DNA from: Patescibacteria group bacterium | GTDB lineage: Bacteria; Patescibacteriota; Minisyncoccia; UBA6257; UBA11618 | Direction of reading: 5' to 3' | DNA: 58,468 nucleotides | NCBI GenBank assembly: GCA_043822345.1 | Contig: JBDRBW010000009.1 | Coordinates: forward strand, 1-58,468 | Shown: positions 1 through 58,468 of the stretch, one piece after another | Layout: the number at the start of each line of letters is the position of its first letter | Position numbering within the stretch: position 1 is the first letter of the stretch | Position numbers and translations under genes: made by a program | Notes under the pieces: model-generated | What the model saw: the letters and a program-made list of their open reading frames with translations, nothing else | Database searches by the model: none | What the model was told of the DNA's origin: nothing

Positions 1-16
1 CTTTCTTCCTTTCTTT

Positions 17-88
17 GTCATCTCGACTGTAATGGAGAGATCTCAATAACTACACGTTACTGAGATTTCTCGACAGGCTCGAAATGAC
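17..88. repeat. GTCAT...ATGAC palindromic element, family B
   Basis: The arms gtcatctcgac..ggagagatctca and tgagatttctcgac..cgaaatgac form an imperfect palindrome. The same arm sequences recur at 26879-26960, 40588-40617 and 47839-47928. Confidence 0.8.
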
Positions 89-144
89 TAGTTGTTGATG
101 TTCTGATCCGTATTATAGCAAAATTTAGGGTGGTTGTCAAGGGG

Positions 145-173
145 TTGACTTTTATATAAAAATTTGCTATAAT
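145..173 (+). promoter_or_regulatory. sigma70-like promoter
   Basis: TTGACT (145-150), a 17-nt spacer, then TATAAT (168-173), about 55 nt upstream of the ATG at 230. Confidence 0.6.
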
Positions 174-229
174 TACAGGCAGTAACTGAAGGACAGGCCT
201 TCGGGCTAACAACTAAAAAGGAGCGGAAA

Positions 230-682
230 ATGAAACCTGATGAATTAGTAGTCGTTGCTTTAGTCGTCGTGTACCTGATCTGCTTGCTGGTGGGTTGTTG
301 TGCGATTGAACCTAGATCTAAGGTCAAGTTTGACCGACAAAATTCGGTTGCGCCCGGCGCGACACCGAGTGCTGAAGCCGCCGTCATGCCCGCGGACAGA
401 CTTGGCCCGGAAAAAGTTTCTGTGGGAAGTATGCCAGTGGGCGCGGAAGGTTGGGTCCCTTTTTGCTTAATGGATATAAGCAGAGAAGGTCAGTGTTTCA
501 TCGCCCCCTTCGTCGAGTTGGGGGAGGAATCTTCTTTGGGAAATACAATTCGCGTCAGGCGCGAGGCTGATGGCTTTCACGTCTACATAGGTAACGAGCA
601 AAGGCCCTGGGAAAGATCTAAGTATTCCGCCGAGGAACTTAGGCGGATGGACTTTATTCCAGTGGTCAAACTGCACAGCTAA
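230..682 (+). CDS. hypothetical protein, lipoprotein-like N-terminus
   Basis: 150-aa ORF. The N-terminal hydrophobic stretch ends in LLVGCC (lipobox-like). It has its own promoter and terminator. Confidence 0.6.
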   Translation: MKPDELVVVALVVVYLICLLVGCCAIEPRSKVKFDRQNSVAPGATPSAEAAVMPADRLGPEKVSVGSMPVGAEGWVPFCLMDISREGQCFIAPFVELGEESSLGNTIRVRREADGFHVYIGNEQRPWERSKYSAEELRRMDFIPVVKLHS

Positions 683-706
683 GCAAGAAAGTTGTCACCG
701 ACAACA

Positions 707-733
707 AGCCCCCAATAATCGGGGGCTTTTCAT
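707..733 (+). terminator. intrinsic terminator
   Basis: Stem agccccc / gggggct followed by a T run, directly after the stop at 682. Confidence 0.7.
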
Positions 734-786
734 TTACAATGATTACTATAACTACGGCTGTAGTTATAGTAATCAAAATTAAAAAA

Positions 787-1509
787 TTAACGAAACGAAA
801 GGAAGTTTACCAATTCTTGCGGCAACTCGGGTTGGGTTTCCAGTAAATCGGTGCCGTGGCCGCCAGATGGGTAGATTTTAGTAGTGGCTTGGGCGGGAGT
901 AATTTCTTTCAACTTACGAACTGATTCAGCCGAATAACCATCGTCTTCGGCGGCGGCTAAAAATATCTTCTGGCTATCGCGCAGTTCTTTACTAAACTCA
1001 TCAGCTTCCACGTCTTTGTAATTCAAGCCCGGCGAGAGAGCGAAGCCAGCCAACGACTCATGGTGTTGGGCAAGATATTGAATTGCCAGATTGGCGCCAA
1101 TCGAGGCGCCACCCACTAAAATATTATCGGCTGTTATGCCCTTACTAATAAGAAACTCCCTAGCCCCCTCCACGTCATTAATAGATGTTTGATTGCTCCC
1201 TTGGCTTTCGCCATGGCCGCGTAGGTCAATTGCCAATACCTGAAAACCGGCGGCGCTCAATTTATTGCCAAAATCATCCCAACTTTCTTTGGTGGTCGAC
1301 ATCATATGCAAAAGGATTATTCCCCTATCGCTATCTACCTTCCAATAGTTGGCGATTATTTCTATATTATCAGTGGTTGTGTAAGTGATTTTCTCCATAT
1401 AAATTATTTTTTCATCCGATTGTTTTTTTGCCGGTTGCCAATTTGACCAGACAAACCAGCCGATAAGAATAATCAGGGCTAATGCTATAATACGAGGAAT
1501 GTACCTCAT
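787..1509 (-). CDS. alpha/beta hydrolase fold protein, membrane anchored
   Basis: N-terminal TM helix, LRGHGESQG, nucleophile-elbow-like GGASIGA, and a C-terminal SGGHG. Confidence 0.75.
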
Positions 1510-1826
1510 CGCAAAGTATAATAGACACCGCGGCCGGTGGCGCCTTTTTGGACAATATCACCGTTTTTTTCCAGTTCGTCAAGATAGCGGGTGGCGGTGG
1601 CATCGGAAACGCCCAACAGCTCCTCTATCTCATTATTGGTAATCCGCCCCTCTAGCGGCGGCTTACTGCGTTTCGTCAACTCTAGTAAAATTTTGGCTTT
1701 TGCCTCTCTTGTTGCTTCACGTTCGATTTTATCAGGCCGATCAAGTGTAGCAATCTTCATTCCAATTACAATCGACACTACCGCGATAATAATATATATA
1801 AAATATTGATAATTCATAATTTTCAT
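1506..1826 (-). CDS. membrane-anchored winged-helix DNA-binding protein
   Basis: N-terminal TM helix. The C-terminal [32 protein letters not shown]...YYTL matches the HTH plus wing pattern. Overlaps the downstream hydrolase gene by 4 nt. Confidence 0.6.
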
Positions 1827-1835
1827 TCTAACAAT

Positions 1836-1864
1836 AAACGGCTCACTTTGAAAGTGAGCCGTTT
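1836..1864. terminator. AAACGG..CCGTTT hairpin (shared terminator family)
   Basis: Hairpin aaacggctcac-tttgaaa-gtgagccgttt. The same stem ends recur at 10176, 23388, 24929, 36472, 38601 and 57466. Confidence 0.55.
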
Positions 1865-1869
1865 AGGGG

Positions 1870-1898
1870 TTGACAAAGTTTAACTTTTTTGTTATAAT
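1870..1898 (+). promoter_or_regulatory. sigma70-like promoter
   Basis: TTGACA (1870-1875), a 17-nt spacer, then TATAAT (1893-1898). Confidence 0.65.
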
Positions 1899-1952
1899 AC
1901 CAACAGAACCTAAACAGTCCCAAAAACCCAACTTTGTTTAAGGAGAGAGAAT

Positions 1953-2240
1953 GTGTTCGTCTTAGTTCCCCACGATATTGATGAGTGTGGAGATGTGGTG
2001 ATGATTGACGCGCCAGTGATGGGTATCTTCCCAACCAAAGAAGAAGCCGAGGAATTTCTCCTCCAAGTAGCCGACTATTTGCACAATGAAGATCTCGATG
2101 CTTGGGAATATCACTACGGCGAAATCGACGGCGTGGTTCATCTCTACCGTATCTTTCCCCTCGTCTTTACCTGTGATGAAATCGATGATTTGCTAGACCG
2201 TCGGGAAAGAGCCACGAGGCTCGTTGGCAGAGGAAGATGA
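1953..2240 (+). CDS. hypothetical acidic protein
   Basis: 95-aa ORF with a GTG start 5 nt after AAGGAGAG. It has its own promoter and terminator. Confidence 0.55.
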   Translation: MFVLVPHDIDECGDVVMIDAPVMGIFPTKEEAEEFLLQVADYLHNEDLDAWEYHYGEIDGVVHLYRIFPLVFTCDEIDDLLDRRERATRLVGRGR

Positions 2241-2274
2241 CCGAACAACCAAAGTCCTCAACGTGAGGCTCGCT

Positions 2275-2296
2275 GACCGAGAACGGTCTTTTTTTA
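2275..2296 (+). terminator. intrinsic terminator
   Basis: Stem gaccg-agaa-cggtc followed by an 8-nt T run. Confidence 0.65.
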
Positions 2297-2336
2297 TTTT
2301 TAAAGAGAAATTATTGGGGTAATTAAATAATTAAAA

Positions 2337-2655
2337 GAAAAGCGAATAAAATGTGTTTTTATTAGACTAAAGGCGAAGCGCTTACTTAGCCAACTAACGA
2401 ACGAAAAGAAGATTTCTTTAGAAAAACAAGCTGTTTGAGTCCCAAAAAAGGCAACTATAATCACGGCCGTGATTATAGTTGCCTTTTTTGGTTGAGTTCT
2501 TGTTTTTCTTACTCTATGAGGATAGTGAGAAAATAAATAAAACTTGTTTTATTTATTTTTGAACGACGAAGTTGAGCATCTGAAATATTCTTTGAGTGAG
2601 TTGGGTTGGCTTAGTAATAAAGCGGTCTAATAAAAACACATTTTATTCGCTTTTC
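2337..2655. repeat. large composite hairpin element, family D copy 1 (candidate structured RNA in the fusA 3' region)
   Basis: A perfect 31-bp outer stem (2337-2367 / 2625-2655) encloses sequence blocks shared with 24985-25205. Confidence 0.7.
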
Positions 2656-2662
2656 TTTCTCC

Positions 2663-4771
2663 TTACTTTTTCCTTCCCTCAATAATTTCCAGAGCCACAT
2701 TCACTGGCACCTGATCGTAATGATGAAATTCCATACTGAAAGTGCCGCGGCCTTGGGTAATAGAACGTAGTTTAGTGGCGTAGCCAAAAAGCTCAGCCAG
2801 TGGCACAAGAGCGTCAATAATCTTGATACCAGCCCGATCATCCATCTTTTCAATCTGGCCCCGCTTAGAGTTAAGATCGCCGGTCACATCGCCCAGAAAC
2901 ACTTCTGGTACAATAACCTGCACCGCCATAACCGGTTCTAGTAAAACCGGCTTACACCTCTTGGCACCCTCCTGAAAAGCGATTGATCCAGCTATCTTAA
3001 AGGCGGCTTCCGAGGAGTCCACTTCATGGAACGAGCCGTCATACAAAGTTACCTTAACATCAACTATCGGATAATGAGCAACAACGCCCTTCCCCAACGC
3101 TTCTTTGACGCCTTTTTCTACCGGCGAAATGTATTCTTTGGGAATAGTACCTCCCCTAATAGCGTCAACAAATTCAAAGCCAGCGCCCTTCTCTTGGGGC
3201 TCAATTTCTAACCAAACATGGCCGTACTGGCCGCGGCCACCAGATTGGCGGATATACTTACCCTCGGACTTAGCGGAGGTGGTAACCGTCTCCCGATAGG
3301 CCACCTGCGGCCGGCCAACGCTGGCCTCAACATTAAACTCCCGCTTCATCCGCTCAACAATCACCTCTAAATGCAGTTCACCCATACCAGAGATAATGGT
3401 TTCGCCGGTCTCAATGTCTCCGCTAACTCTAAAGGTTGGATCCTCTTCCGCCAAACGGTGTAAGGCAATGCCCATTTTTTCTTGATCGTCCTTAGTTTTA
3501 GGTTCAACTCGAATAGAGATAACCGGCTCGGGAAATACAATTTTTTCCAAAATAATTGGGTGATCAGGATCGCTAAGCGTGTCGCCGGTGGTGGTGTCTT
3601 TCATTCCCACTAATCCACCAATTTCACCAGTATAGATTTCGTCTACATCTTCGCGGTGGTTGGCGTGCATACGCAAAATTCGTCCCACCCGTTCCTTTTG
3701 CCCTTTGGAAACATTTAAAATATAACTGCCTTTTTTAAGCGAACCGGAATAGACCCGGAAGTAAGTTAACGAGCCGACGAAAGGATCGGCCGCCACTTTG
3801 AAAGCTAACGCGGAAAAAGGAGCGTCATCTTTAGCGGCGCGCTCCAGCTCCCCTTCAGTTTTTGGATCAATGCCTTTAGTAGGCGGCAGATCAGCTGGTG
3901 ACGGCAAGTAATCAACCACCGCATCCAAAACCAACTGAACACCCTTGTTTTTAAGAGCGGAGCCGGTAAAAACAGGCACTAACTTTACTTCTATTACCGC
4001 CTTGCGCAAAACTCGCTTTAAGTCGCCAGCGGCAATTTCCTTGCCTTCCAAAAAATCGCTCATTAATCCATCGTCATGTTCAACGATTTTTTCCACCAAC
4101 TCGGCGCGCCTTTTTTCCACTTCTTCTTTAAGGTCGGCGGGAATGTCGTCGCTTGCCTCCACAACCTCGCCTAATTTACCGCCAAAACGGTAAACCTTTC
4201 TGGTTAACAAATCAACCAATCCCTCAAAATTGGATTCTGTACCGATGGGTATCTGCATAGCGACAGCATCGGCCGTTAGCCGTTCTCTGATGGATTGCAA
4301 GCTGTGATTAAAACTGGCGCCGGTTCGGTCTAATTTATTAATAAAACAGATGCGTGGCACTTTGTATTCGTCGGCATAGCGCCAATTGGTCTCCGATTGC
4401 GGTTCAACACCAGCGACGCCATCAAAAACTACTACCGCGCCATCAAGGACACGCATGGAGCGTTTGACTTCAACGGTGAAATCAATGTGGCCGGGAGTAT
4501 CAATAATGTTAATGCGATGCTCTTGTTCCTTATTGCCTTTAGCATAAGTTGGTGTCCAAAAGCAGGTGGTGGCCGCCGAAGTGATGGTAATCCCCCGCTC
4601 CTGCTCCTGCTCCATCCAGTCCATTACCGCCGTCCCCTCGTGCACCTCGCCAATCTTGTAAGAAATGCCGGTATAAAAAAGCACCCGCTCGGTAACCGTG
4701 GTTTTACCGGCGTCAATATGGGCGATAATTCCTATATCACGGACTTTTTCTATAGGATACTTTCTAGACAT
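2663..4771 (-). CDS. fusA: elongation factor G
   Basis: [17 protein letters not shown] and NKLD GTPase motifs. Full-length EF-G-like 702 aa, downstream of rpsG. Confidence 0.98.
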
Positions 4772-4916
4772 GTCCTTAAAACTTAAAAACTAAAATCCTA
4801 AACGCCTAAATATAAACTAAATTCTAAAATATTAAACATCTAAAAGTTTTTATTTTTTAGTTTTTATTGTTTTAGTTTGTATTTAGATTTTAGATGTTTA
4901 GAAGTTTAGTTTTTAA
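4772..4916. repeat. AT-rich ctaaa/tttag imperfect palindrome, family E copy 1
   Basis: It fills the whole rpsG-fusA spacer. About 80 nt (4823-4909) are near-identical to 28011-28091. Confidence 0.7.
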
Positions 4917-5387
4917 TCAACGTCTGGCAAAATGCGCGAAGGCGCGATTGGCCTCGGCCATGCGATGAGTATTTTGTTTTTTCTTCATCGCTTCACCCTC
5001 GTTTTTGTAGGCCGCCAAAAGCTCCGCGGCCAAATGCTTGGCCATCGGCGCGCCTTTTTTTGCTCGCGCCGCGCCAATCAACCAGCGAGCCGCTAAGACA
5101 AACTTGCGATCAGCCCGCACTTCTCGCGGTACCTGATAATTGGCGCCACCAACGCGAGTGCTAACCACTTCCACCGCCGGCGAAACATTGGCGATGGCCT
5201 TCTCAAAAACCTCCAGTGGGTCTTCTTTGGTTTCTTCCTTTATTATATCAAAAGCATCATAAAGCACTTTCTCCGCTATCGCTTTCTTGCCGTCGTTCAT
5301 TAGGTAATTAATAAAACGCCCTGCCACAATGTTCTGATGGCGATAGTCCGGTCGATGCTCTTTTTTGTATAATTTTTTTCTACGCAT
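4917..5387 (-). CDS. rpsG: 30S ribosomal protein S7
   Basis: 156 aa with a typical S7 sequence, in str operon order. Confidence 0.97.
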   Translation of the reverse strand: MRRKKLYKKEHRPDYRHQNIVAGRFINYLMNDGKKAIAEKVLYDAFDIIKEETKEDPLEVFEKAIANVSPAVEVVSTRVGGANYQVPREVRADRKFVLAARWLIGAARAKKGAPMAKHLAAELLAAYKNEGEAMKKKQNTHRMAEANRAFAHFARR

Positions 5388-5389
5388 AT

Positions 5390-5800
5390 TTATTTAGGCT
5401 TTTTCGCTCCGTATCTTGACCGTTTCTGTTTACGCCCTTCAACGCCGGTGGTATCCAAACGGCCGCGGACGATGTGATAGCGGACGCCCGGCAGATCTTT
5501 TACCCGGCCGCCGCGAATCATTACTATGGAGTGTTCTTGTAAGTTATGCCCTTCGCCGGGAATGTAGGCGGTTACCTCATTGCCGTTAGTCAAGCGAACT
5601 CGGGCGATTTTCCGCAAAGCCGAGTTTGGTTTTTTCGGCGTCGTTGTTTTTACCTGCAAACAAACTCCCCGCTTAAAGGGAGAGGGCGAATTGACCGGCT
5701 CGTTTTTGAGATCGTTAAAATACCGCCGCAATGCCGGCGTCTTTGGTTTGGCAGTTTTACTTTTTCTGCCCGTTTTAATTAATTGCCTGATTGTGGGCAT
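5390..5800 (-). CDS. rpsL: 30S ribosomal protein S12
   Basis: MPTIRQLIK... has the canonical S12 N-terminus. The ORF extends two codons further, to 5806. Confidence 0.97.
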
Positions 5801-5845
5801 ATTCAAGTATGCTACACAATCAAATGGCGCATGTCAAATTCAGTC

Positions 5846-6063
5846 GTCATTCTGAACGAAGTGCCCGCCTGCCAGGCCGCCATCGGCTTTGCCGAAGGCA
5901 TGCCGGCGGGCAACGCTGTAGCACTTGCGGGCAGGAAGAATCTTTACCGGTTAAATTTCTCCCGCTCTTAGCGGGACCCCGCCAAGGCGGTGGTAATTCA
6001 CCTAATAAAATTTCTAATCGCCCAAGTTCCAACCCGTCATTGCGAGTGATAGCGAAGTAATCT
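5846..6063. repeat. composite of GTCAT-type elements (family A half, cccgcc..ggcggg module, gtcattgcgag..gaagtaatct unit)
   Basis: gtcattctgaacgaagtg at 5846, aagaatcttt near 5936, gtcattgcgagtgatagcgaagtaatct at 6036-6063. Lies upstream of rpsL. Confidence 0.7.
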
Positions 6064-6085
6064 TAACAATTTTTAATTTTCAAAA

Positions 6086-6121
6086 TGTCCAGCATATCCA
6101 CGATCGTGGATATGCTGGACA
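6086..6121. repeat. palindrome family F, copy 1 (variant)
   Basis: tgtccagcatatccacgatcgtggatatgctggaca is a perfect palindrome. It is closely related to the 38-bp copies at 50099, 50913 and 58402. Confidence 0.85.
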
Positions 6122-6125
6122 AAAG

Positions 6126-6155
6126 TTGACAAGGTGCATTGTTCTGTGCTAGACT
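6126..6155 (+). promoter_or_regulatory. sigma70-like promoter abutting palindrome F1
   Basis: TTGACA (6126-6131), an 18-nt spacer, then TAGACT (6150-6155). Confidence 0.6.
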
Positions 6156-6215
6156 ACTGACAGAAATTGGGAGATCGGCTCCCGATAGCGAAGTTCTTTG
6201 ACGAAGGGAAAAGAA

Positions 6216-6941
6216 ATGGAAAATCTGTGGTGGTTTTTGGGGACAGTTATTCTGTATTATGTTACAGATCATCTCTTATATCACTACTATAACAACCCCT
6301 GTAGAATCAATGCTGAGTGGCTTAGCGATAAAAATCTTTTGAAAAGATTGGGTATCATCGCTCTACTCTGCCTGCCAATCAACATCAACGACCATGTGTT
6401 TACCGTTTTGGGCAATGGCGTTGCCGAAAAAAGTATGTGGTCGGTTTGTTCACTTTATCAAAAGGCGGGTTCGCACGCTGTCTCCGGCTTGGCGCTTTGC
6501 CAAAAAGCCGGTGGAACCGCTTTTTCGCTTTTCAACTTTTTTGGCTATCAACGCTCTGAAAATGAAAACACGATATCTGGAGTTGGTATTGTCAGCGCCC
6601 AGTTTGCTAAACGAGAATCTGTATTGGCAGTAGGGATTTCTGGTTATCAGCAATCACAAACGCAATTCAAGCAAGTAAAACAAAAAAAGCGCATGGGGAC
6701 GATGGTTGGTACAGGCATATCTTGTTGGCAAGAATCTCAGAGTGAGTCTATTGTTGGAGTGGGTTTTGTTGGTTATCAGAATAGTAAGAACGGCTCTTTT
6801 GTCGGGATCGGCGGCGCCGGCCGACAACGGTCGGAAAAAGCCGTTCACGTTCCCATCGGCATCGCCCTTTATCAACAAGTCCCCGGCGCCAGCCGAGTAT
6901 TTGGCGCGTTCTGGCCACTAAAAGCGGTGGAAGAGAATTGA
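6216..6941 (+). CDS. hypothetical membrane protein with degenerate G-x-G-x-x-G-Y-Q-x-S repeats
   Basis: ATG at 6216 follows GAAGGGAAAAG (the ORF opens at TTG 6198). N-terminal TM segments. Repeated units include VGISGYQQSQ, VGFVGYQNSK, GISCWQESQ and GIALYQQ. Confidence 0.6.
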   Translation: MENLWWFLGTVILYYVTDHLLYHYYNNPCRINAEWLSDKNLLKRLGIIALLCLPININDHVFTVLGNGVAEKSMWSVCSLYQKAGSHAVSGLALCQKAGGTAFSLFNFFGYQRSENENTISGVGIVSAQFAKRESVLAVGISGYQQSQTQFKQVKQKKRMGTMVGTGISCWQESQSESIVGVGFVGYQNSKNGSFVGIGGAGRQRSEKAVHVPIGIALYQQVPGASRVFGAFWPLKAVEEN

Positions 6942-6945
6942 AGCT

Positions 6946-6972
6946 CACACCCCCGATTCGGGGGTGTTTTTT
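6946..6972. terminator. intrinsic terminator between convergent genes
   Basis: Stem cacaccccc-gattc-gggggtgt plus a T run. Lies between the stops at 6941 (+) and 6971 (-). Confidence 0.7.
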
Positions 6973-7624
6973 ATATGGGTAGATTTGGTCCAATTCCAAC
7001 CAGTAATAGTAGAATGTTGAAAACAAAGAAAACTACCGCCTGTAGGACGGGTAGGAGGAAGAGAATGAAGAAAATAATGAAGAAAAATCCATAACGTTCT
7101 AGCGTAGCTTGAATATGGGCGGCGGAATGCGGTAAAAAAGCAAAGAGGATTTTGGAGCCGTCTAGCGGCGGAAAAGGCACTAGATTAAAAACCGCCAGCA
7201 AGATATTAAGTAAAACAATGATACTAAAAGCGGTCATTAGCATTTCGCCGCCAATGCCAAAAGTTACCGGCAGGTGTAGTAATAGAGCAAAAACAGTTGC
7301 TAAAAAGATATTGGAGATCGGGCCGGCGGCGCCGATTATAGCCGCCCCCTTTTTGGGATCGGCTAGATTGTAGGGATTATAAGGCACGGGCTTGGCCCAG
7401 CCGATAATAATGGAACTGCCACCCAGAAGAATGGGAATAGCTAAAATCAACGGCACAATAATTGAGCCGAAAGGGTCAAGGTGTTTTAGTGGGTTAAGCG
7501 TTAATCGTCCCAGACGCTTGGCGGTATCGTCACCCAAATATAAAGCCACCGCTCCGTGAGAGATTTCATGAATCATTATGGAGAAAAGTAAGACTATTAG
7601 TTGGAAGATTAGTAAGGTAGCCAT
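6971..7624 (-). CDS. site-2 protease family (peptidase M50) membrane metalloprotease
   Basis: HEISHG (HExxH) in TM1, plus NLVPFPPLDG, the second S2P signature. The protein is polytopic. Confidence 0.8.
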   Translation of the reverse strand: MATLLIFQLIVLLFSIMIHEISHGAVALYLGDDTAKRLGRLTLNPLKHLDPFGSIIVPLILAIPILLGGSSIIIGWAKPVPYNPYNLADPKKGAAIIGAAGPISNIFLATVFALLLHLPVTFGIGGEMLMTAFSIIVLLNILLAVFNLVPFPPLDGSKILFAFLPHSAAHIQATLERYGFFFIIFFILFLLPVLQAVVFFVFNILLLLVGIGPNLPI

Positions 7625-7655
7625 ATTTGAGTCTACGCACTTTATTGTATCATAA

Positions 7656-7806
7656 AATAGATGGCGCAGTAATTGTTCCGAGAAAGACGGCTCGGCTCGC
7701 TCCAGCGGCGAGCCGTCCTTGATCTCAGCGAGTTTTCCTCGCTACGCTCGGAACCAAGCAAACTCGCTTCCGATACACTTTTCGGAACAACTCTGCGCCA
7801 TCTATT
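7656..7806. repeat. hairpin element family C, copy 1
   Basis: Outer inverted repeat aatagatggcgcag / ctgcgccatctatt. The inner conserved block accaagcaaactcgc.tccga.aca is shared with 40625-40777. Confidence 0.7.
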
Positions 7807-7832
7807 CTACTTACCACACCCCTTTATTACTA

Positions 7833-7862
7833 TTGACAAATCCAACCAAACTATGCTACACT
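7833..7862 (+). promoter_or_regulatory. sigma70-like promoter
   Basis: TTGACA (7833-7838), an 18-nt spacer, then TACACT (7857-7862). Confidence 0.6.
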
Positions 7863-7918
7863 ACCAGCAGTAGTTTGGAAACCAGTTTCTGTGTCCCCTA
7901 TTTGAAGGAAAAGAAGAC

Positions 7919-8086
7919 ATGTCACTCACGGGAAGATTGGCGGATCCAATCGGAATAATCATTGAGTATTGCCAAAAGCGGTACGGGATGAAACCCGAGG
8001 TCACCAGAACGATCGTTATTAACCTGCGCATCTGCGACCGTCGCACACTCTTCGCCAAAGCGTTGGCGGAAATCGGCATCGACTAG
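7919..8086 (+). CDS. hypothetical 55-aa protein (below the ORF-track cutoff)
   Basis: Hand translation from the ATG after GAAGGAAAAG: MSLTGRLADPIGIIIEYCQKRYGMKPEVTRTIVINLRICDRRTLFAKALAEIGID. Flanked by its own promoter and terminator. Confidence 0.5.
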   Translation: MSLTGRLADPIGIIIEYCQKRYGMKPEVTRTIVINLRICDRRTLFAKALAEIGID

Positions 8087-8111
8087 AACGCGCTGGTCAG
8101 CAGCCACAAAA

Positions 8112-8153
8112 AACGCCCCATCAGAATTTTCCGATCGGGGCGTTGTTTTTTTT
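8112..8153 (+). terminator. intrinsic terminator
   Basis: Stem aacgcccc ... ggggcgtt followed by a long T run. Confidence 0.75.
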
Positions 8154-8161
8154 ATTTTTAT

Positions 8162-8190
8162 GTCATTCTGAATATTAGTGAAGAATCTTT
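8162..8190. repeat. family A half element
   Basis: gtcattctgaatattagtgaagaatcttt, just 3' of the thyX stop. Confidence 0.6.
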
Positions 8191-8199
8191 AATCTACGA

Positions 8200-9162
8200 C
8201 TATGACGAAGATAATATTCCCAACTTCGTTAGTTTTTCAATAAACTCTCGCTTCTCACCTTTCCAGCAATCATCCTTCGGGAAGGCCTCATTAATCATCG
8301 CTAACACCTTATCGCGTTGCAACCAACTAGCAGACCAACTAATCAGATTAAACATTTTTTTGAGAAAATCTTGCTCTTGTTTTGACAACTGCATCGCCTG
8401 TAGTTGATAGTCCTCAAACGCCTCCCATGATAATGGCACGGCGTCTTTGATGATGCGCGCCATCGCCTCGGCATAAACCCGAATCTCATACTGGGCATGC
8501 GGATCGAGCCGCAAGCTTAGAAAATGCATTAAATTGTGCAAATCAATCTTCCAGTACCATTGGGTATAGGTAGCCACAGTTAGACTTAAGCGGGCCGTTT
8601 CTCTAGCTAAGTCAAAATCATCACTCAACAAGTGCCGGTAACGGCTTTCTTGAGCGTTGTAACCGGACTGAAGGATGTTTAGAACAAGCTGTTGTTCCGC
8701 TAAGCTTAATTCCTCATCTCCCCCCTGCTTGTTGGATTTTGATTGGCGGCGAAGCGCCGAGCCCTCGGGCAAATAATCGCCATTCTCCAGAACAGAATAC
8801 CGCCCCGATTGCTCATTAACACTAGCCGTCCGATGGCGAATCCATTGGCGGGCAACAAAAATAGGCAGTTTGCAGTGAAACTTGAACTCGACCATCTCAA
8901 AAGGCGAGGTGTGCCGATGGGCGCGCAGATAACGAATTAGTTCCTTGTTTTGCTTGATGGAACGAGGGTCGGTATTGCCCAACGATACCCGCGCCGCTCG
9001 GACAATTGCCTCATCATTGCCGCTATAATCAGCTAGATAAACAAAACCCTTGTCAAGGCATTCGATCGGTCGATAAAGCCATTTTTCGGCGCCCGGATTA
9101 TTCGGACGGAACGTTGTGGAAACTTTTTCATCAAACAATCGCTCTGGTAATTCTTCTACCAC
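8200..9162 (-). CDS. thyX: FAD-dependent thymidylate synthase
   Basis: RHRTASVNEQSGRY matches the ThyX signature RHRxxSxxxxSxR. Confidence 0.93.
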   Translation of the reverse strand: MVEELPERLFDEKVSTTFRPNNPGAEKWLYRPIECLDKGFVYLADYSGNDEAIVRAARVSLGNTDPRSIKQNKELIRYLRAHRHTSPFEMVEFKFHCKLPIFVARQWIRHRTASVNEQSGRYSVLENGDYLPEGSALRRQSKSNKQGGDEELSLAEQQLVLNILQSGYNAQESRYRHLLSDDFDLARETARLSLTVATYTQWYWKIDLHNLMHFLSLRLDPHAQYEIRVYAEAMARIIKDAVPLSWEAFEDYQLQAMQLSKQEQDFLKKMFNLISWSASWLQRDKVLAMINEAFPKDDCWKGEKREFIEKLTKLGILSSS

Positions 9163-9217
9163 TAAAAACCTCCTCTCAAGGAAATCAAAGAACTGATTTC
9201 GGATAGTACCTTATTTT

Positions 9218-9724
9218 TTACTTTTTTGTCAATCGCTTCTTCTCTAATTCTTTTTTACTTTGTTTTTTGAAAGAGGTGATGTCAAAGATAAGTACTTTAA
9301 AAATTCGTTTGCCGATTTGCATCTCGCTTGTTTGGACCACCTCTCCTTCTTTTATCGCCTGTTTGATTTTGTTCGTTGCCTCACCCTCGCCTAATCTATC
9401 AACCGCTTCATTAACATATTCTAGTGGCTTTATTAATAAACGAGAGGTAATAGCCCCCATGCCCAATACCAATAAAATAGTTACCACAATACCCACTGCC
9501 GCAGTTTGGGTGGCGGCCACTTTTCCGGCGGCGCTGATTTGGTCAAGATTGATACCGCTAACAACTCCGGTTTCAAAAGCCGCCTGCGCGCTAGTCGTTG
9601 AATAACTAGTGGCCATAAAAACCAACTCTCGCTCAATGCTCTGCTTGGCGAAAAAAACCAGCATTCCAGTAGCTGATAAAGAAATAACCAGTGTTAATAA
9701 AATAATTTTTTGTTGAGCTTTCAC
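9218..9724 (-). CDS. membrane protein with HAMP-like linker
   Basis: Two TM segments, followed by LLIKPLEYVNEAVDRLGEGE (HAMP-like) and a Lys-rich tail. Confidence 0.5.
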   Translation of the reverse strand: MKAQQKIILLTLVISLSATGMLVFFAKQSIERELVFMATSYSTTSAQAAFETGVVSGINLDQISAAGKVAATQTAAVGIVVTILLVLGMGAITSRLLIKPLEYVNEAVDRLGEGEATNKIKQAIKEGEVVQTSEMQIGKRIFKVLIFDITSFKKQSKKELEKKRLTKK

Positions 9725-9751
9725 TAATTGAATTATAACATAACTAGAACA

Positions 9752-10108
9752 TTAAAATCGGTACATACCTCTGGAGCGGGCATTTTTAGCGCCAAAAAAT
9801 TTTTTAGTAAATCGCTTGGCGCGGTGACGGTCAAATTTTTCACAACTAAAAATATCCACAAATACCCTATCAAAAAACTCATCGGCATGAATAGAAATAG
9901 AAGATGTTTCAATAAATTGCAGAGCCGAATTACCTAACAACTTTCCCGAGCCAAACCGCTCTACCATCGCTTTACCATGGGGCCTCATCTTAATTTCCTC
10001 GCACAGCAATTTACAAAAAAGCCGCAGATTGTCCTTGTTTAATTTTTCTTTAGCGCAGTTATGCAAATCGATATGCAACGACTGTCCCCAAAAATTTTTT
10101 GTTACCAT
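9752..10108 (-). CDS. speH: S-adenosylmethionine decarboxylase-like (small SpeH-type) protein
   Basis: The G..L.IDL..C start, ETSSISIHADEF (compare ESHISIHTWPE around the self-cleavage Ser) and DIFSCE (compare DVFTCG) fit the small SpeH type. Confidence 0.55.
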   Translation of the reverse strand: MVTKNFWGQSLHIDLHNCAKEKLNKDNLRLFCKLLCEEIKMRPHGKAMVERFGSGKLLGNSALQFIETSSISIHADEFFDRVFVDIFSCEKFDRHRAKRFTKKFFGAKNARSRGMYRF

Positions 10109-10175
10109 AAAAATTTAAAAATAATTACCTAATTGTATTTAAAAATTTATAAATGTAAAGGGTGAATAACTAATT

Positions 10176-10201
10176 AAACGGCTCATAGGGGTGAGCCGTT
10201 T
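10176..10201. terminator. AAACGG..CCGTTT hairpin (shared family)
   Basis: aaacggctca-tagggg-tgagccgttt. Confidence 0.55.
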
Positions 10202-10317
10202 AGGATTTGCGGGGAGTAGTGGACGATGTTAGAACCTGTTTTGAGACCGCTACTACCCATTTCTTTATGCCAAACCTATCTTTAAGCTACGCAAAAATCA
10301 ATTAACCTTTTTGATAA

Positions 10318-11385
10318 TTACGCCTTCTTAAACTTCCTCAACGCCTTGTAATACCGATTACTATAACCGATAAAGCAGACCCCCTCTATCAGATTGCGGT
10401 CTTTTTCCTTAAAAACAGATAAACAAGATTTTGCTTTATGTATAAAATCACGAACTATGTTTTGAGAATAAGCAATAGCTCCATTATTAACCAAGATTTC
10501 TGTTATTTTTCGTAGTTCTTTTATGGTTGCTCTCTTTCCTTTCTCAAGGACTTTTATAATTATCTCTCTTTCTTCATTAGAACCCTTGGTTAGAGTGTAA
10601 ATAATAGGCAGGGTTAACTTTCTGTGTTTTATATCACTATAAGAATCATCGGGTATTTTTTCGTCAGTGCCTGCATTATCTTCGGGTGGAACAAAATCAC
10701 CAATGTCATTGATAATCTGCAAAGCCATACCGTAATTTCTGCCAAAATTACCTAGAGCTTTAATTTGTCTTTCTGTTCCATTACCCAGAATACCCCCTAT
10801 CATTGCCAGTTTTTCAAAAAAGGAATTATTAAATCCATCATTTGTTCTGTAATATAGATTGAGCATTTTATCAAAATTAAAATTCATTTTTGGCTTGTAT
10901 AAATTAACATTTATATCCAAAAATTGACCGATGTAAAGAACTTTATTTATTTCATCAAACAAATCTTTAATTTTTACAAAAGTTTTATAATCAACTGCTC
11001 GGCACGCCCTAGTTAAAGCTTGGGAAGCTAAATCTCTAGTAATCATAGCGGCAATAAATTGATTATTCGGCTGGCTTAAAATCTCTTTACCTCCTTTATC
11101 ATCAAAAATCCTGTTAGTGTAATACACAGAAGCTAGTTCTAGTTCTATTGCCACACAAGCGTGCATAATATCTTGCGTCCATTTTTTACCAGCACACGCC
11201 TCAAATGATATCCTTAAAAGATAAGCTCTGGTCTCAAAAGTTCCTATTTTCTTTTTTAGAAGTTCCGAACAAATATCATATAACTCTTCATTTTCCTTCT
11301 TTAGGGGTTTCAAGTAACCAAAAATAGTCGGTTCAATCTTTTTGGAAGTTTCCAGCATTAGTTTTTTATATAGTTCTTTCTGCAT
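10318..11385 (-). CDS. polyprenyl synthase-fold protein with degenerate Asp-rich motifs
   Basis: Trans-IPPS-like layout: AIELELAS...; GQFLD; FGRNYGMALQIINDIGDF; KLTLPIIY. The first DDxxD is replaced by NRIFDDKGG and the second by NDIGD. The gene is AT-rich. Confidence 0.7.
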   Translation of the reverse strand: MQKELYKKLMLETSKKIEPTIFGYLKPLKKENEELYDICSELLKKKIGTFETRAYLLRISFEACAGKKWTQDIMHACVAIELELASVYYTNRIFDDKGGKEILSQPNNQFIAAMITRDLASQALTRACRAVDYKTFVKIKDLFDEINKVLYIGQFLDINVNLYKPKMNFNFDKMLNLYYRTNDGFNNSFFEKLAMIGGILGNGTERQIKALGNFGRNYGMALQIINDIGDFVPPEDNAGTDEKIPDDSYSDIKHRKLTLPIIYTLTKGSNEEREIIIKVLEKGKRATIKELRKITEILVNNGAIAYSQNIVRDFIHKAKSCLSVFKEKDRNLIEGVCFIGYSNRYYKALRKFKKA

Positions 11386-11586
11386 ATCTCAATTTTAATC
11401 TAGCACAAAACAGGGTATTTTACCCCACTACTCACTATGTTCCTTACAGAGTGGCAGATTTGGTTTATTGATTATTACTCCACTCTCGTATCGTGAACAT
11501 TATTAAAATTAGGATTGAGCGTTATTAGGGGTGTATTTATATCTCAGACTTAATCACCCTACAGCAACCCCCATTTCTTATGAGTG

Positions 11587-11614
11587 TTGACAAATCTTGC
11601 CAGTATGGTATAAT
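11587..11614 (+). promoter_or_regulatory. sigma70-like promoter
   Basis: TTGACA (11587-11592), a 16-nt spacer, then TGgTATAAT (-10 at 11609-11614). Confidence 0.6.
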
Positions 11615-11675
11615 GTAGGTGTAAGGTAGCACATTGAATACGGTTCAAACTAACTCTTTTTAGAGGAGAAGTAAG

Positions 11676-11969
11676 ATGCGTCAAGCAACTCAAGTGGAGT
11701 GGAATGAATGGAGGCAGAAGGCACACCGACTGAATACAGCGTGGCTCGTTATGGTGTTCGTGGGGGTAGCTGTAATACCTCAAGCATTTCCATTTCAACA
11801 GGAACTGAACGGCTACCTGCACTTCTGGAATGATAATCCGCTCAGATTGGCACTTAGCGTGATGGGATTCATTCTGGTTGTTGGAGGTTTGGTGGTCAAT
11901 CGCAGGTTTTTCCATTACATTCGGATTAGACCTTGCGATGAACCAGCAAAAGAAAACTTAACCGCGTAA
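11676..11969 (+). CDS. hypothetical membrane protein
   Basis: 97-aa ORF after GAGGAGAAG. Two hydrophobic helices. It has its own promoter and terminator. Confidence 0.55.
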   Translation: MRQATQVEWNEWRQKAHRLNTAWLVMVFVGVAVIPQAFPFQQELNGYLHFWNDNPLRLALSVMGFILVVGGLVVNRRFFHYIRIRPCDEPAKENLTA

Positions 11970-11994
11970 ACCGTGGTTTCCGAGAGCTTGAGAA

Positions 11995-12025
11995 GCTCCA
12001 AATCGAATATGATTTGGAGCTTTTT
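11995..12025 (+). terminator. intrinsic terminator
   Basis: Stem gctccaaatc-gaatat-gatttggagc plus TTTTT. Confidence 0.7.
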
Positions 12026-12163
12026 ATATTACCCCACCCCGCTACTCGCTATATCTAGCCATTGAGTTTTAGCTGTTGTGGATAATTGCTATTGACTTTT
12101 ATTTGTTATTGAATATGATGAAAGCATCACTCGAAAACCGTCACGCTTGTGGGCGGTTTTCTT

Positions 12164-12781
12164 TTATGCTTTCTTTATCTTCTTTCGCCAGTCATTGATA
12201 TTAATAAAATTTATTCTTGTCTTGTTGTTATCCTTCGAGGCTCTAATTTCTTCTTGTCTAATTAAATCTTTTAATCTAGTAGAAAATCTACTGGATTGAT
12301 TTTTTGTTTTATGTGTGCTGGAAACTAATTTAATCACTGCGCCTTTGTCTAATAAATCCTCTATCAAATATCTGAAATCTCCATCGCCACTGAATATTAA
12401 AAGTCGAGTACTTTCGCCAGCACAATTCATTGCATCAACAGTTAATTCAACATCGCAATTTGCCTTATGAACATCTCCTTTTTTAAAAATGACTGTGTTT
12501 GTATAGGAACATTTTTTACAAACAAACTTTCTCTCTTGCTTTTTAGCTTTATGAATAAAAGTGAGTTTACTCCTAATTTCGTAGCCAAGCTTAGATAATT
12601 CAGACAAATAACTTTTATGTTTGTTGCTTTTCTTTTCTCCTTGATAAAAATAGATTTTCTTACAGTTCCATTTTTTGGATTTTAGATGATTGAACATTTT
12701 TTTCCAATCAATATCAAACTTAAGCACGCCCTTAGTAGTGCTTAGAGTATTAGAAGCGTCGATGAAGGCATAAGTTTTCAT
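12164..12781 (-). CDS. NYN (LabA/DUF88-like) domain protein with inserted zinc-ribbon-like segment
   Basis: MKTYAFIDASN ... IFSGDGDF matches the NYN pattern. The Cys cluster CKKC....C lies between the two. The gene is AT-rich. Confidence 0.7.
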   Translation of the reverse strand: MKTYAFIDASNTLSTTKGVLKFDIDWKKMFNHLKSKKWNCKKIYFYQGEKKSNKHKSYLSELSKLGYEIRSKLTFIHKAKKQERKFVCKKCSYTNTVIFKKGDVHKANCDVELTVDAMNCAGESTRLLIFSGDGDFRYLIEDLLDKGAVIKLVSSTHKTKNQSSRFSTRLKDLIRQEEIRASKDNNKTRINFININDWRKKIKKA

Positions 12782-12961
12782 CTGCTAAATTATAACATAA
12801 AAAATCACGAGAAATAAACTTCGGTTCGAACCTCTAGTAAACCCTATAAAATCGGGATTTTTACGATTTTCACTAATCCAACAAAAACTGAGGTTAGAAC
12901 CCCTGAAAAGGTAGTAAATAAAAGACAAATCGCCACTATTTTGGCGAATTGTCCCACACTG

Positions 12962-13047
12962 CGGAAGGGGTGGGATTCGAACCCACGGGGCCCACAAGGG
13001 GCCGCGGCTTTCCAAGCCGCTCCGTTTGACCACTCCGGCACCCTTCC
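12962..13047 (-). tRNA. tRNA-Ser (GGA)
   Basis: Folded by hand: acceptor GGAAGGG/CCCTTCC, anticodon stem GCGGC/GCCGC with loop TTGGAAA, long variable arm GGCCCC..GGGCCC, T arm GTGGG-TTCGAAT-CCCAC, discriminator G. Confidence 0.9.
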
Positions 13048-13172
13048 GCACTAAGAAAAATTTAATTATCGAGGATCCTCGATTACCGATCTTTATTATG
13101 ATAGTAAATCGGGACAAGCCGCTGCAATAGACCGCTATGTGACTCCTCTAAATGACCCTTGTATAATACTAT

Positions 13173-13207
13173 AAAAAAACAGCGAAGTACAATATTGTAC
13201 TTCGCTG
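13173..13207 (-). terminator. intrinsic terminator
   Basis: Perfect hairpin cagcgaagtac-aatatt-gtacttcgctg, followed by a U run on the minus strand. Confidence 0.7.
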
Positions 13208-13208
13208 T

Positions 13209-14153
13209 TTACTCTACTTGTGGGGTAACTAATTTGAACTGATAGAAATCGCTGTTTTTGGTTTTTTGAAAGTTCAGATTTTGGGCGGCGCGGTCTATAC
13301 TTCTTTGAAGCGGCGGTTCAAGAAAAATACTTTTCGCTCCCCGCTCGCGGGCATATTCCAACAATCTTAAAAACAACGAGGCAATTAATTCTTTGCTATG
13401 CAACAACTTGGGATGAATAAGAAAATTGGTGGCAAAAACCTTTTCCTCTTTTCTGCGAAAATGAACGAACACTAGAGCGTCAATTACCGCGCCCTCGCCC
13501 ATATCATTAATAACAATCACCGCACCTTTATTTGCGCCAACAAATTCTTCAAAACGGCTTTCGCTTAATTCGCCTAACTGAAACAATGACAAAAACTCAT
13601 TAATGAACTCTAACTGGGTTTTTTCTTTCTTTTCAGTAACTAATTGCTTTTCTTTGAGCAATGGGGATAAATCAACAACAATTCGTCCATGCTCTATTCG
13701 GGAAGGAAATTTATCGGACGGCGCGACAACCATCAGTGCCGCCTTAATACTCTCTGCAAGTTCCTGGGCTGAATAATGCCCGTATTGGTTTTTGATTATC
13801 TCTCTAAAATCGTCACCACTCAACTCATCGGGGATAACTTCGTAGCTTTCAAAGCCGAACCAGATAGCGGCTAATTCGTCATCTGTGGCTCGATAAGCCA
13901 GGTAACTGCAAGCAAAGTCGCACAAAACATCATTAAACATTCCCCTTTTCTTGAGTAATATTCTTATTACCGCATAGCCGATGTGGTGAAAAGGATTATC
14001 GGCGCCTAAAAAAAGATTGGTATTCCCGCATTGTAAACACTGCTCCCCTTGGACGTTATTTAATAGAATTTCCAATCCCCATAATTCGAACGGCCTATTA
14101 TGGAAGAGCTTCGCTGGTTTTAATCGGCCATTGCATTGAGCACACCACTTCAC
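13209..14153 (-). CDS. zinc-ribbon plus GNAT-like acetyltransferase fusion protein
   Basis: N-terminal CAQCNG...CLQCGN. The C-terminal segment (...LFLRLLEYARERGAKSIFLE...) resembles a GNAT core. Confidence 0.5.
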   Translation of the reverse strand: MKWCAQCNGRLKPAKLFHNRPFELWGLEILLNNVQGEQCLQCGNTNLFLGADNPFHHIGYAVIRILLKKRGMFNDVLCDFACSYLAYRATDDELAAIWFGFESYEVIPDELSGDDFREIIKNQYGHYSAQELAESIKAALMVVAPSDKFPSRIEHGRIVVDLSPLLKEKQLVTEKKEKTQLEFINEFLSLFQLGELSESRFEEFVGANKGAVIVINDMGEGAVIDALVFVHFRRKEEKVFATNFLIHPKLLHSKELIASLFLRLLEYARERGAKSIFLEPPLQRSIDRAAQNLNFQKTKNSDFYQFKLVTPQVE

Positions 14154-14226
14154 GGTTCACCTCCTTTTCAAATACCTATTTATAGGGTAATAGAAAAAAC
14201 TCCGGCAGTCAAGCCGGAGCGGTGTT

Positions 14227-16266
14227 TTACTCATCATTAAAAGTAAAACCTTTTTTATCGAAAATTAATCTCACCGCATCTTCCTCAAGCTTGGTGTCTA
14301 AAAGTACCGGCGCTCGCCACAACTTGTAGATATTAGCCATAACCGCTTCGGCGTAGTCCAATGCTAATTCCGGACCGTCGTATAGGTGTTCCAATAACAG
14401 TTCTCCGGCATTTTCAAAATTGCCGCCGCCAACCGGAATTTGAATCTGTGGTTGACCACGATTTGCTAAAGCGGCGCACAGTTTTTGCTTAACCTCGTCC
14501 ACTTCCCGAGTGGTAATTTCGTAGTAGCCACTGTTCTCGTTGTAGTCATAACCGAACAACTTTGCCTGCCGACAGACAGCGGCGGTCAAATATTCGTCAA
14601 TCGCCGTCAAATCACAATGAACTCCACAAACCTCAAAAATCTTTTTTTCTCCCATAGCAATCGGTAAACTGCCGGTAAATTTTTGAGCATAGGTAAAAAA
14701 CTGCTCCGGCAAACAAAACTGTTTCGGCATCAACTTGCCCTGGCGAAACGCAACTTTAATTCTAGCAAATATCTCTAAAAGGTTTATTGCGCCCCGGCAA
14801 TAACGAATAATGTAATTTTCCTGAAACTTCATTTGCTGGGAAAGTTCAGTTCTCTTCCGCCAATTGCCGCTACCAGCTAACCGCTCAATCCTATTTTGGC
14901 ACTTCTTAACCAGAGCTAAGGCGCCATTCAGTTGCTTATTAATATCTGCCAATTGCTGATCAATGGTTAAATAATAATGCCACCAACGCAACAATCGGTC
15001 AGAGTCATAAGTAACGCGAAATAACTCCGATTTCCTATCACTAACCGCTTGCCAAAAACAAAGAAATTCCTGCCACTTTCTTAGGGTTACTTGCCGATTT
15101 CGATTACAGACCTCAAAAACATTTTTGAAAGCCACAAATTGATCCCAACTATCAAGCACATCCCGCAAATCACATTCCTGATAAATTTTGCCGTGGCGGT
15201 GAGTGTCCCAACGCCATTCAATGTCCAATAGCAATGTTTTGCCTAAGGCGTACGGATTAATCCGTCCCCGGCCGATAGCCAAGGTGCCAGCGTTGTGCTC
15301 GGCATAATCAACAATCTCAGCGGCGGCGCATAACTCCGTCATCGCCCGAGAGTGCCAATAGGCCGCCCAGCCCTCGTTAAGAATCTTGGTCTGGCCCTGT
15401 GGAGAAAAATAATACGCCTCTTCTCTAACAATTAGTAACATTTGCCTCTGCCAATCTTTTAGAGGCGCGTATTGCGCCAAAAAAAGCATGATGTCTTTTT
15501 GGGGTTCGCCCGGAAAAACAATGCCTCGCTCATGAATATCGGCTTCGTCTTCTTTGGTTTTCTCCAACCTCTCTCGTTGGGCCGCTACCTCCTTTGGAGG
15601 ATTGATAAATCCATTCATATAGCGCTTGGCATCAAACTTGCCGTCCCAACCATCCTCTTGTTCCTCGCTCTTATCATCCAATAAACTCGCCCGTTCTTTG
15701 TCGGAACGTTGAATAGTCAATCGGCTAATATCAATCAAATTCTCCAGCGACAAACAAATATCAAGAAATTCCTCCACCTCATTAACGCCATATTCATCCT
15801 GAAAGCGCCTGATTCTCACCGCATGATTGGCCATCATATCAATTGCTTTACGATTGGTGTGGCGAAAATAAACATTATTCACAAAGAAGTGAGCGTGGGC
15901 ATAAACATGAGCCATAACCAACTTATGGTCAACCATAGAGTTGGCGCGTTGCAGGTAGGCATAAACCGGATTGTTGTTAATTACCATTTCATAGATGTTT
16001 TGCAAACCCCACTCATGCGCCTTAGTCATTTCATAATATTCTAACCCAAAAGTGTAATGCGGATAACGAATGGGAAAACCGCCATAAGCCGCTAATTCGT
16101 ATAATTGCCGCCAATCACAAACTTCAAAAATCACCTCGCTTCGCGATCCATTCGGATTGCGAAAAAACGGCTGTAAACCGCAACGCTCGGTCATAAACCA
16201 CTCCACAAAGTATTTCATTTCTTTTAGTTCTTGCGACAAACCATTGGCTTGCAGAGCTTTAGTCAT
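14227..16266 (-). CDS. spoVR: SpoVR/YcgB family protein (enlarged)
   Basis: The N-terminal two thirds match the SpoVR pattern (GFPIRYPHYTFG, HVYAHAHFF). At 679 aa it is larger than typical homologues. Confidence 0.88.
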   Translation of the reverse strand: MTKALQANGLSQELKEMKYFVEWFMTERCGLQPFFRNPNGSRSEVIFEVCDWRQLYELAAYGGFPIRYPHYTFGLEYYEMTKAHEWGLQNIYEMVINNNPVYAYLQRANSMVDHKLVMAHVYAHAHFFVNNVYFRHTNRKAIDMMANHAVRIRRFQDEYGVNEVEEFLDICLSLENLIDISRLTIQRSDKERASLLDDKSEEQEDGWDGKFDAKRYMNGFINPPKEVAAQRERLEKTKEDEADIHERGIVFPGEPQKDIMLFLAQYAPLKDWQRQMLLIVREEAYYFSPQGQTKILNEGWAAYWHSRAMTELCAAAEIVDYAEHNAGTLAIGRGRINPYALGKTLLLDIEWRWDTHRHGKIYQECDLRDVLDSWDQFVAFKNVFEVCNRNRQVTLRKWQEFLCFWQAVSDRKSELFRVTYDSDRLLRWWHYYLTIDQQLADINKQLNGALALVKKCQNRIERLAGSGNWRKRTELSQQMKFQENYIIRYCRGAINLLEIFARIKVAFRQGKLMPKQFCLPEQFFTYAQKFTGSLPIAMGEKKIFEVCGVHCDLTAIDEYLTAAVCRQAKLFGYDYNENSGYYEITTREVDEVKQKLCAALANRGQPQIQIPVGGGNFENAGELLLEHLYDGPELALDYAEAVMANIYKLWRAPVLLDTKLEEDAVRLIFDKKGFTFNDE

Positions 16267-16278
16267 TGCTTCCTCCTT

Positions 16279-17448
16279 CTATTTTCCTTTTCCTAGTAAT
16301 GCCTTAATGCCGTTAAATATATCTTCCCTTCCCTTCAAAAATGCTGTGGCTAGATTCTCAAAACCACCATCGCCATTGTTTCTTTTTAACGCGGCGATGC
16401 TATTGAGAAAATTACCGCTACCATAAGGACTCTTAATTTGCGTGTAGCCAAAAAGGTTAATCCGGGGCAAGAGGTGGCCGCTAACTACCGCCAACGCCGC
16501 TCTATCGTCTTCTCCCCAATTATCGCCATCAGAAAAATGAAAGCCGTAGATGTTCCATTCTTCCGGAGAATAAGTCCCGCCATAAGGCGAACTATAACCG
16601 CTACTGGGATTAATTATGGCGGCAAAAAGTTTGTACGCAGAAGAAATAATCGTTCCGCCGCTCTCTCGGGTGTGATAGAAAGTATTTTGGTCCACTTCTC
16701 GCGCCGCCGCATTGTGGATAATATAACGGCATTCTACTCCCTTGTATTGGCTACAAATCCAGATATCAATCCAATTAGCCATTGTTCTGACAATATTCTT
16801 TAATTCATCGGTCATAGAACCGGAAACGTCCAGCATATAGACAATAGCCGCATTAGCGGCATACTCGTTAATCACTTCCGGACAACGATAACGATAATCG
16901 GGCCTGGTAAGGCGTATTACTTTCGCCAAATCAAATTCTGGATCTTCTAAATCCTCCGGATCAACCACCGACAAACAACGAAGCAGTGCCTGTTTTAAGG
17001 TTCGGCGCCGCGCCAACAAATTTTCCGGACCAACATCACGAATACTCTTATAACGCATTCGTTGGGAGACGATTGTTTGCCGTGACTTATTTTCTAATCG
17101 TGGCAATTCCAATTCCTCGCCCAGTATTTCCGCTAATTCTTCCAAAGTAAAATCCTCTAGGATGTGGTCGCCGGGCTGATCACCAGCTTCGCCATCGCCG
17201 TCACCTTCTTCGTCGGGGCCGCGAGCAATCGGATCACCAATCTCGCCCTCCCCTTGACCAGCACCGCCACTATTATCACCGAAACGAAATCGAGGAATCT
17301 CAATATTGGGTATGGGAATACTAACAATATCTCTCCCCTTTCGGCCGATTAACTCCCCGTGCTTAAAATAACGTCTCAACTCCTCCCGCGCTCGGCCTTT
17401 TAAGATTTTTCTCGCTCTTTCCACATCTCGATCAATTTGACTAGCCAT
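16279..17448 (-). CDS. yhbH: YeaH/YhbH (DUF444) family protein
   Basis: Acidic Gly-rich N-terminal part and a vWA-like MLDVSGSM. Positioned between prkA and spoVR. Confidence 0.85.
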   Translation of the reverse strand: MASQIDRDVERARKILKGRAREELRRYFKHGELIGRKGRDIVSIPIPNIEIPRFRFGDNSGGAGQGEGEIGDPIARGPDEEGDGDGEAGDQPGDHILEDFTLEELAEILGEELELPRLENKSRQTIVSQRMRYKSIRDVGPENLLARRRTLKQALLRCLSVVDPEDLEDPEFDLAKVIRLTRPDYRYRCPEVINEYAANAAIVYMLDVSGSMTDELKNIVRTMANWIDIWICSQYKGVECRYIIHNAAAREVDQNTFYHTRESGGTIISSAYKLFAAIINPSSGYSSPYGGTYSPEEWNIYGFHFSDGDNWGEDDRAALAVVSGHLLPRINLFGYTQIKSPYGSGNFLNSIAALKRNNGDGGFENLATAFLKGREDIFNGIKALLGKGK

Positions 17449-17559
17449 TAACTACTCCTTTCTTTTTCCATTTTCAAGGAACACTAATCTTTCCCTAGAA
17501 TATAACGCTCACAACAAAAAAGCAACCCGAAATGGGCTGCTGTTGCGTGTTAAAATATC

Positions 17560-19431
17560 TTATTTTTTGTCCTTATCTTTAACATCGCCTCGGGCAAAAA
17601 TGCTCGCCACGTATTGCAAAACATCACTAGCCGATTCTTCATCGTAACCATAGTCCCTTATCAGTCGCGCCTTCACCACGTCAATTTTTTCTTGAGTTTC
17701 GGTGTCAACTGTATGGGAAACAATGGAAGTCATCTTGATACTGTCTTTACCATCCTCAAAAAGCTTCATCTCTAATGCCTTTTGCAAACGCTCATTCTTT
17801 CTAAAATCAAACTTTTGGCCAGATAATGCTTGCGCGCCGATAAAGTTCATTAACTCCCCACGAAATGCGTCTTTGCGACTTTCCGGAATATCAATCTTCT
17901 CTTCAATAGAGCGCATCAATTGCTCATCCGGCTCATCGTCTGCGCCGGTAAATTTATTTTTTACCTTTTCTTTTTGGGTATAGGCCCGCACATTATCAAC
18001 ATAATTGCCCGCCAACCGAGCCATTGCCTGTTCGTCGGCGGAAATCGCCCGCTGAACCTCTTTTTTCACCATATCCGTGTACTCTTCTTTCACGGCGGCA
18101 ATCAAAGCCACAAAATCCTTTTTCTGGGCATCACTGGTAATCAAACTATACCTGTCCAAACCTAGTTCCAATTCATTAAGCACCATAAAGGGATTCAGAG
18201 AATGAGCATCGGCGTTAACCGTCAAGGCATCGGAAATCCTATCCTGAACATAACGGGGAGAAATACCATCCATACCTTCGCCTTTGGCTTCTTTTCGCAT
18301 TTCCTCAACTTTGTCGGTGGTGAAGCCGGGTAATGTCTGCCCATTGTATAACTTCAATTTCTGCATTGGAGACAATTGGGGGTCGGTAGGTTTTTGTAAG
18401 CGTGTTAGGACTGCCCACATCGCCGCCGTTTCCAGAGTATGGGGAGCGACATGCTTACCAGTTTTCTCGGTGGTATAATTTTTTTCATAAATTTTCATCT
18501 CTTGCGCTAAGCAGGTGTTATAAGGAACGTCCACCTTAACGGTTCGATCTTGAAGGGCCTGCATAAATTCATTTTGCGCCAATTTTTTAAATTCTGGCGG
18601 ATTAGTATGGCCAGTAATTACCAAATCAATATCTGTTTGAGAAAACTTTTTGGGTTTAATCTTGTGTTCTTGGGAAGCTCCCAACAAATCGTACAAGAAC
18701 GCCACATCTAGCTTGAGCACCTCAATAAACTCAATAATGCCACGATTAGCAACTTGAAATTCACCGTCAAAGTTGAAAGCGCGTGGATCAGAATCCCTGC
18801 CAAATTCCACGATGCGGCGATAATTCATATCGCCGGTCAGTTCGGTGGAGTCCTGGTTTTTTTCATCTTTAGGTTGAAAAGTGCCGATGCCTACCCGATC
18901 TTGTTCGGATAACAGCAACCGATAAACTTGCGTTTCCTCGGTAATTAAGCGGGCGAAATCACCCTCATATTTTTCCAATAACCGTTGAAATACCGATCGG
19001 CAAGCCGGGCAAAGCTCACCGTTCACCGTTATTTTTCCAACAAGTCCCAGTGAGCTCAAAAACTCCGCGCGCATTTCCAGTGGAATTAAATGAAGTGGTT
19101 CTTCGCGCATCGGGCAATCAACCCACAAGCTGTCTTCTAACCGCGCCGCCCGCTGTTCCGTACCGTAATAGGCCTCTCTTTTCCAACGAAAAGAATAAAG
19201 ACAACCTTCATTAATTCGCGAATAATGCTCTAATCCTCGTTTCAACAAACGCACAATAGTGCTTTTAGCGCTACCTACCGGGCCATGCAGTAACAAAACT
19301 CGCTTCTCTGCGCCAAAGCCCTTACTGGCCGCCCTTAATACTCGCATCAGATTTGCCAAAGGCAATTCAATGCCATACACCGCATCTTCAACGCCATCAG
19401 TGGGTTCGCAGAAGAAGCGATAAGTTATCAC
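17560..19431 (-). CDS. prkA: PrkA/YeaG serine protein kinase, main (C-terminal) segment
   Basis: Walker [10 protein letters not shown]. The PrkA-like sequence runs throughout. GTG start at 19431. Confidence 0.9.
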
Positions 19432-19622
19432 ATCTTCTTTGCCATGCGCTGGGGATACGTACCAGCGCTTAAAATCATGTCATAAAGACGTTGAAAAGCA
19501 TTACGAGTGACATCCGAATTCTCGATTACAATCTGCAAATAATCATCAAAAGTACCCGTCCAGGTAACACCCTGATGCTGTTTAGCATAACGCGCCGCCG
19601 TCGTCTGAAGTAGTTCGTTCAT
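19428..19622 (-). CDS. prkA: PrkA N-terminal segment in a different frame
   Basis: W.GTF..YL.I...V...[10 protein letters not shown] resembles the PrkA N-terminus. The TGA stop overlaps the downstream GTG (GTGA). Confidence 0.75.
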
Positions 19623-19678
19623 TACTACCTCCCTTTCTTATTTAGGGATTATCAAAGTGCCACTTCCGCTTTATTATA

Positions 19679-20080
19679 CTATGGAACATCCTGCCAAGAG
19701 TCAATGGTTATTTTACCGGTGACGATATCAATGGTTAAACTAATTTCGGTTTTGCGAATTACCACGCCAACAGCTGATGAGATAGTTATTAGGCGGCTAT
19801 CGCCGCCCTCGTTGGTAACGGTGTAATAACAGGTGTTGTTTTCTAGAGTAAAACTATCACTACCGGTATAACTAGGGACCTGCTTGATAAACAACAACGC
19901 CTTTTCCGCGCAACCAAGATTGAGCGCTGTTGCCTCCGATGATTGGCGGGCGCTCACCACTCCTTTAAAGGAGTTTAAACTGATTAGAATAAGCGACCCG
20001 GCAATAACTAGACCGACAATGCCGATAGTGATGACGGTGGCCAGTAAAACTTGGCCGTTATTGTAACGAAGCTGAAACAT
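19679..20080 (-). CDS. pilus-associated minor pilin-like protein (PilX-like)
   Basis: N-terminal hydrophobic helix without a clear G/F cleavage motif. Last gene of the pilin cluster. Confidence 0.45.
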   Translation of the reverse strand: MFQLRYNNGQVLLATVITIGIVGLVIAGSLILISLNSFKGVVSARQSSEATALNLGCAEKALLFIKQVPSYTGSDSFTLENNTCYYTVTNEGGDSRLITISSAVGVVIRKTEISLTIDIVTGKITIDSWQDVP

Positions 20081-20531
20081 AAAAATTTCTAGAAAGCGGG
20101 CCGCTGACTAGGGTAAACTCCGCTTTTATTGAACCGGGGGTGCCGGAACGGGAAACGTTTTGAAATAACACCGAGGAGACGGTGATGTTTTCCGAGACCA
20201 AGGCGATTTCCACGCCACCCCCCTCTTTTATAGTAAGGGCGCCGTTATTAAATTGAAAGATGGTTGGACTTTTTGCGCTGTCGTCAACCGTTAAAGATAA
20301 AGTTGAGCTGGCTGATCCCAATGAGGGAAAATTAATATCATCAGCATTACGAATAACACGGGTTATTATTTGCGCTACCCGTCCACCTTCCACTAAAACT
20401 AGATTGGCGTCGGCGCCTCTAACCCGCGCGTCCACACTGAAAAACATCAATGCCGCCGCGATGGGAATAATGATAACCACTAACCCTAAATAAATCACTG
20501 TTTCTATCAGGGATATTCCTTTGTTATTCAT
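20058..20531 (-). CDS. prepilin-type N-terminal cleavage/methylation domain protein
   Basis: MNNKG|ISLIETVIYLGLVV has the class III signal-peptide pattern with Glu+5. Confidence 0.7.
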   Translation of the reverse strand: MNNKGISLIETVIYLGLVVIIIPIAAALMFFSVDARVRGADANLVLVEGGRVAQIITRVIRNADDINFPSLGSASSTLSLTVDDSAKSPTIFQFNNGALTIKEGGGVEIALVSENITVSSVLFQNVSRSGTPGSIKAEFTLVSGPLSRNFYVSASLQ

Positions 20532-21954
20532 AGATAAGTTCCGGAGCGACTATTTGTATCTCCGGATTAGAGGTGAGGCCGACAAACATCTTCTGCGCCA
20601 ATGGGCTATAATCGGCCTGCGAGGGCGAACCATTGAGATCAGTCAACGACAGAAGAAAGGGCGCCAATTCATTGGAAACATCCCAAATCTGAAAATCTTT
20701 AGCGGTATCGCCAGTAAGCAGAAACGCCAATCTATCGGTTGAAGCAAAAGAGATGTGATTGACATCGGCCGAGCTGTCGCCGACATCGGCGGTGGACAAC
20801 AAAATCGGCGCCGCTGGATTATTAACGCTACCGATAAACAATTCGGAATCATTATTGTCGCCGCTACAACCGATATAAAAGCGGTTATCTACTTCATCTA
20901 AGCTAAGCGCCTCATCGCATCCCGGCAAACTTAAAACAGCAATCTCATTAGGCAAAGTTGGCTCGCTGATATCAACCACCCTTAAAGTTCCATCGCCGGC
21001 GGCGATAAAAACATCGCTTCCAGCAACCACTAAGTCATTGATATCGGGACTACCCGGTAAGAAAATCTGCCCAATTAAAACTGGATTACTAAGAACGGCG
21101 ATATTAAAGACATAAACTCCGCCGCCAACTCTACCAACTATTAGCAGATTACCATCGTCATTTACGCCATTACTCAAAGCATCGTCGTTGCCACTCAAAT
21201 CAAAATAATTAACAAAACTAGGGTAGCTAATGTTAGAAAAGTTAACAATTTGCAACTCTCTGTCATTAGCGCTGGAAGCAATAAAGGCAAAATTTTGAAA
21301 GATTGATATATCATAACTACTACCGGTTAAATCGACTGTTCCTTTGATGAATAACTGTGGCGCTTTGGAGATGTCAAATATCAAAAACTCTTTGCCGGCG
21401 CTTTGGTCATTGCCGATAAATAAAAAATTACCTTTGGCCAAGACCGACCTAACTTTGTGATTATTAGAGCCGCTATTTTGGGCGGTCATATCAAAATCAC
21501 CATCATATTGGGGACTGGTCCAATCCTCAACGGTCGCCAGCCAGTTTCTAAACTCGGTGGCTAATTTCACATCCTCTCCATCCAACCAACTAACCGCAAC
21601 CTCTATCTGACGCCGATTAGTGTCCGGAGAGAAAATAATAATTTCCCGCTGGAAAAAATCATCAATCGTTTCCACCACCCCCAGTGCCAATGACCATTGG
21701 CCATCAACTAAAGCTAATCCATAACTGCCATCTTCCAAATCAAAAAAATTGGCGGTTCTGATGTTACGTACCGCTTCAATACCCTCGGTTGCCAAACTGG
21801 TTGCTCGGCTGATGTTAGCGGAACGGGCGCTGACCTGGTGGCTATAGATTATTTCGCCGGTAATTACTACCACGGCCAAAGCAACGACTGCTAGCACAAT
21901 TATTCCCTCCAAGAGTGAAAAACCTTTATTCATAAGAAACCGATCCTTGTTCAT
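20524..21954 (-). CDS. prepilin-type protein fused to LVIVD-like beta-propeller
   Basis: MNKG|FSLLEGIIVLAVV (the alternative start at 21933 gives a short leader). At least six repeats fit the pattern FIA..D..L.I.D.S.P..P. Confidence 0.7.
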   Translation of the reverse strand: MNKDRFLMNKGFSLLEGIIVLAVVALAVVVITGEIIYSHQVSARSANISRATSLATEGIEAVRNIRTANFFDLEDGSYGLALVDGQWSLALGVVETIDDFFQREIIIFSPDTNRRQIEVAVSWLDGEDVKLATEFRNWLATVEDWTSPQYDGDFDMTAQNSGSNNHKVRSVLAKGNFLFIGNDQSAGKEFLIFDISKAPQLFIKGTVDLTGSSYDISIFQNFAFIASSANDRELQIVNFSNISYPSFVNYFDLSGNDDALSNGVNDDGNLLIVGRVGGGVYVFNIAVLSNPVLIGQIFLPGSPDINDLVVAGSDVFIAAGDGTLRVVDISEPTLPNEIAVLSLPGCDEALSLDEVDNRFYIGCSGDNNDSELFIGSVNNPAAPILLSTADVGDSSADVNHISFASTDRLAFLLTGDTAKDFQIWDVSNELAPFLLSLTDLNGSPSQADYSPLAQKMFVGLTSNPEIQIVAPELIYE

Positions 21955-22378
21955 TAATGGTTATTATTTTAAAGCGGTTGAATTCGTTGGTTAAAATAAC
22001 TTCCCCTATTTGTTGGGGCAGGCCGGTAAATTTGAAAAAAATTAATTCGTTAATGCCAATAGATGAAATATTTGAAGGAACAGTAAAAATCTGGTCTAAA
22101 CTCTGCTCGCGATTGGTAAAATCAGTTCCGGAAAAAACAATAATGCGGCCAGTGGCAATATGAACGCCCCAGTCAGAGCCCTGTTCACCGGAACGAGCTA
22201 GAGTTTGCGCCTGATTAAGCCCCTGCGCCACTGCGTCGGTCGCCACCGCCAAGTTGTTAGTTGAGCCAAAACCGCGATAAGAAGGCACAATAATTACCAC
22301 CACCGCAATCAGAATCGCCACCACTATAATAACTTCAAATAAAGAAAAACCAGATGACCTCATGCTTGTATTATACAT
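21926..22378 (-). CDS. prepilin-type protein (GspH/FimT-like minor pilin)
   Basis: MRSSG|FSLFEVIIVVAILIAVV. Confidence 0.75.
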   Translation of the reverse strand: MYNTSMRSSGFSLFEVIIVVAILIAVVVIIVPSYRGFGSTNNLAVATDAVAQGLNQAQTLARSGEQGSDWGVHIATGRIIVFSGTDFTNREQSLDQIFTVPSNISSIGINELIFFKFTGLPQQIGEVILTNEFNRFKIITINEQGSVSYE

Positions 22379-22394
22379 TAATTTATACTATAAT
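22366..22394 (+). promoter_or_regulatory. sigma70-like promoter
   Basis: TTGTAT (22366-22371), a 17-nt spacer, then TATAAT (22389-22394). Divergent from the pilin operon. Confidence 0.5.
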
Positions 22395-22441
22395 GGCAGT
22401 ACTTGAACCTTGACAATCCCCTATCTCGAAAGGAAAAAGCG

Positions 22442-22783
22442 ATGGCTATTAGTTACAGCAACACTTACGGACCAAAGTTTGAGGTTGGCGATGTGATTAC
22501 TTGGGTAAACGCAAAGCCATTTTGGCCTCGGCGTCTGCCCAACACATTCATCATACACGCCGTCATTAACAACGATCCCCTAATGTGCGCTTGCGGTAAA
22601 AAACACTCATATAAAAAGAAAGCTTCTCGCCACCGTGGACCAATTCCCAACCAGTGGCTCATCGTCGCTTCTCTGGATGGAGACATTATTTTACGCGGTT
22701 GGTTCGGTGATAAAACAAAACCGACTATGTTTGCATCCGATTGGTTTGTTAAATGCAAACCAAAAAACGGGGGTGTGGGATGA
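22442..22783 (+). CDS. hypothetical protein
   Basis: ATG after AGGAAAAAG. ATGA overlap with the next ORF. Confidence 0.5.
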   Translation: MAISYSNTYGPKFEVGDVITWVNAKPFWPRRLPNTFIIHAVINNDPLMCACGKKHSYKKKASRHRGPIPNQWLIVASLDGDIILRGWFGDKTKPTMFASDWFVKCKPKNGGVG

Positions 22784-23340
22784 ACTGTATCACTGTCCAA
22801 GAATTTATTGACGCGTTGCCGGAAATGCTTCGTGACCAAACTGAACTTTATGCTGTTTTTCTCACTTACAAAGAAGTTGCTGGCCACAAAAACGGTCCAG
22901 TTGACACCGGTAAACCTGGCTTGAATATTTCTGTTCACAATGGTTTTCTCGCATATAGCCCAATCTCGCCTGATTTTGTAATTTCTACCGAAGATATGGA
23001 GAAACAAGCTCTAGTAGCCCAAGTCGCAGCCGAGTCCGACTCCCAAGATACCCTCAAGGAGTTGAGAGGTAACAATTTAATGTTTGTGATTTACCTCGGC
23101 CTGGTCGCATTCGACCAAGCTCTTGAGAATGCACTTCAAATTCGTCAGGATTTCCCTAACGCAAAAATTATTACTGTTACCTGTGATTGCGACGATACGA
23201 GAAAGAAAAAAGCTCTTGCTCCCCTCTTCGAACAAGGTTTGATTAATTTTGTGATTATGGACTATGCCTGTGGCGGAATAGGATCAATGAGAAACATTCT
23301 TCACGCGCTTATTGACGCATGGCCAAATCAAAATACCTAA
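22780..23340 (+). CDS. hypothetical protein
   Basis: Starts MNCITVQEF. Coupled to the upstream ORF. No motif recognised. Confidence 0.55.
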   Translation: MNCITVQEFIDALPEMLRDQTELYAVFLTYKEVAGHKNGPVDTGKPGLNISVHNGFLAYSPISPDFVISTEDMEKQALVAQVAAESDSQDTLKELRGNNLMFVIYLGLVAFDQALENALQIRQDFPNAKIITVTCDCDDTRKKKALAPLFEQGLINFVIMDYACGGIGSMRNILHALIDAWPNQNT

Positions 23341-23352
23341 AATATAACAACA

Positions 23353-23377
23353 ACCCCTGAAATATGGGGTTTTTTTA
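23353..23377 (+). terminator. intrinsic terminator
   Basis: Stem acccc-tgaaatat-ggggt plus a T run. Confidence 0.7.
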
Positions 23378-23387
23378 GTAAATAAAT

Positions 23388-23412
23388 AAACGGTCGCCTA
23401 AGGCGACCGTTT
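23388..23412. terminator. AAACGG..CCGTTT hairpin (shared family)
   Basis: aaacggtcgcc-taa-ggcgaccgttt. Essentially the same hairpin occurs at 38601 and 57466. Confidence 0.65.
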
Positions 23413-23434
23413 ATTTATTTGGCTAAAATGCGTT

Positions 23435-24820
23435 TTAAGTAGTAGGGGTAATTAAGCTATTTTGTTTATTTTTGAATACAAAGAAGAAGAAAGTTACTGA
23501 ACAAACAATCAGTCCCGGTAAGAAAGCGTAGTTGGGAATAAATGGCAAACTAACGAGAGTAGCAATAAATCCAAGCAGTATACTCCAGAAAGCTGCTTTT
23601 TCATTAACTCTCTTCCAAAGTAGCCCTCCTAAAATAGCGGGTGCAAAAATAAGAAGCATCTGTACCGAAGTTACACTTAATCTAACAATACTTGGTATTG
23701 CAAAAGCAACCATCAACCCAATAAGACCGAATAACAAGGCTGTCAGCCGACCTATTCTCAACGTTTTCTTAGCATCGGTTTGAGGATGATGAACTAAATA
23801 AAAATCTTTAGTTAATGTAGCCGAGCCAACCATTATCATACTATCTACCGTAGACATTAGTATGGCAAAGATACTAGCAAAGCCAAGTCCTAGCAATCCT
23901 GTAGGCAAGATTTTAGCCATAAGGGCAAAGATAGCTGAGTCTGCCTCAACGCCGGGTACTAAACGCAATGCCATAAAACCAATAATCATTGATGCCGAGA
24001 TTACAATCACCTTTAATACTCCTGTTAAGTAAAAGGCCATTCTAGCCGTTTTAGCACTATTGGCGGCAAAAATCCTTTGCCACACATCCATACTGGTAAC
24101 AAGCAAAGCAAATCCCAAAATAACTGAAGCGTAAAAGAAAACTGGGCCGGCAAAGTTATAAGGACTGAGAAACTCTGGTGGAACCGAACTAAACAAGTCT
24201 CCTAGGCTAATAATGCTAAACCCTTTTACTAAAAGAAAGATAAAAACCGGAAACATTACAAAAAATTGGATAGCATCTGTATAAAAATCTCCCTTAATCC
24301 CAGCGAGAACGGTGTAAACTATTGTAACTAGTGCGGTAGCTACAAGAGCGGTATAAAAGTTAACGTTAGTAACGACTTCAATTAAACGAGCAAAAGCAAC
24401 AAACTGAATAGCTGTCAAAAAGAAAAAAGATAATAAAGTTACGGCACCGCCAATTATTCTCGTTCGATGTGAAAAACGAGACTCCCAAAAGTCTCCTAGG
24501 GTGTATGCTTTATTTCTATCTGCCCAAACTTTAATACGAGGAGCCAGATAACCGATTAACCACCAGCCAAGAGCTGACATAACTATAAAGCTAAGTGCGA
24601 ATGATATACCCGTGGTATAAGCGGCACTAGCTACTCCGAGAACCGTACCAGCCCCAACACTAGTTGATAGAGAGGTAAAAATTAGTAGAAAAAGCTTTGT
24701 CTTTCTATTGTTTACAAAAAAGCCATCAGTGTCCTCTTTTCTACTAATAAATAAACCAAATCCTAAAATAGAGAGAAGATAAATGACTATTATGGCGATA
24801 TCCAAGCCAGCTATTTGCAT
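23435..24820 (-). CDS. sodium:solute symporter family transporter
   Basis: About 13 TM segments. AGIKGDFYTDAIQFFVM resembles the SSS signature. Confidence 0.85.
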   Translation of the reverse strand: MQIAGLDIAIIVIYLLSILGFGLFISRKEDTDGFFVNNRKTKLFLLIFTSLSTSVGAGTVLGVASAAYTTGISFALSFIVMSALGWWLIGYLAPRIKVWADRNKAYTLGDFWESRFSHRTRIIGGAVTLLSFFFLTAIQFVAFARLIEVVTNVNFYTALVATALVTIVYTVLAGIKGDFYTDAIQFFVMFPVFIFLLVKGFSIISLGDLFSSVPPEFLSPYNFAGPVFFYASVILGFALLVTSMDVWQRIFAANSAKTARMAFYLTGVLKVIVISASMIIGFMALRLVPGVEADSAIFALMAKILPTGLLGLGFASIFAILMSTVDSMIMVGSATLTKDFYLVHHPQTDAKKTLRIGRLTALLFGLIGLMVAFAIPSIVRLSVTSVQMLLIFAPAILGGLLWKRVNEKAAFWSILLGFIATLVSLPFIPNYAFLPGLIVCSVTFFFFVFKNKQNSLITPTT

Positions 24821-24928
24821 TTTTTAATAATATATTTTCTAAATTATTTTTTCAAGAAAAAGATTCTCGTAATCGCACACGACTATCCAAAGAACCATCC
24901 CGTGACTAAGTTAAAAGTCTTATAAAAT

Positions 24929-24956
24929 TAAACGGCTCATAGGGGTGAGCCGTTTA
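24929..24956. terminator. AAACGG..CCGTTT hairpin (shared family)
   Basis: taaacggctca-tagggg-tgagccgttta, identical in core to 10176-10201. Confidence 0.6.
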
Positions 24957-24984
24957 ATTATTTACCTTATTTTACTAACTTCTA

Positions 24985-25205
24985 GAGAGAAAACCCCAAT
25001 CACTTTTCAATTCAACAGACTAAAGGCGAAGCGCCTTACTTAGCGAATTGACGAGATGAGGATAAATTTCTCTAGAAAAACAAGCTGTTTGAGTTCCAAT
25101 CTTTGATTGGGCGAGTTCTTGTTTTTCTTAGAAATTTATTTGAAGCGAGGAAAATGAGCTTAGTAATAAAGCGGTCTGTTGAATGAAAAGTGATTGGGTT
25201 TTCTC
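24985..25205. repeat. large composite hairpin element, family D copy 2 (candidate structured RNA in the groEL 3' region)
   Basis: An imperfect outer stem of about 30 bp (24985-25020 / 25174-25205). It shares blocks with 2337-2655: agactaaaggcgaagcgc.ttacttagc, gaaaaacaagctgtttgagt, gagttcttgtttttctta and gcttagtaataaagcggtct. Confidence 0.7.
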
Positions 25206-25209
25206 AACC

Positions 25210-26871
<1,662 letters not shown>

Positions 26872-26878
26872 TCACACA

Positions 26879-26960
26879 GTCATCCCGAGCGAGGCGTAGC
26901 CGAGTCGAGGGATCTCATCGATGAGATTTCTCCACTCGCTTTCAGCTCAGTCGAAATGAC
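26879..26960. repeat. family B palindromic element in the groES-groEL spacer
   Basis: gtcatcccgagcgagg...gagggatctcatcgatgagatttctcc...gtcgaaatgac. Confidence 0.8.
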
Positions 26961-26976
26961 AAAAGTTTTTTGACCT

Positions 26977-27267
26977 TTATTCTAAAATTGCTAATATTTC
27001 CGACTCTTCGGCGACCAAATATTTCTTCTCATCCAATTCCACCTCATCCGGTCCGTATTTTTTAAACAGCACCATATCGCCAACTTTTACCGACATTGGC
27101 ATTAATTCGCCTTTATCATTCATTTTGCCCGGTCCAACCGCCACCACCTTGCCCTTCACCGGTCTTTCTTTGTCGGCAGTATCCGGTAAAACAATCCCCG
27201 ATTTGGTCATTTTTTCTTCTTCGACTGCTTCTATAAATAAATGGTTTGATAATGGTTTGATGTTCAT
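26977..27267 (-). CDS. groS: co-chaperonin GroES
   Basis: 96 aa with a typical GroES sequence (mobile loop, VGDMVLF). Confidence 0.97.
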   Translation of the reverse strand: MNIKPLSNHLFIEAVEEEKMTKSGIVLPDTADKERPVKGKVVAVGPGKMNDKGELMPMSVKVGDMVLFKKYGPDEVELDEKKYLVAEESEILAILE

Positions 27268-27311
27268 TGATTGCTATTGTAAATAAAAACCCCCTTGGCG
27301 TCAAGAGGTGT

Positions 27312-27385
27312 TGGAGCGGACAAGGAGAATCGAACTCCCATTTCAACCTTGGGAAGGTTGTGTGTTGCCACTACACTATGCCCGC
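27312..27385 (-). tRNA. tRNA-Gly (CCC), CCA encoded
   Basis: Folded by hand: acceptor GCGGGCA/TGTCCGC, anticodon stem CAACC/GGTTG with loop TTCCCAA, T arm GGGAG-TTCGATT-CTCCT, discriminator U, then CCA. Confidence 0.9.
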
Positions 27386-27957
27386 TATTGGCGTTCTATG
27401 GCTTCGCCGGTCCAATGAAAAGTACTAGAAAAGAGATGGACTTTCGCCTGATTTTTTTTGTTTTTTAGCCAATTATCAAAGTCCCGACTTTCTTCATTAA
27501 GTTTTTCTTGTAAAATCTCTTTTTCCGCCTGTGGTATTAGAATTAAATCAACAAAATCAGGAAATTCCAGATTAAACAAGGAAACCGCCGCCGCTTCTAA
27601 TTTAGGATTTTCCAAGTATTTGTCAACCTTATCCAAGACCAACTGGCCGCCATCATCGCCGGTGAAAGCATTAAAACCCTCGGCAACAATCAATTTTTCG
27701 ATTATTTTATCCAGTGTCGCCCGCTCTAAATCTTCCTTTAATTCTTTGATTTTTTCTTCGGTGAGATCGGGAATTTCGTAGGTCTCGATCGCCTGATTAT
27801 AGTATTGTTGGGCAGAGCTGTACTCCTGTTCAAACTGCCACTGCCAAACCAGCTGGGCATTAACCAACGCCAATGGATACCAACCAGATTGCAAAGCATA
27901 AACAAGACCGGTAGCGGAAAAGATTAAGATTAGAAAGACAATGTAGAATCTACCCAT
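27385..27957 (-). CDS. hypothetical membrane-anchored protein
   Basis: N-terminal TM helix, then a helical acidic ectodomain. The stop codon shares its first base with the tRNA-Gly 5' end. Confidence 0.55.
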   Translation of the reverse strand: MGRFYIVFLILIFSATGLVYALQSGWYPLALVNAQLVWQWQFEQEYSSAQQYYNQAIETYEIPDLTEEKIKELKEDLERATLDKIIEKLIVAEGFNAFTGDDGGQLVLDKVDKYLENPKLEAAAVSLFNLEFPDFVDLILIPQAEKEILQEKLNEESRDFDNWLKNKKNQAKVHLFSSTFHWTGEAIERQ

Positions 27958-28096
27958 ATTTTGAAAAATCTAAAAACTAAAGCCCCAAACATCTAAATAA
28001 TACCCCAAAATCTAAAATATTAAACATCTAAACTTATTTTTAGTTTTTATTGTTTTAGTTTATATTTAGATTTTAGATATTTAGTGTTTAGGTTTT
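27958..28096. repeat. AT-rich ctaaa/tttag imperfect palindrome, family E copy 2
   Basis: 28011-28091 is near-identical to 4823-4909. Confidence 0.7.
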
Positions 28097-28127
28097 GTCA
28101 TCATTGTTCCTTCGGAACAATGATGAC
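28097..28127. repeat. GTCAT...ATGAC mini-hairpin
   Basis: gtcatcattgttcc-ttcg-ggaacaatgatgac is a perfect 14-bp stem. It encodes the last residues and the stop of the FtsB-like ORF. Confidence 0.5.
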
Positions 28128-28373
28128 CATTTCTTCGCCTGGAAGGGCATAGTTAAACTTAGCGCGGAGTTCTTTTTCCAGATTTTCTTGGTCGCGAAAG
28201 TATTCCACATCGGCCATCAATTGCCCATTTTCTTTGATAAGCGGATTAAGTTCGGTATTGATTTTTGCCAAATCATTTTCTAAATCCAGTTTCTGACAAT
28301 AGAGATTATAGAGGGCGAATCCTAAAGCAAGAATGCCGATGATAATGATAGTAATAATAATATATTTCATCAA
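28101..28373 (-). CDS. FtsB/DivIC-like septum formation initiator
   Basis: 90 aa: N-terminal TM, a coiled coil, and the typical ...LGYALPGE-like end (FNYALPGEEMV). Confidence 0.65.
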   Translation of the reverse strand: MMKYIIITIIIIGILALGFALYNLYCQKLDLENDLAKINTELNPLIKENGQLMADVEYFRDQENLEKELRAKFNYALPGEEMVIIVPKEQ

Positions 28374-29641
28374 TTATTTGCTTGATTAACTTTTTGCCAA
28401 AAATTATTCCAGTCGGTTATAACATTAGAGATTAGCAAAACGGCGTGAATGCGCCTGCCGGTAGCCACCTCAATTTTTTCGCCAAGATAAATTCCGGCGA
28501 CAACACAATTCACCTTACCATTAATTTTTTCCTTTACGATAAGCGGGGTGCCAATAACTCCCGGCGCCTGCGTTAGTGAAAAATACGGCGTACCGGCAGT
28601 CGCGCCTTGAATTACGAAACCGCCCAGAGGACCACTGCCACGAGCTAAAGATAGTCCGCCATTGACGTCAAATACCAAGCCAAAAACCTCTTGGCCTGCC
28701 TCCAACTTGCCCTCAGCATGCCCGATAACCGGCACCGGCCCCTGTTTTCTGGTATTATCTATCCGATAACCAGCTAATGTTAGCGGCCCAACACCGATTT
28801 TGTGTATCCAACCGGGGGCGTAAGGCCCACTATTCGCCTCAATCGTCCAACCCGGCTGTGGCCGGCCATTGGCGTCATAATGGTCAAACATAGTATCGAT
28901 TCTGCTTAAAACCGGCCTCAATAAAAACCTGATTCCGCCAAGCTCTATTACTCCTCCGTTGATTACTTCCACCGCTCTGAAAGGCTGAAAAGCTGAAAAG
29001 TTCCAAGCATAATCGGGAAAACTAGAAATTAGCGTGGATGGCGTAAGAACATAAGAAATATAAGTTTCTCCCGGATTGGCGCCGGGTACAGGATATTTAT
29101 CCTTTACCGACTGCATCACCAATCCCAGACCCGCCGGCTTGCCAACGTCATCCACCTTGACTAGTCCCTGGGCCAGTTTATTAATCTCACAGGAGTCAAT
29201 GATTAATCTATTGTTTAAAATAGTTTGATAAATAAAGTCCTTAAAGCCGATTAATAGATTGAAATCGGCGCCGAACGCCCCCTGAACCCAGCCCGCGCAG
29301 TTCGGGTCTCGCGCCAATCCGTCAATAGCAAGAAAGAGAGCAAGTAAATGTTTTTTCTCGATTTTGTCCTTGTTTTTAACCGCCTGAATTGCAGCAAATA
29401 AGTTGCTCAACGCCGGAGAGCGGCTAATCGCTGGTAAATGGCGATTACGCACTGCCAAAAGCGCGTCCAGCCATTGATTGATGCTCGCCAATGTTTTCGT
29501 GTCAAATTCCTGCGCCTCCTCGGCTAACAGAGTTTGATTGGAAGTTAAAACATAGGCCTGCCGGCCTATCGTCACCACCCCCAAAAGTACCGCAATTACT
29601 ACTATAAACCACCAAAAATTTCTGGATTTGAAATTGATCAT
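28370..29641 (-). CDS. membrane-anchored extracytoplasmic protein, unknown function
   Basis: N-terminal TM (FWWFIVVIAVLLGVV). Gly-rich C-terminal half. ATGA overlap with the FtsB-like gene. Confidence 0.6.
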   Translation of the reverse strand: MINFKSRNFWWFIVVIAVLLGVVTIGRQAYVLTSNQTLLAEEAQEFDTKTLASINQWLDALLAVRNRHLPAISRSPALSNLFAAIQAVKNKDKIEKKHLLALFLAIDGLARDPNCAGWVQGAFGADFNLLIGFKDFIYQTILNNRLIIDSCEINKLAQGLVKVDDVGKPAGLGLVMQSVKDKYPVPGANPGETYISYVLTPSTLISSFPDYAWNFSAFQPFRAVEVINGGVIELGGIRFLLRPVLSRIDTMFDHYDANGRPQPGWTIEANSGPYAPGWIHKIGVGPLTLAGYRIDNTRKQGPVPVIGHAEGKLEAGQEVFGLVFDVNGGLSLARGSGPLGGFVIQGATAGTPYFSLTQAPGVIGTPLIVKEKINGKVNCVVAGIYLGEKIEVATGRRIHAVLLISNVITDWNNFWQKVNQANN

Positions 29642-29642
29642 T

Positions 29643-30872
29643 TTAAAATCCTAAAACGCTCTTCGTCCAATCACAGCCGAACATTTCTTGTAAGGTTTTG
29701 CGGATGTTGACTGTTTTAAGATCTGTGCCTGAACGTAAGTTTTTTAAAATAGTTTGCACATGATTATCGTTACCAAAAATTTTTAAGGAGTCGTTAATAA
29801 CCTTCATGCTAGTTTCAATTTGATATTTCATAATCGCTTTAAATTGATCGCTATTAAAATAACTGGGATCAGCTTGTTTGAGATATACAGCGGCAGCTAA
29901 ACCAAACATCAAAAAATCAGCTGGTCCGTGGGCGATGTTATTAATAATTAGCTGACTACCAGACAAATCTTCTGTGCGGCCCGCATTTTTAAGTCCTAAT
30001 TTTGTTTGCCCTCCAAAATTATAAGCACCCCATTCATCGAAAATAAAAGTCAAATTATTCCAATCTTTATTGGGTTTAATTAAATAATCATAATATCTGT
30101 TGCCATGAAATGATTTCATGAAATCAGGAACATAATCTCTCATTTCAGAAATCACGCCTTTTGGTTCATCCATCCAATAAAATTGTGCCTTGGTTTTATC
30201 GCCGTCCTTAAAACCAGTATGAACTCCTGTACCACTACCACCTCTCTTGTCTTTCCACTCATTAAAGAGTTCGAACAAGTGTCTGGTAGTGGCATTAATA
30301 CCATGACTTGCTTCGTGACTGCTTGGATTTTTTGTCAATTTCCAATTTTCAGTATTTCTAAACCTTAACTCTAAATCACTATTCCAACGCGCTGAACCAT
30401 AACCTAACGGCTTGCTAATATCCAAAGTCCAAATTTTAAAAGGTGGAATAGTAGGTGCTTCGCCGGGACAATTATCGTCGTTCGGCTCCTTCGGCTTCTC
30501 GGGTGGTTTTGGGACGACCGGCTCGCAGGAAGGGTCGATGAGTTTTTGCATATCACTTTGAGAAATGAACTGCTTTTTGCTGATAAGTAGTATCGCTTTA
30601 GTGATGTTGTCTTTGTCATCTATGTAATGGCCATAGTGGACATAGAAATTCTTATATTTGTCGGGGACTGGCTGGCCAAGTTCGCGGAAATAATCCTCAA
30701 TTTTCACAAATGTATAAGCCGACTCCCCTCGATCTGTTGATTTAACGAATGACGGCTCCGCTCCGGCAAAAATCTCCCGTGGGCTGACTTGGGCGAGTAA
30801 AAGCAAAGCGACGGCGGTGATTAAAATTACTGCCAATGTCCAGATTATTTTTTTGTGTAAAGTGGAACTCAT
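29643..30872 (-). CDS. membrane-anchored extracytoplasmic protein with HExxH motif
   Basis: N-terminal TM, a Pro-rich linker (PKPPEKPKEPNDDNCPGEAP) and SSHEASHG (HExxH). Confidence 0.55.
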   Translation of the reverse strand: MSSTLHKKIIWTLAVILITAVALLLLAQVSPREIFAGAEPSFVKSTDRGESAYTFVKIEDYFRELGQPVPDKYKNFYVHYGHYIDDKDNITKAILLISKKQFISQSDMQKLIDPSCEPVVPKPPEKPKEPNDDNCPGEAPTIPPFKIWTLDISKPLGYGSARWNSDLELRFRNTENWKLTKNPSSHEASHGINATTRHLFELFNEWKDKRGGSGTGVHTGFKDGDKTKAQFYWMDEPKGVISEMRDYVPDFMKSFHGNRYYDYLIKPNKDWNNLTFIFDEWGAYNFGGQTKLGLKNAGRTEDLSGSQLIINNIAHGPADFLMFGLAAAVYLKQADPSYFNSDQFKAIMKYQIETSMKVINDSLKIFGNDNHVQTILKNLRSGTDLKTVNIRKTLQEMFGCDWTKSVLGF

Positions 30873-32974
30873 TTTTTCATTGCGTTTTTGATAGTATTTG
30901 CAATATTTGACGAGCCGTTAATTGACTGATTATTATTTAATATTAAGGTGGGGATGCCCGCTCCCGTCGGAGGATAGTTATTCACTATATTGACATACAA
31001 TTTCCAACTATTGCCATCTTTGTCCTTCTGATTGCCCATCATACCCTTCAATGTCTGGCACGGTGGACAAAACATAGGTTTGTGATCATCGGAAGAAATG
31101 TAAAGCACTCCGATTTTTTTCGGCGCAGTTGGAATTATGGGTATGGTTGCCCAACCGCTGACACCGATCGTCGGCACTAACTTCTCTAATTCACCAATCC
31201 TTTGGCGAAAAATATTTTGCGCGGCAGTTATTTGGTTTTTATAATCTTGATTTGCTTGATTTGAAGGAATGATGGTTTGTATACCTTCCCAAATTTTGAT
31301 TAGTTCTATTAAGTTGCTTCTAAACCAGTTGGCGTAGTTTTTAATATTATCGCCACCACACTCGCTTGCGCCTGAACGCATTTTTTGCAAACGATCCAGT
31401 AAACCATTACTTTTGATAATCTCGCCATTGAACTCAAAATATCTTCTCCATAGTACAAAGTACCACCTGCTTTGCGTGCTTTTGATAATGTTTTGATAGC
31501 TGTCTCTGGGCAATATTTTGGCGGGATCGATATTGATTTTACTAAAATATTCTTTGGTGCTGGCAATCATTTTTTCATTACTCACTCTTTGGCTGTTGGC
31601 TAAATTAATAAACGCATCCAAAACTTTCTTCTGCTCCGGTGAACATTGTTGCCGTTCTTCCTCTTCAATCACCCTACCTTTCAAAATATCACTAATTTCT
31701 TTGGCGATTTTTTTATCGGCATCGCTTAGATTAGGGTCAAGAGTAATATTGGGGTCGGTTGCTATGCATAGTGATGGTTTTTCTGCTGGCGGAGGAGGCA
31801 AATCCGGCCTGGGAGCAACAACCGGCGGCTCTTCCGGCGGCTCCGTAATTAAGAAATTACACTTATCAAAAGCTTTCTTAAATTCATCACTATATTTAAA
31901 CTCGCACTTTTTTGGATTAAGGCCTTTAGCTGTTATTTTTGATTCTAATAAAGTTTGAAAACGGACATATTTGCCACTCTTAATATCTTCAACATATTTT
32001 TGCAGATCAGGATCATTGAGATCCATAATAGGTGTCGCTAGAGCGCATAAATCCTCTTCACCATCATTGTTAGTATCGGTACAATAAGAGAGCAGAATTT
32101 CGCCATCTTTGATGAAGATTTTTTTAATAATTATAGCGCAAGACGCTGTTGGTTGGCATAATTCCGCCATTTTTTTGGGATCGGCTTTTTGGACTGTGGC
32201 AGCCATATCTTTTAATTCAAACTCCATTGTTAATGCGGTGTCCTTATGGCTAGCGCGATTTAACGCGTCCAAATTCACCTGAACATAATGAGAAGCATTA
32301 TCGGGATTGGTGCCAGCGCGAATCCCAAAGTCCATTTCTTTTCCGTTAATAGTTTTAGTAACAACTAGCTTACCTTGTAGATTTGCATACTCATAGTCGC
32401 TAAAGTAAACGGGGTCGCCTGACGGCAGATAGAGTACCCGACTGGCATCGGGCGTAGATTTTTCAAAATCAGCTTTGGTGTCACTGCGGCTAAGCAGAGT
32501 ACTGCGGTATTCCTGAAGATACTTTTGGGCGTTATTTAAACTTTCCGCCAGTTGAGTAAATAGCGTTTGGAGCTTTTGTTCACTAGGACATTGGCCGTTC
32601 TGATTTTTGCCATCTAGCCAGTCAATAATGGATTGGGCTGACGATTCGGCTACACTTAGATTGTATTGAACACTATTAATTTTGGATATTGCTTTATTTA
32701 AAGTTGTGGCATAGTCGCCATTGGGAAATGCCCAAACGGTCCAGCTGGAACTTTTCCAACTCTCTACGGCATTAATAAGATTTCCGGTAGCCGATTGCTG
32801 GTCCTCTAGAAAACCAAAGATAATCTCCAAATCAAAACCGGCTGGTTCAATATATTTTGGGTCTAACGCCAACGCCCGATTGCCAAAAGTTTGCGCTACC
32901 AAAACAAACGCCAGCGCAAAAACTATTAGCAATAACAGATATTTTGACAGTTTTTTCATTTGCAAATAGGACAC
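30869..32974 (-). CDS. secreted modular protein with C-terminal thioredoxin-like CPPC domain
   Basis: Signal or TM segment, a helical region, the linker EPPEEPPVVAPRPDLPPPPAEKP, and C-terminal ...MFCPPCQTL...GIPTLIL (CxxC plus a cis-Pro-like motif). Confidence 0.6.
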   Translation of the reverse strand: MSYLQMKKLSKYLLLLIVFALAFVLVAQTFGNRALALDPKYIEPAGFDLEIIFGFLEDQQSATGNLINAVESWKSSSWTVWAFPNGDYATTLNKAISKINSVQYNLSVAESSAQSIIDWLDGKNQNGQCPSEQKLQTLFTQLAESLNNAQKYLQEYRSTLLSRSDTKADFEKSTPDASRVLYLPSGDPVYFSDYEYANLQGKLVVTKTINGKEMDFGIRAGTNPDNASHYVQVNLDALNRASHKDTALTMEFELKDMAATVQKADPKKMAELCQPTASCAIIIKKIFIKDGEILLSYCTDTNNDGEEDLCALATPIMDLNDPDLQKYVEDIKSGKYVRFQTLLESKITAKGLNPKKCEFKYSDEFKKAFDKCNFLITEPPEEPPVVAPRPDLPPPPAEKPSLCIATDPNITLDPNLSDADKKIAKEISDILKGRVIEEEERQQCSPEQKKVLDAFINLANSQRVSNEKMIASTKEYFSKINIDPAKILPRDSYQNIIKSTQSRWYFVLWRRYFEFNGEIIKSNGLLDRLQKMRSGASECGGDNIKNYANWFRSNLIELIKIWEGIQTIIPSNQANQDYKNQITAAQNIFRQRIGELEKLVPTIGVSGWATIPIIPTAPKKIGVLYISSDDHKPMFCPPCQTLKGMMGNQKDKDGNSWKLYVNIVNNYPPTGAGIPTLILNNNQSINGSSNIANTIKNAMKK

Positions 32975-34887
32975 TTGTAATTTTTTACATCTTTAACGCC
33001 GATCGCAGGATAAAGCGCTTCTAATGATTGCTGTCGCTCTTTTAATCTTCTTTGCGCTTCTACGGAGTTATTTTCTATCCATTCCTTGGGGAAAAATTTT
33101 TCTAAAGCACAGCCACCCCATTTGCATTTTGACGAATGCAATAGCCACTCCCGAAATCGTTTGGCGATTTCTTCGATCGTTGCCCGAGAATAAGTTTCGT
33201 TATCGGCGCGCATTTTTTTGAGGGCATCAATCATCTTGACTAAATCTTTTTGAAAGCTCTCGTTGCTGTCTTTTATCTCTTTTAAGCAGGATAATCGCGC
33301 CCTAGTGTTGGCATCGAGCGTTGATCTAAGCGCCTGATCGGTAAATGACCAGTTAACAATTATTTTGTCAATAATAACGGCCTGAGCGCCAATATTTTTG
33401 GCGGTTAAGCCAACAATTTTGGAAGAGTCAAGTTGGTCAAGTTTAATGTTGGCACTGTCAAGAATAAGATTGGTGGCTTGGCTATTGGTAGGCGGCGGCG
33501 TAGCGCTAAAACCAAAATGGTTAGTTTGAACGGAGCCGTCGCTCATAATAAAAGTGAGGCCAACAAGGGCGCCGGACATAGTTTTATTAAAATTAAGGAT
33601 GAGGTTGTAACTTTTACCGGGATTGAGGGTAAAGTTGGAAACATTAAGCGCCTCGCCTGACCGACCGAAACCAACCCACTCCATCCCCAAATTACCGCTG
33701 TAAATAAGAATTTGATTAATATTAACATTCAATCCTAAGGACTGGTTAAAGACCTGTATAACGCTCGTGTTTTCTTTAAATTGCTCTTCTAATAATCCAA
33801 TCATTGCGTCTAGCTTAGCCAAATCTTCAACAGTTGGTCCAACGCTATCGGGCGGTTCTTGGGGCAGCGGCACCTGGGCCACCGCCGGTAGATTATCAAT
33901 TGCGCAAGGATCATCATCTTGATTAGTGGGTGGTTTCGGCTGTGGTTTGAAAGCGAGACATTGTTTTTTGGCGTCAGCTGTTATAGTAACCGTGCAATTA
34001 AGAAGCGGTTTACCGCCATTATATTGTTTTTCATATGCCTCCCGTACCGGCTCAAAGATATTTTTCGGCGGACCAGAGTTAATAATACTTTCCGCAGAAA
34101 TATTAACAGGTTTTCCATTGACAGTTATTGCAAACTCATCATCGCTCATCCTCTTGATGTTAGTAATCTTCAGTTCGCACTTTTCCGGTGGCGGCTGGGG
34201 CTTGGGCTCGGTTGCCGGCGGTGGTGTTATTTTGCACTGTTGAAATCGCTGAAAATCTTTAATTCTTTGGGCAGCCGCTTGAAGTTCGTTGTTATAGTAT
34301 GTCCGTTCCCCATCAGTCATATAAGCGTCCCATATGCTATTAATAAGCGGTTTGGTATTTTTCAGATACCCTTCAAATTGGCGAAGGGCATTCTGAATTT
34401 TCTGGGACTGAGATACCGAATAGCGAACAACTTGATCGATATATTGTTTGTCGGCCGCGGTAAACTCACCGGTCGTAGTTCTTGTTTGAATCACTCCCAA
34501 ATTTTCTATTGCCCCCGGCTTATCACCTTGACCAACAAGATCGCTTTGTAACTGTTTGAGTGTGCTGATTATATTTTGCTGGTGCTGGATAATATTTGAT
34601 CTGATTGCCCTCTCTTTACCCGCGCCAATACCTCTGGCTTGGTTTATTTTTTGCCGCTGCTCTTGTATTTTTTGATTTAGGTCTCTTATGCCAACATTAG
34701 TTTCGTTAACGCCTTTTTTAAGGCGATTAACGATGTCGTCTATAGTTACGGTACATCCCCCTTGTTGGGCAAAAACAAAACCCGACATTGACCAAATTAA
34801 TACCAACAAAACCAATACTGCGATAAGTATTGACAAAATTATTATTTTATGATATAATTGCATTGGAAGATTAAATTTACCCGTCAT
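32956..34887 (-). CDS. membrane-anchored coiled-coil/Pro-rich protein with C-terminal Cys motifs
   Basis: TM helix, coiled coil, PPPATEPKPQPPPEKC, and a C-terminal CKWGGC ... CPICK. Overlaps the next gene by 19 nt. Confidence 0.6.
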   Translation of the reverse strand: MTGKFNLPMQLYHKIIILSILIAVLVLLVLIWSMSGFVFAQQGGCTVTIDDIVNRLKKGVNETNVGIRDLNQKIQEQRQKINQARGIGAGKERAIRSNIIQHQQNIISTLKQLQSDLVGQGDKPGAIENLGVIQTRTTTGEFTAADKQYIDQVVRYSVSQSQKIQNALRQFEGYLKNTKPLINSIWDAYMTDGERTYYNNELQAAAQRIKDFQRFQQCKITPPPATEPKPQPPPEKCELKITNIKRMSDDEFAITVNGKPVNISAESIINSGPPKNIFEPVREAYEKQYNGGKPLLNCTVTITADAKKQCLAFKPQPKPPTNQDDDPCAIDNLPAVAQVPLPQEPPDSVGPTVEDLAKLDAMIGLLEEQFKENTSVIQVFNQSLGLNVNINQILIYSGNLGMEWVGFGRSGEALNVSNFTLNPGKSYNLILNFNKTMSGALVGLTFIMSDGSVQTNHFGFSATPPPTNSQATNLILDSANIKLDQLDSSKIVGLTAKNIGAQAVIIDKIIVNWSFTDQALRSTLDANTRARLSCLKEIKDSNESFQKDLVKMIDALKKMRADNETYSRATIEEIAKRFREWLLHSSKCKWGGCALEKFFPKEWIENNSVEAQRRLKERQQSLEALYPAIGVKDVKNYKCPICK

Positions 34888-34977
34888 CCTGAACGAAGTG
34901 AAGGATCTTTAAAAGATTCTTCCTGCCCGCAATCGCTACGCCCAAGCGTTGCAGGCGGGCGCAGAGCTCAGAATGAC
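34883..34977. repeat. family A palindromic element with nested ctgcccgc..gcgggc module
   Basis: gtcatcctgaacgaagtgaaggatct-ttaaa-agattcttc[ctgcccgc...gcaggcgggc]..ctcagaatgac. Confidence 0.8.
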
Positions 34978-34995
34978 CTAATTGAAAAGGACGAA

Positions 34996-35118
34996 ATGAT
35001 GAAAAACTTTTTGATTACCGCGCTGATTTTCGGAGCAGGAACAGTTATGGGAGCAGGAATCTGTTATGTCGCGCAGTACGTTTACGCTATCGCGACCATG
35101 GATCTCGGTCCCTTCTAA
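34996..35118 (+). CDS. hypothetical 40-aa hydrophobic peptide
   Basis: MMKNFLITALIFGAGTVMGAGICYVAQYVYAIATMDLGPF after AAAAGGA. A terminator follows. Confidence 0.45.
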   Translation: MMKNFLITALIFGAGTVMGAGICYVAQYVYAIATMDLGPF

Positions 35119-35142
35119 TCCTCCGTTCTCCGACCATCGACC

Positions 35143-35169
35143 GCCCCCGTTCACGGGGGCTCTTTTTTT
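35143..35169. terminator. intrinsic terminator
   Basis: Stem gcccccg-ttca-cgggggc plus a T run. Confidence 0.75.
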
Positions 35170-35175
35170 ATTATA

Positions 35176-36420
35176 TCATTTTTCCATAGGTGTTTTTATC
35201 AACAGGAACAATCCATACCACGAACCGAACCATTGCGATAGTTCGCCGGCGTCCATATTGTTGGGAATAAAACCGGGTGAAATTAAACCTATCGCCTGTC
35301 CCGCTCCCGTCACCACTCCAGCACAAGTAAATTCTTTTGTTTTATTGATAGCATCAAAGGACTGCCTTAATGTCCAGTCAGGTTTAAAAGGACTAATAGT
35401 AACATCAAATATTGCGGGGTAATCATCATTTTTATGCGTCTCCACCCAAGCCGTTAACGCCATCTTTTGATCTTCTGTAAGGGGCTTGATTAATGGCCTA
35501 ATCCAAACAGCGGCTACCTCGTCAGGGTGCATCTGAAGAAATTTGGTGAATTCCACAATGTGAACGCCTCCTTCTCGATCTTCTGATGACATTACCGTCA
35601 CTTGACCATCTTTGTTTACTATTATTCCGGCATGAGTAATATTAGGCCCTTTGTAGATTATTTTGGGGCCTCGCCTGAATAATTCACCCGTAGCAAATAA
35701 TATTAAAGGAGTGTATATATTTCGACCCGATTCAAAAAGCAAATCCCCCTCTTTGGGATCGTAGGGAATTGGCCTGATTAACCGGCCACATTTAGTGCAA
35801 ACAAACGAAGAAATATCTATCAAATAATACCCGCCAGCTTTAAGGGGTTGGTTTTGTGGCTGATAATCACTTTTGCCGATGTCCGGAGCTAGCTTTTCTA
35901 TTATTTCAATTCTTTGTTTTAAATTTGGGATATACTTCTCTTCAATGTTTTTTATCAGAGTTTCGGCATAGGCCTTATTAAAGGGAACTTGCTTTGATGG
36001 AAGTTGATTGAATTTGATTAAAATCTTTAGCCCATTAACCAGTCCCTGTAACTGATCGATCATTGTCTCTATTTTTTTTCTAAATTCTTTAGCAACTGCA
36101 GTAATTTTGTCCTGGTTATAAGGAATCTCACCGGCGCGCATTTTACCTAAAGCAATCCAATCCGCATCTGTGGCCAGCCACTGTTTAAATATTTGAAGAT
36201 AATCCCGATAATCTTTGTAGATAGAAAGTTTAGCCACACTGGCATTTAGTTGGCTATGAATCTCTATCCGCATATCATTTCTTAGGCCCAAAAGCGTTTG
36301 AACAGCTGGTGCTAGTTGATTGTCTCCCGCAAAAATTCGGCCATTAAACCAAAGTAATGAAACTAAAATAACCAACAATAAAACCACCCCTATAAGTAGA
36401 TATGAAACTAACTTGTTCAT
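35176..36420 (-). CDS. membrane-anchored protein with C-terminal permuted papain-like (YiiX/C92-like) amidase domain
   Basis: The order GDLLFESG..., THAGIIV, GGVHIVEF, YPAIFDV, EFTCAGVV (His before Cys) fits permuted NlpC/P60. Confidence 0.65.
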   Translation of the reverse strand: MNKLVSYLLIGVVLLLVILVSLLWFNGRIFAGDNQLAPAVQTLLGLRNDMRIEIHSQLNASVAKLSIYKDYRDYLQIFKQWLATDADWIALGKMRAGEIPYNQDKITAVAKEFRKKIETMIDQLQGLVNGLKILIKFNQLPSKQVPFNKAYAETLIKNIEEKYIPNLKQRIEIIEKLAPDIGKSDYQPQNQPLKAGGYYLIDISSFVCTKCGRLIRPIPYDPKEGDLLFESGRNIYTPLILFATGELFRRGPKIIYKGPNITHAGIIVNKDGQVTVMSSEDREGGVHIVEFTKFLQMHPDEVAAVWIRPLIKPLTEDQKMALTAWVETHKNDDYPAIFDVTISPFKPDWTLRQSFDAINKTKEFTCAGVVTGAGQAIGLISPGFIPNNMDAGELSQWFGSWYGLFLLIKTPMEK

Positions 36421-36471
36421 CTGACTAAATTATAACACTACCCCTAAGATAAATCTCTGTGGATAAAAAAT

Positions 36472-36506
36472 AAACGGCTCAATTTGGATTGAGCCGTTTA
36501 TTTTTT
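36472..36506. terminator. AAACGG..CCGTTT hairpin plus T run
   Basis: aaacggctcaa-tttgga-ttgagccgttt, then attttttt. Overlaps the lepA stop. Confidence 0.65.
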
Positions 36507-38381
36507 GAGCAATTCCTTAAAAATAGAGGTGGGGATTTGGACTTGAGATTTTTCGGCGCGTTCTTGAAGTTTAGCTTTTCCTTTTTGTTGTTTTTTCCAA
36601 AGTTTCATCTTGCGGGTGCGGTCGCCGCCGTAAAGATAGCCGGTAACGTCTTTTTTAAACGCCGAGATGGTCTCGCGGGCAATAATCTTGCCACCCACCG
36701 CCGCCTGAATAGCTTGGACGAACTGCTGGCGCGGCAATAATTCTTTTAACTTTTCCACAGTTTGCCGCGCCTCTCTTTCCAGTTTTTCCTTGGGAACAAT
36801 TCTGGTCAGCCCCGGCACCAGATGGCCGGCGATTAAAATCTCCAACTTTTCCAGATTACTTTTTTCATAACCAATTAGCTTATAACTTAAAGAAGCATAG
36901 CCCTCGGACAAGGATTTTAATTTATCATCAAAATCGCTGATGAGGTCGGCTAGAGGCAGTTTGGCAGTCACTAAAACCAGCTTTTCACCAATATTTTCCG
37001 TCTCAAAACCGCTTAAACGAAACCATTTCTTCAAAGACATCACACCGCCCAAATACTGCGGCGGCGCTACAATCTCCAACTCCACAACCGGCTCCTCCGC
37101 TTCGTCATACTCCGCCGGAAAATCTTTCGGACTATTAATGGGTTTACGACACCCATTAATGGAAATTTGGTAGGTGACGGAGGGGAAGCTGTGAATGGTG
37201 GCGATTTTGAACTCTTTTTGCAAACGCTCGGCGGTAATTTCAAAATGCAATTGTCCCAAAAAACCGCACTTAAACCCTTTGCCCAACAGCTCGCTTTTAT
37301 CTTGCTCAAAAAATAGTGATGAATCGGTAAGCTTTAGTTTTTCTAAAGCATTTTTTAAATCGCTATACTCACTACTATCTTCAGGATAAAAAGAAACAAA
37401 CACCACCGGCTGGGACTCAGCATAGCCCGGCAATACCAGCTTATCAAAATTTGAAATTTGAAATTTAAAATTTGAAATTATCGTATCTCCTATTTTAACT
37501 GGGCCAATATCCTTAATGCCAGTAGCGATGTAGCCAATTTCACCGGCGTTTAATTCTTTGGAAGATTTTAATTGGGGATGAAAATAGCCAACTTCTTTTA
37601 TTTTGGCGCTAGTTTTAGTTGCTAAAAATTGTATTTGATTTCCATTATTAAACCCACCATTAAAAATCCGCACAAAAGCAATCACCCCTCTATGGTCATC
37701 ATAAAGAGAGTCGAAGATAAGGGCGCGAGACACTCCGTCAGATCCTTCACTATGTTCTGGATGACGTGGTGAAGGGACTTTCTTAATAACTTCTTCCAAC
37801 AACTCCTCCACTCCTTCGCCAGTTTTGCCGGAAATTTTTAAAATCTCCTCCGGTTCAACTTTTAGAAGATCGGCGAGGGATTGGACAACCTCCTCCAGAT
37901 CGGGTGGATTGAGATCTATTTTACTAACAGCGCCAATAATGGTCAGGCCGGCTTTTTTGGCGGCATTAAAATTAGCCAGGGTTTGCGCCTGAATTCCTTG
38001 AGTAACATCTACCAGTAAAATCGCTCCCTCAACCGCCGCCAACGCCCGTGAGACCTCGTAAGAGAAATCAGAATGGCCGGGGGTGTCTATTAGATTTAGA
38101 ATGTATAGGCCATTGTCATTCTGAGTTCCGGCTTTAGCCGTGAACGAAGAATCTTTTACAGATCCTTCACTGTGTTCAGGATGACTAAAAGTGTAGTTCA
38201 TCCGCACTGGCGCCATTTTAATGGTAATCCCCCGCTCGCGTTCCGATTCCAGCCGATCCAAATACTGCGGCTTCATCTGCCGCTTTTCTATCGTGCCGGT
38301 AATCTCCAGCATCCGATCAGCCAGAGTTGATTTACCGTGATCAACATGGCTGATAATAACAAAGTTTCTGATATTGTTCAT
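36498..38381 (-). CDS. lepA: translation elongation factor 4 (LepA) carrying two repeat-derived in-frame insertions
   Basis: MNNIRNFVIISHVDHGKST, DTPGH. The ORF opens at TTG 38393, but the ATG at 38381 matches the canonical N-terminus. Confidence 0.95.
   Translation of the reverse strand: MNNIRNFVIISHVDHGKSTLADRMLEITGTIEKRQMKPQYLDRLESERERGITIKMAPVRMNYTFSHPEHSEGSVKDSSFTAKAGTQNDNGLYILNLIDTPGHSDFSYEVSRALAAVEGAILLVDVTQGIQAQTLANFNAAKKAGLTIIGAVSKIDLNPPDLEEVVQSLADLLKVEPEEILKISGKTGEGVEELLEEVIKKVPSPRHPEHSEGSDGVSRALIFDSLYDDHRGVIAFVRIFNGGFNNGNQIQFLATKTSAKIKEVGYFHPQLKSSKELNAGEIGYIATGIKDIGPVKIGDTIISNFKFQISNFDKLVLPGYAESQPVVFVSFYPEDSSEYSDLKNALEKLKLTDSSLFFEQDKSELLGKGFKCGFLGQLHFEITAERLQKEFKIATIHSFPSVTYQISINGCRKPINSPKDFPAEYDEAEEPVVELEIVAPPQYLGGVMSLKKWFRLSGFETENIGEKLVLVTAKLPLADLISDFDDKLKSLSEGYASLSYKLIGYEKSNLEKLEILIAGHLVPGLTRIVPKEKLEREARQTVEKLKELLPRQQFVQAIQAAVGGKIIARETISAFKKDVTGYLYGGDRTRKMKLWKKQQKGKAKLQERAEKSQVQIPTSIFKELLKK
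37740..37765. repeat. family A half element inside lepA
   Basis: agatccttcactatgttctggatgac encodes RHPEHSEGS. Confidence 0.75.
38115..38185. repeat. family A full element inside lepA
   Basis: gtcattctgag...gaagaatctttt-aca-gatccttcactgtgttcaggatgac encodes HPEHSEGSVKDSSFTAKAGTQND. Confidence 0.8.
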
Positions 38382-38426
38382 AAATAGCAACAAAGCTCAA
38401 AGTATCATAACAAACCGCCAAGTGAC

Positions 38427-38456
38427 TTGCAAAAATATTTACGCATATGATAAAAT
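38427..38456 (+). promoter_or_regulatory. sigma70-like promoter
   Basis: TTGCAA, an 18-nt spacer, then TAAAAT. Confidence 0.5.
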
Positions 38457-38492
38457 ACCAATAGTAGTCCTTTAACAAGAAAGGGGGATGTC

Positions 38493-38600
38493 GTGAATGC
38501 CAAACGTAGTGGGTATATTTATCGCGGAGTTATTGTTTGGTTGTCTGCAGCTTTTTTAATAATTGGCATAATTGTCGCCGCAATTCTGAGTGCTCATTGA
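38493..38600 (+). CDS. hypothetical 35-aa membrane peptide
   Basis: GTG 5 nt after AAGGGGG: MNAKRSGYIYRGVIVWLSAAFLIIGIIVAAILSAH. A terminator follows. An alternative 20-aa frame starts at ATG 38497. Confidence 0.4.
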   Translation: MNAKRSGYIYRGVIVWLSAAFLIIGIIVAAILSAH

Positions 38601-38628
38601 AAACGGTCGCCTAAGGCGACCGTTTTTT
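38601..38628. terminator. AAACGG..CCGTTT hairpin plus T run
   Basis: aaacggtcgcc-taa-ggcgaccgtttttt, between convergent genes. Confidence 0.7.
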
Positions 38629-39154
38629 ATTCCAAAATCCCATCTAAATTAGTGTCGTAGAGAATTGCCTCGTTAATAAGACGATAATTTAATAGTTCTT
38701 CATCTTTAAACCAAAGCCCAATCTCTTTTTTGGCGTTTTTGGACTCATCAGAAGCATGAATAATATTACGCACTGCCCGACTATCCCGATCGGCCATTTG
38801 ATAAGAATCAATGGTAAAATCACCACGAATGGTGCCGACGTCTGAATTTAACGGCTCGGTTTTTCCCACTAGCTTGCGAACAATACCAACAGCATGGGCG
38901 CCCTGCCAAGCCATCGCCACCACCGGTCCGGAAGACATAAATTTTTTTAGATTTTCTAGTACTTCTTTACCGGTTCTGCCCAACCATTCCGGATCAACGG
39001 TATAATGTTTTTCAATAAAATCCGGCGTGGGAATAATCATCTTCATACCCACTAATTTAAGCCCGCTTCTTTCAAAGCGGCTAATAATTTCGCCGATTAA
39101 ACCGCGTTGGATGCCATCGGGTTTTATAAGCACTAATGTTTGTTCGTTTTGCAT
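38627..39154 (-). CDS. ndk: nucleoside diphosphate kinase
   Basis: LVLIKPDGIQRGLIGEIISRFE, GTIRGDF, NIIHASD. The ATG at 39154 is preferred; the ORF-track GTG at 39169 lies inside a repeat. Confidence 0.9.
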   Translation of the reverse strand: MQNEQTLVLIKPDGIQRGLIGEIISRFERSGLKLVGMKMIIPTPDFIEKHYTVDPEWLGRTGKEVLENLKKFMSSGPVVAMAWQGAHAVGIVRKLVGKTEPLNSDVGTIRGDFTIDSYQMADRDSRAVRNIIHASDESKNAKKEIGLWFKDEELLNYRLINEAILYDTNLDGILE

Positions 39155-39155
39155 A

Positions 39156-40568
39156 TTAAGATTCTTCACTTCGTTCAGAATGACGGATTGAAAGACCTAA
39201 TTCGTCTAATTGTTCTTTACTCGCTTCGCTGGGGGCATCCATCATTAAATCACGGGCGTCGCCAGTTTTAGGAAAGGCGATGACTTCGCGAATATTGGGC
39301 TCGTCATTAAGAATAGCAACTAGCCGGTCAATACCGGCGGCAATCCCGCCATGAGGCGGAGCGCCAAAACCCAACGCCGCCAGCATATGACCAAAATTAG
39401 ATTTTATTTGGTCGTTTTTAACGCCAATTATTTGCAACACTTTTTTGAGTACTTTGGGATTGTGGCTACGAATACTGCCACCGGCCACCTCCTGTCCATT
39501 AAGCACTAAGTCGTACTGGTTGGTGATAATCTTGCCAATATTTTTCTCCTCCATTAACCATTGCTCATGTTCTTTAAGAGGCGCGGAGAAAGGATTGTGG
39601 GTAAATGTCCATTTGTCTTCTTTTGTTTTTTCGAAAAATGGGAAATTGGTTACCCAAGCGAAAGCCAACTCATCTTTGTCGTCTTTATTTTTGCGCAAGT
39701 CCGGCGAGTCGGTTTTGTATTTTTTTATTACATCAGCGTACTTCAGGCGAGGAAACGGCTTTTTGGTAAGTTTTTTGTGGGGAAAAAGTTTTTCCACCAT
39801 TTCAATAAACAAGCCCTCAATAACACCCATTACATCTTCTTTCTCCACAAATGACATTTCTAAGTCCAATTGAGTAAATTCCGGCTGGCGGTCGCCGCGA
39901 GTGTCTTCATCGCGAAAGCAACGGGCTATTTGAAAATACTTCTCCAACCCCGCCACCATCAATAATTGCTTATATTGCTGAGGAGCTTGAGGCAAGGCGT
40001 AGAACTTGCCGGGGTAGATACGGGAAGGCACAAGAAAATCACGGGCGCCCTCAGGGGTGGATTTGGAAATAATTGGTGTTTCTATTTCTATAAACTCCTG
40101 ATCGCTTAAATAATCCCTGATGAGTTTATTAATGGCATGGCGGCTACGCATATTTTTTTGCATCCGAGGACGGCGTAAATCAAGATAACGATACCGCAAG
40201 CGGCTTTCCTCGCCAATTTCCCTGCCGTCGGTATCAACAGCAATAGGCGGCGTTTCTGCTTTGTTTAACACCTCCAGATTTTCTACCAACACCTCCCATT
40301 TACCTGATTTAAGTTCAGTATTGATTAAATCCTTGGGACGTTTGTTGACTTTGCCGGTAATTTTAACCACCCATTCGGACCGTAATTCATCGGCCTGGCT
40401 AAATAACACTTTTTCTTTAGCGGTAAAAACACACTGCGCCAATCCGCTTTTATCCCTCAAATCTATAAAAATTATCTTGCCGTGGTCACGCCGAGCGCCC
40501 ACCCAGCCCATCAATATAACTTTTTTGCCCTCTTGTTTGCCGATGTCGGCAGTAAGTGTTCTTTGCAT
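39156..40568 (-). CDS. aspS: aspartate--tRNA ligase, bacterial type without GAD insertion
   Basis: QSPQ-like QAPQQYKQLLMV, FRDEDTRGDRQPEFTQLD (motif 2), GGIAAGIDR (motif 3). 470 aa. Confidence 0.93.
   Translation of the reverse strand: MQRTLTADIGKQEGKKVILMGWVGARRDHGKIIFIDLRDKSGLAQCVFTAKEKVLFSQADELRSEWVVKITGKVNKRPKDLINTELKSGKWEVLVENLEVLNKAETPPIAVDTDGREIGEESRLRYRYLDLRRPRMQKNMRSRHAINKLIRDYLSDQEFIEIETPIISKSTPEGARDFLVPSRIYPGKFYALPQAPQQYKQLLMVAGLEKYFQIARCFRDEDTRGDRQPEFTQLDLEMSFVEKEDVMGVIEGLFIEMVEKLFPHKKLTKKPFPRLKYADVIKKYKTDSPDLRKNKDDKDELAFAWVTNFPFFEKTKEDKWTFTHNPFSAPLKEHEQWLMEEKNIGKIITNQYDLVLNGQEVAGGSIRSHNPKVLKKVLQIIGVKNDQIKSNFGHMLAALGFGAPPHGGIAAGIDRLVAILNDEPNIREVIAFPKTGDARDLMMDAPSEASKEQLDELGLSIRHSERSEES
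39158..39184. repeat. family A half element forming the aspS 3' end
   Basis: aagattcttcacttcgttcagaatgac encodes RHSERSEES plus the stop. Confidence 0.75.
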
Positions 40569-40587
40569 AATAAGTTGAGTTTACAAC

Positions 40588-40617
40588 GTCATCTCGAGCT
40601 TGTCGAGAGATCTCATC
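40588..40617. repeat. family B half element
   Basis: gtcatctcgagcttgtcgagagatctcatc. Confidence 0.6.
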
Positions 40618-40624
40618 GATTTAA

Positions 40625-40777
40625 CGAAGCGGCTCCGAAGTGGCCTTCAGAAACCGCGGTCCGATTTTTCCAGCGAAAATCGGCCGCTTGGCTCTCGGCG
40701 AGTTTCCTTCGGCAAGCTCAGGACCAAGCAAACTCGCCTCCGAGACATTTCTTCAGACCACATTCGGAGCCACTTCG
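40625..40777. repeat. hairpin element family C, copy 2
   Basis: Outer inverted repeat cgaagcggctccgaagtgg / ccacattcggagccacttcg. The inner conserved block is shared with 7656-7806. Confidence 0.7.
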
Positions 40778-40780
40778 TTC

Positions 40781-42088
40781 TTACTTCGTATTTTCCATAA
40801 TCCCGCCACCAAGCATCTCTTTCCCTTTGGTGTCATAAAACACCGCCGACTGGCCAATGGCGATGGCTTTTTGCGGTTTATCAAACTTAATAATGCAATT
40901 TACGACACGCCGTGTCGCAAATTGCAGAGTGGCTTTTTGAAGCAGTTGGCAGTAGCGGATACGGGCTAGCACGGAGATTTCAAACACGTCGTCATTCTGA
41001 GCCATAGGCGAAGAATCTTTGTTGGATCCTTCGGACTCCGTCTTCAGGATGACTGAAGAAAATAAATTTACTTCGGTTAATTTAATTTCAGATTTATAAA
41101 GAGCGGGGTGGTTGTCGCCTTCAGCGATGGTTATTGTATTTTTTTTAATATCTTTCGCGACAACATAAAACGGCTTTCTATTCGTCCCCGTAATTCTTAA
41201 TTCGTAATTCTTAATTCGTAAGTGCCGTTGCCCAATCGTATAAAACCACGCTCCATTATGTTCCCCCACTTTATTGTGAGCGATATCCAATATCGCTCCT
41301 TTTTTTTCGGGAATATATTGCTTGAGAAAATCCACCAGACCGACTTTGCCTAAAAAACAAATCCCCTGCGAGTCCTTTTTTTCGGCGGTTAATAAACCGT
41401 GTTTTTTAGCAATTTTCCTCACTTCCGCTTTGGTATAGTCCCCTATTGGAAACAAGCAGTGTTTTAGCTGATCTTGCGTTAATTTCCATAAAAAATAGGA
41501 TTGGTCTTTATTCTTATCCTTAGCAATTTGTAGCGACAAGTATTGATCACAAAAGCGAGCGGTTTCGGATGTGGACTTGTAGCCATCTCGAGCCTGTCGC
41601 CCGCCCGCCTCGCTATGCAAGGCATTGCGGGCAGGAGAGATCTCATCAACTTGGACGCACTGAGATCCTTCGACTTCGCCCTTCGGGCTTCGCTCAGGAT
41701 GACGGTAGAGTTTTACATAGTGCCCAGTCGCCACAAAATCAGCGCCCAACACCAGCGCCTTTTCCAAAAACAAACCGAATTTAATTTCAGAATTGCACAT
41801 CACGTCAGGATTGGGCGTAATTCCTTTTTTGTAGCCCGCCACCATATACTTGACCACCTTATCTTTATATTCCTGCTCTAAATCAAAAACATAAAAAGGA
41901 ATCTCTAGTTTTTCCGCCACACGGCGGGCGTCATCGGCATCTTTTGCGCCACAACCATCAACGTTGTAGCACTTGATATGACAACCAATAACCTCGTGGC
42001 CATCTTTTTTCAACAACAAAGCCGCCACCGAGCTATCCACTCCGCCACTCAACATTACAAATACCTTGTTAAATTTCAGATTTGACAT
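40781..42088 (-). CDS. mnmA: tRNA 2-thiouridine(34) synthase MnmA carrying two repeat-derived in-frame insertions
   Basis: PP-loop SGGVDSS, NKDQSYFL, KKDSQGICF. 435 aa. Confidence 0.93.
   Translation of the reverse strand: MSNLKFNKVFVMLSGGVDSSVAALLLKKDGHEVIGCHIKCYNVDGCGAKDADDARRVAEKLEIPFYVFDLEQEYKDKVVKYMVAGYKKGITPNPDVMCNSEIKFGLFLEKALVLGADFVATGHYVKLYRHPERSPKGEVEGSQCVQVDEISPARNALHSEAGGRQARDGYKSTSETARFCDQYLSLQIAKDKNKDQSYFLWKLTQDQLKHCLFPIGDYTKAEVRKIAKKHGLLTAEKKDSQGICFLGKVGLVDFLKQYIPEKKGAILDIAHNKVGEHNGAWFYTIGQRHLRIKNYELRITGTNRKPFYVVAKDIKKNTITIAEGDNHPALYKSEIKLTEVNLFSSVILKTESEGSNKDSSPMAQNDDVFEISVLARIRYCQLLQKATLQFATRRVVNCIIKFDKPQKAIAIGQSAVFYDTKGKEMLGGGIMENTK
40991..41053. repeat. family A full element inside mnmA
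   Basis: gtcattctgag...gaagaatcttt/ggatccttcg...cttcaggatgac encodes VILKTESEGSNKDSSPMAQND. Confidence 0.8.
41582..41703. repeat. composite B/A element inside mnmA
   Basis: gccatctcgag..[cgcccgcc...gcgggcagg]..gagagatctcatc...tgagatccttcg...gctcaggatgac. Open through 122 nt. Confidence 0.8.
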
Positions 42089-42149
42089 ATTTGTTTGCTT
42101 ATTATATAATAACGACAGTTCTTTGGCAACTTTTTTGGAGAAGATTGGA

Positions 42150-42449
42150 ATGTCAAAAATTGTTGATAATTTAATGATTTGCTATATACAACTAGCTGTT
42201 CAAAATGCAGATATTTTTCATCTAACACGCTATAAGTATTGGCAAGAATTAATTGAACAAACCCCAAATATACTATCTGGCATAGATAGCACCAAAAGAG
42301 AATTTTGCGAAACATCCAATATCTTCAATTATCTCTGGGACACCAATCCCTCATTCCGCGAACAATGTAATCTCGCTTCTATTGCTGTTGCCAGTGTACT
42401 TAAATCTGTACAAACAGAACGAATGCGGCAAGAAGGCCGCCTTGATTAA
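42150..42449 (+). CDS. hypothetical protein
   Basis: Starts MSKIVDNLM after GGAGAAG. The ORF opens at 42066. Confidence 0.5.
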   Translation: MSKIVDNLMICYIQLAVQNADIFHLTRYKYWQELIEQTPNILSGIDSTKREFCETSNIFNYLWDTNPSFREQCNLASIAVASVLKSVQTERMRQEGRLD

Positions 42450-42461
42450 GGCGGTTTTTTT
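42435..42461 (+). terminator. intrinsic terminator
   Basis: Stem ggccgcctt-gatt-aaggcgg plus a T run. Overlaps the stop. Confidence 0.6.
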
Positions 42462-42477
42462 ATATATCCTAAAATCT

Positions 42478-43047
42478 ATGTTAAGCTATACGGAACTAAA
42501 ACCGGGCGTGGTGATTATTATTGACGACCAGCCGCATGAAATCGTGGCGGCGAGTTTTTTGCGCATGCAACAGCGCAAAGCAGTTGTCCAAACAAAATTA
42601 AAAAATCTGATGACCGGAAAAATAACCGACCGCAATATGCGCGCCAGTGATAATTTTGAAGAAGCCGAGGTTGTCCGCGAATTGGTAAAATACCTTTACA
42701 GCCACCGCGGCGAGTTTTGGTTCTCTGCCGCCAATGATCCTAGCGGGCGCTTTTCATTGACCGAAGAGGTTATCGGTGGCGCCGGCCAGTTTTTAAAAAC
42801 CAACACCGAGGTTACCGCTATTAAATTTAATGGCAAAATTATTGGTATCCGCCTGCCGATTAAGGTGGATTTAAAAGTTACCGAAGCACCGCCCAGCGAT
42901 AAAGGCGATACCGCTAGCGGCGGTAAAAAAACCGTTACTCTGGAGACCGGCGCCAAAGTAAATGTTCCCCTTTTTATTGGCGAAGGCGATATCATCCGCA
43001 TCAACACCGAGACTGGAGAATATACAGAGAGAGTGGAGAAAAAATGA
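42478..43047 (+). CDS. efp: elongation factor P
   Basis: MLSYTELKPGVVIIIDDQPHEIV... has the EF-P pattern over 189 aa. The ORF opens upstream at 42382. Confidence 0.93.
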   Translation: MLSYTELKPGVVIIIDDQPHEIVAASFLRMQQRKAVVQTKLKNLMTGKITDRNMRASDNFEEAEVVRELVKYLYSHRGEFWFSAANDPSGRFSLTEEVIGGAGQFLKTNTEVTAIKFNGKIIGIRLPIKVDLKVTEAPPSDKGDTASGGKKTVTLETGAKVNVPLFIGEGDIIRINTETGEYTERVEKK

Positions 43048-44664
43048 TTATTTGTCTTTTTTGAGCGCGCCTTCAAGCGCACTACGGAGGGCGGCTATAT
43101 CAACGGATTGTTTTGGTGGTCTAGGAGTTTGAGGTCTAAGATTGGGTTTTTCAGGATGACGAGGGGGGGGCGTTGATAAGATTTCTCCACTACGGTCGAA
43201 ATGACTATGCGGTGGGCGGGGTGGAGACGGACGACGGAAAGATCCTTCACTTCGTCGAGTCAGACTCGACTGCGGTTCAGGATGACGCTGAGGATAATCA
43301 GAATGACGCGGAGTAAGAACCTCACGAAGAGGTTTTTCTTCGCGACGGGCGGCGCGATCGGTGGAAGTTTTTTCCGAGGTGGAAAGCCACTCTCGGGCGA
43401 TTTTTTCCTCCACCGTACTCTTGGGAATAGCATAACGACTGCGAGTGTTTTCTATAATGACATCAATAAAGTTTTCTGCCGATGGAGTGGGAGGCGCCAA
43501 GGTCTTGGCGGCAAAAGGACGAGAAGCCAAGCCATCAATCATTAACTTTATATAAATATGGTATTTTGCCAGATTAACTAGGTCGTTGATATCATACTCG
43601 GGATTAAACTCCTTTTCCACAAACTCGGCGTCTTTGGCGCCGATGCGAAAAATAGCCATCGTCCCCACGTTGCCAAAAATAGCCGAACGAACAGCGTAAG
43701 ATCCCTCATGATCCAACTGGTCTAAATACTGGTTGGCAAGAATGAGCGATAGCCGATATTTACGCGCCTCGGATAAAACATTCACAAAGGACTCGGTGGC
43801 GAAGTTCTGAAATTCATCAACGTATAAGTAAAAGTCACGGCGCTCCTCTTCGGGGACATTAACCCGCGACATCGCCGCTAATTGCAGTTTGGTAATAATC
43901 ATCGCTCCCAACAAAGCCGAATTATCCTCGCCAACTTTTCCCTTGGACAAATTAGCAATCAAAATCTTTCCCTCATCCATAATCTTGCGCATATCAATAG
44001 TAGAGTGCGCCTGCCCCAAGATGTTGCGAATGAGCGGATTGGAAATAAACTGGCCAACTTTATTTTGAATGGCGGCGGTCGCCTCGCTCTCAAAACGTTG
44101 ACTATACTTAGCAAACTCATCCACCCAAAAACTCTTAACCACCGGATCCTTTAAATTACTAACAATCTCTTTACGATACTCGGGATTATTAAGCATCCGC
44201 TGAATGCCCAGTAGAGTCGTCCCCGGATACTCCAACAATGCCAAAAGGGCGTTATTAAGAATATATTGCATGCGCGCCGACCAGGCGTCAGCCCAGATTT
44301 TTTTGAACACTCCCATCATACTGGAAGCCACCAAATGCCGAAAATCGGGACTCACCTCTTCTAATGGATTAAAAGAAATAGGAAATTCAGTATCGGAAGG
44401 GTCAATATAAATTACATCGTCCAGCCGCTCCTCGGGAATAAAGTTAAGAATGGTCTCGGCTGAACCGCCGTGAGGATCCAAAAACGCCACGCCATAACCG
44501 GCCTTAATATCATCAATAATCATATTCTCCAACAGAGTGCTTTTACCGACACCGGTTTTTCCTAAGACATAAACGTGGCGGCGACGGTCGTCATCCTTAA
44601 TACCAAAGCGGCGCGACTCGCCGCGGAAAACCGTCTCGCCTATAGTTGTGATGTGTTCCTTCAT
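43048..44664 (-). CDS. VirD4/TraD-like (DUF87-type) P-loop ATPase, soluble, with repeat-derived C-terminal tail
   Basis: Walker A GKTGVGKST, FLDPHG, Walker B LYVDEFQNF, LILANQYLDQL. No N-terminal TM. Confidence 0.75.
   Translation of the reverse strand: MKEHITTIGETVFRGESRRFGIKDDDRRRHVYVLGKTGVGKSTLLENMIIDDIKAGYGVAFLDPHGGSAETILNFIPEERLDDVIYIDPSDTEFPISFNPLEEVSPDFRHLVASSMMGVFKKIWADAWSARMQYILNNALLALLEYPGTTLLGIQRMLNNPEYRKEIVSNLKDPVVKSFWVDEFAKYSQRFESEATAAIQNKVGQFISNPLIRNILGQAHSTIDMRKIMDEGKILIANLSKGKVGEDNSALLGAMIITKLQLAAMSRVNVPEEERRDFYLYVDEFQNFATESFVNVLSEARKYRLSLILANQYLDQLDHEGSYAVRSAIFGNVGTMAIFRIGAKDAEFVEKEFNPEYDINDLVNLAKYHIYIKLMIDGLASRPFAAKTLAPPTPSAENFIDVIIENTRSRYAIPKSTVEEKIAREWLSTSEKTSTDRAARREEKPLREVLTPRHSDYPQRHPEPQSSLTRRSEGSFRRPSPPRPPHSHFDRSGEILSTPPPRHPEKPNLRPQTPRPPKQSVDIAALRSALEGALKKDK
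43150..43307. repeat. cluster of family A/B half elements inside the ATPase 3' end
   Basis: ttcaggatgac, agatttctccac..gtcgaaatgac, aagatccttcacttcgtcgag, ggttcaggatgac and tcagaatgac in tandem. Confidence 0.75.
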
Positions 44665-45821
44665 GTGGGTAAATTAGTCGGCGGGGCGCCTTTTTTGAAC
44701 TCGACGGGGCGCAACATCGGCGACTCCACTCCCATAGACGGAAAGTGATAGAGGGTCGCCAGCTCCTCGGTATTAAAAATTGAGAACTTATTAGGAAATC
44801 TGCGTCTACGATAATTCTCATAAATCAATCGCTTACGGCGATAAACTCGCTGTTTTTTAAAAATACTCTTAAACAAGCCGGTGGTAATAGTCATAGTATC
44901 GAGGTTGGGCTTTAAGCTGTTTAAGCTCATATCATTAAATTGGCGGAAGGCGCCCATAACCGCCGCAATATTATTGCGGCTAAAGTTCTCCTGCTCATCA
45001 ATATAAATAAATCTGATTATTCCCTCAAAGCCGATTTTGGACATCTTATTTTCAATAGCGCCAATAACGTTCTGCTCGCCCTTGGTTAATTTGGGCTTTT
45101 TTTCTTTACTGCGACCGGCTAATTCGTCACGCATTTCTTCAGCTTTTTTATTCCACTCATCGCCGGTGGGACGAATGAGCAACTGTAGCCAGATTCGCTC
45201 CCCACTGCCAAGCCGTGACATCACCTCGGTAATGGTAGAGATGGTGTCTATTTTTTCCTCTTCGGTTATTGCCTCAAAATAAGGATAGGTGCGCAATGGA
45301 TAGCCATCGTCTCTGGCTAAAATAAATTCGGTGCCAAATAAGTCAAAAGTATTGTTGGGCAAAACTGCCGGCAGGGACTGGGTATAATCATCTACCACTT
45401 CTATTTCCGCATTGGGATATTGGGAATAGATGGAAGATTCTAAAAGATTGCGAAAGCCCTCGGCAACCCGAATATAGAAATAAACGCTCTGCGAATCGCC
45501 AACTAATTCAAAAGAATGCCAATCCTCCACCCTGCCCCGCCAATACTTATCCACAGGCCTCACACCAAAAGTGTAACTAGCGTGCATGGCGGCAAAAATC
45601 TGTTCCATTGCCTTGGGGGTCTTCAATACTTCTTTGGGAGTTTTTATCCGTAAAATTACCCACTTGATATTTCCAATATGCAGACGGATGATATAAGTCA
45701 TCCAAAACTCGGCACAAACAAAAACAAGGACGATGGGCACGATAATCCACCAGGTAAGTAAAAATACTCCCCAGATGTCCTGAAAAATACCGGCTAAAAT
45801 ATTAACGGGAGATAACGGCAT
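44661..45821 (-). CDS. membrane protein partner of the VirD4-like ATPase
   Basis: Two N-terminal TM helices plus a soluble domain. ATGA overlap with the ATPase gene. Confidence 0.6.
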   Translation of the reverse strand: MPLSPVNILAGIFQDIWGVFLLTWWIIVPIVLVFVCAEFWMTYIIRLHIGNIKWVILRIKTPKEVLKTPKAMEQIFAAMHASYTFGVRPVDKYWRGRVEDWHSFELVGDSQSVYFYIRVAEGFRNLLESSIYSQYPNAEIEVVDDYTQSLPAVLPNNTFDLFGTEFILARDDGYPLRTYPYFEAITEEEKIDTISTITEVMSRLGSGERIWLQLLIRPTGDEWNKKAEEMRDELAGRSKEKKPKLTKGEQNVIGAIENKMSKIGFEGIIRFIYIDEQENFSRNNIAAVMGAFRQFNDMSLNSLKPNLDTMTITTGLFKSIFKKQRVYRRKRLIYENYRRRRFPNKFSIFNTEELATLYHFPSMGVESPMLRPVEFKKGAPPTNLPT

Positions 45822-45854
45822 AATTTAATTGTACCAAAAAAGTCTAGCAAAGCG

Positions 45855-46895
45855 CTAGACTTTTTTGATGGCATATTTTCCGTCGTCTAATCGCTGAAAG
45901 TGATTCTTGTCCTGCAAGTTAAGTAAAAGTGTGTTTTCTTTGAAGTCGCGCTGATTAAGTACTAACCTAACCACATCTTTGGAAATTTGCGGGCCGTGTT
46001 TATCAATAATTTGATGAATCACCTCTCGGGCGGTACCCGCCATTAAATTAAACTCCTGCAATCCATAAGTGCCCCGTCCCACGAGCACGAAGCGGCTGTC
46101 TTTTATTAGTTCGTTATGAACCGTTTGAGCGTTGGTAATTTTATCATTTCTGATTTTATTAATAGCATTAGTAAGCATAGAAAAATGCAAGGGTTGGCCG
46201 TTCTTTCTTAAAACAAGATAAGCCCAATCACGAGCGGTCTTTGGACTAATTTCAGACCAAGCGACGAGCCCCAGCTCATTGGCAGAATTGACGGTAAATT
46301 TTTTAGAAATGGAAATGTAGTTGGTGGCCAGCGCCGGTTTGAGCTTGGCTGATTTTACCACTTGGGTAAACAAGGGTTTGAAGTTGTTATTAATAATCAA
46401 CTCGGTCTTTTTGCTTCTAAGAAAATTTTCTAGTTTTACTACTAAATTATCGGCCCCATTAGAACTGTCTTTGCCGATGTGCCAAAAAGCATAATAACTA
46501 TTATCCTCGGGGCGATATTCAAAAGCGCCACAACTTCTAAGCAGAAACCTCAATTTATTTCCGTAAAATTCCGCTTTCCCGCCATCTAATTCTTTTTTCA
46601 ATTCATCACACAAAAGATCGTCTCGACGCAATCCGCCTAGTTTTTTAAAGTGGTTTTTTAGGTGGATAACTAACTGACCACACTCCCCTTTAGCCAACTG
46701 CGGTTTAATGGCCGTCAAAGACAGCGCCTCAATCTGCCTCACTCTTTCCCGTGTAACATGATATTTATCGCCAATTTTAGCTAGAGTCATTGTTCCGGCG
46801 CTATGTAAACCAAACCGACCGGCAAGCACTTCTTTTTGACGCGCTGATAAATCGACTAATAAAGAATTGACTATTTTGTCGATATTATATTTCAT
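45855..46895 (-). CDS. sigma-70 region 4-like HTH protein with additional winged-helix (HARE-HTH-like) modules
   Basis: LSARQKEVLAGRFGL...TLAKIGDKYHVTRERVRQIE (region 4 signature). Later segments are ...VLVGRGTYGLQEF-like. Confidence 0.55.
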   Translation of the reverse strand: MKYNIDKIVNSLLVDLSARQKEVLAGRFGLHSAGTMTLAKIGDKYHVTRERVRQIEALSLTAIKPQLAKGECGQLVIHLKNHFKKLGGLRRDDLLCDELKKELDGGKAEFYGNKLRFLLRSCGAFEYRPEDNSYYAFWHIGKDSSNGADNLVVKLENFLRSKKTELIINNNFKPLFTQVVKSAKLKPALATNYISISKKFTVNSANELGLVAWSEISPKTARDWAYLVLRKNGQPLHFSMLTNAINKIRNDKITNAQTVHNELIKDSRFVLVGRGTYGLQEFNLMAGTAREVIHQIIDKHGPQISKDVVRLVLNQRDFKENTLLLNLQDKNHFQRLDDGKYAIKKV

Positions 46896-46953
46896 AAGAC
46901 AAATATAGCAATAATAATTTTTTATGTCAAGTCGACCTTTTGTTTTTTTACAT

Positions 46954-47826
46954 CTACTTCTGCCAAGCCACTACCAGTGAGCTGGCAACACAAATTGAAG
47001 AATAGGTTCCGATAATCGTTCCCACTAAGATGACGAGAATAAAATAACTAAGAGAGGCGGGGCCGAAAAAGTACATCGCCAACAAGATAAAGACAAGTGT
47101 AAGCGAGGTGTTAATCGAACGGGCTAGCGTCTGGTTGACGCTCTGATTGACCAGATCGGCGAAGGGTAGATTGCCTTTTTGGTTTTTAAGATTTTCCCGC
47201 GTTCGGTCAAGAACAACAATAGTGTCGTGAACCGAGAAACCAATAACCACCAAAATTGCCACCACCAGATTAACGCCAACTTCCACGCCCAACCAGGCGG
47301 TCATACCAATAGGAATAATAGCGTCGTGAAACAAGGTGGCTAAAGTAATCAAGCCATACTTCCACGAACTAACCGGATGGGACACTTTACGAAAAACAAA
47401 AGCAACGTACAGCGAGATGGTAAGTAGTACCAAGAGAAACGCCCAAACAGCATTGCGCCTCAATTCTTCGCCGACCACCGGACCAATGCTCTCAAAGCGC
47501 AATTCCTCAATCTGGCCAAATTTTTCTTCAAGTATATTTAGATAGGAAACGTGCGTGGCTTCGTCGGTCTCCGGCAGACGCAATAGTAAACTATTGGTGG
47601 TCGGTTCTTGTGTTACCGTAAAATCGGATAATTCCAGATTGGTAACGATAAACTCCCTTACTTCGCTAACCGAAACGGGCTGGCTTAACTTAATCTGCCA
47701 CAGAGTGCCGCCTTCGAAATCAATCCCCTGCTTCAGACCAAAAACTAAGATAGCGGCGATACTGGCAACCACCAATAAACCCGAGACGGTTAAAAATATT
47801 TTTCTATTTTGGATTATTTTATACAT
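46954..47826 (-). CDS. secF: protein translocase subunit SecF
   Basis: GIDFEGG, six TM segments. Downstream of secD. Confidence 0.9.
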   Translation of the reverse strand: MYKIIQNRKIFLTVSGLLVVASIAAILVFGLKQGIDFEGGTLWQIKLSQPVSVSEVREFIVTNLELSDFTVTQEPTTNSLLLRLPETDEATHVSYLNILEEKFGQIEELRFESIGPVVGEELRRNAVWAFLLVLLTISLYVAFVFRKVSHPVSSWKYGLITLATLFHDAIIPIGMTAWLGVEVGVNLVVAILVVIGFSVHDTIVVLDRTRENLKNQKGNLPFADLVNQSVNQTLARSINTSLTLVFILLAMYFFGPASLSYFILVILVGTIIGTYSSICVASSLVVAWQK

Positions 47827-47838
47827 ATTGTTTTAATT

Positions 47839-47928
47839 GTCATTTCGACCAAAGTGGAGAAATCTCATCATTCTTGCGAACTCAAAGCACTGAGATCTCT
47901 CGACTCGCTATCGCTCGCTCGAGATGAC
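47839..47928. repeat. family B full element spanning the secD stop and the secD-secF spacer
   Basis: gtcatttcgaccaaagtggagaaatctca...tgagatctctcgactcgc...cgagatgac. Confidence 0.8.
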
Positions 47929-49208
47929 GGTCGGTTGTCATTAATAAACACTCGCAACAACAGCCGACTAACCGTGATGGCGCTGAACATACTGATAATG
48001 ACACCGATTAATAAAGCGAGAGCAAATCCCTTCACAAAGCCAGTGGTAAAATAATACAAAATAATAGAGGTAATAATAGTAGTCATATTGGAGTCACGGA
48101 TTGATGGCCAGGCGCGCTTGAAACCTTCTTCAATAGCAGTGGTTCTGGACAACCCGTTCCTTATCTCCTCCTTAGCCCGCTCAAAAATAAGAATGTTAGC
48201 GTCAATCGCCATACCAATAGTGAGAATAAATCCGGCGATACCGGCCAAGGTCATAGTAACGCCAAACAACTTAAAGATACCAAGAGTTAAAATAATATAA
48301 ATTACCAGCGCCAAACCAGACACTAAACCGAAGGTAAGATAGTAAACGAGCATAAAGGAAAGCAAAACCGAAGTGCCAATCAAGCCAGCCCAAATGGTCT
48401 TTTCCAGAGAATCCGCGCCCAGCGAGGCGCCAATGGTCTGCTGATTGATGAGGGTGATGGGCGCCGGTAAAGCGCCGGCGTTAAATCGCTCCACTAATTG
48501 TTGCGCTTCCTCAATGGTAAAGTCGCCAGTAATCTGCGCCTTACCGCCAATAATCGCCTCCTGCACCACCGGCGCGGTAATCAAATTACCATCAAGAAAA
48601 ACCGCCAACTGCTTGCCAACATTGCGAGTGGTAATATCGGCGAATAGCCCCGCGCCATCGCTATTGAAACTTAAGCTAATCTGGGGTTGGTTGGTAACGC
48701 TATCAAAGGTCAACTGCGCCCCCTCGACATAGCGGCCACTTAAATTAGTAGCAACGAATGATTGCGTCTCGCCTTCTCCCTGAACCTCGGAAAAATAAAG
48801 TAGCGGCGTCAGGCCAATCTGTTCAATAGCCGCCTTGATATCTTTAATGCCGGCCAGTTCAACCACCAAACGAGTGGATTGGCCACTCTCGGCAACATAA
48901 ACTTGCGGCTCGCTAACGCCAAATAAATTGACCCGTTTTTCAATCACGTCCCGCAAGCCATTGAGTACCGATTCCTTGTCGGTGGCGCTAACCTGCGACA
49001 AATCAACTTCATAAACCAAGTGGCTGCCGCCAGTTAAGTCCAACCCCAGCCGCCACGGCTGAAACTGATAGGTTGTGTCAAACCATTGGGGGTTGATAAA
49101 ATAACCCGCCACCGCAGTCGCCACCACGACAATGATTATAAAAAATACCGCTTTGGTTCTCATAAATTCATTCTCACGCGCCACCTCGTCATTCCGCCTG
49201 CCCGCCAT
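47868..49208 (-). CDS. secD: protein translocase subunit SecD
   Basis: LGLDLTGG, a periplasmic domain and six TM segments. The ATG at 49163 (MRTKAVFF) is a plausible true start, because the first 15 codons lie in a repeat. Confidence 0.9.
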   Translation of the reverse strand: MAGRRNDEVARENEFMRTKAVFFIIIVVVATAVAGYFINPQWFDTTYQFQPWRLGLDLTGGSHLVYEVDLSQVSATDKESVLNGLRDVIEKRVNLFGVSEPQVYVAESGQSTRLVVELAGIKDIKAAIEQIGLTPLLYFSEVQGEGETQSFVATNLSGRYVEGAQLTFDSVTNQPQISLSFNSDGAGLFADITTRNVGKQLAVFLDGNLITAPVVQEAIIGGKAQITGDFTIEEAQQLVERFNAGALPAPITLINQQTIGASLGADSLEKTIWAGLIGTSVLLSFMLVYYLTFGLVSGLALVIYIILTLGIFKLFGVTMTLAGIAGFILTIGMAIDANILIFERAKEEIRNGLSRTTAIEEGFKRAWPSIRDSNMTTIITSIILYYFTTGFVKGFALALLIGVIISMFSAITVSRLLLRVFINDNRPSSRASDSESRDLSALSSQE

Positions 49209-49255
49209 AGCTTTAGCAACGGCGGGAGCGAGCGTAGCGAGTCGAGGAATCTTTT
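49188..49255. repeat. family A-like element with ctgcccgcc..ggcggga module
   Basis: gtcattccg[cctgcccgcc...ggcgggag]...gtcgaggaatctttt. Confidence 0.7.
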
Positions 49256-49332
49256 AGCAATTAAAATCACTCTAACATAAATAAAAATCCTTGTGAAGCC
49301 CCTCGATTCGTGCTATACTACAGACCATGCCC

Positions 49333-49406
49333 GCCCCGTTAGCTCAGCCTGGTAGAGCAGTTGCCTTTTAAGCAAATGGTCGTAGGTTCAAATCCTACAC
49401 GGGGCA
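49333..49406 (+). tRNA. tRNA-Lys (UUU)
   Basis: Folded by hand: acceptor GCCCCGT/ACGGGGC, D arm GCTC..GAGC, anticodon loop CTTTTAA, T arm GTAGG-TTCAAAT-CCTAC, discriminator A. Confidence 0.9.
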
Positions 49407-49410
49407 CAAA

Positions 49411-49480
49411 GCGGACATTTTTATTTTCACCTCGCTGCCCGCAGTAAGCAAATGGTCGTAGGTTCGAATCCTAGTCCGCA
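49411..49480 (+). pseudogene. degenerate tRNA-like remnant / duplicated tRNA-Lys 3' half
   Basis: 49445-49473 repeats tRNA-Lys 49369-49397 with one mismatch. GCGGAC/GTCCGC could pair as an acceptor stem, but there is no D arm or anticodon stem. Confidence 0.5.
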
Positions 49481-49590
49481 TTGTCGCCTTAGCGACAATT
49501 ATATAATTTCGGCGGAGCCGACACTTCTCGGACCCTTTTTGCCCCGATTCGGCTGAAAGCCGACAAAAAGACAGGGCACCAAGGTAGGGG

Positions 49591-49619
49591 TTGACAACGA
49601 GGTGTAAATATGCTACACT
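49591..49619 (+). promoter_or_regulatory. sigma70-like promoter
   Basis: TTGACA (49591-49596), a 17-nt spacer, then TACACT (49614-49619). Confidence 0.65.
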
Positions 49620-49709
49620 GCTAGCACTAGCAGTCGTGGAATTGGGGTTCCACACCCTCATCGCGAGGGAATCGCGACAACCGCACATCAAAAACTAGAG
49701 GAAAAAGCC

Positions 49710-49976
49710 ATGAAGAAGCTCCTTCGTAGGTTTCTCGAGATTTCCGCTCACGGAACAGGTAAGCCCATCGGAACACGGGTGCAAGACGGCACAATCGGCT
49801 TCGGCGAGTATATCCATCTCATCGCCAACGGCCTCATGCTGGTCTTCTCCCTACTCGTCTTGGGCGTCATCTTCGGTCCAATCTACTTCCTCATCGTCCG
49901 TCCGTACGAGTGGACGAAGAAGAGGATCGCTGATGATCTGAACCGCATCCGAGTCGGCGTTCCCAAGAGCTCCTAA
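49710..49976 (+). CDS. hypothetical membrane protein
   Basis: 88-aa ORF after AGAGGAAAAAG. One long hydrophobic hairpin. Visibly GC-rich codons. Confidence 0.6.
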   Translation: MKKLLRRFLEISAHGTGKPIGTRVQDGTIGFGEYIHLIANGLMLVFSLLVLGVIFGPIYFLIVRPYEWTKKRIADDLNRIRVGVPKSS

Positions 49977-50006
49977 ACATCTCTCACGGAGGCACACACC
50001 ACAATG

Positions 50007-50042
50007 GCCTCTCCCGCATTCGTTGCCGGAGGGGCTTTTTTT
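50007..50042 (+). terminator. intrinsic terminator
   Basis: Stem gcctctcc...ggaggggc plus a T run. Confidence 0.7.
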
Positions 50043-50098
50043 ATTATCTCATTTTTTATCTTATTATTTTTATTCCCGCCCCCTTCTTTTTTGCGTTC

Positions 50099-50136
50099 CT
50101 GTCCAGTATATCCACGATCGTGGATATACTGGACAG
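50099..50136. repeat. 38-bp perfect palindrome, family F copy 2
   Basis: ctgtccagtatatccacga|tcgtggatatactggacag. Confidence 0.9.
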
Positions 50137-50175
50137 AATGGGTAAAATAAATAAAAAGTGAGGTGAAAAATGATT

Positions 50176-50883
50176 TTATTTTACTTCACTTTGTTTCCTG
50201 ATCAACTTTTCTATATTTAAATTACCCGAGTGATTGATAGAAAAAATACTAATATGCTTATCCATATCTAAATTGTGTAAAAATTGAATAAAATCTTCCG
50301 GCAATTTAATATTTCCACACCAGACGCTTTTTTGAATCATTTGATAACCTAGGAATTTTAAAAATTCTCTAATCCAATCACGAACAGCCCGATGCTTTTC
50401 GGGTATGTCAAACGAAAAGATAATAATCTTCTTTTCTTTTTCTTTCTTGAATTCACTATTAAATAAAGATTGTCTAGCAATCGTCATTCTCAATTCCGCT
50501 ATTTTTCTCTTTCCTTTTTGGGTTAAAGAAATATTTTGGCTGTTGTCTTTTTCAATAAAACCTTCTCTGACTAGTTCATAAATCTTTTTCTGTCTTTTTC
50601 GTCTCTCTTGTTGATAAATTTTCTCGCGTAATTTTCTATCTCTTTCTTGGGTTAGCGCTCTATTTCTTTCTTGGCTTGCTTGTAATTCTTCCGCCGTTGG
50701 CGTCATGTCCATTACGCCCGTACCACCATATCGCTTGATTGGCTGTAATCTTGGATCTGGCGGTATTCGTCTATACTTTACGCTTTCTGATTTTTTATCG
50801 CCTTCCAATATTTCTTTCGCTCCCTTGGCGATGCTCTCTAAAATAGCGAGCGCGTATTCTCCCTTTAATTTAATTTTTTTCAT
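50176..50883 (-). CDS. winged-helix plus Cas2-fold/PaaX C-terminal-like protein (putative regulator)
   Basis: The middle segment YELVREGFIEKD....ISLTQKGKRKI is wing-like. The C-terminal KKIIIFSFDIPEKHRAVRDWIREFLKFLGYQMIQKSVW resembles the Cas2/PaaX_C beta-alpha-beta core. Confidence 0.55.
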   Translation of the reverse strand: MKKIKLKGEYALAILESIAKGAKEILEGDKKSESVKYRRIPPDPRLQPIKRYGGTGVMDMTPTAEELQASQERNRALTQERDRKLREKIYQQERRKRQKKIYELVREGFIEKDNSQNISLTQKGKRKIAELRMTIARQSLFNSEFKKEKEKKIIIFSFDIPEKHRAVRDWIREFLKFLGYQMIQKSVWCGNIKLPEDFIQFLHNLDMDKHISIFSINHSGNLNIEKLIRKQSEVK

Positions 50884-50912
50884 TTGTTCAAATTTAATCT
50901 ATTTCAATCTTT

Positions 50913-50950
50913 CTGTCCAGTATAACCACGATCGTGGATATACTGGACAG
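50913..50950. repeat. 38-bp palindrome, family F copy 3 (one mismatch)
   Basis: ctgtccagtataaccacgatcgtggatatactggacag, 30-67 nt upstream of the start at 50883. Confidence 0.9.
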
Positions 50951-51179
50951 AAAAGAAGACAAAAACTAATCCGAGAAATATTGTTTCCCCAATGCCATTT
51001 CAGCACTGCATTTTGTCCATTAAGCCGAAATAGATATTATGAATGTAGTATAAATATAAAAAGTATAAATAACAAAAATAAGCGAAGGTGGTTTTTTATC
51101 ATTTATAGGTTTACGTCCGTGAAAGAAGGCGAGGGGGCAAAGCTTCGGAAAAATTTCGCCCACTATAAGCCTCACAAAA

Positions 51180-52133
51180 TTAAGGGTTCGCCTGCGGCCA
51201 TGGTTTCCATGGATCAAATAAGGATTCTAACTCTTGCATTGGAGTTTTCCCGTAAAATGCTACCCCACAACCCCAGCACATCTGCCGCCTTTTTACAGAG
51301 TATATGGCTTTCTGAACCTGCTCCATATAACTACTCAAATATTGCATATAACCTATACTAGCCTTCTTAACTTTGCCATCCTTATCCTTATAGGTAAAAC
51401 TTTTAAAAAGAAATTCAATCGCTTCTTGTTCTTTTTCCTTCGTCCATGTCCCCTCTTTTTTCTTTTTATAGATTGATTGCACGTACTCGTAAACGGCAGT
51501 AACCTGAAGTTGTTTTTGGGCTTGTTCAACACTCTTAAATAGAGGATTCAATCCGCAAGGGATTGGTGGCGGTTCTTTATGATAACCACCTATTTGAACT
51601 AGTTTATTTAATTTATTTTTAGCATCAAACAAAAACAAAGATGCTTTTTCTAAATCATACCATTGAACCTTATCATCCGCACCGTAAATAACCACTTGCC
51701 AAAAATCACTAAATCCTTGAATACTATTAGTGGTGATATCATTCATGCTTGGAATAACAACTTCCAAATTAATAGACAGGTCATCGAAATTAACGTCGGC
51801 ACAATCACTGCACCGATCCCCAACACACTCACTACTCTTACATAATCCCGGACAAGGATCTGTTACATTACCAAATACATCTGGACTGCAATTTGATTGT
51901 AACGTCCTTAATAAACCACTGACGGATTGGGCAAGCTTTCCAATAGCCGCATCCTGCTTAGCGTCAATTTGCTGTTGAGCAGTTAAAGAATCATCATATG
52001 CTTGCGTTTGAGTGTTATTTGCTAATGACCAAAAAAGAAATAATAAAACCATAACGACCACGGCTATAATAAGCCAAATAATGTTTTTGTTCTTCATTAA
52101 TCTAATTAGCTCTCTTTTAAGAGGGAGGGGCAA
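51180..52133 (-). CDS. membrane-anchored Cys-rich extracytoplasmic protein
   Basis: N-terminal TM. Cys cluster CSPD..CPGLCKSSECVGDRCSDC. C-terminal CWGCG. Confidence 0.6.
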   Translation of the reverse strand: MPLPLKRELIRLMKNKNIIWLIIAVVVMVLLFLFWSLANNTQTQAYDDSLTAQQQIDAKQDAAIGKLAQSVSGLLRTLQSNCSPDVFGNVTDPCPGLCKSSECVGDRCSDCADVNFDDLSINLEVVIPSMNDITTNSIQGFSDFWQVVIYGADDKVQWYDLEKASLFLFDAKNKLNKLVQIGGYHKEPPPIPCGLNPLFKSVEQAQKQLQVTAVYEYVQSIYKKKKEGTWTKEKEQEAIEFLFKSFTYKDKDGKVKKASIGYMQYLSSYMEQVQKAIYSVKRRQMCWGCGVAFYGKTPMQELESLFDPWKPWPQANP

Positions 52134-52178
52134 GGGGTAAAAATGTGGATAACTTTTTGTCCACTAAGTTGACGGCTG

Positions 52179-53150
52179 TCAGTGAGCTAATTTCTCCTTT
52201 ATAAGAGCGTTGAGAGTTTTTTGGATGACTTTAATTGTGCTTGGCTCGAGAATGGAAAGAAGCTTGGCGGTGGGATTTATTTTTTTAAGTTGGGTTAATT
52301 TCGCTTTTTGTTCTTTAACATCAATCATGTCGGACTTACTAAGAAAAAGATATTCCTTTTTTTCTATGAGCAACTTATTATAAGCGCCAAGTTCTTTTTG
52401 AATTGTCTTATAGTCCTTAACGGGATCATCTGATTCAGCTGAGACCAAATGGAATAATGTTTGCGTTCGCTCAATGTGGCGGAGGAATTTTACGCCAAGG
52501 CCCTTATTTTGAGAAGCTCCTTCGATGATGCCGGGAATATCGGCTAAAATAAGATCATAGTAGGCGCCAAGATGAGGTTCGAGAGTGGTAAATGGATAGC
52601 TGGCCACCCTACTTTTAGCTTTAGTAAGTTCGTTAAGCAAACTTGATTTGCCGGCGTTAGGCAAGCCAACGAGACCAACGTCGGCAATAAGTTTTAGCTC
52701 GAGCCGAATGTCAAATCCTTCTCCGGGTAGACCGGGTTGGAACTCTTTTGGGGTGGTATTGCGAGGTCCGCGAAAGTGGAAATTACCCTTTCCGCCTCGG
52801 CCACCCTTAGCAGATAGAACTCGCTGACCAATCTTCACCACCTCATCAATAGCGCCATTAGTTACATTATGAATGACAGTTCCAACAGGTATTTTAATAA
52901 TAAGATCCGTCCCGTTGGCGCCATCGTTTAACTGCTTCCGTCCTCTGAAGCCGTCTTGGGCATTAAATAATTTTTTGTGTTTAAGACGATTAAGGGCGCT
53001 TAAATCGGAAATACCCTCGAAATAAATACCACCTCCATGTCCGCCACTGCCACCGGTTGGCCCAAGAGACATTTTTGTCGCATTAAAAGCAACGATACCA
53101 TCGCCACCCCGACCAGCTTGGATATAAATATTAATATCGTCAACAATCAT
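52179..53150 (-). CDS. obg: GTPase Obg
   Basis: Gly-rich Obg fold (GGDGIVAF, GGSGGHGG) and the G domain GLPNAGKSSLLN. Confidence 0.93.
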   Translation of the reverse strand: MIVDDINIYIQAGRGGDGIVAFNATKMSLGPTGGSGGHGGGIYFEGISDLSALNRLKHKKLFNAQDGFRGRKQLNDGANGTDLIIKIPVGTVIHNVTNGAIDEVVKIGQRVLSAKGGRGGKGNFHFRGPRNTTPKEFQPGLPGEGFDIRLELKLIADVGLVGLPNAGKSSLLNELTKAKSRVASYPFTTLEPHLGAYYDLILADIPGIIEGASQNKGLGVKFLRHIERTQTLFHLVSAESDDPVKDYKTIQKELGAYNKLLIEKKEYLFLSKSDMIDVKEQKAKLTQLKKINPTAKLLSILEPSTIKVIQKTLNALIKEKLAH

Positions 53151-53158
53151 ACGATTTT

Positions 53159-54037
53159 TTATCCCAATTCCTTTTTCAAATCTTCTAAAAGTTTTTTGGC
53201 TTGGCGGGAGAGTTTTTTGGGAGTAACGATATTGAACAAAACATAAAGATCTCCGCGATTAGAACGTAAAAGTCCGCCAAGACGAGGCATGCCGGCGCCG
53301 GCGATTTTTATTTCCTCATTCAAATTAGCGCCAGGTGGAATTTCAATGCTAAGTTCCTTATTATCAATACCTTTAATACTGACTTTTTTGCCTAGTAGCA
53401 CATCGATTAAGTCAATATCCTCCTCCATTAACAAATCATCTCCCTTAACCTCAAATACAGAATGAGGTTGGACATGAATTTTTATATAAAGATCACCCGA
53501 TGGATGGCCCTTCTTACCCACTTCACCACGACCGTTGAGCCGGATAGTTTGGCCATTACGGATACCAGGAATGACACTAACCTCGGTTTCTGATTTGTTA
53601 TAGGAAATCGTTTTTTTAACGCCATGAAAAGCCTCCTCCAGTGTAATGCTTAGAGTAACCTCTAAATCCATTCCTCTATTTTGAGCGGCGCGCCACTGTT
53701 CTCCCAAGCCACTAAAAAAGACCTCGAAGATATCATCAACATTACTGAAGCCGCCACTAAAGCCACCGCTGAAACCGCTAAAAGGATTCTCCTGGGCGTT
53801 ACCAAAGGGGTTGAATCCACCGGTAGCGCCATCAAAAGTTCGGCCAAACTGGTCGTACTGCTGGCGCTTTTGCCGATTGGAAAGCGTCTGGTAGGCCTCA
53901 TTAATCTCCTTGAACTTACTTTCATCGCCGTTGGGCCGGTCAGGATGATGCTGATGCGCCAGCCGGCGATAGGCCTTTTTTATATCTTCATCCGAGGCGC
54001 TTTTAACAACGCCTAGAATATTGTAATAATCTTTCAT
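53159..54037 (-). CDS. dnaJ: J-domain co-chaperone (DnaJ/CbpA type, no zinc-finger domain)
   Basis: DYYNILGV...HHPDR (HPD motif), a G/F region and C-terminal substrate domains. No CxxCxGxG repeats. Confidence 0.85.
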
Positions 54038-54048
54038 ATATTGAAATC

Positions 54049-54106
54049 GTCATTTTGAACGAATGTGAAAAATCTTTTAAAGATCCTTCGCTACGCTCAG
54101 GATGAC
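54049..54106. repeat. family A full element
   Basis: gtcattttgaacgaatgtgaaaaatctttt-aa-agatccttcgctacgctcaggatgac. Confidence 0.8.
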
Positions 54107-54115
54107 CAGAGGTGA

Positions 54116-55012
54116 CTACAAATTTACTATCTCCTGGTCTACTTTCTTGTAGGTAATATACACGAATTCGGTCTCTAAAAGCAAGCGATAGATTAACCAC
54201 GCAAAAAGACCGATGACAAGATTGATAAAATAGGTGCCGCCACCAATGACGGTGAAAAACAATAGCCCTAAAATGAGAAGAAGTATCCCCTTAAACTGCC
54301 GAGATAAATCCCCCAGCCCGGAGTTGACCGCCCGATGGCTGGCATCAACCACATTTTCTTCCAAAAATAATTGAATGTTAAAGGCCTGGCTGATTGATTC
54401 TTGTAATTCACTAATGGCGCTTTGTAGACGATCGGGGTCAAGGTCTTCGTAGGTGCGATAAGCCACCGACTCTAAAACGTTGCCCACCGAATCATTAAGC
54501 GAAAAACCAGGCAGAATCTTGGCAATCGCCGGCTCCAGTGGTTTGATAATAAAGTTAAATGTCGGTTGGGAGAGCGAGAGCGGCTTCTGACCGATAAAAA
54601 CCATATAACTAGCAATCATAAAGACCACTATTATCGCCGAAGCAAATACCAACACATGATGGCGTAGTTTGATAAAACTAATCTTGACCATATTATCCAG
54701 ATGCCGCCGTCCCCGTTCGTGCGCCCACCAAAGCACTAGAAAAGTGATGACACCGATAAGTAATAGCCACTGCGATGGTTGGCGAAAGAGCGGCAGAGTC
54801 ATTCCTAAAACCTGCAGAGCGATAAACATTACCGCAGTATTGCGCTGGCTAATAAAAATAACCTGTAAGATAAAAAAGGTGAGGTATAATAGAGCAAGCG
54901 TCGTCGCCGCTAGTAAATAGTAGTAACTGGCGCCGATGGCAAAGATGCTAAAAACATAACCGAAGGCGACTGCTAAAACGACTCCGATGGAGCCAAAAAT
55001 AATAATCTTCAT
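54116..55012 (-). CDS. hypothetical polytopic membrane protein
   Basis: 298 aa with several TM helices on either side of a soluble loop. Lies between dnaK and dnaJ. Confidence 0.6.
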   Translation of the reverse strand: MKIIIFGSIGVVLAVAFGYVFSIFAIGASYYYLLAATTLALLYLTFFILQVIFISQRNTAVMFIALQVLGMTLPLFRQPSQWLLLIGVITFLVLWWAHERGRRHLDNMVKISFIKLRHHVLVFASAIIVVFMIASYMVFIGQKPLSLSQPTFNFIIKPLEPAIAKILPGFSLNDSVGNVLESVAYRTYEDLDPDRLQSAISELQESISQAFNIQLFLEENVVDASHRAVNSGLGDLSRQFKGILLLILGLLFFTVIGGGTYFINLVIGLFAWLIYRLLLETEFVYITYKKVDQEIVNL

Positions 55013-55030
55013 CTGTTTATTATAACAGAT

Positions 55031-56875
55031 TTACTTTTCTTGCGCTGGGGGTTCTGGTTTATCTTGTTTGTAGAGATGCTGGCCGATTTTTTGCAGTTCG
55101 GTAGTAAGGGCGGAAAGGGCGGATTTTATCGCCTCCGCGTTATCGCTGTCTTTTACCCTTTTCAGCTCATCTATTTTTTGGGTAACAGCTGTTTTAATAT
55201 CTTCGGGCACTTTATCACCCGCTTCTTTCAAAGCTTTTTCAGCGGCGTAAACAGCGCTCTCGGCTTGATTATGCAAGTCAATCAATTCCCTCTTTTGCTT
55301 GTCCTCGACAGCATGCTGAGCGGCCTCGTTTTTTAATCGCTCCACATCTTCTTTGGAAAGATTGGCGCTAGCCTCAATCTTGACCGATTGGCTCTTGCCG
55401 GTGCCCTTGTCTTTGGCGGACACATTAAGAATACCGTTAGCATCAATATCAAAAATTACCTCCACCTGCGGTACGCCCCGTGGCGCTGGCGGAATGCCGT
55501 CCAAAATAAACTTGGCTAAGGTTTTATTGTCAGTGGCCATCTCCCGCTCGCCCTGCAAGATGTGAATCTCCACCGACGGCTGGCTATCAGCGGCAGTGGA
55601 AAACACCTGCGTCTTGGCGGTAGGAATGGTGGTATTTTTTTCTATCAAGCGGGTAAAAACTCCGCCCAAGGTCTCAATTCCCAAAGAGAGCGGCGTAATA
55701 TCCAATAGTAGTACATCCTTGACATCGCCCTGCAAAACACCAGCTTGAATGGCGGCGCCATTGGCAACCACCTCATCAGGATTGATATTGCGGTGCGGTT
55801 CTTTGTTAAACATCTCTTGGACCGCTTTTTGGATAGCGGGCATTCTTGTCTGACCGCCTACTAAAATAATTTCATCAATATCTTCTACTTTAAATCCGGC
55901 GTCTTTAACAACCTCGCCGGTAATTTTTAAGGAGCGGTCAATATACTCGGACGCCAACTCCTCCAATTTGGCGCGGGTGAGTTTAAGTAAAAAGTGTTTG
56001 GGACCAGAAGCATCGGAAGTAATGTAGGGCAGATTAACCTCGGTCTCGGTGGAGGTGGAAAGTTCATGCTTGGCGCGCTCCACTGCTTCCCGCAATCTCT
56101 GCATCGCTAGCGAATCACTGGCAATATCAACGCCTTCTCGTTTTTTATATTCATCTACTAGATACTCGTTTATTTTTTTATCCAAATCATCGCCGCCCAA
56201 GTGCGTATCACCGCCAGTGGCTTTGACTTCAACGGTATTATCGCCTATCTCCAGCACCGAAACATCAAAAGTGCCGCCGCCAAAATCGTAGACGACAATC
56301 TGTTCGTTTTTCTGCCTGTCCAAACCATAGGCCAGCGCGGCCGCTGTCGGCTCGTTGATAATTCGCCTTACTTTAAAACCAGCGATTTCGCCGGCGTCTT
56401 TCGTGGCTTGGCGTTGACTGTCATCAAAGTAGGCGGGAACAGTGATAATCGCCTCCTCTATCTTCTCCCCCAGCTTGGCCTCAGCATCGGCCTTCATTCT
56501 GGCCAAAACCATCGCCGATATCTCCTCCGGCTTATACCATCCGCCAGCTGGCGGTTCGCCCATCTTTACCTCAATGCCGCCATTGGCTGATTCTTGAATA
56601 TTATAAGTTAGCCATTTTTTATCGCGCTGTACTTCCTCATCTTTAAATTTCCTGCCAATCAAACGCTTAATAGAATAAAGGGTGTTTTTGGGATTGGTAA
56701 TTGACTGCCGCTTGGCCAGCAGACCCGCCAGCCGCTCGTTGGACTTACTTAAAGCCGCCACCGACGGCGTGGTGCGGTTGCCCTCGCTGTTTTCTATTAT
56801 TTTCGGCTGGCCGCCTTCGATAACAGCCATGGCGCTATTAGTTGTGCCTAAATCTATTCCTAGAATTTTACTCAT
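55031..56875 (-). CDS. dnaK: chaperone DnaK
   Basis: [17 protein letters not shown]. Full-length Hsp70. Confidence 0.98.
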
Positions 56876-56889
56876 AGTTTTCAGTATTC

Positions 56890-56949
56890 GTCATTCTGAA
56901 CAAAGTGAAGAATCTTTATAAAAGATCCTTCGCTAACGCTCAGGATGAC
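56890..56949. repeat. family A full element in the grpE-dnaK spacer
   Basis: gtcattctgaacaaagtgaagaatcttt-ataa-aagatccttcgctaacgctcaggatgac. Confidence 0.8.
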
Positions 56950-56960
56950 AAAATAATAAA

Positions 56961-57419
56961 TCATTTTGTCACTTTTACTTTTGTGGGGCGGATTATTTTG
57001 TCGTATAATTTATAACCCGCTTCTACTATTTCAACAATCGTATCAGGTGGCTGTCCCGACTCAACTGCCACCACCGCCTCGTGAAGCGCTGGATTAAAAC
57101 TATCGCCGATATTGACTAATAACTTTTCAAGGCCGTGTTTTTTTAAAAGATTTTCTAGTTGAGACTGGATAAGCGATAATCCTCTAGTAGATTCTTCGCC
57201 CTGCTCAGAATGACTAACCGCCGTAGCCAAAGTAAAACTATCCAATACCGCCAATAGATCGCCGACAATCCCCTCATTGGCAAATTTAATAATCTCCTCA
57301 AAGCGCTTCAGTTCGTCTTTTTTGTAATTAATCAACTCCGCCTTAGCCCGCTTCCAACCGTCAAGATACTCTTCTTCCTTCGTCAAAGCTTCCGTGGGTT
57401 TTTCCTTATTCTCTTCCAT
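56961..57419 (-). CDS. grpE: nucleotide exchange factor GrpE with repeat-derived insertion
   Basis: ...AELINYKKD..., LLAVLDSF, HEAV......V..GY.L..K.IRP..V. 152 aa. Confidence 0.9.
   Translation of the reverse strand: MEENKEKPTEALTKEEEYLDGWKRAKAELINYKKDELKRFEEIIKFANEGIVGDLLAVLDSFTLATAVSHSEQGEESTRGLSLIQSQLENLLKKHGLEKLLVNIGDSFNPALHEAVVAVESGQPPDTIVEIVEAGYKLYDKIIRPTKVKVTK
57189..57214. repeat. family A half element inside grpE
   Basis: agattcttcgccctgctcagaatgac encodes SHSEQGEES. Confidence 0.75.
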
Positions 57420-57465
57420 AAATATGCTTATTATTATAAATTAATTAAAAAAATGTGTCAAATTT

Positions 57466-57490
57466 AAACGGTCGCCTCAGGCGACCGTTT
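57466..57490. terminator. AAACGG..CCGTTT hairpin (shared family)
   Basis: aaacggtcgcc-tca-ggcgaccgttt. Confidence 0.65.
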
Positions 57491-57522
57491 ATTTCTAGCC
57501 TCCAGTATCTAGCTTCCAGCTT

Positions 57523-58320
57523 CTAGTGTGGTATCCAGCAGCGAAAACCGTAAAGTTCAGCTTGATCAATATAAATACGCGCTAGAAGATTACCATCACC
57601 GCTAGCCATCATGCCATCGTCACCATAACCATTACCAGTCGCATCCCCGTTCCATTCCCAACCATTAATCTCATCAGGTCCCAGGTCATAATTAAGCATA
57701 GTAACATACCACTCCTGAACAGTAGGTAGGCGGCCGCCATAGTTAACAAAACAATAATTAGTGGCATCGTACCACGTCTTTAATTCACCGCCATTTTCAT
57801 CATTATACATACAACCAAGCTGACGACCAGCGCTTTCCACTAAAGTCCAACTGGCATCAGGGCAGGAAAACGATGTAATACTAGGATTTTGCCAAGTCGC
57901 TAAGCCACTGGCGTCAGAAGTTAAAATTTTGCCACCAGCTGGCGCGCCGCCGGTGATTTTAATTTGTCCGGCTACTTCTAGTTTGGCGCCGGGATTCGTC
58001 GTTCCAATACCAACGTTGTCGGTAGACGTTTCTAATCGAACTGCCACGCCATCATCCACCCAGCCGCCGCCTCCGCCGCCTGCCGCCGCCTGCCAGGTAG
58101 CTAATCCAACAACATCAGATGTTAATACGTAACCAACAGCTGGCGCGCCGCCGGTGATTTTTATTTGGCTATCGATAACGACATTACCACTACCATCCAC
58201 GCTAATCGCTCCGCCGCCACTGCCCGGCGGCTCGGAGGGACCGGTAAACGCCCACAACGAACCGACACCGACAACTAGCATAGTCAATAAGACCGCTAGT
58301 AAAACTGTAAAGAGTTTCAT
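57523..58320 (-). CDS. secreted protein with duplicated IKITGGAP...LTSD..GLATWQ module and C-type-lectin/DUF1566-like C-terminus
   Basis: Signal peptide. Two near-identical modules of about 45 aa. C-terminal ...NYCF..GGRLPTVQEW... ends in ...YGFRCWIPH. Confidence 0.65.
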   Translation of the reverse strand: MKLFTVLLAVLLTMLVVGVGSLWAFTGPSEPPGSGGGAISVDGSGNVVIDSQIKITGGAPAVGYVLTSDVVGLATWQAAAGGGGGGWVDDGVAVRLETSTDNVGIGTTNPGAKLEVAGQIKITGGAPAGGKILTSDASGLATWQNPSITSFSCPDASWTLVESAGRQLGCMYNDENGGELKTWYDATNYCFVNYGGRLPTVQEWYVTMLNYDLGPDEINGWEWNGDATGNGYGDDGMMASGDGNLLARIYIDQAELYGFRCWIPH

Positions 58321-58401
58321 GTTCTTAATTATAACATACCGCCATAATTATTTTACATCCTCTTTTAAAACCTTCTCTATATATTATAAAGTATAATATA
58401 C

Positions 58402-58439
58402 CTGTCCAGTATATCCACGATCGTGGATATACTGGACAG
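58402..58439. repeat. 38-bp perfect palindrome, family F copy 4
   Basis: Identical to 50099-50136. Lies 82 nt upstream of the start at 58320. Confidence 0.9.
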
Positions 58440-58468
58440 AATAAAAAAATAAATAAAACAGCGGGGTG

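Follow-up and report, generated by a model that had tools for sequence, protein, structure and literature searches.

Fold-back elements beyond fusA and groEL in a Patescibacteria contig belong to a structured repeat family present in several phyla and in phages

The window analysed here, a 58,468-nt stretch of Patescibacteria DNA, carries fusA (a 702-aa open reading frame, 2663-4771, minus strand) and groEL (25210-26868, minus strand), the latter with groES at 26977-27267. Directly past the stop codon of fusA lies a 325-nt fold-back (copy 1, 2334-2658), whose outer stem ends 4 nt from that codon, and a second fold-back lies directly past the stop codon of groEL (copy 2, 24987-25205). Both are intergenic, and they are the only two copies in the window. 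Their folds are far beyond those of shuffled controls (z = -16.5 for copy 1 and z = -9.35 for copy 2). The initial annotation described the outer stem of copy 1 as perfect and 31 bp long; it is indeed perfect, but measures 34 nt at 100% complementarity. In copy 2 the outer arms show Watson-Crick pairing along their whole length, interrupted by two 1-nt bulges. Between the copies, the outer stems are unlike in sequence except for a weak GAAAA..AAT start; they share a layout of A-run, GC clamp, long stem, GC clamp and U-run, with U-rich tails flanking the stem on both strands in either copy.

Four sequence blocks, A to D, are common to both copies, with order and strand preserved; they differ by one indel and two mismatches (Table 1). 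For the 20-mer of block D, 100 shuffles gave no chance match. The sequence between the blocks is, by eye, ~50% identical between the copies, so the near-identical blocks are either constrained or being homogenised within this genome. Copy 1 additionally contains extra segments of 44 nt and 70 nt. The two elements are true paralogues, as the initial annotation had proposed.

Table 1. Positions of the parts of both elements within the window (R1, covariance model of the repeat family)
Feature	Position	Strand	Remark
Copy 1, outer stem, 5' arm	2334-2367	+	A-rich start AAAGAAAAGCG; 34/34 complementary to 2625-2658
Copy 1, block A (AGAC UAAAGGCGAAGCGC UUACUUAGC)	2364-2390	+	equals 25017-25044 except for one C
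Copy 1, block B	2412-2445	+	94% identical to 25066-25099
Copy 1, helix P4, 5' strand (AGAAAAACAAG)	2420-2430	+	pairs with 2499-2509; placed as P4 by R1
Copy 1, family-defining loop, 5' side (CUGUUUGAGU)	2431-2440	+	inside R1 match 2404-2525(+)
Copy 1, enlarged apical helix P5 (perfect 50-bp palindrome)	2442-2491	no strand	A6/T6 flanks
Copy 1, block C: loop 3' side GAGUU and P4 3' strand	2494-2511	+	equals 25113-25130
Copy 1, extra segment (~70 nt)	2512-2581	+	missing from copy 2 (alignment gap)
Copy 1, 14-bp AT hairpin	2530-2559		within the extra segment 2512-2581
Copy 1, block D (GCUUAGUAA UAAAGCG GUCU)	2609-2628	+	exact repeat of 25158-25177
Copy 1, outer stem, 3' arm	2625-2658	+	followed by a U-rich run, on both strands
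Bidirectional terminator hairpin of ordinary type past copy 2	24921-24964	no strand	context, outside the repeat
Copy 2, outer stem, 5' arm (GAGAAAACCCC...)	24987-25020	+	pairs with 25174-25205
Copy 2, block A	25017-25044	+	one indel relative to copy 1
Copy 2, apex module	25058-25144	+	R1 match, 58 bits, E = 1.4e-13
Copy 2, block B	25066-25099	+	
Copy 2, helix P4	25074-25084 / 25118-25128	+	
Copy 2, loop (CUGUUUGAGU / CGAGUU)	25085-25094 / 25112-25117	+	
Copy 2, helix P5	25095-25101 / 25105-25111	+	
Copy 2, block C	25113-25130	+	
Copy 2, block D	25158-25177	+	
Copy 2, outer stem, 3' arm	25174-25205	+	ends 4 nt short of the groEL stop codon

Block A of copy 1 contains the 5' strand of helix P2 as well as a short helix and a bulge of 11 nt that carries a mini-hairpin. 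The idea that the stems between the blocks differ in sequence and keep their pairing holds for the outer stem and for the apex but fails for the middle of copy 2, where most of the stretch from block A to block B forms an unpaired bubble, purine-rich in both arms, and only ~8-9 bp are paired. The apical palindrome of copy 1 consists of two arms (2442-2466 and 2467-2491) of 25 nt each that are 100% complementary with zero spacer, is handled by model R1 as a 40-nt insertion in P5, and is shaped like a bidirectional terminator (A6-stem-T6). There is not a single G-U pair in the perfect 34-bp and 25-bp stems of copy 1. These stems fit palindromy at the DNA level better than selection on RNA only.

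The part of the element that led to its relatives is the asymmetric internal loop formed by blocks B and C, 5'-CUGUYYGAG(U) / (C)GAGUU-3', which sits at the apex between two helices. From this loop alone a search pattern was derived (AAGCTGTTTGAGT, 10-40 unspecified bases, GAGTTCTT) and scanned against a collection of bacterial and archaeal genomes holding one genome per species (596 Gb). It matched at least 119 loci, compared with ~8 matches expected by chance; IMG/VR contributed three further real copies. The closing helix P4 was extended by at least five of the six further complementary bases in 107 of the 118 testable matches. Nine of the remaining 11 are clear chance hits, mostly within ORFs; L071 and L072, with four of the six further bases paired, are genuine copies that were also recovered by the covariance model. 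The module common to the family reads helix P4, 5'-CUGUUUGAGU, helix P5 of free length, (A)CGAGUU-3', P4'.

Among the matches listed, the carriers include Desulfobacterales and other Deltaproteobacteria, Bacteroidota, Ignavibacteria/Melioribacter, Cloacimonetes and Omnitrophota, together with Gammaproteobacteria (Chromatiales and the Solemya velum symbiont). Within the Bacteroidota the repeat occurs in Flavobacterium palustre, F. sufflavum, F. glycines and F. magnesitis as well as in Wenyingzhuangia, Lutibacter, Pedobacter, Draconibacterium, Carboxylicivirga and Sediminibacterium. Several of these carriers are in culture (several Flavobacterium species, Pedobacter flavus, Lutibacter holmesii and Wenyingzhuangia marina).

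A covariance model, R1, was built from an alignment of 50 diverse sequences, with copy 1 absent from the seed. It nevertheless recognised copy 1 at 2404-2525 of the plus strand (47.2 bits, E = 1.9e-10), and the apices of copy 1 and copy 2 were its only matches in the window, both on the plus strand. Both window copies therefore belong to the fold-back repeat family. Moreover, R1 found 13 copies that the exact pattern had missed, in which CUGUYYGAG/GAGUU was kept and the closing AAG/CUU was swapped in step to AAU/AUU, AUA/UAU or GAA/UUC; the conservation of the loop is thus not merely an artefact of how the copies were collected.

Helices P4 and P5 covary strongly in the 50 diverse sequences, with a score of 0.434 vs 0.153 for shuffled alignments and none of 500 shuffles reaching the observed value; with slid partner columns as a control, the score was at most 0.21. 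Cells with changes on both sides numbered 173 vs 66.5 after shuffling. A single pair of columns, 28-91, illustrates this, being occupied by AU (19), GC (14), UA (13) and CG (4) with zero mismatch, and RNAalifold independently recovered P4 and part of P5. The initial annotation had taken conserved loops and covarying stems as a sign of selection on a fold: further copies do exist and do show compensatory changes, and the loops are conserved between covarying helices, but the G-U-free perfect stems of copy 1 fit selection on RNA only less well.

Most members carry a second small loop, GCGUUAA / UAGC, next to P4, and purine-rich bubbles in both arms of a longer hairpin. In the window copies, CUA / UU stands where the family has GCGUUAA / UAGC, which marks them as a divergent subfamily. 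The order of the fold is the same in the window copies as in the family: outer helix, bulge, helix, purine-rich bubble, helix, small loop, P4, loop and P5. Three apical bases (CCCGAGC-NNN-GCGAGG) differ among otherwise near-identical copies in Desulfobacterales loci such as L020, L044, L048 and L068. At the 3' end of Bacteroidota-type copies, a conserved U-rich tail carries repeats that interleave as A-B-A'-B', e.g., GUCUUGAU..GGUACUUUUG..AUCAAGAC.AAAAGUAC (L019, 1880-1925; also 3' of the copies in L036, L064, L079, L093, L120 and L128). The interleaved repeats covary between taxa, suggesting two alternative hairpins or a switch.

Searches with the individual blocks and with known models yielded little. 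Exact searches with block D gave no match in IMG/VR and one chance match, inside a peptidase gene, in JGI metagenomes; block A had no match in IMG/VR or in the genome collection, and the five matches of block B in IMG/VR were chance matches in phage head genes, none of them real. Likewise, blastn with copy 2 and one Bacteroidota member against phage and plasmid records returned no match. The comparison with Rfam 15 that the initial annotation had suggested produced no matching family: neither the window copies nor the family members reached a gathering score. When the E-value limit was relaxed to between 1 and 10, the window copies matched nothing but generic hairpins, at scores far below the gathering score, and of two family members one gave a single irrelevant match and the other none. 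We found no description of the family in the searchable literature, by sequence or by keywords, in a search that covered a part of the journals. The FopS small RNAs of Bacteroides, considered as candidates, are unrelated, being 65-70 nt long with promoters of their own.

Is the conserved part a functional RNA? Such an RNA, e.g., a self-cleaving ribozyme, a small regulatory RNA or a protein sponge, would be made from the plus strand, be multi-copy or travel on mobile DNA, and use the loop as its active or binding site. Several properties of the family lean this way. The asymmetric loop is conserved across phyla between covarying helices; G-U pairs (31) outnumber A-C pairs (14) and the mismatches are mostly purine-purine; the purine-rich bubbles have the same sequence in both arms on one strand only; and the Bacteroidota copies add the conserved 3' U-rich tail with its covarying interleaved repeats. 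From the excess of G-U over A-C and the purine-rich loops it appears that one strand matters, namely the plus strand of the window, which is antisense to fusA and groEL. The conserved centre together with this strand asymmetry hints at a function for one folded strand. Against an RNA gene, however, conservation begins abruptly at the hairpin, with no conserved promoter among family members and no promoter-like site inside the window copies; the orientation to neighbouring genes is random, the Desulfobacterales copies have transposon-like inverted ends, and the perfect stems of the window copies do without G-U pairs. On balance we regard a functional RNA of this kind as unlikely.

Particular RNA and protein-binding motifs were compared as well. 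The hammerhead was rejected, having no Rfam match and, on direct reading, different core nucleotides. No match in Rfam 15 was obtained for other self-cleaving ribozymes (twister, twister-sister, pistol, hatchet), HEARO or 6S. A canonical kink-turn would be an uneasy fit: tandem G·A pairs are possible, but the strand registers are off the standard layout and RNAalifold pairs UUUG with CGAG. Dismissed, like the hammerhead, were a -1 frameshift site (A AAA AAG followed by a hairpin), as the heptamer is not conserved, an IHF site, the consensus being unmatched, and a small ORF within the element, since only copy 2 has such an ORF (16 codons) and apex lengths across the family do not come in multiples of three.

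The position of both copies beyond highly expressed genes might be read as a link to these genes, with dedicated 3'-UTR structures under selection for regulating the fusA and groEL transcripts or keeping them stable. Each copy indeed starts no more than 4 nt from the stop codon, and the two have the same orientation relative to their genes; copy 2 precedes a real terminator, and the folds are very stable. The shared orientation carries little weight, because nearly all genes of the window are on the minus strand. The best matches of the elongation factor EF-G (75-81% identity) come from Patescibacteria/Parcubacteria, near Harrisonbacteria and Jorgensenbacteria. We compared the window with ~150 kb from the nearest relatives (EF-G 77-81% identical), spread over ten loci, of which six have groEL-thyX-M50-S12-S7-fusA together and four cover the fusA end only. 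There, fusA is followed by a spacer of 8-65 nt or a plain terminator and groEL by 57-59 nt, and the covariance model had no match in any of the ten loci. The copies in the window are therefore insertions in this lineage rather than a conserved part of these operons. Furthermore, family members adjoin unrelated genes in any orientation, and since the sense strand of the family is the plus strand of the window, the fusA and groEL mRNAs would carry the complement of the conserved loops. The proposed tie to fusA and groEL, or to highly expressed genes in general, was accordingly not upheld, and selection for control of these two transcripts appears barely tenable, being already largely refuted. 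A repeat that is widespread and often multi-copy in Bacteroidota, Ignavibacteria, Desulfobacterales and phages is a lodger at gene ends, not a regulator of fusA or groEL.

An influence on transcript ends is a separate matter. Judged by their shape, the outer stems appear to have the form of two-way terminators, the layout being terminator-like on both strands, but they enclose 150-260 nt, and an intrinsic-terminator scanner made zero calls inside either element. Given the normal terminator beyond copy 2, this copy is probably transcribed within the groEL 3' UTR if there is read-through, in antisense to the family. For fusA, no other minus-strand terminator was seen before the small gene at 1953-2240, so that the outer stem of copy 1 may be the actual stop. 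This small plus-strand ORF (region 1870-2298) encodes 95 aa without a Pfam hit, converges on fusA across copy 1, and has a perfect TTGACA-17-TATAAT promoter and a terminator of its own. The gene order of the region (window 1-27300) also differs from that in the relatives L136-L139: the tuf-S10 operon does not come after fusA, and the distance between groEL and the thyX-M50-S12-S7-fusA block is ~16 kb, compared with ~2 kb in the relatives.

Across the family the repeat behaves as an intergenic element. About 109 of the 121 matches listed are intergenic, and their orientation to the neighbouring genes is random ((-,-) 24, (+,+) 20, convergent 11, divergent 10). No neighbouring protein family recurs among the 119 loci listed, and neither a transposase nor another mobilising gene was found among the neighbours of the copies listed. 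In Desulfobacterales MAGs, at least 29 distinct copies align over ~280 nt, with most columns 80-99% conserved and unrelated flanks; the unit measures ~260-280 nt, with ~240 nt between the inner repeat anchors. Its ends are sharp (TATAG..TCAAAATAACGTTCCG ... CGGAACATATTTATGA..CTATA) and form imperfect terminal inverted repeats of ~27 bp with TATA on both borders, and many copies stand at contig ends. This unit bears the signature of a MITE-like, i.e., non-autonomous, transposon. A different picture emerged for Flavobacterium, whose ~205-nt unit is highly conserved in four species, again between unrelated flanks. Here the ends are asymmetric and without terminal inverted repeats, with a U-rich 3' tail (interleaved covarying repeats) and an optional 48-nt insert, so the way of moving may differ between subfamilies. 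At neither window copy was a target-site duplication visible, and no pair of empty and filled sites was seen for the element. Terminal inverted repeats common to both window copies are absent, as the outer stems differ, whereas the Desulfobacterales relatives have them. An autonomous version with a gene inside P5 of a split copy was also sought; only pairs of separate copies turned up.

Phage or prophage regions of Bacteroidota and Ignavibacteria, recognised by major capsid protein, terminase and GH108 endolysin genes, hold two or three copies each, providing a route for spread between hosts. Such copies lie in L133 (3141-7128), L134 (1750-1840 and 9352-9441) and L042 (2017-3815); capsid E is encoded there, and one copy is located just past the major capsid gene region. 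In a chromosomal locus of Prolixibacteraceae (L046, 700-7420), four same-strand copies occur within 8 kb, one or two genes apart, and two of them are directly followed by C-terminal fragments of Phage_integrase, a tyrosine recombinase (5133-5468 and 7051-7413).

The arrangement in L046 recalls the recombination sites that tyrosine recombinases use as single-stranded DNA, such as integron attC or the attachment site of CTX phage, in which case the copies would mark cassette boundaries. Like attC, the repeat would be a folded-strand site with conserved, asymmetric bulges, a variable apex and a structure better conserved than its sequence, and chromosomal integrons are known in taxa that overlap the carriers of the repeat. 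The defining R''/R' core pair of attC (RYYYAAC / GTTRRRY) is, however, missing from copy 1 and from the family consensus, the ATTCAAC / GTTGAAT found in copy 2 only being there by chance. The units, at 160-320 nt, exceed typical attC sizes, no consistent array organisation exists, orientation to ORFs is random, and there is no integrase gene near most copies. A single-stranded recombination site of this type is thus highly improbable.

In behaviour, the family seems closest to the ERIC/IRU elements and to the Correia-type MITEs. ERIC or IRU elements of enterobacteria are imperfect palindromes of ~130 nt or more that lie in intergenic, usually transcribed DNA only, in either orientation; their sequence is conserved across genera, and some copies have grown by insertions, which fall at fixed places inside the element. 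They have no known mobilising enzyme. They are said to have been described by Sharples and Lloyd in 1990, Hulton in 1991 and Wilson and Sharp in 2006. The present elements are likewise intergenic imperfect palindromes, and the 44-nt and 70-nt extras of copy 1 and the optional 48-nt insert in Flavobacterium are comparable to such enlargements. In contrast, there seems to be no visible resemblance to the ERIC/IRU sequences, and the present family spans several phyla as well as phages and is best conserved in an asymmetric apical loop.

Correia elements (NEMIS) of Neisseria and other MITEs (Nezha, Chunjie, RUP) are non-coding fold-backs of small size, bounded by terminal inverted repeats and TA-type borders. 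They often occupy the gap between stop codon and terminator, are co-transcribed, and can terminate transcripts or make them more stable. The Desulfobacterales subfamily is similar in having many near-identical copies that break assemblies. However, the ends are the conserved functional part of a MITE, whereas the present family conserves its centre across phyla; its ends vary from one subfamily to another and are unlike in the two window copies, and a parent insertion sequence was not found. REP sequences and REPINs, which depend on RAYT transposases, are at most ~100 nt long and species-specific in sequence, with a GTAG head. They, too, are multi-copy extragenic hairpin repeats of two inverted halves, thought to act as single-stranded DNA, but neither a RAYT gene nor a RAYT-like cluster occurs among the proteins neighbouring the listed copies. 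The conserved asymmetric centre, the span of phyla and the presence in phages appear to set the present family apart from its closest counterparts.

Weighing these observations, we consider it fairly probable that both elements in the window are diverged copies of a non-coding, non-autonomous fold-back repeat that spreads between genomes, including those of phages, with the apex as its recognition module. The element would be moved in trans, in the Desulfobacterales apparently by a cut-and-paste route, given the ~27-bp imperfect terminal inverted repeats bordered by TATA. It would persist where insertion is harmless, which in a compact genome of the candidate phyla radiation (Patescibacteria) would mean a few nucleotides past stop codons. 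The conserved apex would be the putative site at which a partner, the mobilising enzyme or else a host factor, binds or recognises the element. After insertion, the outer hairpin (A-run, long stem, U-run) probably, as its shape suggests, stops transcription from both directions or protects the 3' ends of the fusA and groEL transcripts; any such effect would be a by-product of the hairpin rather than gene-specific regulation. For a MITE it is unusual that the centre, not the ends, is most conserved.

More speculatively, the apex might be a new functional nucleic-acid motif that is carried across phyla by a fold-back mobile element and by phages and is kept by selection on one strand, a thought we offer tentatively and with some doubt. 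Such a motif could be a small ribozyme, a protein-binding site resembling a kink-turn, or a single-strand recognition hairpin for a new route of mobilisation, and would amount to a structured element, uncatalogued and shared across phyla, for which cultured carriers are ready for experiments.

What looked like a two-copy curiosity of an uncultured Patescibacteria bacterium has thereby opened the way to a large family that is missing from Rfam and from the searchable literature: a structured fold-back repeat common to at least five phyla and to phages, with a core under clear structural constraint. The cultured carriers make it directly testable how the element moves, why its centre rather than its ends is conserved, and whether it shapes transcript ends. 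In practical terms, repeats of this kind break metagenome assemblies and can pass for gene-specific regulatory RNAs.

The source genome is rich in other perfect palindromes and repeats. A perfect 38-bp palindrome (CTGTCCAGTATATCCACGA|TCGTGGATATACTGGACAG) is present in four copies (6084-6121, 50098-50137, 50912-50951 and 58401-58439), two of which bracket an ORF at 50176-50883(-) with a PaaX-central / Cas2-like domain; these palindromes may constitute an operator pair or another repeat family. Two contigs of the nearest relative, L008 (9760-9783) and L009 (4004-4027), end ~78 nt past fusA inside the palindrome TTAGTGACGATCGTCACTAA, the centre of which (ACGATCGT) equals the centre of the window palindromes; the contig ends look like an assembly break at a repeat or palindrome. 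The ~27-nt repeat GTCATYCTGAACGAAGTGAAGRATCT and its complement occur in nine or more copies, some as inverted pairs (5836-5863, 26879-26960, 34873-34900, 37740-37766, 38160-38186, 39159-39185, 43240-43266, 54081-54107, 56880-56915 and 57189-57217). Two copies of a 60-nt AT-rich repeat (4783-4916 and 28037-28096) are 88% identical; one fills the rpsG-fusA spacer within a 63-nt imperfect inverted repeat, and the other is located upstream of the gene at 27385-27957. Finally, the terminators form a sequence family of their own, TAAACGGYC...GRCCGTTTA, composed of near-perfect palindromes flanked by A/T-runs, at 23380-23420, 36465-36506, 38600-38629, 57465-57494 and, past copy 2, 24921-24964.

Follow-up and report, generated by a model that had tools for sequence, protein, structure and literature searches.

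We found that the sequence between the groEL stop codon and the terminator-like hairpin beyond it harbors one copy of a hairpin-forming element, which is repeated at the 3' end of fusA in the same window (the whole stretch of DNA analyzed, 58,468 nt of a Patescibacteria group bacterium) and recurs in diverged versions in groundwater DNA. These copies make up a family, the element is absent from the corresponding sites of relatives, its helices display compensatory changes and its two strands are unequal in their capacity to pair. We predict it to be a member of a small family of non-coding fold-back repeats of ~220 nt. The reading we favor, to which we give a probability of about 45%, is that of a lineage-restricted fold-back repeat that would have inserted 4 nt from stop codons, with a rod structure of one strand (plus) likely to be under selection and G·A blocks stabilizing it; the figure is held at this level because we infer both the mechanism of mobility and the chemistry of the folded strand. 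As it stands, the element is a modest, lineage-restricted repeat, and is neither a regulator of groEL or fusA shared with relatives nor a kink-turn RNA. Its tandem G·A steps are real and favor the plus strand, but are not a recognized protein-binding RNA motif.

Location, anatomy and distribution of the element

The earlier note had described the 219-nt groEL-linked copy (copy 2) as the second instance of a composite hairpin, situated between the groEL stop codon and a terminator hairpin. Both points hold: copies 1 and 2 have identical blocks of 17-22 nt in common, and the terminator-like hairpin lies where it was placed (Table 1). The spacer of 5 nt to the stop codon needs correction to 4 nt, with the outer stem ending at 25205 and the stop codon at 25210-25212. 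A spacer of the same 4 nt separates the outer stem of copy 1 from the fusA stop codon, and on the gene strand both copies are flanked by GTAAGG, made up of the TAA stop and its neighboring G and GG (25206-25213 and 2659-2666). This constant offset may reflect an insertion-site preference, as judged from the only two copies with known flanks (n = 2).

Table 1. Positions in the window of the two copies of the fold-back element, their parts and the adjoining genes
Feature	Position	Strand	Remark
Copy 2, fold-back element	24987..25205	+	Covariance model R1 score 206 bits
Outer stem P1, 5' arm, copy 2	24987..25021	+	Partner 25173-25205; 33 pairs, two 1-nt bulges
Outer stem P1, 3' arm, copy 2	25173..25205	+	Ends 4 nt from groEL stop codon
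Side hairpin of three-way junction, copy 2	25024..25036	+	GCGAAGC at 25026-25032; identical in copy 1, copy 2 and V3
5'-arm halves of three tandem G·A steps, copy 2	25045..25059	+	25045-46, 25053-54, 25058-59
3'-arm halves of three tandem G·A steps, copy 2	25142..25157	+	25142-43, 25147-48, 25156-57
Conserved helix AGAAAAACAAG/CUUGUUUUUCU, copy 2	25074..25128	+	Encloses variable apical stem 25095-25111
Copy 1, fold-back element	2334..2658	+	4 nt from fusA stop; two nested palindromic inserts (~2446-2493, ~2511-2580)
groEL	25210..26868	-	Stop codon 25210-25212
groES	26977-27267	-	Listed with groEL
Intrinsic-terminator-like hairpin	24926..24959	not assigned	Downstream of element in groEL sense
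fusA (EF-G)	2663..4771	-	Orthologs in relatives with EF-G Pfam domains

The predicted plus-strand folds of both copies are far outside chance expectation, with energies of -89.5 to -91 kcal/mol for copy 2 (z = -9.1 against dinucleotide shuffles) and -135.8 to -136.5 kcal/mol for copy 1 (z = -14.4, likewise). Both of the conserved 20-22-nt blocks occur exactly twice in the window, where none is expected. Each copy would form a rod-like hairpin with a conserved core between variable, near-perfect outer and apical helices. The outer stem (P1) spans 32-35 bp, perfect or nearly so, and its similarity between copies 1 and 2 is no better than that of shuffled sequence (p = 0.69). The core is made up of a three-way junction bearing the GCGAAGC side hairpin, a mismatch region rich in purines and a helix conserved in sequence; the alignment of the two copies also features a short helix, ACUUAGC/GCUUAGU, with a conserved U·U. 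In both copies the mismatch region between the conserved blocks measures 26 nt (5' arm) and 27 nt (3' arm). Each copy has an apical stem of its own (e.g., 7 bp for copy 2 versus 25 bp for copy 1). The outer and apical helices vary, yet their pairing is almost perfect.

The nested palindromic inserts of copy 1 (2446-2493 and 2511-2580) are missing in metagenome contigs that have a short, canonical apical stem in their place; the second insert (or a closely related sequence) is found by itself in other contexts too, and its 3' arm is similar to the canonical ATTTATTTGAAG arm of copy 2. Several candidate functional features were rejected: matches of the outer-stem arms to the rest of the window, which might have suggested guides, reach 11 nt at most, and CsrA-binding GGA motifs, a short ORF (ATG at 25155) and internal promoters are each not conserved between copies 1 and 2.

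Beyond the window, the element sequence recurs in four groundwater (aquifer) DNA runs (X1-X4), in which, besides the contigs of the window itself, many short contigs match the core only and then run into different outer and apical stems; at least six distinct copies, as variants of the core, are present in these runs. The repeat family seems to be limited to a single groundwater community. No record matches the window's groEL protein exactly; its closest relatives are 76-80% identical, and searches with BLAST and a covariance model found the element after groEL in none of five related lineages, which display a plain terminator or unrelated sequence there, and after fusA in neither of the two whose locus reaches that gene. 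One of the related lineages (L208) has csrA (17666-17908) 190 nt downstream of fusA, at the place of the window's hairpin element, and other, unrelated long hairpins in its groEL 3' region (11660-12025). Against Rfam, three tRNAs alone pass the gathering threshold in the window, and in permissive scans both copies match nothing but generic hairpins, with scores far short of it. Scans for the exact blocks in IMG/VR, JGI metagenome contigs and GTDB genomes gave chance matches only, including 18-mers in Desulfobacterales, Prevotellaceae and Pedobacter; these matches have no second block, lie mostly in coding-looking sequence and show no covariance-model match. A blastn search of GenBank phages yielded nothing significant, and a protein search with the translated frame of the element, aimed at spurious gene calls on other copies, yielded no candidates.

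Tandem G·A steps and compensatory change

The four coordinate claims of the earlier note are correct, and the minimum-free-energy fold of the plus strand reproduces the facing of G·A steps across the two arms. In copy 2, CGAG at 25052-25055 lies opposite CGAG at 25146-25149 as C25052-G25149, G25053·A25148, A25054·G25147 and G25055-C25146. In copy 1, ACGAACGAAA (2397-2406) lies opposite TTGAGTGAGT (2592-2601), with Watson-Crick pairing interrupted by two tandem G·A/A·G steps (2399-2400/2598-2599 and 2403-2404/2594-2595). The pattern is real and more regular than first described: copy 2 displays not one but three tandem steps (25045-46/25156-57, 25053-54/25147-48 and 25058-59/25142-43), and every step in both copies, including one in the nested copy-1 hairpin, takes the form of 5'-YGAR-3' facing 5'-YGAR-3'. 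All of them are symmetric 2x2 loops inside a helix with pairs on both flanks. The central step has the same position in copies 1 and 2, and its inner closing pair covaries, being A-U in the former and G-C in the latter.

It had been proposed that these are conserved internal loops, a view that would fall if homologous copies did not keep the facing GA steps. As a whole this view is not supported: for each step, another member of the family has Watson-Crick pairing there, wholly or in part, and some of what would refute the view was therefore observed. The central step is kept in four of the five copies with pairable arms, namely copy 1, copy 2, V5 and L2/R3, the last of which joins arms from separate contigs assumed to belong together. 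It is not kept intact in V3 (one contig in each of two runs), whose central step reads C-G, G-C, G·A, A-U, leaving a single G·A, and whose third step has become Watson-Crick (G-C/C-G) by the paired changes 25059A>C with 25143A>C and 25057T>C with 25144A>G. The first step is Watson-Crick (C-G/A-U) in copy 1. The variant arms were rebuilt from per-contig difference tables rather than read directly, and short de Bruijn contigs of this kind may be chimeric.

In the three-sequence alignment, 13 pairs are changed on both sides, whereas shuffles give 5.1±1.8 such pairs and slid controls no more than 4. Together, the comparison of variant arms and these double-sided changes indicate that the helices of the element are held by compensatory change, and that G·A steps, though frequent, can be exchanged for Watson-Crick pairs. 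One contig from runs X3/X4 follows the copy 2 sequence up to 25188 and then switches to another outer-stem arm that pairs with the V4 5' arm; it is probably a chimera that de Bruijn assembly produced at the repeat, and hence arm pairings drawn from short contigs are to be taken with caution.

Strand preference and competing readings

The plus strand folds better by ~10 kcal/mol in each of three copies, with -89.5 versus -78.3 kcal/mol for copy 2, -135.8 versus -125.7 kcal/mol for copy 1 and -76.5 versus -66.7 kcal/mol for V3; with DNA parameters the gap between the strands is 1-7 kcal/mol. There are 6 G·U pairs on the plus strand versus 0-2 on the minus strand. The suggestion of the earlier note that the G·A steps favor the plus strand, antisense to groEL and fusA, thus agrees with the strand comparison. 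The mismatches of the plus strand are G·A, G·U and U·U and their minus-strand equivalents C·U, A·C and A·A, and the GCGAAGC heptamer is found on the plus strand only. A second hairpin family in the window (7656-7806 and 40625-40777), which likewise combines a conserved core with a variable outer stem, has the opposite polarity, its minus (mRNA-sense) strand being better by 16-17 kcal/mol. Hence, the plus-strand preference of the element does not stem from a general composition bias.

As the non-Watson-Crick positions would be of stable kinds on the plus strand (tandem sheared G·A or "CGAG blocks", G·U/G·T and U·U) and are C·U, A·C and A·A on the minus strand, we posit that the G·A steps serve as exchangeable stabilizing blocks of a one-strand rod rather than as a fixed protein-recognition motif. 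The structure would be kept in just one of the strands, the plus strand, and the element, having settled between stop codon and terminator at both fusA and groEL, would have spread as mobile DNA via a plus-strand single-stranded hairpin intermediate. Counting against mobile DNA, no transposase, nuclease or other partner gene adjoins either copy among the neighbors scanned (a sodium:solute symporter, groES, a winged-helix regulator, a hydrolase and several orphan ORFs), no direct repeat flanks copy 1 or copy 2 as a target-site duplication, and the four groundwater runs contain no empty-site joint. Counting against single-stranded DNA of plus polarity, GC skew and gene orientation suggest that the leading strand is templated by the plus strand, a role in which DNA is not usually exposed in single-stranded form.

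The better fold and higher G·U content of the plus strand would also suit a structured non-coding RNA family transcribed from that strand, lying antisense to groEL and fusA at their 3' ends and having its G·A blocks and junction bound by protein. The compensatory changes would fit such an RNA, as would a sequence-conserved core with variable helices, an organization shared by many RNA families. We nevertheless consider it unlikely: no promoter-like site was found on the plus strand near or ahead of either copy, and copy 2 is immediately preceded on this strand by a terminator-like hairpin. The region is contained in no RNA sequencing run, the matching runs being DNA, and no Rfam family matches it. 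Further, Watson-Crick pairs can replace the G·A steps, and the near-perfect outer stems, given their length, resemble templated DNA palindromes rather than drifting RNA helices.

Sitting between stop codon and terminator, the element is very probably co-transcribed on the minus strand with its host gene. A minus-strand RNA could accordingly work as the 3' UTR of the groESL and fusA mRNAs, either as a hairpin blocking 3' exonucleases or as one cut by RNase III, and the plus bias would then be inherited from the origin of the element. The minus strand of copy 2 still folds strongly (-78.3 to -79.5 kcal/mol, z = -8.4), and a U-rich tract follows copy 1 on this strand. We hold such a function to be doubtful, however, as the conserved mismatches there are of the least stable kinds (C·U and A·C), the GCGAAGC motif is lost and relatives manage without any such element.

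A more far-reaching version of the mobile-DNA reading, which we view as rather improbable, takes the working form to be a rod-like single strand of plus polarity built from DNA-type stability motifs (GCGAAGC and CGAG-type sheared G·A blocks), which would move or replicate as a nuclease- and SSB-resistant ssDNA hairpin targeting the first bases past stop codons, and would be a hitherto undescribed type of mobile DNA. A guide RNA similar to those of TIGR-Tas or to the IS110 bridge RNA, with variable palindromic stems flanking conserved box motifs, is essentially refuted by the anatomy: TIGR stem-loop arrays are indeed found in Patescibacteria and have stems that vary yet are consistently palindromic (PMC12045711), but the element comes as single units with small loops, not as a tandem array with 8-12-nt spacer loops, and no gene for a Nop-domain protein or DEDD recombinase lies nearby.

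Should the strand-specific design of the fold-back repeat be real, it would constitute a natural case of non-canonical G·A blocks and a mini-hairpin being selected in a genome, and would offer a handle on the build-up of hairpin repeats at gene ends in the ultra-small bacteria of the Patescibacteria.

Relation to known motifs and repeats

In kink-turns, a 3-nt bulge separates the Watson-Crick C stem from the tandem G·A/A·G pairs, which are conserved among homologs, and the loop E or sarcin-ricin motif is marked by AGUA facing GAA with a bulged G. The element resembles both in having tandem G·A/A·G pairs that adjoin a Watson-Crick helix, but its steps are not fixed in position across copies. 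The earlier assignment to the kink-turn or loop-E class is accordingly not sustained: the loops are symmetric, no step has a 3-nt bulge beside it (the nearest bulge is one G, at 25150, on the wrong side), and the tandem G·A pairs vary among copies (step 1 in copy 1; the central step and step 3 in V3). An AGUA/GAA core is likewise missing, the sole AGUA (25162-25165) being Watson-Crick paired with UACU at 25037-25040.

Pyrimidine-GA-purine tetranucleotides that face each other form sheared G·A "CGAG blocks" in DNA hairpins, as determined by NMR (PMC10085684), and GCGAAGC is an extraordinarily stable "mini-hairpin DNA" motif found at single-strand priming sites (PMC13037366). The two CGAGs of the element face each other exactly as in the former, with all other steps being pyrimidine-GA-purine, and the exact heptamer of the latter caps its conserved side hairpin. 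These motifs are known from oligonucleotides, phage and plasmid priming sites and a human promoter (PMC10085684; PMC13037366), with no described link to a bacterial chromosomal repeat, and in the element the folding strand may be DNA or RNA.

The bacterial fold-back intergenic repeats, such as the MITE-like elements, ERIC/IRU, Correia and RUP (reviewed in PMC3184786), share several features with the element: they are non-coding, 100-300 nt long, have the potential to form long hairpins and exist in multiple diverged copies. Like them, it is found between convergent signals at gene 3' ends, is probably co-transcribed with the host gene and has relatives that lack it at the same site. In keeping with MITE-like elements, its diverged copies occupy unrelated sites, with none at the orthologous sites of relatives. 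It differs from these repeats in that the core is conserved and the termini are not, so that it displays neither conserved terminal inverted repeats nor a target-site duplication, and in combining a low copy number with a strongly strand-specific pattern of mismatches.

Follow-up and report, generated by a model that had tools for sequence, protein, structure and literature searches.

A probable lineage-specific cassette of predicted exported proteins at the lepA–ftsB junction of a Paceibacteria-like bacterium

The window analyzed here, a 58,468-nt stretch of contig JBDRBW010000009.1 from a Paceibacteria-like CPR bacterium, carries five minus-strand genes, P1–P5, between lepA and ftsB. On balance, these genes probably constitute a recombining cassette, specific to this lineage and located at an insertion hot spot, of extracytoplasmic proteins that are exported by Sec and tethered at their N-termini. 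The cassette matches no named system, as a preliminary description of the sequence had supposed: searches of Pfam, NCBIfam, PHROGs, PADLOC and PDB sequences gave no match for P1–P5, and the functions discussed below are predictions from sequence.

Gene arrangement and transcription units

The five open reading frames were confirmed at the positions previously assigned to them: P1 (414 aa, 35176–36420), P2 (643 aa, 32956–34887, or 635 aa if the ATG at 34863 is used), P3 (701 aa, 30869–32974, or 696 aa from the ATG at 32959), P4 (409 aa, 29643–30872) and P5 (423 aa, 28370–29641), all on the minus strand. Each protein has one hydrophobic segment, at the N-terminus (Kyte–Doolittle, 19-residue window), which bears out the single anchor proposed earlier, and by hydropathy the same is true of 14/14 cassette proteins when those of the two nearest relatives (L001 and L002) are included with the window. 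All five proteins are plausibly extracytoplasmic, export being predicted from hydropathy only.

The preliminary description treated the genes as one translationally coupled operon. This holds for P2–P5, which are arranged head to tail and packed tightly into ftsB, but not for P1, which stands apart behind a gap of 288 nt (34888–35175). Similarly, the ATGA overlap of P3 and P4 and the 1-nt spacing of P4 and P5 were as described, but the 19-nt overlap of P2 and P3 requires that P3 start at a GTG; from the ATG at 32959, where the 696-aa version (P0004) starts, the junction is ATGA. P5 and ftsB meet at TTGATGA rather than ATGA, giving an overlap of 4 nt with a TTG start and of 1 nt with an ATG start.

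The P1–P2 gap contains a palindromic dispersed repeat, a plus-strand mini-gene and a strong terminator. The repeat (34883–34975, GTCATCCTGAACGAAGTGAAGGATC...GCTCAGAATGAC) lies just 5' of P2 and overlaps the annotated ATG at 34887; two in-frame copies of it are present in lepA, as insertions. The mini-gene, a 40-codon ORF (34996–35118, plus strand, MMKNFLITALIFGAGTVMGAGICYVAQYVYAIATMDLGPF) with an AAGGA ribosome-binding site, has a predicted 12/12 sigma-70 promoter (TTGACA-17-TATAAT, with an upstream TG) at 34830–34858, within the first P2 codons, and had no relative among the fetched loci of related genomes. It ends in a GC-rich hairpin with a T-run (35143–35160, plus strand, GCCCCCGTTCACGGGGGC), 16 nt past the P1 stop. 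Because of this gap, with its repeat, opposite-strand mini-gene and strong terminator, P1 is considered uncoupled from P2–P5 and would form a separate transcription unit with its own terminator and promoter context. The boundary of this unit would be marked by an intrinsic terminator (36465–36497, minus strand; ACGGCTCAAT-ccaa-ATTGAGCCGT followed by TTATTTTTT) immediately 3' of the lepA stop, and a TATAAT box is found at 36429–36434, 8 nt ahead of the P1 ATG.

The flanking genes are conserved. lepA (36498–38393, minus strand) has 483 tblastn relatives, the best of them 69% identical. The FtsB/DivIC-like gene (28101–28373, minus strand; PF04977, E=2.7e-8) overlaps the P5 stop and has a conserved partner encoding a membrane-anchored SurA_N/PrsA-like protein (27385–27957, minus strand; weak SurA_N_3 match), homologues of which adjoin ftsB in about 60 loci.

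Domains of the cassette proteins

P1 consists of an anchor (aa 1–32), a helical module (approximately aa 54–182) ending in IIEKLAPDIG (nt 35875–35904), a CTKC motif (aa 208–211, nt 35788–35799) and a head (approximately aa 221–400) with a His in THAGII (near aa 263) and a Cys in FTCAGV (near aa 366). The CTKC, which was absent from the preliminary description, is in register with CPIC in P2 and CPPC in P3. A profile of the head matched three proteins (P0006, P0007 and P0008; E=3e-10 to 3e-5) among 1.84 billion protein representatives, and these three belong to Peptidase_C92 (Pfam PF05708, E=9.4e-13). The joint profile matched PDB entries 2if6 (YiiX, E=3.9e-8) and 3kw0 (E=7.2e-8), with the His, Cys and Tyr aligned. 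By this transitive homology, the P1 head, earlier read as a permuted papain-like amidase, is one of the YaeF/YiiX (MEROPS C92) family, the circularly permuted members of the NlpC/P60 amidases. It has the permuted His-before-Cys order, retains His, Cys and Tyr at the conserved positions and, like many family members, is predicted to be membrane-tethered. Unlike them, it is joined to a CxxC and to a helical module specific to this genome, its GD motif and catalytic His lie about 20 residues further apart, and on its own it falls below Pfam thresholds. Lipid-amide substrates have been proposed for the family (PMC3142127).

P2 comprises, in order, the anchor, an N-terminal helical stretch, two Pro-rich loops bracketed by Cys (aa 218–237 and 310–328), a β-rich middle, the helical module (aa 520–631, ending in SLEALYPAIG) and a C-terminal CPICK, the protein ending one residue past the CxxC. 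In P3, the anchor is followed by helical and β regions, a Cys-bracketed Pro-rich loop (aa 372–403), the module (aa 509–605, ending in ELEKLVPTIG), predicted to form a helical bundle, and a tail with CPPC at aa 636–639. In the searches listed above, P5 is a complete orphan, and so are P2 and P3 apart from the module, which was the only part of these three proteins used to search the large protein databases. Cys-flanked, Pro-rich linkers do recur, as noted before: there are four, in P2, P3 and P4 (aa 116–135 in the latter), that is, in 3 of the 41 minus-strand ORFs with 150 aa or more and in no others.

The similarity of the three helical modules is beyond chance, as first proposed. BLASTP aligned P1 54–193 with P2 520–641 (E=4e-6), P1 71–214 with P3 509–642 (E=1e-4) and P2 545–631 with P3 515–605 (E=4e-4), and the L.P.IG motifs are in register. 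The further idea that the module serves as a common scaffold or targeting device gained no support: its profile matched only this genome's three paralogues among the 1.84 billion representatives. Being confined to these paralogues and missing in the nearest relatives' cassettes, the module resembles the product of a recent local duplication more than a targeting device of general use.

The P3 tail, previously read as a thioredoxin-like domain, has thioredoxin-like motifs and matches a 295-aa protein from L001 (E=3e-9). However, it had no match in Pfam or the PDB, its predicted model had a pLDDT below 50, and hhalign gave a probability of 56% over 18 columns. Cassette proteins share with ResA/TlpA/CcmG-type and DsbA/MdbA-type oxidoreductases an N-terminal anchor, a CxxC following a hydrophobic strand, a GIPT/GIPH (cis-Pro-like) motif and a pairing in the genome with Cys-rich exported proteins. 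Unlike these enzymes, the P3, L001 and L002 tails have neither a thioredoxin profile match nor a confident model, and P2 ends one residue past its CxxC (CPICK) and a 520-aa L001 protein right at its own (CANC).

P4 has an anchor, the Pro-rich loop and a conserved C-terminal domain (aa 140–409). The HExxH already recognized in it (HEASH, aa 186–190, nt 30303–30317) is conserved across a family of 16 members, with the Glu present in 14 and the other two reading HQxxH. H186, H190, E236, P237, P249, Y263, D279, E280, W281 and R391 are invariant, and the P4 domain ends in a C-terminal GF. The family matched nothing in Pfam or the PHROGs and no fold in the PDB, and the P4 model (pLDDT 73, pTM 0.78) had no fold match in the PDB or BFVD, zincins included. 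The domain defines a previously undescribed, unannotated family. Zincin and gluzincin metallopeptidases combine HExxH with a downstream Glu. The P4 family is similar in that one predicted helix opens with an invariant H-x-x-x-H and a later helix with an invariant DEW, and a serine protease fills the P4-like slot in L002; it differs in the lack of a sequence or fold match to any zincin and in the two HQxxH members. In CPR genomes, P4-like genes neighbour CxxC proteins of thioredoxin type, and a CxxC protein adjoins the P4-like gene in four loci. WCPHC or CPPC proteins are encoded immediately upstream in L081, L001 and the window, and L082 has a genuine thioredoxin, a secreted protein (PF00085, E=1.4e-9), two genes upstream.

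The lepA–ftsB junction in related genomes

In a LepA-anchored scan of GTDB genomes (80 loci), ftsB begins no more than about 100 nt from lepA in most cases, with no gene between them in about 70 of the 80; the ancestral order is lepA–ftsB–SurA_N-like. Inserts at the junction were found only in L001 (4.9 kb), L002 (6.1 kb), L004, L007, L045 and L060. Exported-protein cassettes, of four to five genes each, occur there only in this genome and its two nearest relatives, and in L004 the insert carries the gene for a large serine recombinase (Resolvase, E=1.3e-19; also Recombinase and Zn_ribbon_recom) beside a tRNA-Thr. Since three genomes carry cassettes and a fourth a serine-recombinase element, the junction is an insertion hot spot, resembling plasticity zones in that its content varies between close relatives at a fixed position and in the recombinase element at that same position.

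The five-gene order, the conservation of which had been suggested as a check, is not kept in relatives, and homology was undetectable for most positional equivalents of P1–P5 in L001 and L002. The features that recur are the lepA–ftsB locus, the adjacency of CxxC and P4-like genes, and common N-terminal leaders. P4 and its homologue in L001 share 37% identity, compared to 69% for LepA.

The P5 leader, MINFKSRNFWWFIVVIAVLLGVVT, resembles a leader present on both P0003, a P4-like protein, and the trypsin-like L002 protein. In two relatives, L081 and L002, DNA identity is 87% over the CxxC gene and on to 95 nt (about 32 codons) into the next gene, where similarity ends. Past this breakpoint, the head is P4-like (HExxH) in L081 and Trypsin_2 (E=1.4e-10) in L002. 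Heads have been exchanged behind a conserved leader.

Alternative explanations and proposed role

We considered the possibility that a mobile element or phage integrated at the junction and that the genes are its cargo or what is left of it, serving that element in lysis, superinfection exclusion or host takeover. The L004 element demonstrates integration at this junction, most relatives have no cassette, and dispersed palindromic repeats and the opposite-strand mini-gene occur inside the region. The P4 family is also found in 9 IMG/VR viral contigs and a 229-kb phage-like contig, beside C39-like peptidases (Peptidase_C39_2 immediately upstream in large viral contigs). However, none of 50,697 deposited phage genomes has a P4 relative, and the window region contains no integrase, structural or replication genes, tRNA or att-like boundary. 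Its GC content (0.39–0.42) is close to that of the contig, and the last cassette gene overlaps ftsB. Furthermore, the LepA proteins of the three genomes with cassettes at this site are only 67–69% identical, which implies long residence. A mobile-element origin of this kind is unlikely.

Alternatively, the proteins could be divisome-associated wall-remodelling enzymes, co-expressed with FtsB, that cut or modify septal peptidoglycan and lipoproteins. This would fit the tight packing of P2–P5 with ftsB, upstream of the PrsA/SurA_N-like chaperone, and the M14 (immediately downstream in L084), C39-like and trypsin-like peptidases that adjoin P4-like genes. The NlpC/P60 superfamily is also best known for its peptidoglycan endopeptidases. 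However, P1, its sole member here, is the gene that is uncoupled from ftsB, and YiiX-type enzymes have hydrophobic S1 pockets thought to be unsuitable for peptides (PMC3142127). With about 70 of the 80 relatives dividing without genes between lepA and ftsB, and a content that varies even among the three cassette-bearing genomes, a divisome role seems improbable.

A set of polymorphic effectors or adhesins used in contact with hosts or competitors, with toxic or adhesive heads that are interchangeable on constant leaders and stalks, would agree with the sharp breakpoint at which HExxH gives way to a trypsin-like head right behind the conserved leader (as in polymorphic toxin and variable surface-protein loci), with the same leader type on P5, with divergence far faster than that of the flanks and with the description of all cultivated Patescibacteria as episymbionts, at least as summarized in PMC11623550, but it is quite doubtful, as the heads are hydrolase-like housekeeping folds not followed by small immunity-like genes, every cassette protein has its own Sec-type leader and no dedicated secretion, trafficking or secretion-system-specific domain, and known toxin domains, recognized toxin folds and PADLOC matches are absent.

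We thus favour a recombining cassette of tethered extracytoplasmic proteins. In such a cassette, the proteins would be inserted through Sec and remain anchored on the outer side of the membrane, with the disulfide-stapled, proline-rich loops acting as stalks. The CxxC proteins (P3 through its CPPC tail, and also P1 and P2) may carry out thiol–disulfide exchange that folds or activates their Cys-rich neighbours. The heads would hydrolyse surface substrates, either on the cell's own envelope or on the surface of a host or partner, with the P1 head cleaving lipid-amide or lipopeptide bonds and P4 acting as a metal-dependent hydrolase. The fast turnover of heads would then reflect changing targets.

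Organization of the cassette and the lepA–ftsB junction

The five minus-strand ORFs of the preliminary description were all recovered: P1 (35176-36420, 414 aa), P2 (32956-34887, 643 aa), P3 (30869-32974, 701 aa), P4 (29643-30872, 409 aa) and P5 (28370-29641, 423 aa). They are flanked upstream by lepA and downstream by a DivIC/FtsB-like gene (PF04977, E=2.7e-8), a membrane-anchored SurA_N-like gene, tRNA-Gly, groES and groEL. Each protein has exactly one strongly hydrophobic 19-residue window, which is N-terminal and preceded by a short basic stretch. A pilin-type leader or a sortase signal was rejected, since the sequences contain neither a G/FTLxE class III signal nor LPxTG.

The initial reading of the locus was largely right, but the proposed translational coupling of all five genes had to be corrected. 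With a P3 start at ATG 32959, as in the 696-aa version on record (P0004), the P2/P3 junction (AAATGAAAA) is an ATGA overlap; the 19-nt overlap originally described requires a P3 start at GTG 32974. The P3/P4 junction is ATGA, the P4/P5 junction is TAA-A-ATG, and the P5/ftsB junction reads TTGATGA and not ATGA as had been reported. P2-P3-P4-P5-ftsB are therefore tightly packed. P1 stands outside this chain, separated from P2 by 288 nt that contain a copy of a dispersed palindromic repeat, a hydrophobic ORF of 40 codons on the plus strand with its own promoter, and a GC-rich terminator. The 3' end of lepA has a canonical hairpin and T-run terminator, and a TATAAT box is found 8 nt before the P1 ATG.

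The opposite-strand mini-gene between P1 and P2 (34830-35160, plus strand) has an AAGGA ribosome-binding site, a strong GC-rich terminator and a perfect TTGACA-17-TATAAT promoter (12/12 sigma-70 match, extended TG). This promoter is sited within the first P2 codons, so the mini-gene and P2 transcripts would overlap head-to-head. The mini-gene could act in antisense control, or its product could be a small membrane peptide; the fetched loci contained no homologue.

The palindromic repeat (GTCATCCTGAACGAAGTGAAGGATC...) that occupies the 5' UTR of the mini-gene is dispersed through the window, with 6 pattern matches against 0.08 expected. Copies were located at 34883-34975, 39154-39188, 54057-54107, 56880-56920, 5836-5945, 26879-26960, 43174-43266 and 47836-47870, and two more lie in frame within lepA (37739-37766 and 38136-38186), reminiscent of the in-frame palindromic elements of Rickettsia. 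One of the lepA copies accounts for a 27-aa loop (FSHPEHSEGSVKDSSFTAKAGTQNDNG) not present in the LepA proteins of the relatives L001, L002 and L004. The ftsB and SurA_N-like genes, which abut in relatives, are here 143 nt apart, the gap being filled by an AT-rich element of inverted and tandem ~35-nt units (AAAACTTAAAAACTAAAATCCTAAAC..., 27965-28096); a second copy of the element (88% similar) is present at 4778-4916. A second palindromic family (CTGTCCAGTATATCCACGATCGTGGATATACTGGACAG) occurs at 6086-6124, 50084-50165, 50888-50979 and 58401-58447; two of its copies form 78-nt inverted arms 726 nt apart that flank an ORF (50176-50883) in a low-GC stretch (0.36), which may be a small mobile element. 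The region 10001-14000, with a GC content of 0.36-0.38 compared to a contig average of ~0.43-0.45 and containing tRNA-Ser (12961-13047), may be another island.

When GTDB genomes, one per species, were scanned with LepA as the anchor, all matches were Patescibacteria (labeled Harrisonbacteria, Paceibacteria, Parcubacteria and similar), the best being 69% identical, and 80 loci were compared. In most of these, no more than ~100 nt separate the lepA stop from the start of ftsB, and the SurA_N-like gene comes next; thus, lepA-ftsB-SurA_N-like is the ancestral order. The two closest relatives carry inserts at the junction, of 4.9 kb with four genes (L001) and 6.1 kb with five genes (L002), and nine of the nine encoded proteins have one N-terminal hydrophobic segment. 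The third-closest relative (L003) has no insert, and three further loci (L007, L045 and L060) have short, unrelated ones. The L004 insert (11967-15045) encodes a serine recombinase of the large type (Resolvase, E=1.3e-19; Recombinase; Zn_ribbon_recom) and tRNA-Thr (12077-12151) as well as, on the opposite strand, two multi-pass membrane proteins, and it looks like an integrative element. Taken with the inserts in the few other loci, it identifies the junction as an insertion hot spot.

The recombinase element at the same junction raised the possibility that the window genes are mobile-element cargo, which would explain part of the evidence, but no integrase, recombinase or element boundaries were found between positions 28370 and 36497 of the window. 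The best-supported reading is that P1–P5 form a lineage-specific, recombining cassette of predicted Sec-exported, membrane-tethered extracytoplasmic proteins, located in a hot spot within the lepA-ftsB-SurA_N operon.

An all-against-all comparison of the three cassettes gave only three links: P4 with a 357-aa protein of L001 (E=2e-54), the CPPC tail of P3 with a 295-aa L001 protein (E=3e-9), and the leader of P5 with that of a 366-aa L002 protein. The L001 cassette consists, in order, of a helical protein ending in CANC, a CPPC protein, the P4 homologue and an orphan; that of L002 consists of a helical protein, a WCPHC protein, a Trypsin_2 protease (E=1.4e-10) and two orphans. Between the other positional equivalents no homology was detected, with single-sequence hhalign probabilities all <4%.

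The helical module and the heads of P1 and P3

The helical region that had been proposed to be shared by P1, P2 and P3 was borne out by BLASTP, which linked the three proteins pairwise across 90-150 residues (E=4e-6, 1e-4 and 4e-4) and aligned their L.P.IG motifs with one another. In the three-way alignment, K-M-R and F-R positions are also invariant, and a CxxC motif that had previously gone unremarked is found at a fixed distance past L.P.IG in all three proteins (CTKC in P1, CPIC in P2 and CPPC in P3). The P3 segment, modeled on the three paralogues, was predicted to be a helical bundle (pLDDT 70-90), for which Foldseek found only generic four-helix bundles (E>=0.29). A module profile was built from full-length P1 and the P2 and P3 modules. 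When it was run with HMMER against 1.84 billion cluster representatives, the only matches to the module were P1, P2 and P3 of the window itself, and hmmsearch found no module in any of the 95 fetched loci. The module is therefore a real paralogous unit that was found only in this genome; these searches argue against the common targeting module originally suggested, and against a widespread or general targeting domain. The recurrent Cys-flanked, Pro-rich linkers were also found as described: four such loops are present, and of the 41 large minus-strand ORFs only P2, P3 and P4 have them.

P1 alone had no Pfam match. However, a P1-based profile matched three secreted proteins (P0006, P0007 and P0008; E=3e-10 for P0006, with a range of 3e-10 to 3e-5), which in turn match PF05708, Peptidase_C92 (E=9.4e-13, 8e-5 and 2.5e-6, respectively), making the link from P1 to C92 a transitive one. 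The joint profile of P1 and these relatives matched PDB entries 2if6 (YiiX, E=3.9e-8) and 3kw0 (BcPPNE, E=7.2e-8). The family has a Cys, a His, a polar third residue and a conserved Tyr, with roles assigned in PMC3142127. In the alignment of the P1 head with its C92 relatives, three columns are invariant: His (THAGII), Cys (FTCAGV) and Tyr (DDYPAIF). The catalytic His is N-terminal to the Cys, which is the circularly permuted order, and the strand with the His is followed by an acidic residue (SSED), as it is in YiiX. Based on these profile matches, the aligned residues and their order, the P1 head is a YaeF/YiiX-type (C92) permuted papain-like amidase of predicted activity, as the preliminary description had recognized. 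Structural work on the YaeF/YiiX family argues for lipid-amide over peptidoglycan substrates (PMC3142127).

The thioredoxin-like domain attributed to P3 is no more than a candidate. The tail contains the thioredoxin-like motifs VLYISS...CPPCQTL and GIPTLIL, which are kept in the L001 homologue, but it had no Pfam match at E<=10 and no PDB profile match. Alignment with a genuine thioredoxin by hhalign gave a probability of 56% over 18 columns only, and a model of the tail from three paralogue rows had a pLDDT <50, too low for confidence.

The P4 family and the exchange of heads

Searches of Pfam, NCBIfam, PHROGs, PADLOC and PDB sequences gave no match for any of the five proteins. Each is a singleton at 90% identity, and a word-indexed search of 5.8 billion proteins with P1 found only P1 itself. 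A direct homologue search with P4 gave one match, and six were found with the family profile; no relatives were found in deposited phage genomes. The family set (n=16) includes CPR bacteria, two other bacterial contigs (one of high GC, both with lipobox leaders), nine IMG/VR contigs and a 229-kb phage-like contig. H186, H190, E236-P237, P249, Y263, D279-E280-W281 and R391 are invariant throughout. Of the HExxH motif that had been noted in P4, both His are present in 16/16 members and E187 in 14/16; P0012 and P0013 have HQVSH. P4 defines a family without annotation.

The P4 model, based on seven sequences (pLDDT 73.1, pTM 0.78), places HExxH and DEW each at the beginning of a predicted helix. 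The invariant E236 and E280 are candidate third ligands. The best Foldseek matches in both PDB and BFVD had E ~1 and TM <0.31, and no zincin fold, with the active-site helix on a β-sheet and a third ligand, was matched in either database. We also considered a lytic transglycosylase, since DEWGAYNxGG recalls the AYNxG of SLT, and rejected it, as AYN is not conserved in the family and P4 had no sequence or fold match to SLT or lysozyme.

The neighbors of P4-like genes are peptidases or thioredoxins. A CxxC/thioredoxin protein is encoded directly upstream in the window, in L001 and in the marine contig L081, and a thioredoxin (PF00085, E=1.4e-9) is found two genes upstream in L082; in L084, an M14 carboxypeptidase gene lies directly downstream. 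In four fetched viral contigs and the 229-kb phage-like contig, a membrane-anchored Peptidase_C39_2 is encoded directly upstream. The viral and phage-like loci with both genes are L085/L091 (1678-3241), L086 (4926-6795), L093/L094 (5057-6672), L088/L089 (5929-8362) and L095 (7382-8942); C39_2 and the P4-like gene form a conserved viral gene pair that lacks annotation. The C39_2 gene of L088/L089 is near the P4-like gene but on the opposite strand. A gene of ~282-306 aa follows the P4-like gene in L085/L091, L093/L094 and L095, with a weak GT8 glycosyltransferase match in L085.

L081 and L002 share 87% DNA identity from the 3' part of the WCPHC gene to 95 nt into the gene after it (L002 13881-14346 versus L081 260-737), after which the identity ends abruptly, at about codon 32. 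The same leader (MINNPLFRKFKENSLWW...) bears Trypsin_2 in L002 and a P4-like HExxH protein (P0003, 42% identical to P4) in L081. This alignment is direct evidence for exchange of the head while the leader before it was conserved, and it shows that an HExxH protein and a serine protease fill one slot. The leader of P5 is related to the same type. An earlier guess that P5 itself is a degenerate trypsin-like protease (from GTPLIV...VAGIYLG) was rejected, since only the leader is common with the L002 protease and there was no Pfam or PDB match. No match to P5 was found in viral contigs, and P5 and the bodies of P2 and P3 remain orphans.

A variable C-terminal body behind a conserved N-terminus is also what would be expected if the cassette encoded polymorphic effectors. 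This accounts for part of the evidence, but no small immunity-type genes are found between the heads, where the overlap of the cassette genes leaves none downstream, and scans of Pfam, NCBIfam and PADLOC showed no T5SS, T6SS, T7SS, LXG or Rhs-type domains.

Proposed function and significance

That the genes serve divisome-linked wall remodeling would again explain part of the evidence, but specific counter-evidence stands against it. For the recombining cassette, the history of the locus, the paralogy, the C92 head, the P4 family with its neighbors and the swap of heads are shown, and the mechanism is inferred. The cassette would be expressed partly by read-through into ftsB. The CxxC proteins may oxidize or isomerize their cysteine-rich neighbors, the disulfide-stapled Pro-rich loops would act as stalks, and the heads would hydrolyze lipid amides or peptides, either on the envelope of the cell itself or on a partner cell. 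The enzyme set originally envisaged is retained in part: the C92 head stands and no named system of this composition was matched in the searches, while the common targeting module and the five-gene coupling do not stand. The cassette is a variant of the plasticity-zone surface-protein island in which a family of known enzymes is combined with a new family and a possible redox partner.

A more far-reaching proposal, which we regard as improbable, is that the P4 family is a new class of extracytoplasmic metal-dependent hydrolases, each paired with a dedicated partner in a two-part module that remodels surfaces. In CPR bacteria this partner would be a thiol-disulfide oxidoreductase, whereas large marine phages would use a papain-like peptidase anchored in the membrane. 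In the present CPR lineage, the module would belong to a cassette that swaps heads on leaders and stalks and so directs the enzymes to new substrates on host surfaces.

Since orphan exported proteins are abundant in CPR genomes, the cassette itself causes little surprise; it is the P4 family and the clean leader/head swap that merit attention. CPR bacteria rely on other cells, and little is understood of how they engage surfaces because their exported proteins are largely unannotated. The lepA–ftsB junction is a hot spot in a conserved operon where exported enzymes are gained, duplicated and head-swapped. A membrane-tethered YiiX-type amidase ties lipid or lipopeptide chemistry to the CPR surface, and the P4 family carries a strict H(E)xxH/EP/DEW signature found in CPR bacteria, in other bacteria and in large viral contigs. 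Should host envelopes be the target of the heads, the cassette would offer a tractable case of how effectors diversify in episymbionts; otherwise, it would still be a clean example of orphan exported proteins born by local duplication and recombination.

Follow-up and report, generated by a model that had tools for sequence, protein, structure and literature searches.

Hairpin-forming repeats that lie in frame within essential genes are so far known mainly from Rickettsia and from a few Proteobacteria and Verrucomicrobia. Among the described families, the CGTC-tagged REPs include RPE-4 and RPE-6 of the Rickettsia palindromic elements (RPE) as well as dRS3 of Neisseria and have no dedicated transposase (Di Nocera et al., 2013, PMC3733652). 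Their members are recognized by a terminal CGTC (TGTC or CCTC in many), a stem of 8-9 bp starting with A-T and T-A, a 4-5-nt loop and a short tail that stays unpaired and has the consensus CCA, and they are mostly arranged as inverted dimers (PMC3733652). The NTS/SRM hairpins are recognized by Ssn, a GIY-YIG nuclease of single-stranded DNA, and only 2% of the NTS in Neisseria lie in genes (Chenal et al., 2025, PMC11893778). These motifs are further characterized by their location on either side of ssn, a single-domain GIY-YIG gene of about 94 aa, and by strand-specific cleavage of the unit, as a single strand, by the cognate enzyme (PMC11893778). No description of such elements in Patescibacteria was found among the papers covered by our literature search.

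We analyzed a stretch of 58,468 nucleotides of DNA from an ultra-small patescibacterium of groundwater, referred to as the window in the following, which has a G+C content of 43% and is about 87% coding. Its lepA gene, encoding elongation factor 4 (EF4), contains two in-frame insertions. Each is very probably a copy of an interspersed repeat that is non-coding, forms hairpins and belongs to the REP, CGTC-REP or RPE kind, and both are carried along in the reading frame in the manner of RPEs. The main features are listed in Table 1.

For the determination of the copy number the 26-nt core AGATCCTTCACTGTGTTCAGGATGAC was searched across the window with up to three mismatches, and 100 dinucleotide-preserving shuffles served as control. 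Four matches were obtained (34883, 37740, 38160 and 56890), where none was expected from the shuffles, and a looser scan of the window revealed about 25 real repeat units, dimers included. The head motif GTCAT-YYY-RA occurred at 27 sites of the window versus about 1.8 expected from base odds. In relatives the same motif was near chance (24 sites seen versus 17 expected in 556 kb around lepA from 80 related genomes), so that, for the DNA sampled, the family is expanded in the window and not around the lepA genes of its relatives. An Rfam search of the window returned three tRNAs only and no family for the repeat elements, and a search of a phage collection with the window gave no match.

The approximately 25 units follow one plan, GTC-AT-NNN-GA...GA-N'N'N'-AT-CT, with a length of about 26 nt and a (C)GTC head. 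Every unit carries GTC followed by AT-NNN...N'N'N'-AT, and the tail is CTT or CTC. Among 26 scored units, which include one chance match, the base preceding GTC was C in 11, T in six, A in six and G in three; C is preferred but not fixed. The stem triplets belong to seven complementary types (CCT/AGG, TCT/AGA, CTC/GAG, TTC/GAA, CCC/GGG, TTT/AAA and TCC/GGA), and their covariation shows that one hairpin of about 26 nt constitutes the basic unit. What a previous sequence-only reading of this DNA had called a full element consists of two units which differ from each other and are inversely paired. Within the stem a tandem G·A step is conserved; in minimal units the stem comprises nine positions, two G·A mismatches among them, and the loop 3-5 nt, while many other units hold nested hairpins or inserts of 10-70 nt in the loop. 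The inverted pair is the usual arrangement, and in 11 of 12 pairs an ATC.. unit is combined with an ATT.. unit. Eight dimers were counted in the window, and relatives contributed another three. Single-strand folding of the elements beats that of shuffled sequences, and the lepA copy, with z -3.4 and -4.0, folds as well as the intergenic copies. The flanks inspected showed no direct duplication beside any of the eight window dimers, the ends of which are inverted repeats; in this absence of a target-site duplication the dimers differ from MITEs, though their ends are inverted.

One of the frames of a unit contains TGA (G TCA TCC TGA), so that only two frames are usable. All copies located within reading frames use an open one, either xGT CAT YCT GAA, read as H-P/S-E...S-E-G/E-S, or GTC ATC CTG, read as VIL.

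Table 1. Position of lepA and of the repeat copies in the window, with strand and context.
Feature	Position	Strand	Context
lepA (EF4) CDS, 627 aa, intact	36498..38381	-	ORF, Pfam, EF4 structures in PDB
Insert 1, 72-nt dimer, 24 codons, SHPEHSEGSVKDSSFTAKAGTQND	38115..38186	-	In frame in lepA
Insert 1, C-unit	38160-38185	-	
Insert 1, spacer	38155-38159	-	
Insert 1, T-unit with nested small hairpin	38115-38154	-	
Insert 2, decayed single C-unit CGTCATCCAGAACATAGTGAAGGATCT, read RHPEHSEGS	37740..37766	-	Linker of G domain and domain II of lepA
Single T-unit, last 8 codons of aspS (RHSERSEES)	39159..39184	-	Stop codon directly after
63-nt dimer, VILKTESEGSNKDSSPMAQND	40991..41053	-	In frame in mnmA; gap in alignment to MnmA structure 9hlv
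Composite insert of ~150 nt, RHPERSPKGEVEGS..., ~50 aa; made up of two units that contain nested hairpins rich in GC	41555..41704	-	In frame in mnmA
Three or four units, some decayed	43144..43308	-	C-terminal tail of TraD/VirD4-like ATPase
Dimer at secD 3' end	47839..47928		Last ~20 secD codons (47868-47928) run into dimer
Dimer, closest paralogue of insert 1	34883..34977		Intergenic
Dimer	54049..54106		Intergenic
Dimer	56890..56949		Intergenic
Dimer, CCC/TTC subtype	26879..26960		Intergenic, groES-groEL spacer
Dimer, CTC/TTC subtype	17..88		

Of the described systems, RPEs, the NTS/SRM hairpins and the REP/BIME and REPIN doublets of Proteobacteria, which RAYT transposases move, come closest to the window family. 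Like RPEs, the members of the family are small palindromic repeats which are found between genes as well as in frame within housekeeping genes, are often dimers adding 20-30 residues, sometimes occur twice per gene, encode no transposase and reside in reduced genomes. A stem starting with AT is likewise common to both, and the (C)GTC head of the window units, in which C is preferred but not fixed, resembles the CGTC head of RPEs, RPEs being represented here by their published description and not by Rickettsia copies. The differences are the occurrence of the window family in Patescibacteria, the tandem G·A step, the nested-hairpin loops and a CT(T/C) tail in place of CCA. As the head of the window units, (C)GTC followed by AT, resembles that of the RPE-4/RPE-6 class, the likeness to Rickettsia may be more than an analogy. 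With CGTC-tagged REPs in general the units share the AT-first stem and the inverted dimers, whereas many of them have expanded loops and the tail is CTT or CTC instead of CCA. In its behavior the window family also matches the CGTC and GTAG REPs that lie inside genes in Rickettsia conorii and Opitutus terrae. Resemblance to REP, BIME and REPIN sequences consists in the inverted pairing of two slightly different units, as for the Y and Z REPs of BIMEs, in the common occurrence of doublets and in the position mostly at gene ends; in contrast to REPs and REPINs associated with RAYT, the tag is (C)GTC and not GTAG, and in-frame copies are far more common in the window.

NTS/SRM repeats and the window family have in common the HGTC head with a hairpin, the many copies per genome and the directional units. 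However, about 12 of the 27 window units are read in frame within genes, compared with the 2% of Neisseria NTS. The SRM pattern HGTCWYN(0-2)YYVSBRHN(0-5)WNVSBRGN(0-2)RNCYNB had no match on either strand of the window; it fails on these units because of the tandem G·A mismatch and the AT-rich stem. A scan of the window for GIY-YIG motifs revealed no such gene. A metagenome contig (L135), which bears seven dimers of the family within 10 kb, encodes a single-domain GIY-YIG protein of 96 aa (ORF 5797-6087, PF01541, E 1.9e-16) with units of the family on both sides, a layout like NTS-ssnA-NTS. By analogy, this one contig may link the family to an Ssn-type enzyme. Four features set the family apart from those published: a G·A step in the stem, loops of modular build, CT(T/C) as the tail and the failure of the SRM pattern.

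The lepA product possesses the complete set of EF4 domains in Pfam (GTP_EFTU, GTP_EFTU_D2, EFG_III, EFG_C and LepA_C) and matches EF4 structures in the PDB at E 3e-149. Its catalytic motifs are intact; for G4 it has the variant SKID, which is shared by four of 120 homologues. By its LepA homologues the window belongs to the class Paceibacteria of the Patescibacteria, near 'Harrisonbacteria'. A full element at 38115-38185 and a half element at 37740-37765 had been reported from the letters of this DNA as lying within the EF4 frame and remaining open. The sequence is as described and the frame was confirmed, as was the location of the full element; its length was not, because insert 1 covers 38115-38186 and is one base longer. 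The frame reads through insert 1 as ...RMNYTF-SHPEHSEGSVKDSSFTAKAGTQND-NGLYILNLIDTPGH and through insert 2 as ...VPSP-RHPEHSEGSD-GVSRALIFDS. Compared with EF4 from Thermus (PDB 5imq), LepA is about 22 residues longer at the first insertion site (site 1) and five residues longer at the second (site 2).

The residues described as additional between the ITIK strand and DTPGH amount to 24 codons, and nearest orthologues have a loop of 2-6 residues there. These closest orthologues, about 70% identical over the aligned columns, are devoid of insert 1 and read ...VRMQY-KG-YIMNLIDTPGH; in the homologue P0023 site 1 is YTFNSQLY, from which the window LepA differs by exactly 24 codons. The DNA of insert 1 is 87% identical over 47 nt to the intergenic copy at 34883-34929 and its hairpin is fully intact. 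The proposed occurrence of the same DNA element in intergenic spacers, with further dimers at 54049 and 56890, is hence borne out, and with the insert absent from orthologues and its DNA belonging to the intergenic repeat family, the extra residues are not ancestral protein sequence. At site 2 the loop following ...VPSP had been considered as replaced, and indeed the repeat unit stands where relatives have a native loop of 6-12 residues; from the sequence comparison the unit is best read as a replacement of this loop and not as a simple addition to it. Here one stem pair is broken (ATCCA versus AGGAT) and the second unit is absent. As the stem pair is broken and the partner unit lost, insert 2 is presumably the older copy.

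Since the frame is intact and the catalytic motifs are conserved, both inserts are probably translated, and tryptic peptides from the insert regions would be MNYTFSHPEHSEGSVK, DSSFTAK and AGTQNDNGLYILNLIDTPGHSDFSYEVSR. The lepA stretch was absent from all RNA runs searched. For the location of the inserts in the protein, an AlphaFold2 model of LepA was built on 64 homologues, which had a mean pLDDT of 84 and a pTM of 0.79. In this model, insert 1 falls in a coil (residues 65-91; pLDDT under 50 from 70 to 88) which separates the strands 57-64 and 92-99 and lies at the beta2-beta3 tip, shortly ahead of DTPGH. Insert 2 is likewise modeled as coil (residues 202-217), which connects the last helix of the G domain (191-201) to the first domain II strand (218-228). 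Both inserts are thus placed by the model in loops between secondary-structure elements, as had been anticipated, and insert 1 is predicted to be disordered.

The repeats are not restricted to lepA. In mnmA both in-frame inserts coincide with gaps relative to MnmA structures. The aspS gene of a syntenic relative (L082) ends with ...LGLEIKKSPKKK (KKSPKKK), versus ...LGLSIRHSERSEES* in the window. Within the 120 closest LepA homologues, six or more extra residues were found at site 1 in 34 and at site 2 in 14 proteins, and an insert of this size elsewhere in the interior of the protein in only four. The inserted peptides represent several unrelated kinds of repeats, and at site 1 long inserts are a feature of many Patescibacteria. 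The repeat family of the window itself was detected at site 1 in L081 (protein P0090), with the order of units opposite to that in the window, and at site 2 in L082 (protein P0009), L065 and P0113; L065 uses the same frame as the window and P0009 another one, read VILSDSEGS...QND. A LepA tree from which the insert columns had been left out requires five separate gains of the repeat family for the five proteins that carry it. P0009 has five sisters, 88-91% identical, which are without the element. The short native site-2 loops of these sisters were considered as remnants of the element (VILSD versus IVISD, QND versus QNP), and this was dropped, the DNA alignment being without similarity.

A metagenome scan for the dimer centre yielded at least 120 loci; of the 120 listed, 79 contain the full dimer. 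Among the matches listed there are 83 dimers, nine of them spanned by ORFs, and in six of these cases Pfam domains lie on both sides of the dimer: a UDP-GlcNAc 2-epimerase, two glycosyltransferases, a DNA alkylation repair protein, Sua5+TrmB and FemAB. The repeat is a hairpin independent of its host gene, and it entered lepA and other genes on several occasions. With in-frame insertion at surface positions of conserved genes and orthologues free of the insert, the behavior mirrors that of RPEs, as the sequence-only reading had suggested.

We propose that copies of the repeat would have arisen at many places of the genome, mostly between genes, and that a copy within a gene would survive only if it adds whole codons, is read in a stop-free frame and falls into a tolerant loop. 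LepA would have two such loops, one at the beta2-beta3 tip ahead of DTPGH and the other where the G domain is linked with domain II. The inserts would be translated as flexible surface loops without function, neutral passengers retained by a selective filter. The most likely agent of their spread would be a trans-acting enzyme that recognizes the folded single strand, and by analogy with the NTS/SRM repeats (PMC11893778) a small Ssn-type GIY-YIG nuclease would be the best candidate.

The restriction to two loops of LepA could also reflect targeting at the DNA level rather than selection alone. The elements or their nucleases would then recognize DNA near the conserved GTPase motifs, and homing-like gene conversion would take place between lineages, which we regard as improbable. 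Just as doubtful is the more elaborate form, according to which hairpins of several unrelated families and an in-frame PD-(D/E)XK ORF enter the same two positions of LepA in a structure-directed manner, the DNA of the GTPase motifs serving as target or as recombination arms and the units as sites of a single-strand-specific GIY-YIG nuclease. Targeting of this kind draws on the finding that unrelated kinds of inserts, including a complete in-frame PD-(D/E)XK ORF (PF13366), are located at exactly both LepA sites, and on the position of site 1 about ten codons upstream of DTPGH, between very conserved stretches of DNA which could support recombination. In L065 and L082, moreover, one and the same codon marks the end of the element, directly ahead of ISR(A/G)L. 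However, the junction positions and the bases preceding them vary among lineages, the family also occurs in many unrelated genes and spacers without a shared flank, and a short disordered loop is the simplest spot at which selection could tolerate additional residues. If targeting did occur, an essential gene would be a shared site for exchangeable cassettes.

Very unlikely in our opinion is a recruitment of the inserts for a function, in which the peptides or the mRNA hairpin would, for example, tune the binding of EF4 to the ribosome or control lepA expression or mRNA decay. The intact hairpin of insert 1 and the retention of long site 1 inserts in many Patescibacteria would fit such a role, but the peptides at the site are unrelated among lineages, close relatives manage without inserts, insert 2 is decaying and insert 1 is predicted to be disordered.

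The integrity of the locus was examined with contigs of other sequencing runs. In run X1, possibly the source sample of the window, a contig of 710 nt (37639-38348) matches the lepA inserts without differences, as does a 247-nt contig of run X2 (38004-38250). From another study, a contig of run X4 (38150-38366) crosses one insert junction, again without differences. Since contigs of other runs cross the junctions, the lepA locus is not an assembly chimera, a possibility that had been raised for this locus. An empty site in a near-identical strain was not found; the variants in the reads were from more distant relatives. Among the candidates, an alternative path in X2 was rejected as an empty-site allele, its ends being those of a more distant relative with an eight-residue loop (RMLYKFEIPDSG..LNLIDTPGHS), and other assembly joints were rejected as they derive from relatives in the community with 22 nt versus 103. 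That an assembly error placed a repeat in lepA, or that ordinary ancestral loop sequence merely resembles the repeats, is hardly credible: Repeats commonly cause mis-assembly of metagenomes and both loops vary in length across all LepA proteins, but the contigs of X1 and X2 show zero differences, that of X4 extends across one junction, the frame is preserved exactly, the DNA identity to intergenic copies is far beyond chance and orthologues are without the insert sequence.

With the lepA inserts read as in-frame passengers, the main interest lies in the commonness and recurrence of the repeats and in the two hot spots of LepA. In-frame colonization is frequent in this patescibacterial window, where 58 kb hold 27 units and about 12 of these lie in reading frames, and the repeats mark two LepA loops which tolerate up to about 150 extra residues. 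The family connects RPEs of Rickettsia, CGTC-type REPs and Ssn-type hairpins with a variant that has a G·A stem. Because the SRM pattern misses the window family, the Ssn/hairpin system probably extends further than has been estimated. For genome annotation it is of relevance that the repeats make proteins longer, change their C-termini and give rise to false ORFs, as at 5791-6060 and 34858-35118.

In the dimers of the repeat family, i.e., the inverted pairs of its hairpin units, one unit whose stem starts with ATC is combined with one starting with ATT. This applies to the eight dimers scored in the window (see table) as well as to L065, L081 and L082, DNA of other lineages, with a single exception, the composite mnmA insert at about 41555-41704. 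Because ATC is paired with ATT, the two units of such a dimer are never identical, and a single C·A mismatch and a single G·T pair are always present in the long inter-unit hairpin. Several family units have a further hairpin module nested in their loop, which is GC-rich (CCTGCCCGC...GCGGGCAGG), so that the elements are modular.

Two ORFs running across repeat elements, with peptides including ..FSRHSERSA.. and ..FTRHPERSEGSLKDSS.., are probably false genes resulting from the stop-free frames of the repeat. Further repeats of the window are a terminator-like hairpin (AAACGGTCGCC-TAAG-GCGACCGTTT), whose three copies are 90-97% alike and of which one lies in the ndk/lepA spacer, and a 58-nt repeat (TCTCGGCGAGTTT..GCAAACTCGCCTCCGAGAC) with two copies (81% alike), one of them adjoining a family unit in the aspS/mnmA spacer.

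Positions of repeat features and repeat-spanning ORFs in the window
Feature	Position	Strand	Length
Scored dimer	17-88		
Scored dimer	26879-26960		
Scored dimer	34883-34977		
Scored dimer	38115-38185		
Scored dimer	40991-41053		
Scored dimer	47839-47928		
Scored dimer	54049-54106		
Scored dimer	56890-56949		
Nested GC-rich module	5864-5935		
Nested GC-rich module	34926-34964		
Nested GC-rich module	about 41600-41640		
Nested GC-rich module	49196-49215		
ORF across repeats	5791-6060	+	86-89 aa
ORF across repeats	34858-35118	+	86-89 aa
Terminator-like hairpin	23387-23416		
Terminator-like hairpin	38600-38629		
Terminator-like hairpin	57465-57494		
58-nt repeat	7723-7780		
58-nt repeat	40693-40750		

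The G4 nucleotide-binding motif of LepA is SKID, not NKID (37923-37934, residues 153-156); within 120 LepA homologues its first position was occupied by S in four and by T in 13.

Three homologues from outside the window (P0021, P0028 and P0068) carry a complete PD-(D/E)XK nuclease domain (PF13366, ~150 aa) at site 1, in frame with LepA and in the same beta2-beta3 loop, and palindromic repeat peptides (SAQISADNNADQRG ... DQRKSAQI) were found on both of its flanks. The insert looks like a nuclease cassette which leaves the host protein uninterrupted. At site 2, the linker between G domain and domain II, the short “native” loop of P0013, the LepA from L204 and a close relative of the element-bearing P0009, is itself the product of a palindrome of 27 nt (ATATAGTGA..TCACTATAT), which bears no relation to the window’s repeat family. 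This loop seems to turn over via different small palindromes.

Follow-up and report, generated by a model that had tools for sequence, protein, structure and literature searches.

Small hairpin-forming repeats of the CGTC-tagged REP superfamily include dRS3/NTS of Neisseria as well as RPE-4 (CGTC-4) and RPE-6 (CGTC-1) of Rickettsia conorii (Di Nocera, De Gregorio and Rocco, 2013, BMC Genomics 14:522, PMC3733652). As defined there, a unit comprises a CGTC tag (TGTC and CCTC also occur) that stays unpaired, a stem of 8-9 bp with A-T residues at pairs 1-2, a loop of 4-5 nt, and an unpaired 3-nt tail with the consensus CCA. The NTS repeat (CGTCATTCCCGCGMAVGCGGGAATCYRG) is present in hundreds of copies per genome, and NTS/SRM repeats often flank, on both sides, the gene encoding Ssn, a GIY-YIG single-strand nuclease that was shown to cut ssDNA and modulate transformation, not to mobilise repeats (Chenal et al., 2025, Nat Commun 16:2388, PMC11893778). 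The other relevant group is that of the Rickettsia palindromic elements, RPEs (Ogata et al., 2000, Science 290:347; Ogata et al., 2002, Genome Res 12:808; both via PMC10969869).

The present study concerns the mnmA gene of an ultra-small groundwater bacterium of the Patescibacteria, contained in a stretch of 58,468 nt that was analysed as a whole (the window). The original prediction had proposed two repeat insertions within this gene. Both were recovered as gaps against PDB relatives, 120 orthologues and the insert-free syntenic relative P0012, and both keep the reading frame without introducing a stop codon; the translations quoted for them proved exact. The CGTC-REP identity of the inserts, a polymorphic nested module and the presence of other palindromes at the same two loops in relatives go beyond what had been predicted. 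The reading favoured here, with a probability of roughly 80%, is that the inserts are small CGTC-type hairpin repeats, selfish or semi-selfish, which integrated within the mnmA frame and are tolerated as translated loops. They would represent a read-supported case of selfish hairpin DNA inside a conserved gene, in a tiny-genome phylum with presumed strong constraint. Such insertions would also account for the length range of Patescibacteria MnmA (344-451 aa) and for recurring low-complexity peptides (RHPERSEGS, VILSEAKDL and the like) in Patescibacteria proteins.

The mnmA product and its three extra segments

The mnmA product matched PF03054 (1.4e-69), PF20259 and PF20258 in Pfam, and 9hlv, 2hma and 2der in the PDB (E 1e-68 to 1e-75), the PDB alignment being interrupted at query residues 131-189 and ~344-365. 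The survey of relatives covered 120 Paceibacteria MnmA orthologues, the closest of which shares 58% identity, and eight orthologue loci were looked at on the DNA level. The extra segments are absent from the insert-free orthologues. Relative to P0012, the alignment contains 85 extra positions, more than the about 60 residues first estimated, and shows a gap at each site, of 47 aa (site 1), 6 aa (site 3) and 22 aa (site 2). Element 1, at site 1 in the catalytic domain, is contained in the 47-aa gap, and the position of element 2 is exactly that of the 22-aa gap. The mnmA gene of the syntenic relative L128 is without both inserts. Coordinates are given in Table 1.

The third stretch, at site 3, had been missed when two were described. 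It is a short AT-rich repeat, absent from insert-free orthologues, in a loop whose length is bimodal among the 120 orthologues (10 versus 14-25 aa). No further copy of this repeat was found within the window; the contig depth at site 3 reached 4-5x that of the flanks, which indicates that its sequence is multi-copy in the metagenome.

That the PP-loop and the other MnmA motifs are intact, as originally stated, is borne out by the retention of 72/72 columns invariant among the orthologues, including the PP-loop S14-G-G-V-D-S19, Cys98 (in DVMCN) and Cys244 (in GICF). Sequence and model thus point to an MnmA with its PP-loop SGGxDS, two catalytic cysteines and a three-domain fold. The AlphaFold model of the full protein, inserts included (pLDDT 84.3, pTM 0.83), retained the MnmA fold, with a TM score of 0.90-0.91 to 2hma and 2deu, and represented the inserts as low-confidence loops (pLDDT 36-45 in element 1, 54-64 in element 2). 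Since both elements are located in loops between beta-strands, have lengths that are multiples of three and use a stop-free frame, they are in all likelihood transcribed and translated into disordered loops at the protein surface. The location of site 1 within the catalytic domain counts against this reading. By analogy with Rickettsia and judging from the model, floppy loops on the surface are the most likely fate of the inserted peptides. None of the RNA runs checked for this mnmA contained the gene. The inserts are inferred to be translated, and MnmA to be active and functional despite them; predicted junction peptides include ...VKLYRHPER... and ...MAQNDDVFEISVLAR....

Table 1. Positions of mnmA, its inserts and the related repeats within the window.
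Feature	Position	Strand	Description
mnmA CDS (tRNA 2-thiouridine(34) synthase)	40781..42088	minus	435 aa; ORF intact, three repeat-derived stretches inside
Element 1 (site 1)	41582..41704		123 nt = 41 codons; REP heterodimer (A-type + B-type); residues 129-169, with the translation RHPERSPKGEVEGSQCVQVDEISPARNALHSEAGGRQARDG
B-type unit of element 1	41582..41644	+	GCC-ATCTC-GA-GCCTGTC-[module]-GA-GAGAT-CTC; tag GTC mutated to GCC
Nested GC-rich hairpin module	41599..41634		36 nt = 12 codons; GCCCGCCCGCC...TTGCGGGCAG, encodes PARNALHSEAGG
A-type unit of element 1	41660..41704	-	CGTC-ATCCT-GA-GC...GA-AGGAT-CTC; from strict unit search (39-nt unit) and RNA fold
Element 2 (site 2)	40991..41053		63 nt = 21 codons; dimer of two A-type CGTC-tagged REP units, tags outward; read as VILKTESEGSNKDSSPMAQND, residues 346-366
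Units of element 2	40991-41016; 41026-41053	+; -	Both pass the strict covarying-unit search
Site 3	41190..41222		14-nt AT-rich unit gtaattcttaattc x2.3, read as LRIKNYELRITG
Family-D palindrome, intergenic copy	40628..40778	+	Directly past the mnmA stop codon; covariance model R1, 129.5 bits
Single B-type REP unit, intergenic	40588..40615	+	CGTCATCTCGAGCTTGTCGAGAGATCTC; without the 36-nt module, un-nested state for direct comparison with the B unit of element 1
Inverted dimers (about 8 in window)	17-88, 26879-26960, 34883-34977, 38115-38185, 40991-41053, 41582-41704, 47839-47928, 54049-54106, 56890-56949		

Hairpin units and their copies in the window

Both elements belong to a repeat family that is abundant in the window. 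Its terminus GTCATYCTGARC was counted 19 times where 0.69 copies would be expected, and a second type of terminus, GYCATCYCGAGC, 8 times (0.46 expected). A strict search for covarying units with the pattern (C/T)GTC-AT-xyz-GA-RC-[GNA-type loop]-GY-GA-z'y'x'-AT-CTY returned 22 units in the window and 0 in 123 kb of orthologue loci. The hairpin consists of five Watson-Crick pairs, a conserved tandem G.A/A.G mismatch at stem positions 6-7, and two further pairs, hence nine stem positions of which seven are Watson-Crick. Pairing was observed in 94.6% of cells versus 77.5% in shuffles, none of which reached the observed value (0/500). Five of the seven stem pairs change on both sides, with UA/CG 9:7, CG/UA 10:6 and UA/CG 11:5 at pairs 3-5, and pairs 1-2 are invariantly A-T and T-A (16/16 short units). 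All 22 units are tagged NGTC (11 CGTC, 5 TGTC, the others with A or G before GTC); among 120 stretches from other phyla, TGTC (199/264) and CGTC (43/264) tags were counted. The loop is CGNAG-like, with 5 nt (or 3 nt closed by C-G), and is widened to 7-25 nt in 8/22 units, while the tail is CTT or CTC where the CGTC-REP consensus has CCA.

An element is made of two REP units in inverted orientation with their tags outward, element 2 being a plain A/A dimer and element 1 an A/B dimer with additional small hairpins nested into the loop of each unit. The composite, modular make-up originally described for element 1 was confirmed in all its parts, namely a B-type end (GCCATCTCGAGC), a GCCCGCC...GCGGGCAG module, GAGAGATCTC and GAGATCCTTC arms, and an A-type end. 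Its start at 41582 also stood, but its length is 123 nt and not 122, which is not a multiple of three, as the C of the CGTC tag (41704) has to be counted. Both of its units carry an extra hairpin nested in their own loop, which is the GC-rich module in the B-type unit and the mini-hairpin GCCCGAAGGGC (41678-41688) in the A-type unit. Related modules occupy the same position in the units at 5846-5946 and 34883-34977.

MITEs are short, non-coding, multi-copy sequences with terminal inverted repeats, which sometimes form in-frame fusions. The elements resemble them in being short and multi-copy with terminal inverted repeats; however, no target-site duplication or direct repeat was detected at the eight complete copies inspected, and the terminal repeats are autonomous hairpin units that are also found singly. 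No transposase was encountered among the neighbouring genes scanned in the window. A TCCAGCGG hairpin at ~21653 was judged a chance match, and a full-text literature search with the terminal 12-mers returned unrelated primer matches only.

Intergenic copies are flanked by complete genes (grpE, dnaK, dnaJ, groEL, rpsL, thyX), with no gene split, and gene-breaking copies would be purged by selection. Elsewhere in the window, in-gene copies are read in the two open frames that also serve in mnmA (HPE.. and VIL..). At lepA, the syntenic relative L128 is without the full element, leaving a 27-aa gap at 70% identity. The idea that the elements are built to be open in all frames was rejected, with 1-5 of the six frames open, approximately the chance level.

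Searches against Rfam at gathering thresholds identified three tRNAs only, and a ribozyme or intron reading was dropped after a lenient scan of 40560-41760 gave chance-level matches only. If the inserts were cut out of the transcript or skipped during translation, the protein would be produced without them, and the hairpins are indeed very stable (-24 kcal/mol for 76 nt around element 2, -49.7 kcal/mol for 136 nt around element 1). Excision would not need an open frame, yet all five internal in-gene copies (two in mnmA, two in lepA and one in grpE) are in frame and stop-free. The stop-containing loop CTTTAAAAG of canonical copies is, furthermore, changed in the mnmA copy, and the region has no Rfam ribozyme or intron match, so that removal at the RNA level or during translation appears highly improbable compared with tolerance as translated loops.

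Read support and polymorphism of the nested module

Support for the junctions was assessed in Logan contigs and unitigs, which are independent assemblies of four public runs (X1-X4) from four samples and two studies; these possibly include the source sample of the window, which makes them independent as regards the assembler, though perhaps not as regards the sample. Element 2 was spanned as a whole by contigs of three runs, covering 40925-41202 and 40838-41334 with 0 differences and 40734-41218 with 8 differences. Element 1 was tiled across both junctions by error-free unitigs in X1 and X2 (e.g., 41553-41645 and 41635-41725). A second haplotype, differing at 19/208 flanking positions, has the junction in common from 41696 on (8 element bases plus flank).

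These data bear on whether a repeat was mis-threaded into mnmA during assembly or the gene is a decaying pseudogene. Such concerns are prompted by the multi-copy nature of the elements, inside which de Bruijn graphs branch and contig depth rises to 5-15x that of the flanks, and by the low coverage of the organism (3-8x). Against them, error-free contigs from other assemblies and two studies cross both junctions of both elements, the element-flank join from 41696 recurs in the second haplotype, and the mnmA ORF is intact with every invariant residue present. Similar inserts are also found on this contig in lepA, grpE, aspS, secD and an ATPase gene. Neither mis-assembly nor a frameshift, the two outcomes named as fatal to the original prediction, was seen in the four runs, and an artefact or a pseudogene is very unlikely.

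Nowhere in the runs did a read-level joint take out a whole element, as a complete empty-site allele would. In X2, a unitig joined unique mnmA sequence (41553-41598) straight to 41635-41664, skipping exactly the 36-nt module, with at most 1 nt of ambiguity at the join GTC|GAG. The depth was 2.9 for the module-less form versus 9.0 for the full form. This minor variant in one run indicates a presence/absence polymorphism of the module within the population.

Palindromes at the same loops in relatives and comparison with known repeat systems

The site-1 loop is 29-99 aa long in 96/120 Paceibacteria MnmA and 15-26 aa in the other 24. In seven of the eight loci, site 1 contains a palindrome of ~150 nt in constant orientation, here termed family D, with a weak match (23.8 bits) at L125. 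Family D has an outer stem and two hairpins, one with the loop TCCAGCGR and the other with a GACCAAGC motif. Its consensus fold shows compensatory changes in 31/36 pairs, and its conserved loop is read in three frames, as SSD, LQR or PA. When the site-1 inserts were compared by BLAST with their own orthologue locus, no second copy appeared at E <0.01; diverged copies were found by the covariance model. Away from mnmA, further copies of family D are intergenic or located within a different gene (L002 1878-2034; L127 7117-7264 and 7821-7974). The long-insert state at site 1 requires at least 27 changes on the tree, compared with 36 +/- 2.5 for shuffled labels. At site 1 of the genome studied here, a family-D remnant was sought with the covariance model and filters off, and the scores of 4.9-7.8 bits were not significant. 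It is only a guess that the REP composite replaced an earlier D element at this site.

These loops might be functional, either through a role of the hairpin as a signal in mRNA or ssDNA or as specific targets, rather than sites of tolerated junk. The enlarged site-1 loop in four fifths of the orthologues (96/120), the single orientation of family D in seven of eight loci, the compensated pairs that keep the structure while the peptide drifts, and the occupation of the same site by an unrelated REP composite in this genome would all fit a function. However, family D is dispersed elsewhere and so behaves like a repeat and unlike a signal specific to mnmA; 24 orthologues, a close syntenic relative among them, are insert-free; the number of state changes reflects lability, not conservation; and processes at the DNA level can preserve palindrome pairing without function. 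A functional role is accordingly rather improbable. With the inserts taken as tolerated selfish repeats, reuse of the loops could follow from their structural permissiveness, and they would stay filled as incoming copies nest within or replace the palindromes already resident there.

A broader and still tentative proposal, which we consider possible but unlikely, is that a small number of loops in essential enzymes of Patescibacteria serve as landing pads over long periods, where unrelated hairpin families repeatedly insert, nest and replace one another, the DNA or RNA structure being kept while the peptide drifts through three frames, with a small GIY-YIG (Ssn-type) nuclease between two units as the autonomous partner. 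The pads meant are, in MnmA, the beta-hairpin that follows ATGHY and the loop preceding the C-terminal barrel, their occupants being CGTC REP dimers, the D palindrome and short AT-rich repeats. If this holds, repeats would be a main driver of protein length variation in the phylum, and the 36-nt presence/absence variant would be the process caught in a living population.

As for spread, the hairpin would by analogy probably act as ssDNA and be recognised by a small GIY-YIG nuclease of the Ssn type. The window contains no GIY-YIG-like ORF. In L006, a Saccharibacteria MAG, and in L108, a GIY-YIG gene of 93-131 aa (PF01541, E 5e-17 and 3e-15) has REP units on both sides, in agreement with the reported Ssn/NTS association (Chenal et al., 2025). 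NTS and the window units have in common CGTCAT..., a hairpin and ...ATCY. The published SRM pattern HGTCWYN(0-2)YYVSBRHN(0-5)WNVSBRGN(0-2)RNCYNB had 0 matches on both strands of the window (0.26 on average in shuffles).

As in RPEs (PMC10969869), palindromes are found here in the reading frames of unrelated housekeeping genes in a reduced genome, where they add peptide segments considered to fit the fold, and a single gene can take several insertions. The mnmA inserts share this character so far as the modelled fold indicates. According to that source, RPE-1 consists of one element of ~150 bp and has a single, conserved peptide frame, whereas dimers of 24-45-nt units read in two frames are present here. 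Relatives of this genome hold other palindrome families at the same loop, and the link to RPEs derives from the description of RPE-4 and RPE-6 as CGTC repeats, not from sequence identity (Di Nocera et al., 2013).

Judged by their sequence, the mnmA inserts are dimers of CGTC-tagged REP hairpins. The window units show the tag, the stem beginning with A-T and T-A, and the arrangement in inverted dimers without an adjacent transposase. Like the CGTC REPs described in 2013, they form mostly inverted dimers, heterodimers included, and their copies are intergenic, at gene ends or wholly inside known genes, where the described dimers encode 20-30 aa (Di Nocera et al., 2013). The tags of the window dimers point outward. 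Unlike the units as described there, those of the window have the tandem G.A/A.G mismatch, a GNA-type triloop, a CTY tail and nested loop hairpins (Di Nocera et al., 2013). The polymorphic 36-nt module and the unit-enclosed GIY-YIG genes offer handles on the movement of CGTC-type repeats, a question left open in that account (Di Nocera et al., 2013). Intragenic REP and RPE copies are an already known kind of feature; the new aspect is the Patescibacteria host, a CPR phylum absent from the five named for CGTC REPs in 2013 (Di Nocera et al., 2013).

Repeat elements within mnmA and their junctions

The product of the mnmA ORF (table) carries the Pfam domains PF03054 (1.4e-69), PF20259 and PF20258, and solved MnmA structures match it at E values of 1e-68 to 1e-75, with alignment gaps at residues 131-189 and ~344-365. 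The original prediction had placed two repeat insertions in this gene, and its interpretation proved sound: both insert peptides that it quoted are exact translations of the mnmA frame, and the insertions are real, being visible as gaps against MnmA structures and an insert-free relative and having junctions that are crossed in public sequencing runs. Its 122-nt composite at site 1 (element 1) is indeed composite, although its length becomes 123 nt once the tag C is counted; the second insertion, at site 2, is element 2.

Features of the mnmA region and in-gene repeat units of the window
Feature	Position	Size	Description
mnmA ORF	40781..42088 (minus)	435 aa	
Element 2	40991-41053	63 nt, 21 codons	plain dimer of two A units, tags outward
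Element 1	41582-41704	123 nt, 41 codons (tag C counted)	heterodimer; 15-nt spacer between B and A units
B unit of element 1	41582-41644		loop contains the GC-rich hairpin module
Nested GC-rich hairpin module	41599-41634	36 nt	in loop of element 1 B unit
A unit of element 1	41660-41704		inverted; loop contains GCCCGAAGGGC mini-hairpin
Single B unit	40588-40615		intergenic, without module
Site 3 repeat	41190-41222	14-nt unit x 2.3	AT-rich unit gtaattcttaattc, encodes LRIKNYELRITG; third variable MnmA loop
Units in lepA	38115-38185 and 37740-37765		in-gene
Unit in grpE	57187-57214		in-gene
Unit at aspS end	39157-39184		provides final codons and stop codon
Units at secD end	47839-47928		provide final codons and stop codon
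Units in ATPase tail	43150-43307		C-terminal tail is a series of half units

The predicted integrity of the MnmA motifs was borne out, as all 72 columns invariant in 120 orthologues are retained, the PP-loop and the two catalytic cysteines among them. An AlphaFold model built on an alignment of the 120 orthologues (pLDDT 84.3, pTM 0.83) adopts the MnmA fold with the inserts included, superposing on MnmA structures with a target-normalised TM of 0.90-0.91. Low confidence is mainly confined to blocks carrying inserts (ten-residue-block mean pLDDT of 36-65 at 131-180, 54-71 at 341-370 and 59 at 291-300), block 131-180 also taking in an extra stretch past element 1. The inserts are predicted to lie between beta-strands 125-130 and 183-188 and ahead of strand 369-376, and the ribosome probably translates through both.

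Junctions were checked in independently built contigs of four public groundwater runs (two studies) that hold mnmA. Contigs of three runs extend across the entire element 2 (no differences in 40925-41202 or 40838-41334, eight in 40734-41218), and element 1 is tiled in two runs by error-free unitigs over both junctions (41553-41645 and 41635-41725 in run X2, for example) and its left junction is crossed in a third at 41539-41624. A second haplotype, differing at 19 of 208 flanking positions, has the same element 1 junction sequence, since the final 8 bases of the element (from 41696) open its contig and run directly into the flank. No joint deleting an entire element was found in the contigs or unitigs of the four runs. 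As the source sample may be among these runs, the support is independent of the assembler and not necessarily of the sample. A minor unitig of X2, anchored in unique mnmA sequence, omits exactly 41599-41634 (depth 2.9 vs 9.0), indicating that a single natural population includes forms with and without the nested module; loss of the module keeps the frame (DEIS[PARNALHSEAGG]RQ).

The syntenic relative L128 (contig CAYJWP010000001.1, 43311-64354; gene order conserved over secD, ATPase, efp, mnmA and aspS-ndk-lepA) is a useful empty-site comparator for each in-gene repeat of the window. Its 347-aa MnmA shows gaps relative to the window MnmA of 47 aa at site 1, 6 aa at site 3 and 22 aa at site 2, and its LepA, 70% identical, lacks the 27 residues that the complete REP element (38115-38185) contributes to the window protein. 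L128 MnmA, LepA, AspRS, SecD and ATPase are all shorter than their window counterparts, and its 21 kb yielded no strict CGTC units.

Design of the repeat unit

The termini GTCATYCTGARC and GYCATCYCGAGC occur 19 and 8 times in the window against 0.69 and 0.46 expected, and are therefore not due to chance. All copies share the design (C/T)GTC-AT-xyz-GA-RC-loop-GY-GA-z'y'x'-AT-CTY. A strict search, requiring exact complementarity of xyz, detected 22 units in the 58-kb window and gave no hit in the orthologous loci of eight other genomes (123 kb in total). Over 16 short units, hairpin pairing reaches 94.6% vs 77.5% in shuffles, a value attained by none of 500. Five of the seven stem pairs vary on both sides in these units, pairs 1 and 2 being invariant A-T and T-A, and stem positions 6-7 form an invariant tandem G.A/A.G mismatch. 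The originally separate families A (stems CCT/TCT) and B (stems CTC/TTC) are stem variants of a single design.

Units at 5846-5946 and 34883-34977 carry the module type of element 1 at the equivalent position. Since intergenic copies sit between complete genes, no gene was seen split by a repeat in the window; with only 1-5 of 6 frames open in the elements, the clean in-gene copies are best explained by selection against disruptive ones. The putative start of ORF 32956..34887 is an ATG that belongs to the terminal ATGAC (34883-34887) of a REP composite.

The same MnmA loops in relatives

Among Paceibacteria, MnmA orthologues vary in length between 344 and 451 aa. The GHY-KDQSYF loop (site 1), ~20 aa in B. 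subtilis and E. coli, measures 15-26 aa in 24 of the 120 orthologues, 29-46 aa in 52 and 57-99 aa in 44. Comparison of site 1 DNA in eight orthologue loci (L001-L004, L125-L128) revealed a long in-frame compound palindrome of one family (D) in seven (L001-L004, L125-L127), with folding energies of -64 to -94 kcal/mol (~170-200 nt) and of -154 for the 297-nt L125 insert, whose match to family D is weak. This family (~150 nt), which is distinct from the CGTC-tagged REPs and matched no Rfam family, has an outer stem and two hairpins, one with TCCAGCGR as its loop and the other with GACCAAGC; compensatory changes are seen in 31 of its 36 pairs. In the window, every copy located by a covariance model is intergenic, one at 7660-7806 and one at 40628-40778, immediately behind the mnmA stop codon. 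Further copies lie in L002 (1878-2034) and L127 (7117-7264 and 7821-7974); two of those in other genomes overlap or sit within a cysteine-desulfurase-like gene. A candidate remnant at 41523-41587 (minus), encoding 13 residues (KSTSETARFCDQY) after element 1 and resembling the D outer stem with its interior deleted, was rejected as a weak, non-significant hairpin (4.9 bits, E 0.14).

Across orthologues, all three frames are used to read the conserved D loop (SSD, LQR, PA), and conservation lies in the nucleic-acid structure and not in the peptide. The long-insert state requires at least 27 changes on the MnmA-core tree (36 +/- 2.5 with shuffled labels) and is thus highly labile. Depending on the lineage, site 1 is thus home to one or another of at least two palindrome families that are unrelated; site 2 likewise carries different GC-rich palindromes in three orthologue loci. 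At site 3, NYELGIKG-like peptides occur in many orthologues, and the repeat, single-copy within the window, is multi-copy in the metagenome, as contig depth there exceeds the flanking depth 4-5-fold.

Comparison with known systems

CGTC-tagged REPs are defined by a CGTC/TGTC tag, an 8-9-position stem opening with A-T and T-A, a short loop and a 3-nt tail; they form dimers and heterodimers without a linked transposase, their in-gene copies encode 20-30 aa, and Neisseria dRS3 and Rickettsia RPE-4 and RPE-6 have been assigned to the superfamily (Di Nocera et al., 2013; PMC3733652). The window units fit this text definition in tag, stem, dimers, in-gene copies and lack of a linked transposase, and broadly in having a short loop and a 3-nt tail; they differ in their tandem G.A stem mismatch, CTY tail, nested loop hairpins and new host phylum. 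At least 120 genome stretches contain the exact 26-nt pattern GTCATYCTGARCGNAGYGAAGRATCT, with at least 264 strict units (199 TGTC-tagged) and at least 70 tags-outward dimers; MAG labels among the listed matches include Nitrospirae, Saccharibacteria, Chloroflexota, Acidobacteriota, Bacteroidota, Firmicutes, Planctomycetota, Omnitrophota and others, a cross-phylum conservation that is striking for a repeat.

In Neisseria, the GIY-YIG nuclease Ssn binds and cuts the NTS (CGTCATTCCCGCGMAVGCGGGAATCYRG) as single-stranded DNA, and the motif often flanks the ssn gene (Chenal et al., 2025; PMC11893778). The search pattern published there did not match the window's units, and no GIY-YIG-like ORF was found in the window. 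In at least two of the at least 120 stretches, a GIY-YIG gene (PF01541, 93-131 aa) lies between two inverted CGTC-type units with the G.A stem of the window's units (7067-7415 in L006, a Saccharibacteria MAG, and 6135-6530 in L108), and looks like either an Ssn-type partner or an autonomous version of the short dimers; this arrangement suggests an Ssn-type enzyme as the best candidate partner.

With no target-site duplication seen, the elements are not classical MITEs, and their in-frame behaviour is the same phenomenon as that of Rickettsia RPEs (review PMC10969869). With the mnmA repeats, an already described kind of element is recorded in a new host and at a new locus. Three features exceed the textbook case: a heterodimer whose units hold nested hairpins, a nested module whose presence varies within a population, and the repeated occupation of the same two MnmA loops by unrelated palindrome families across the clade.
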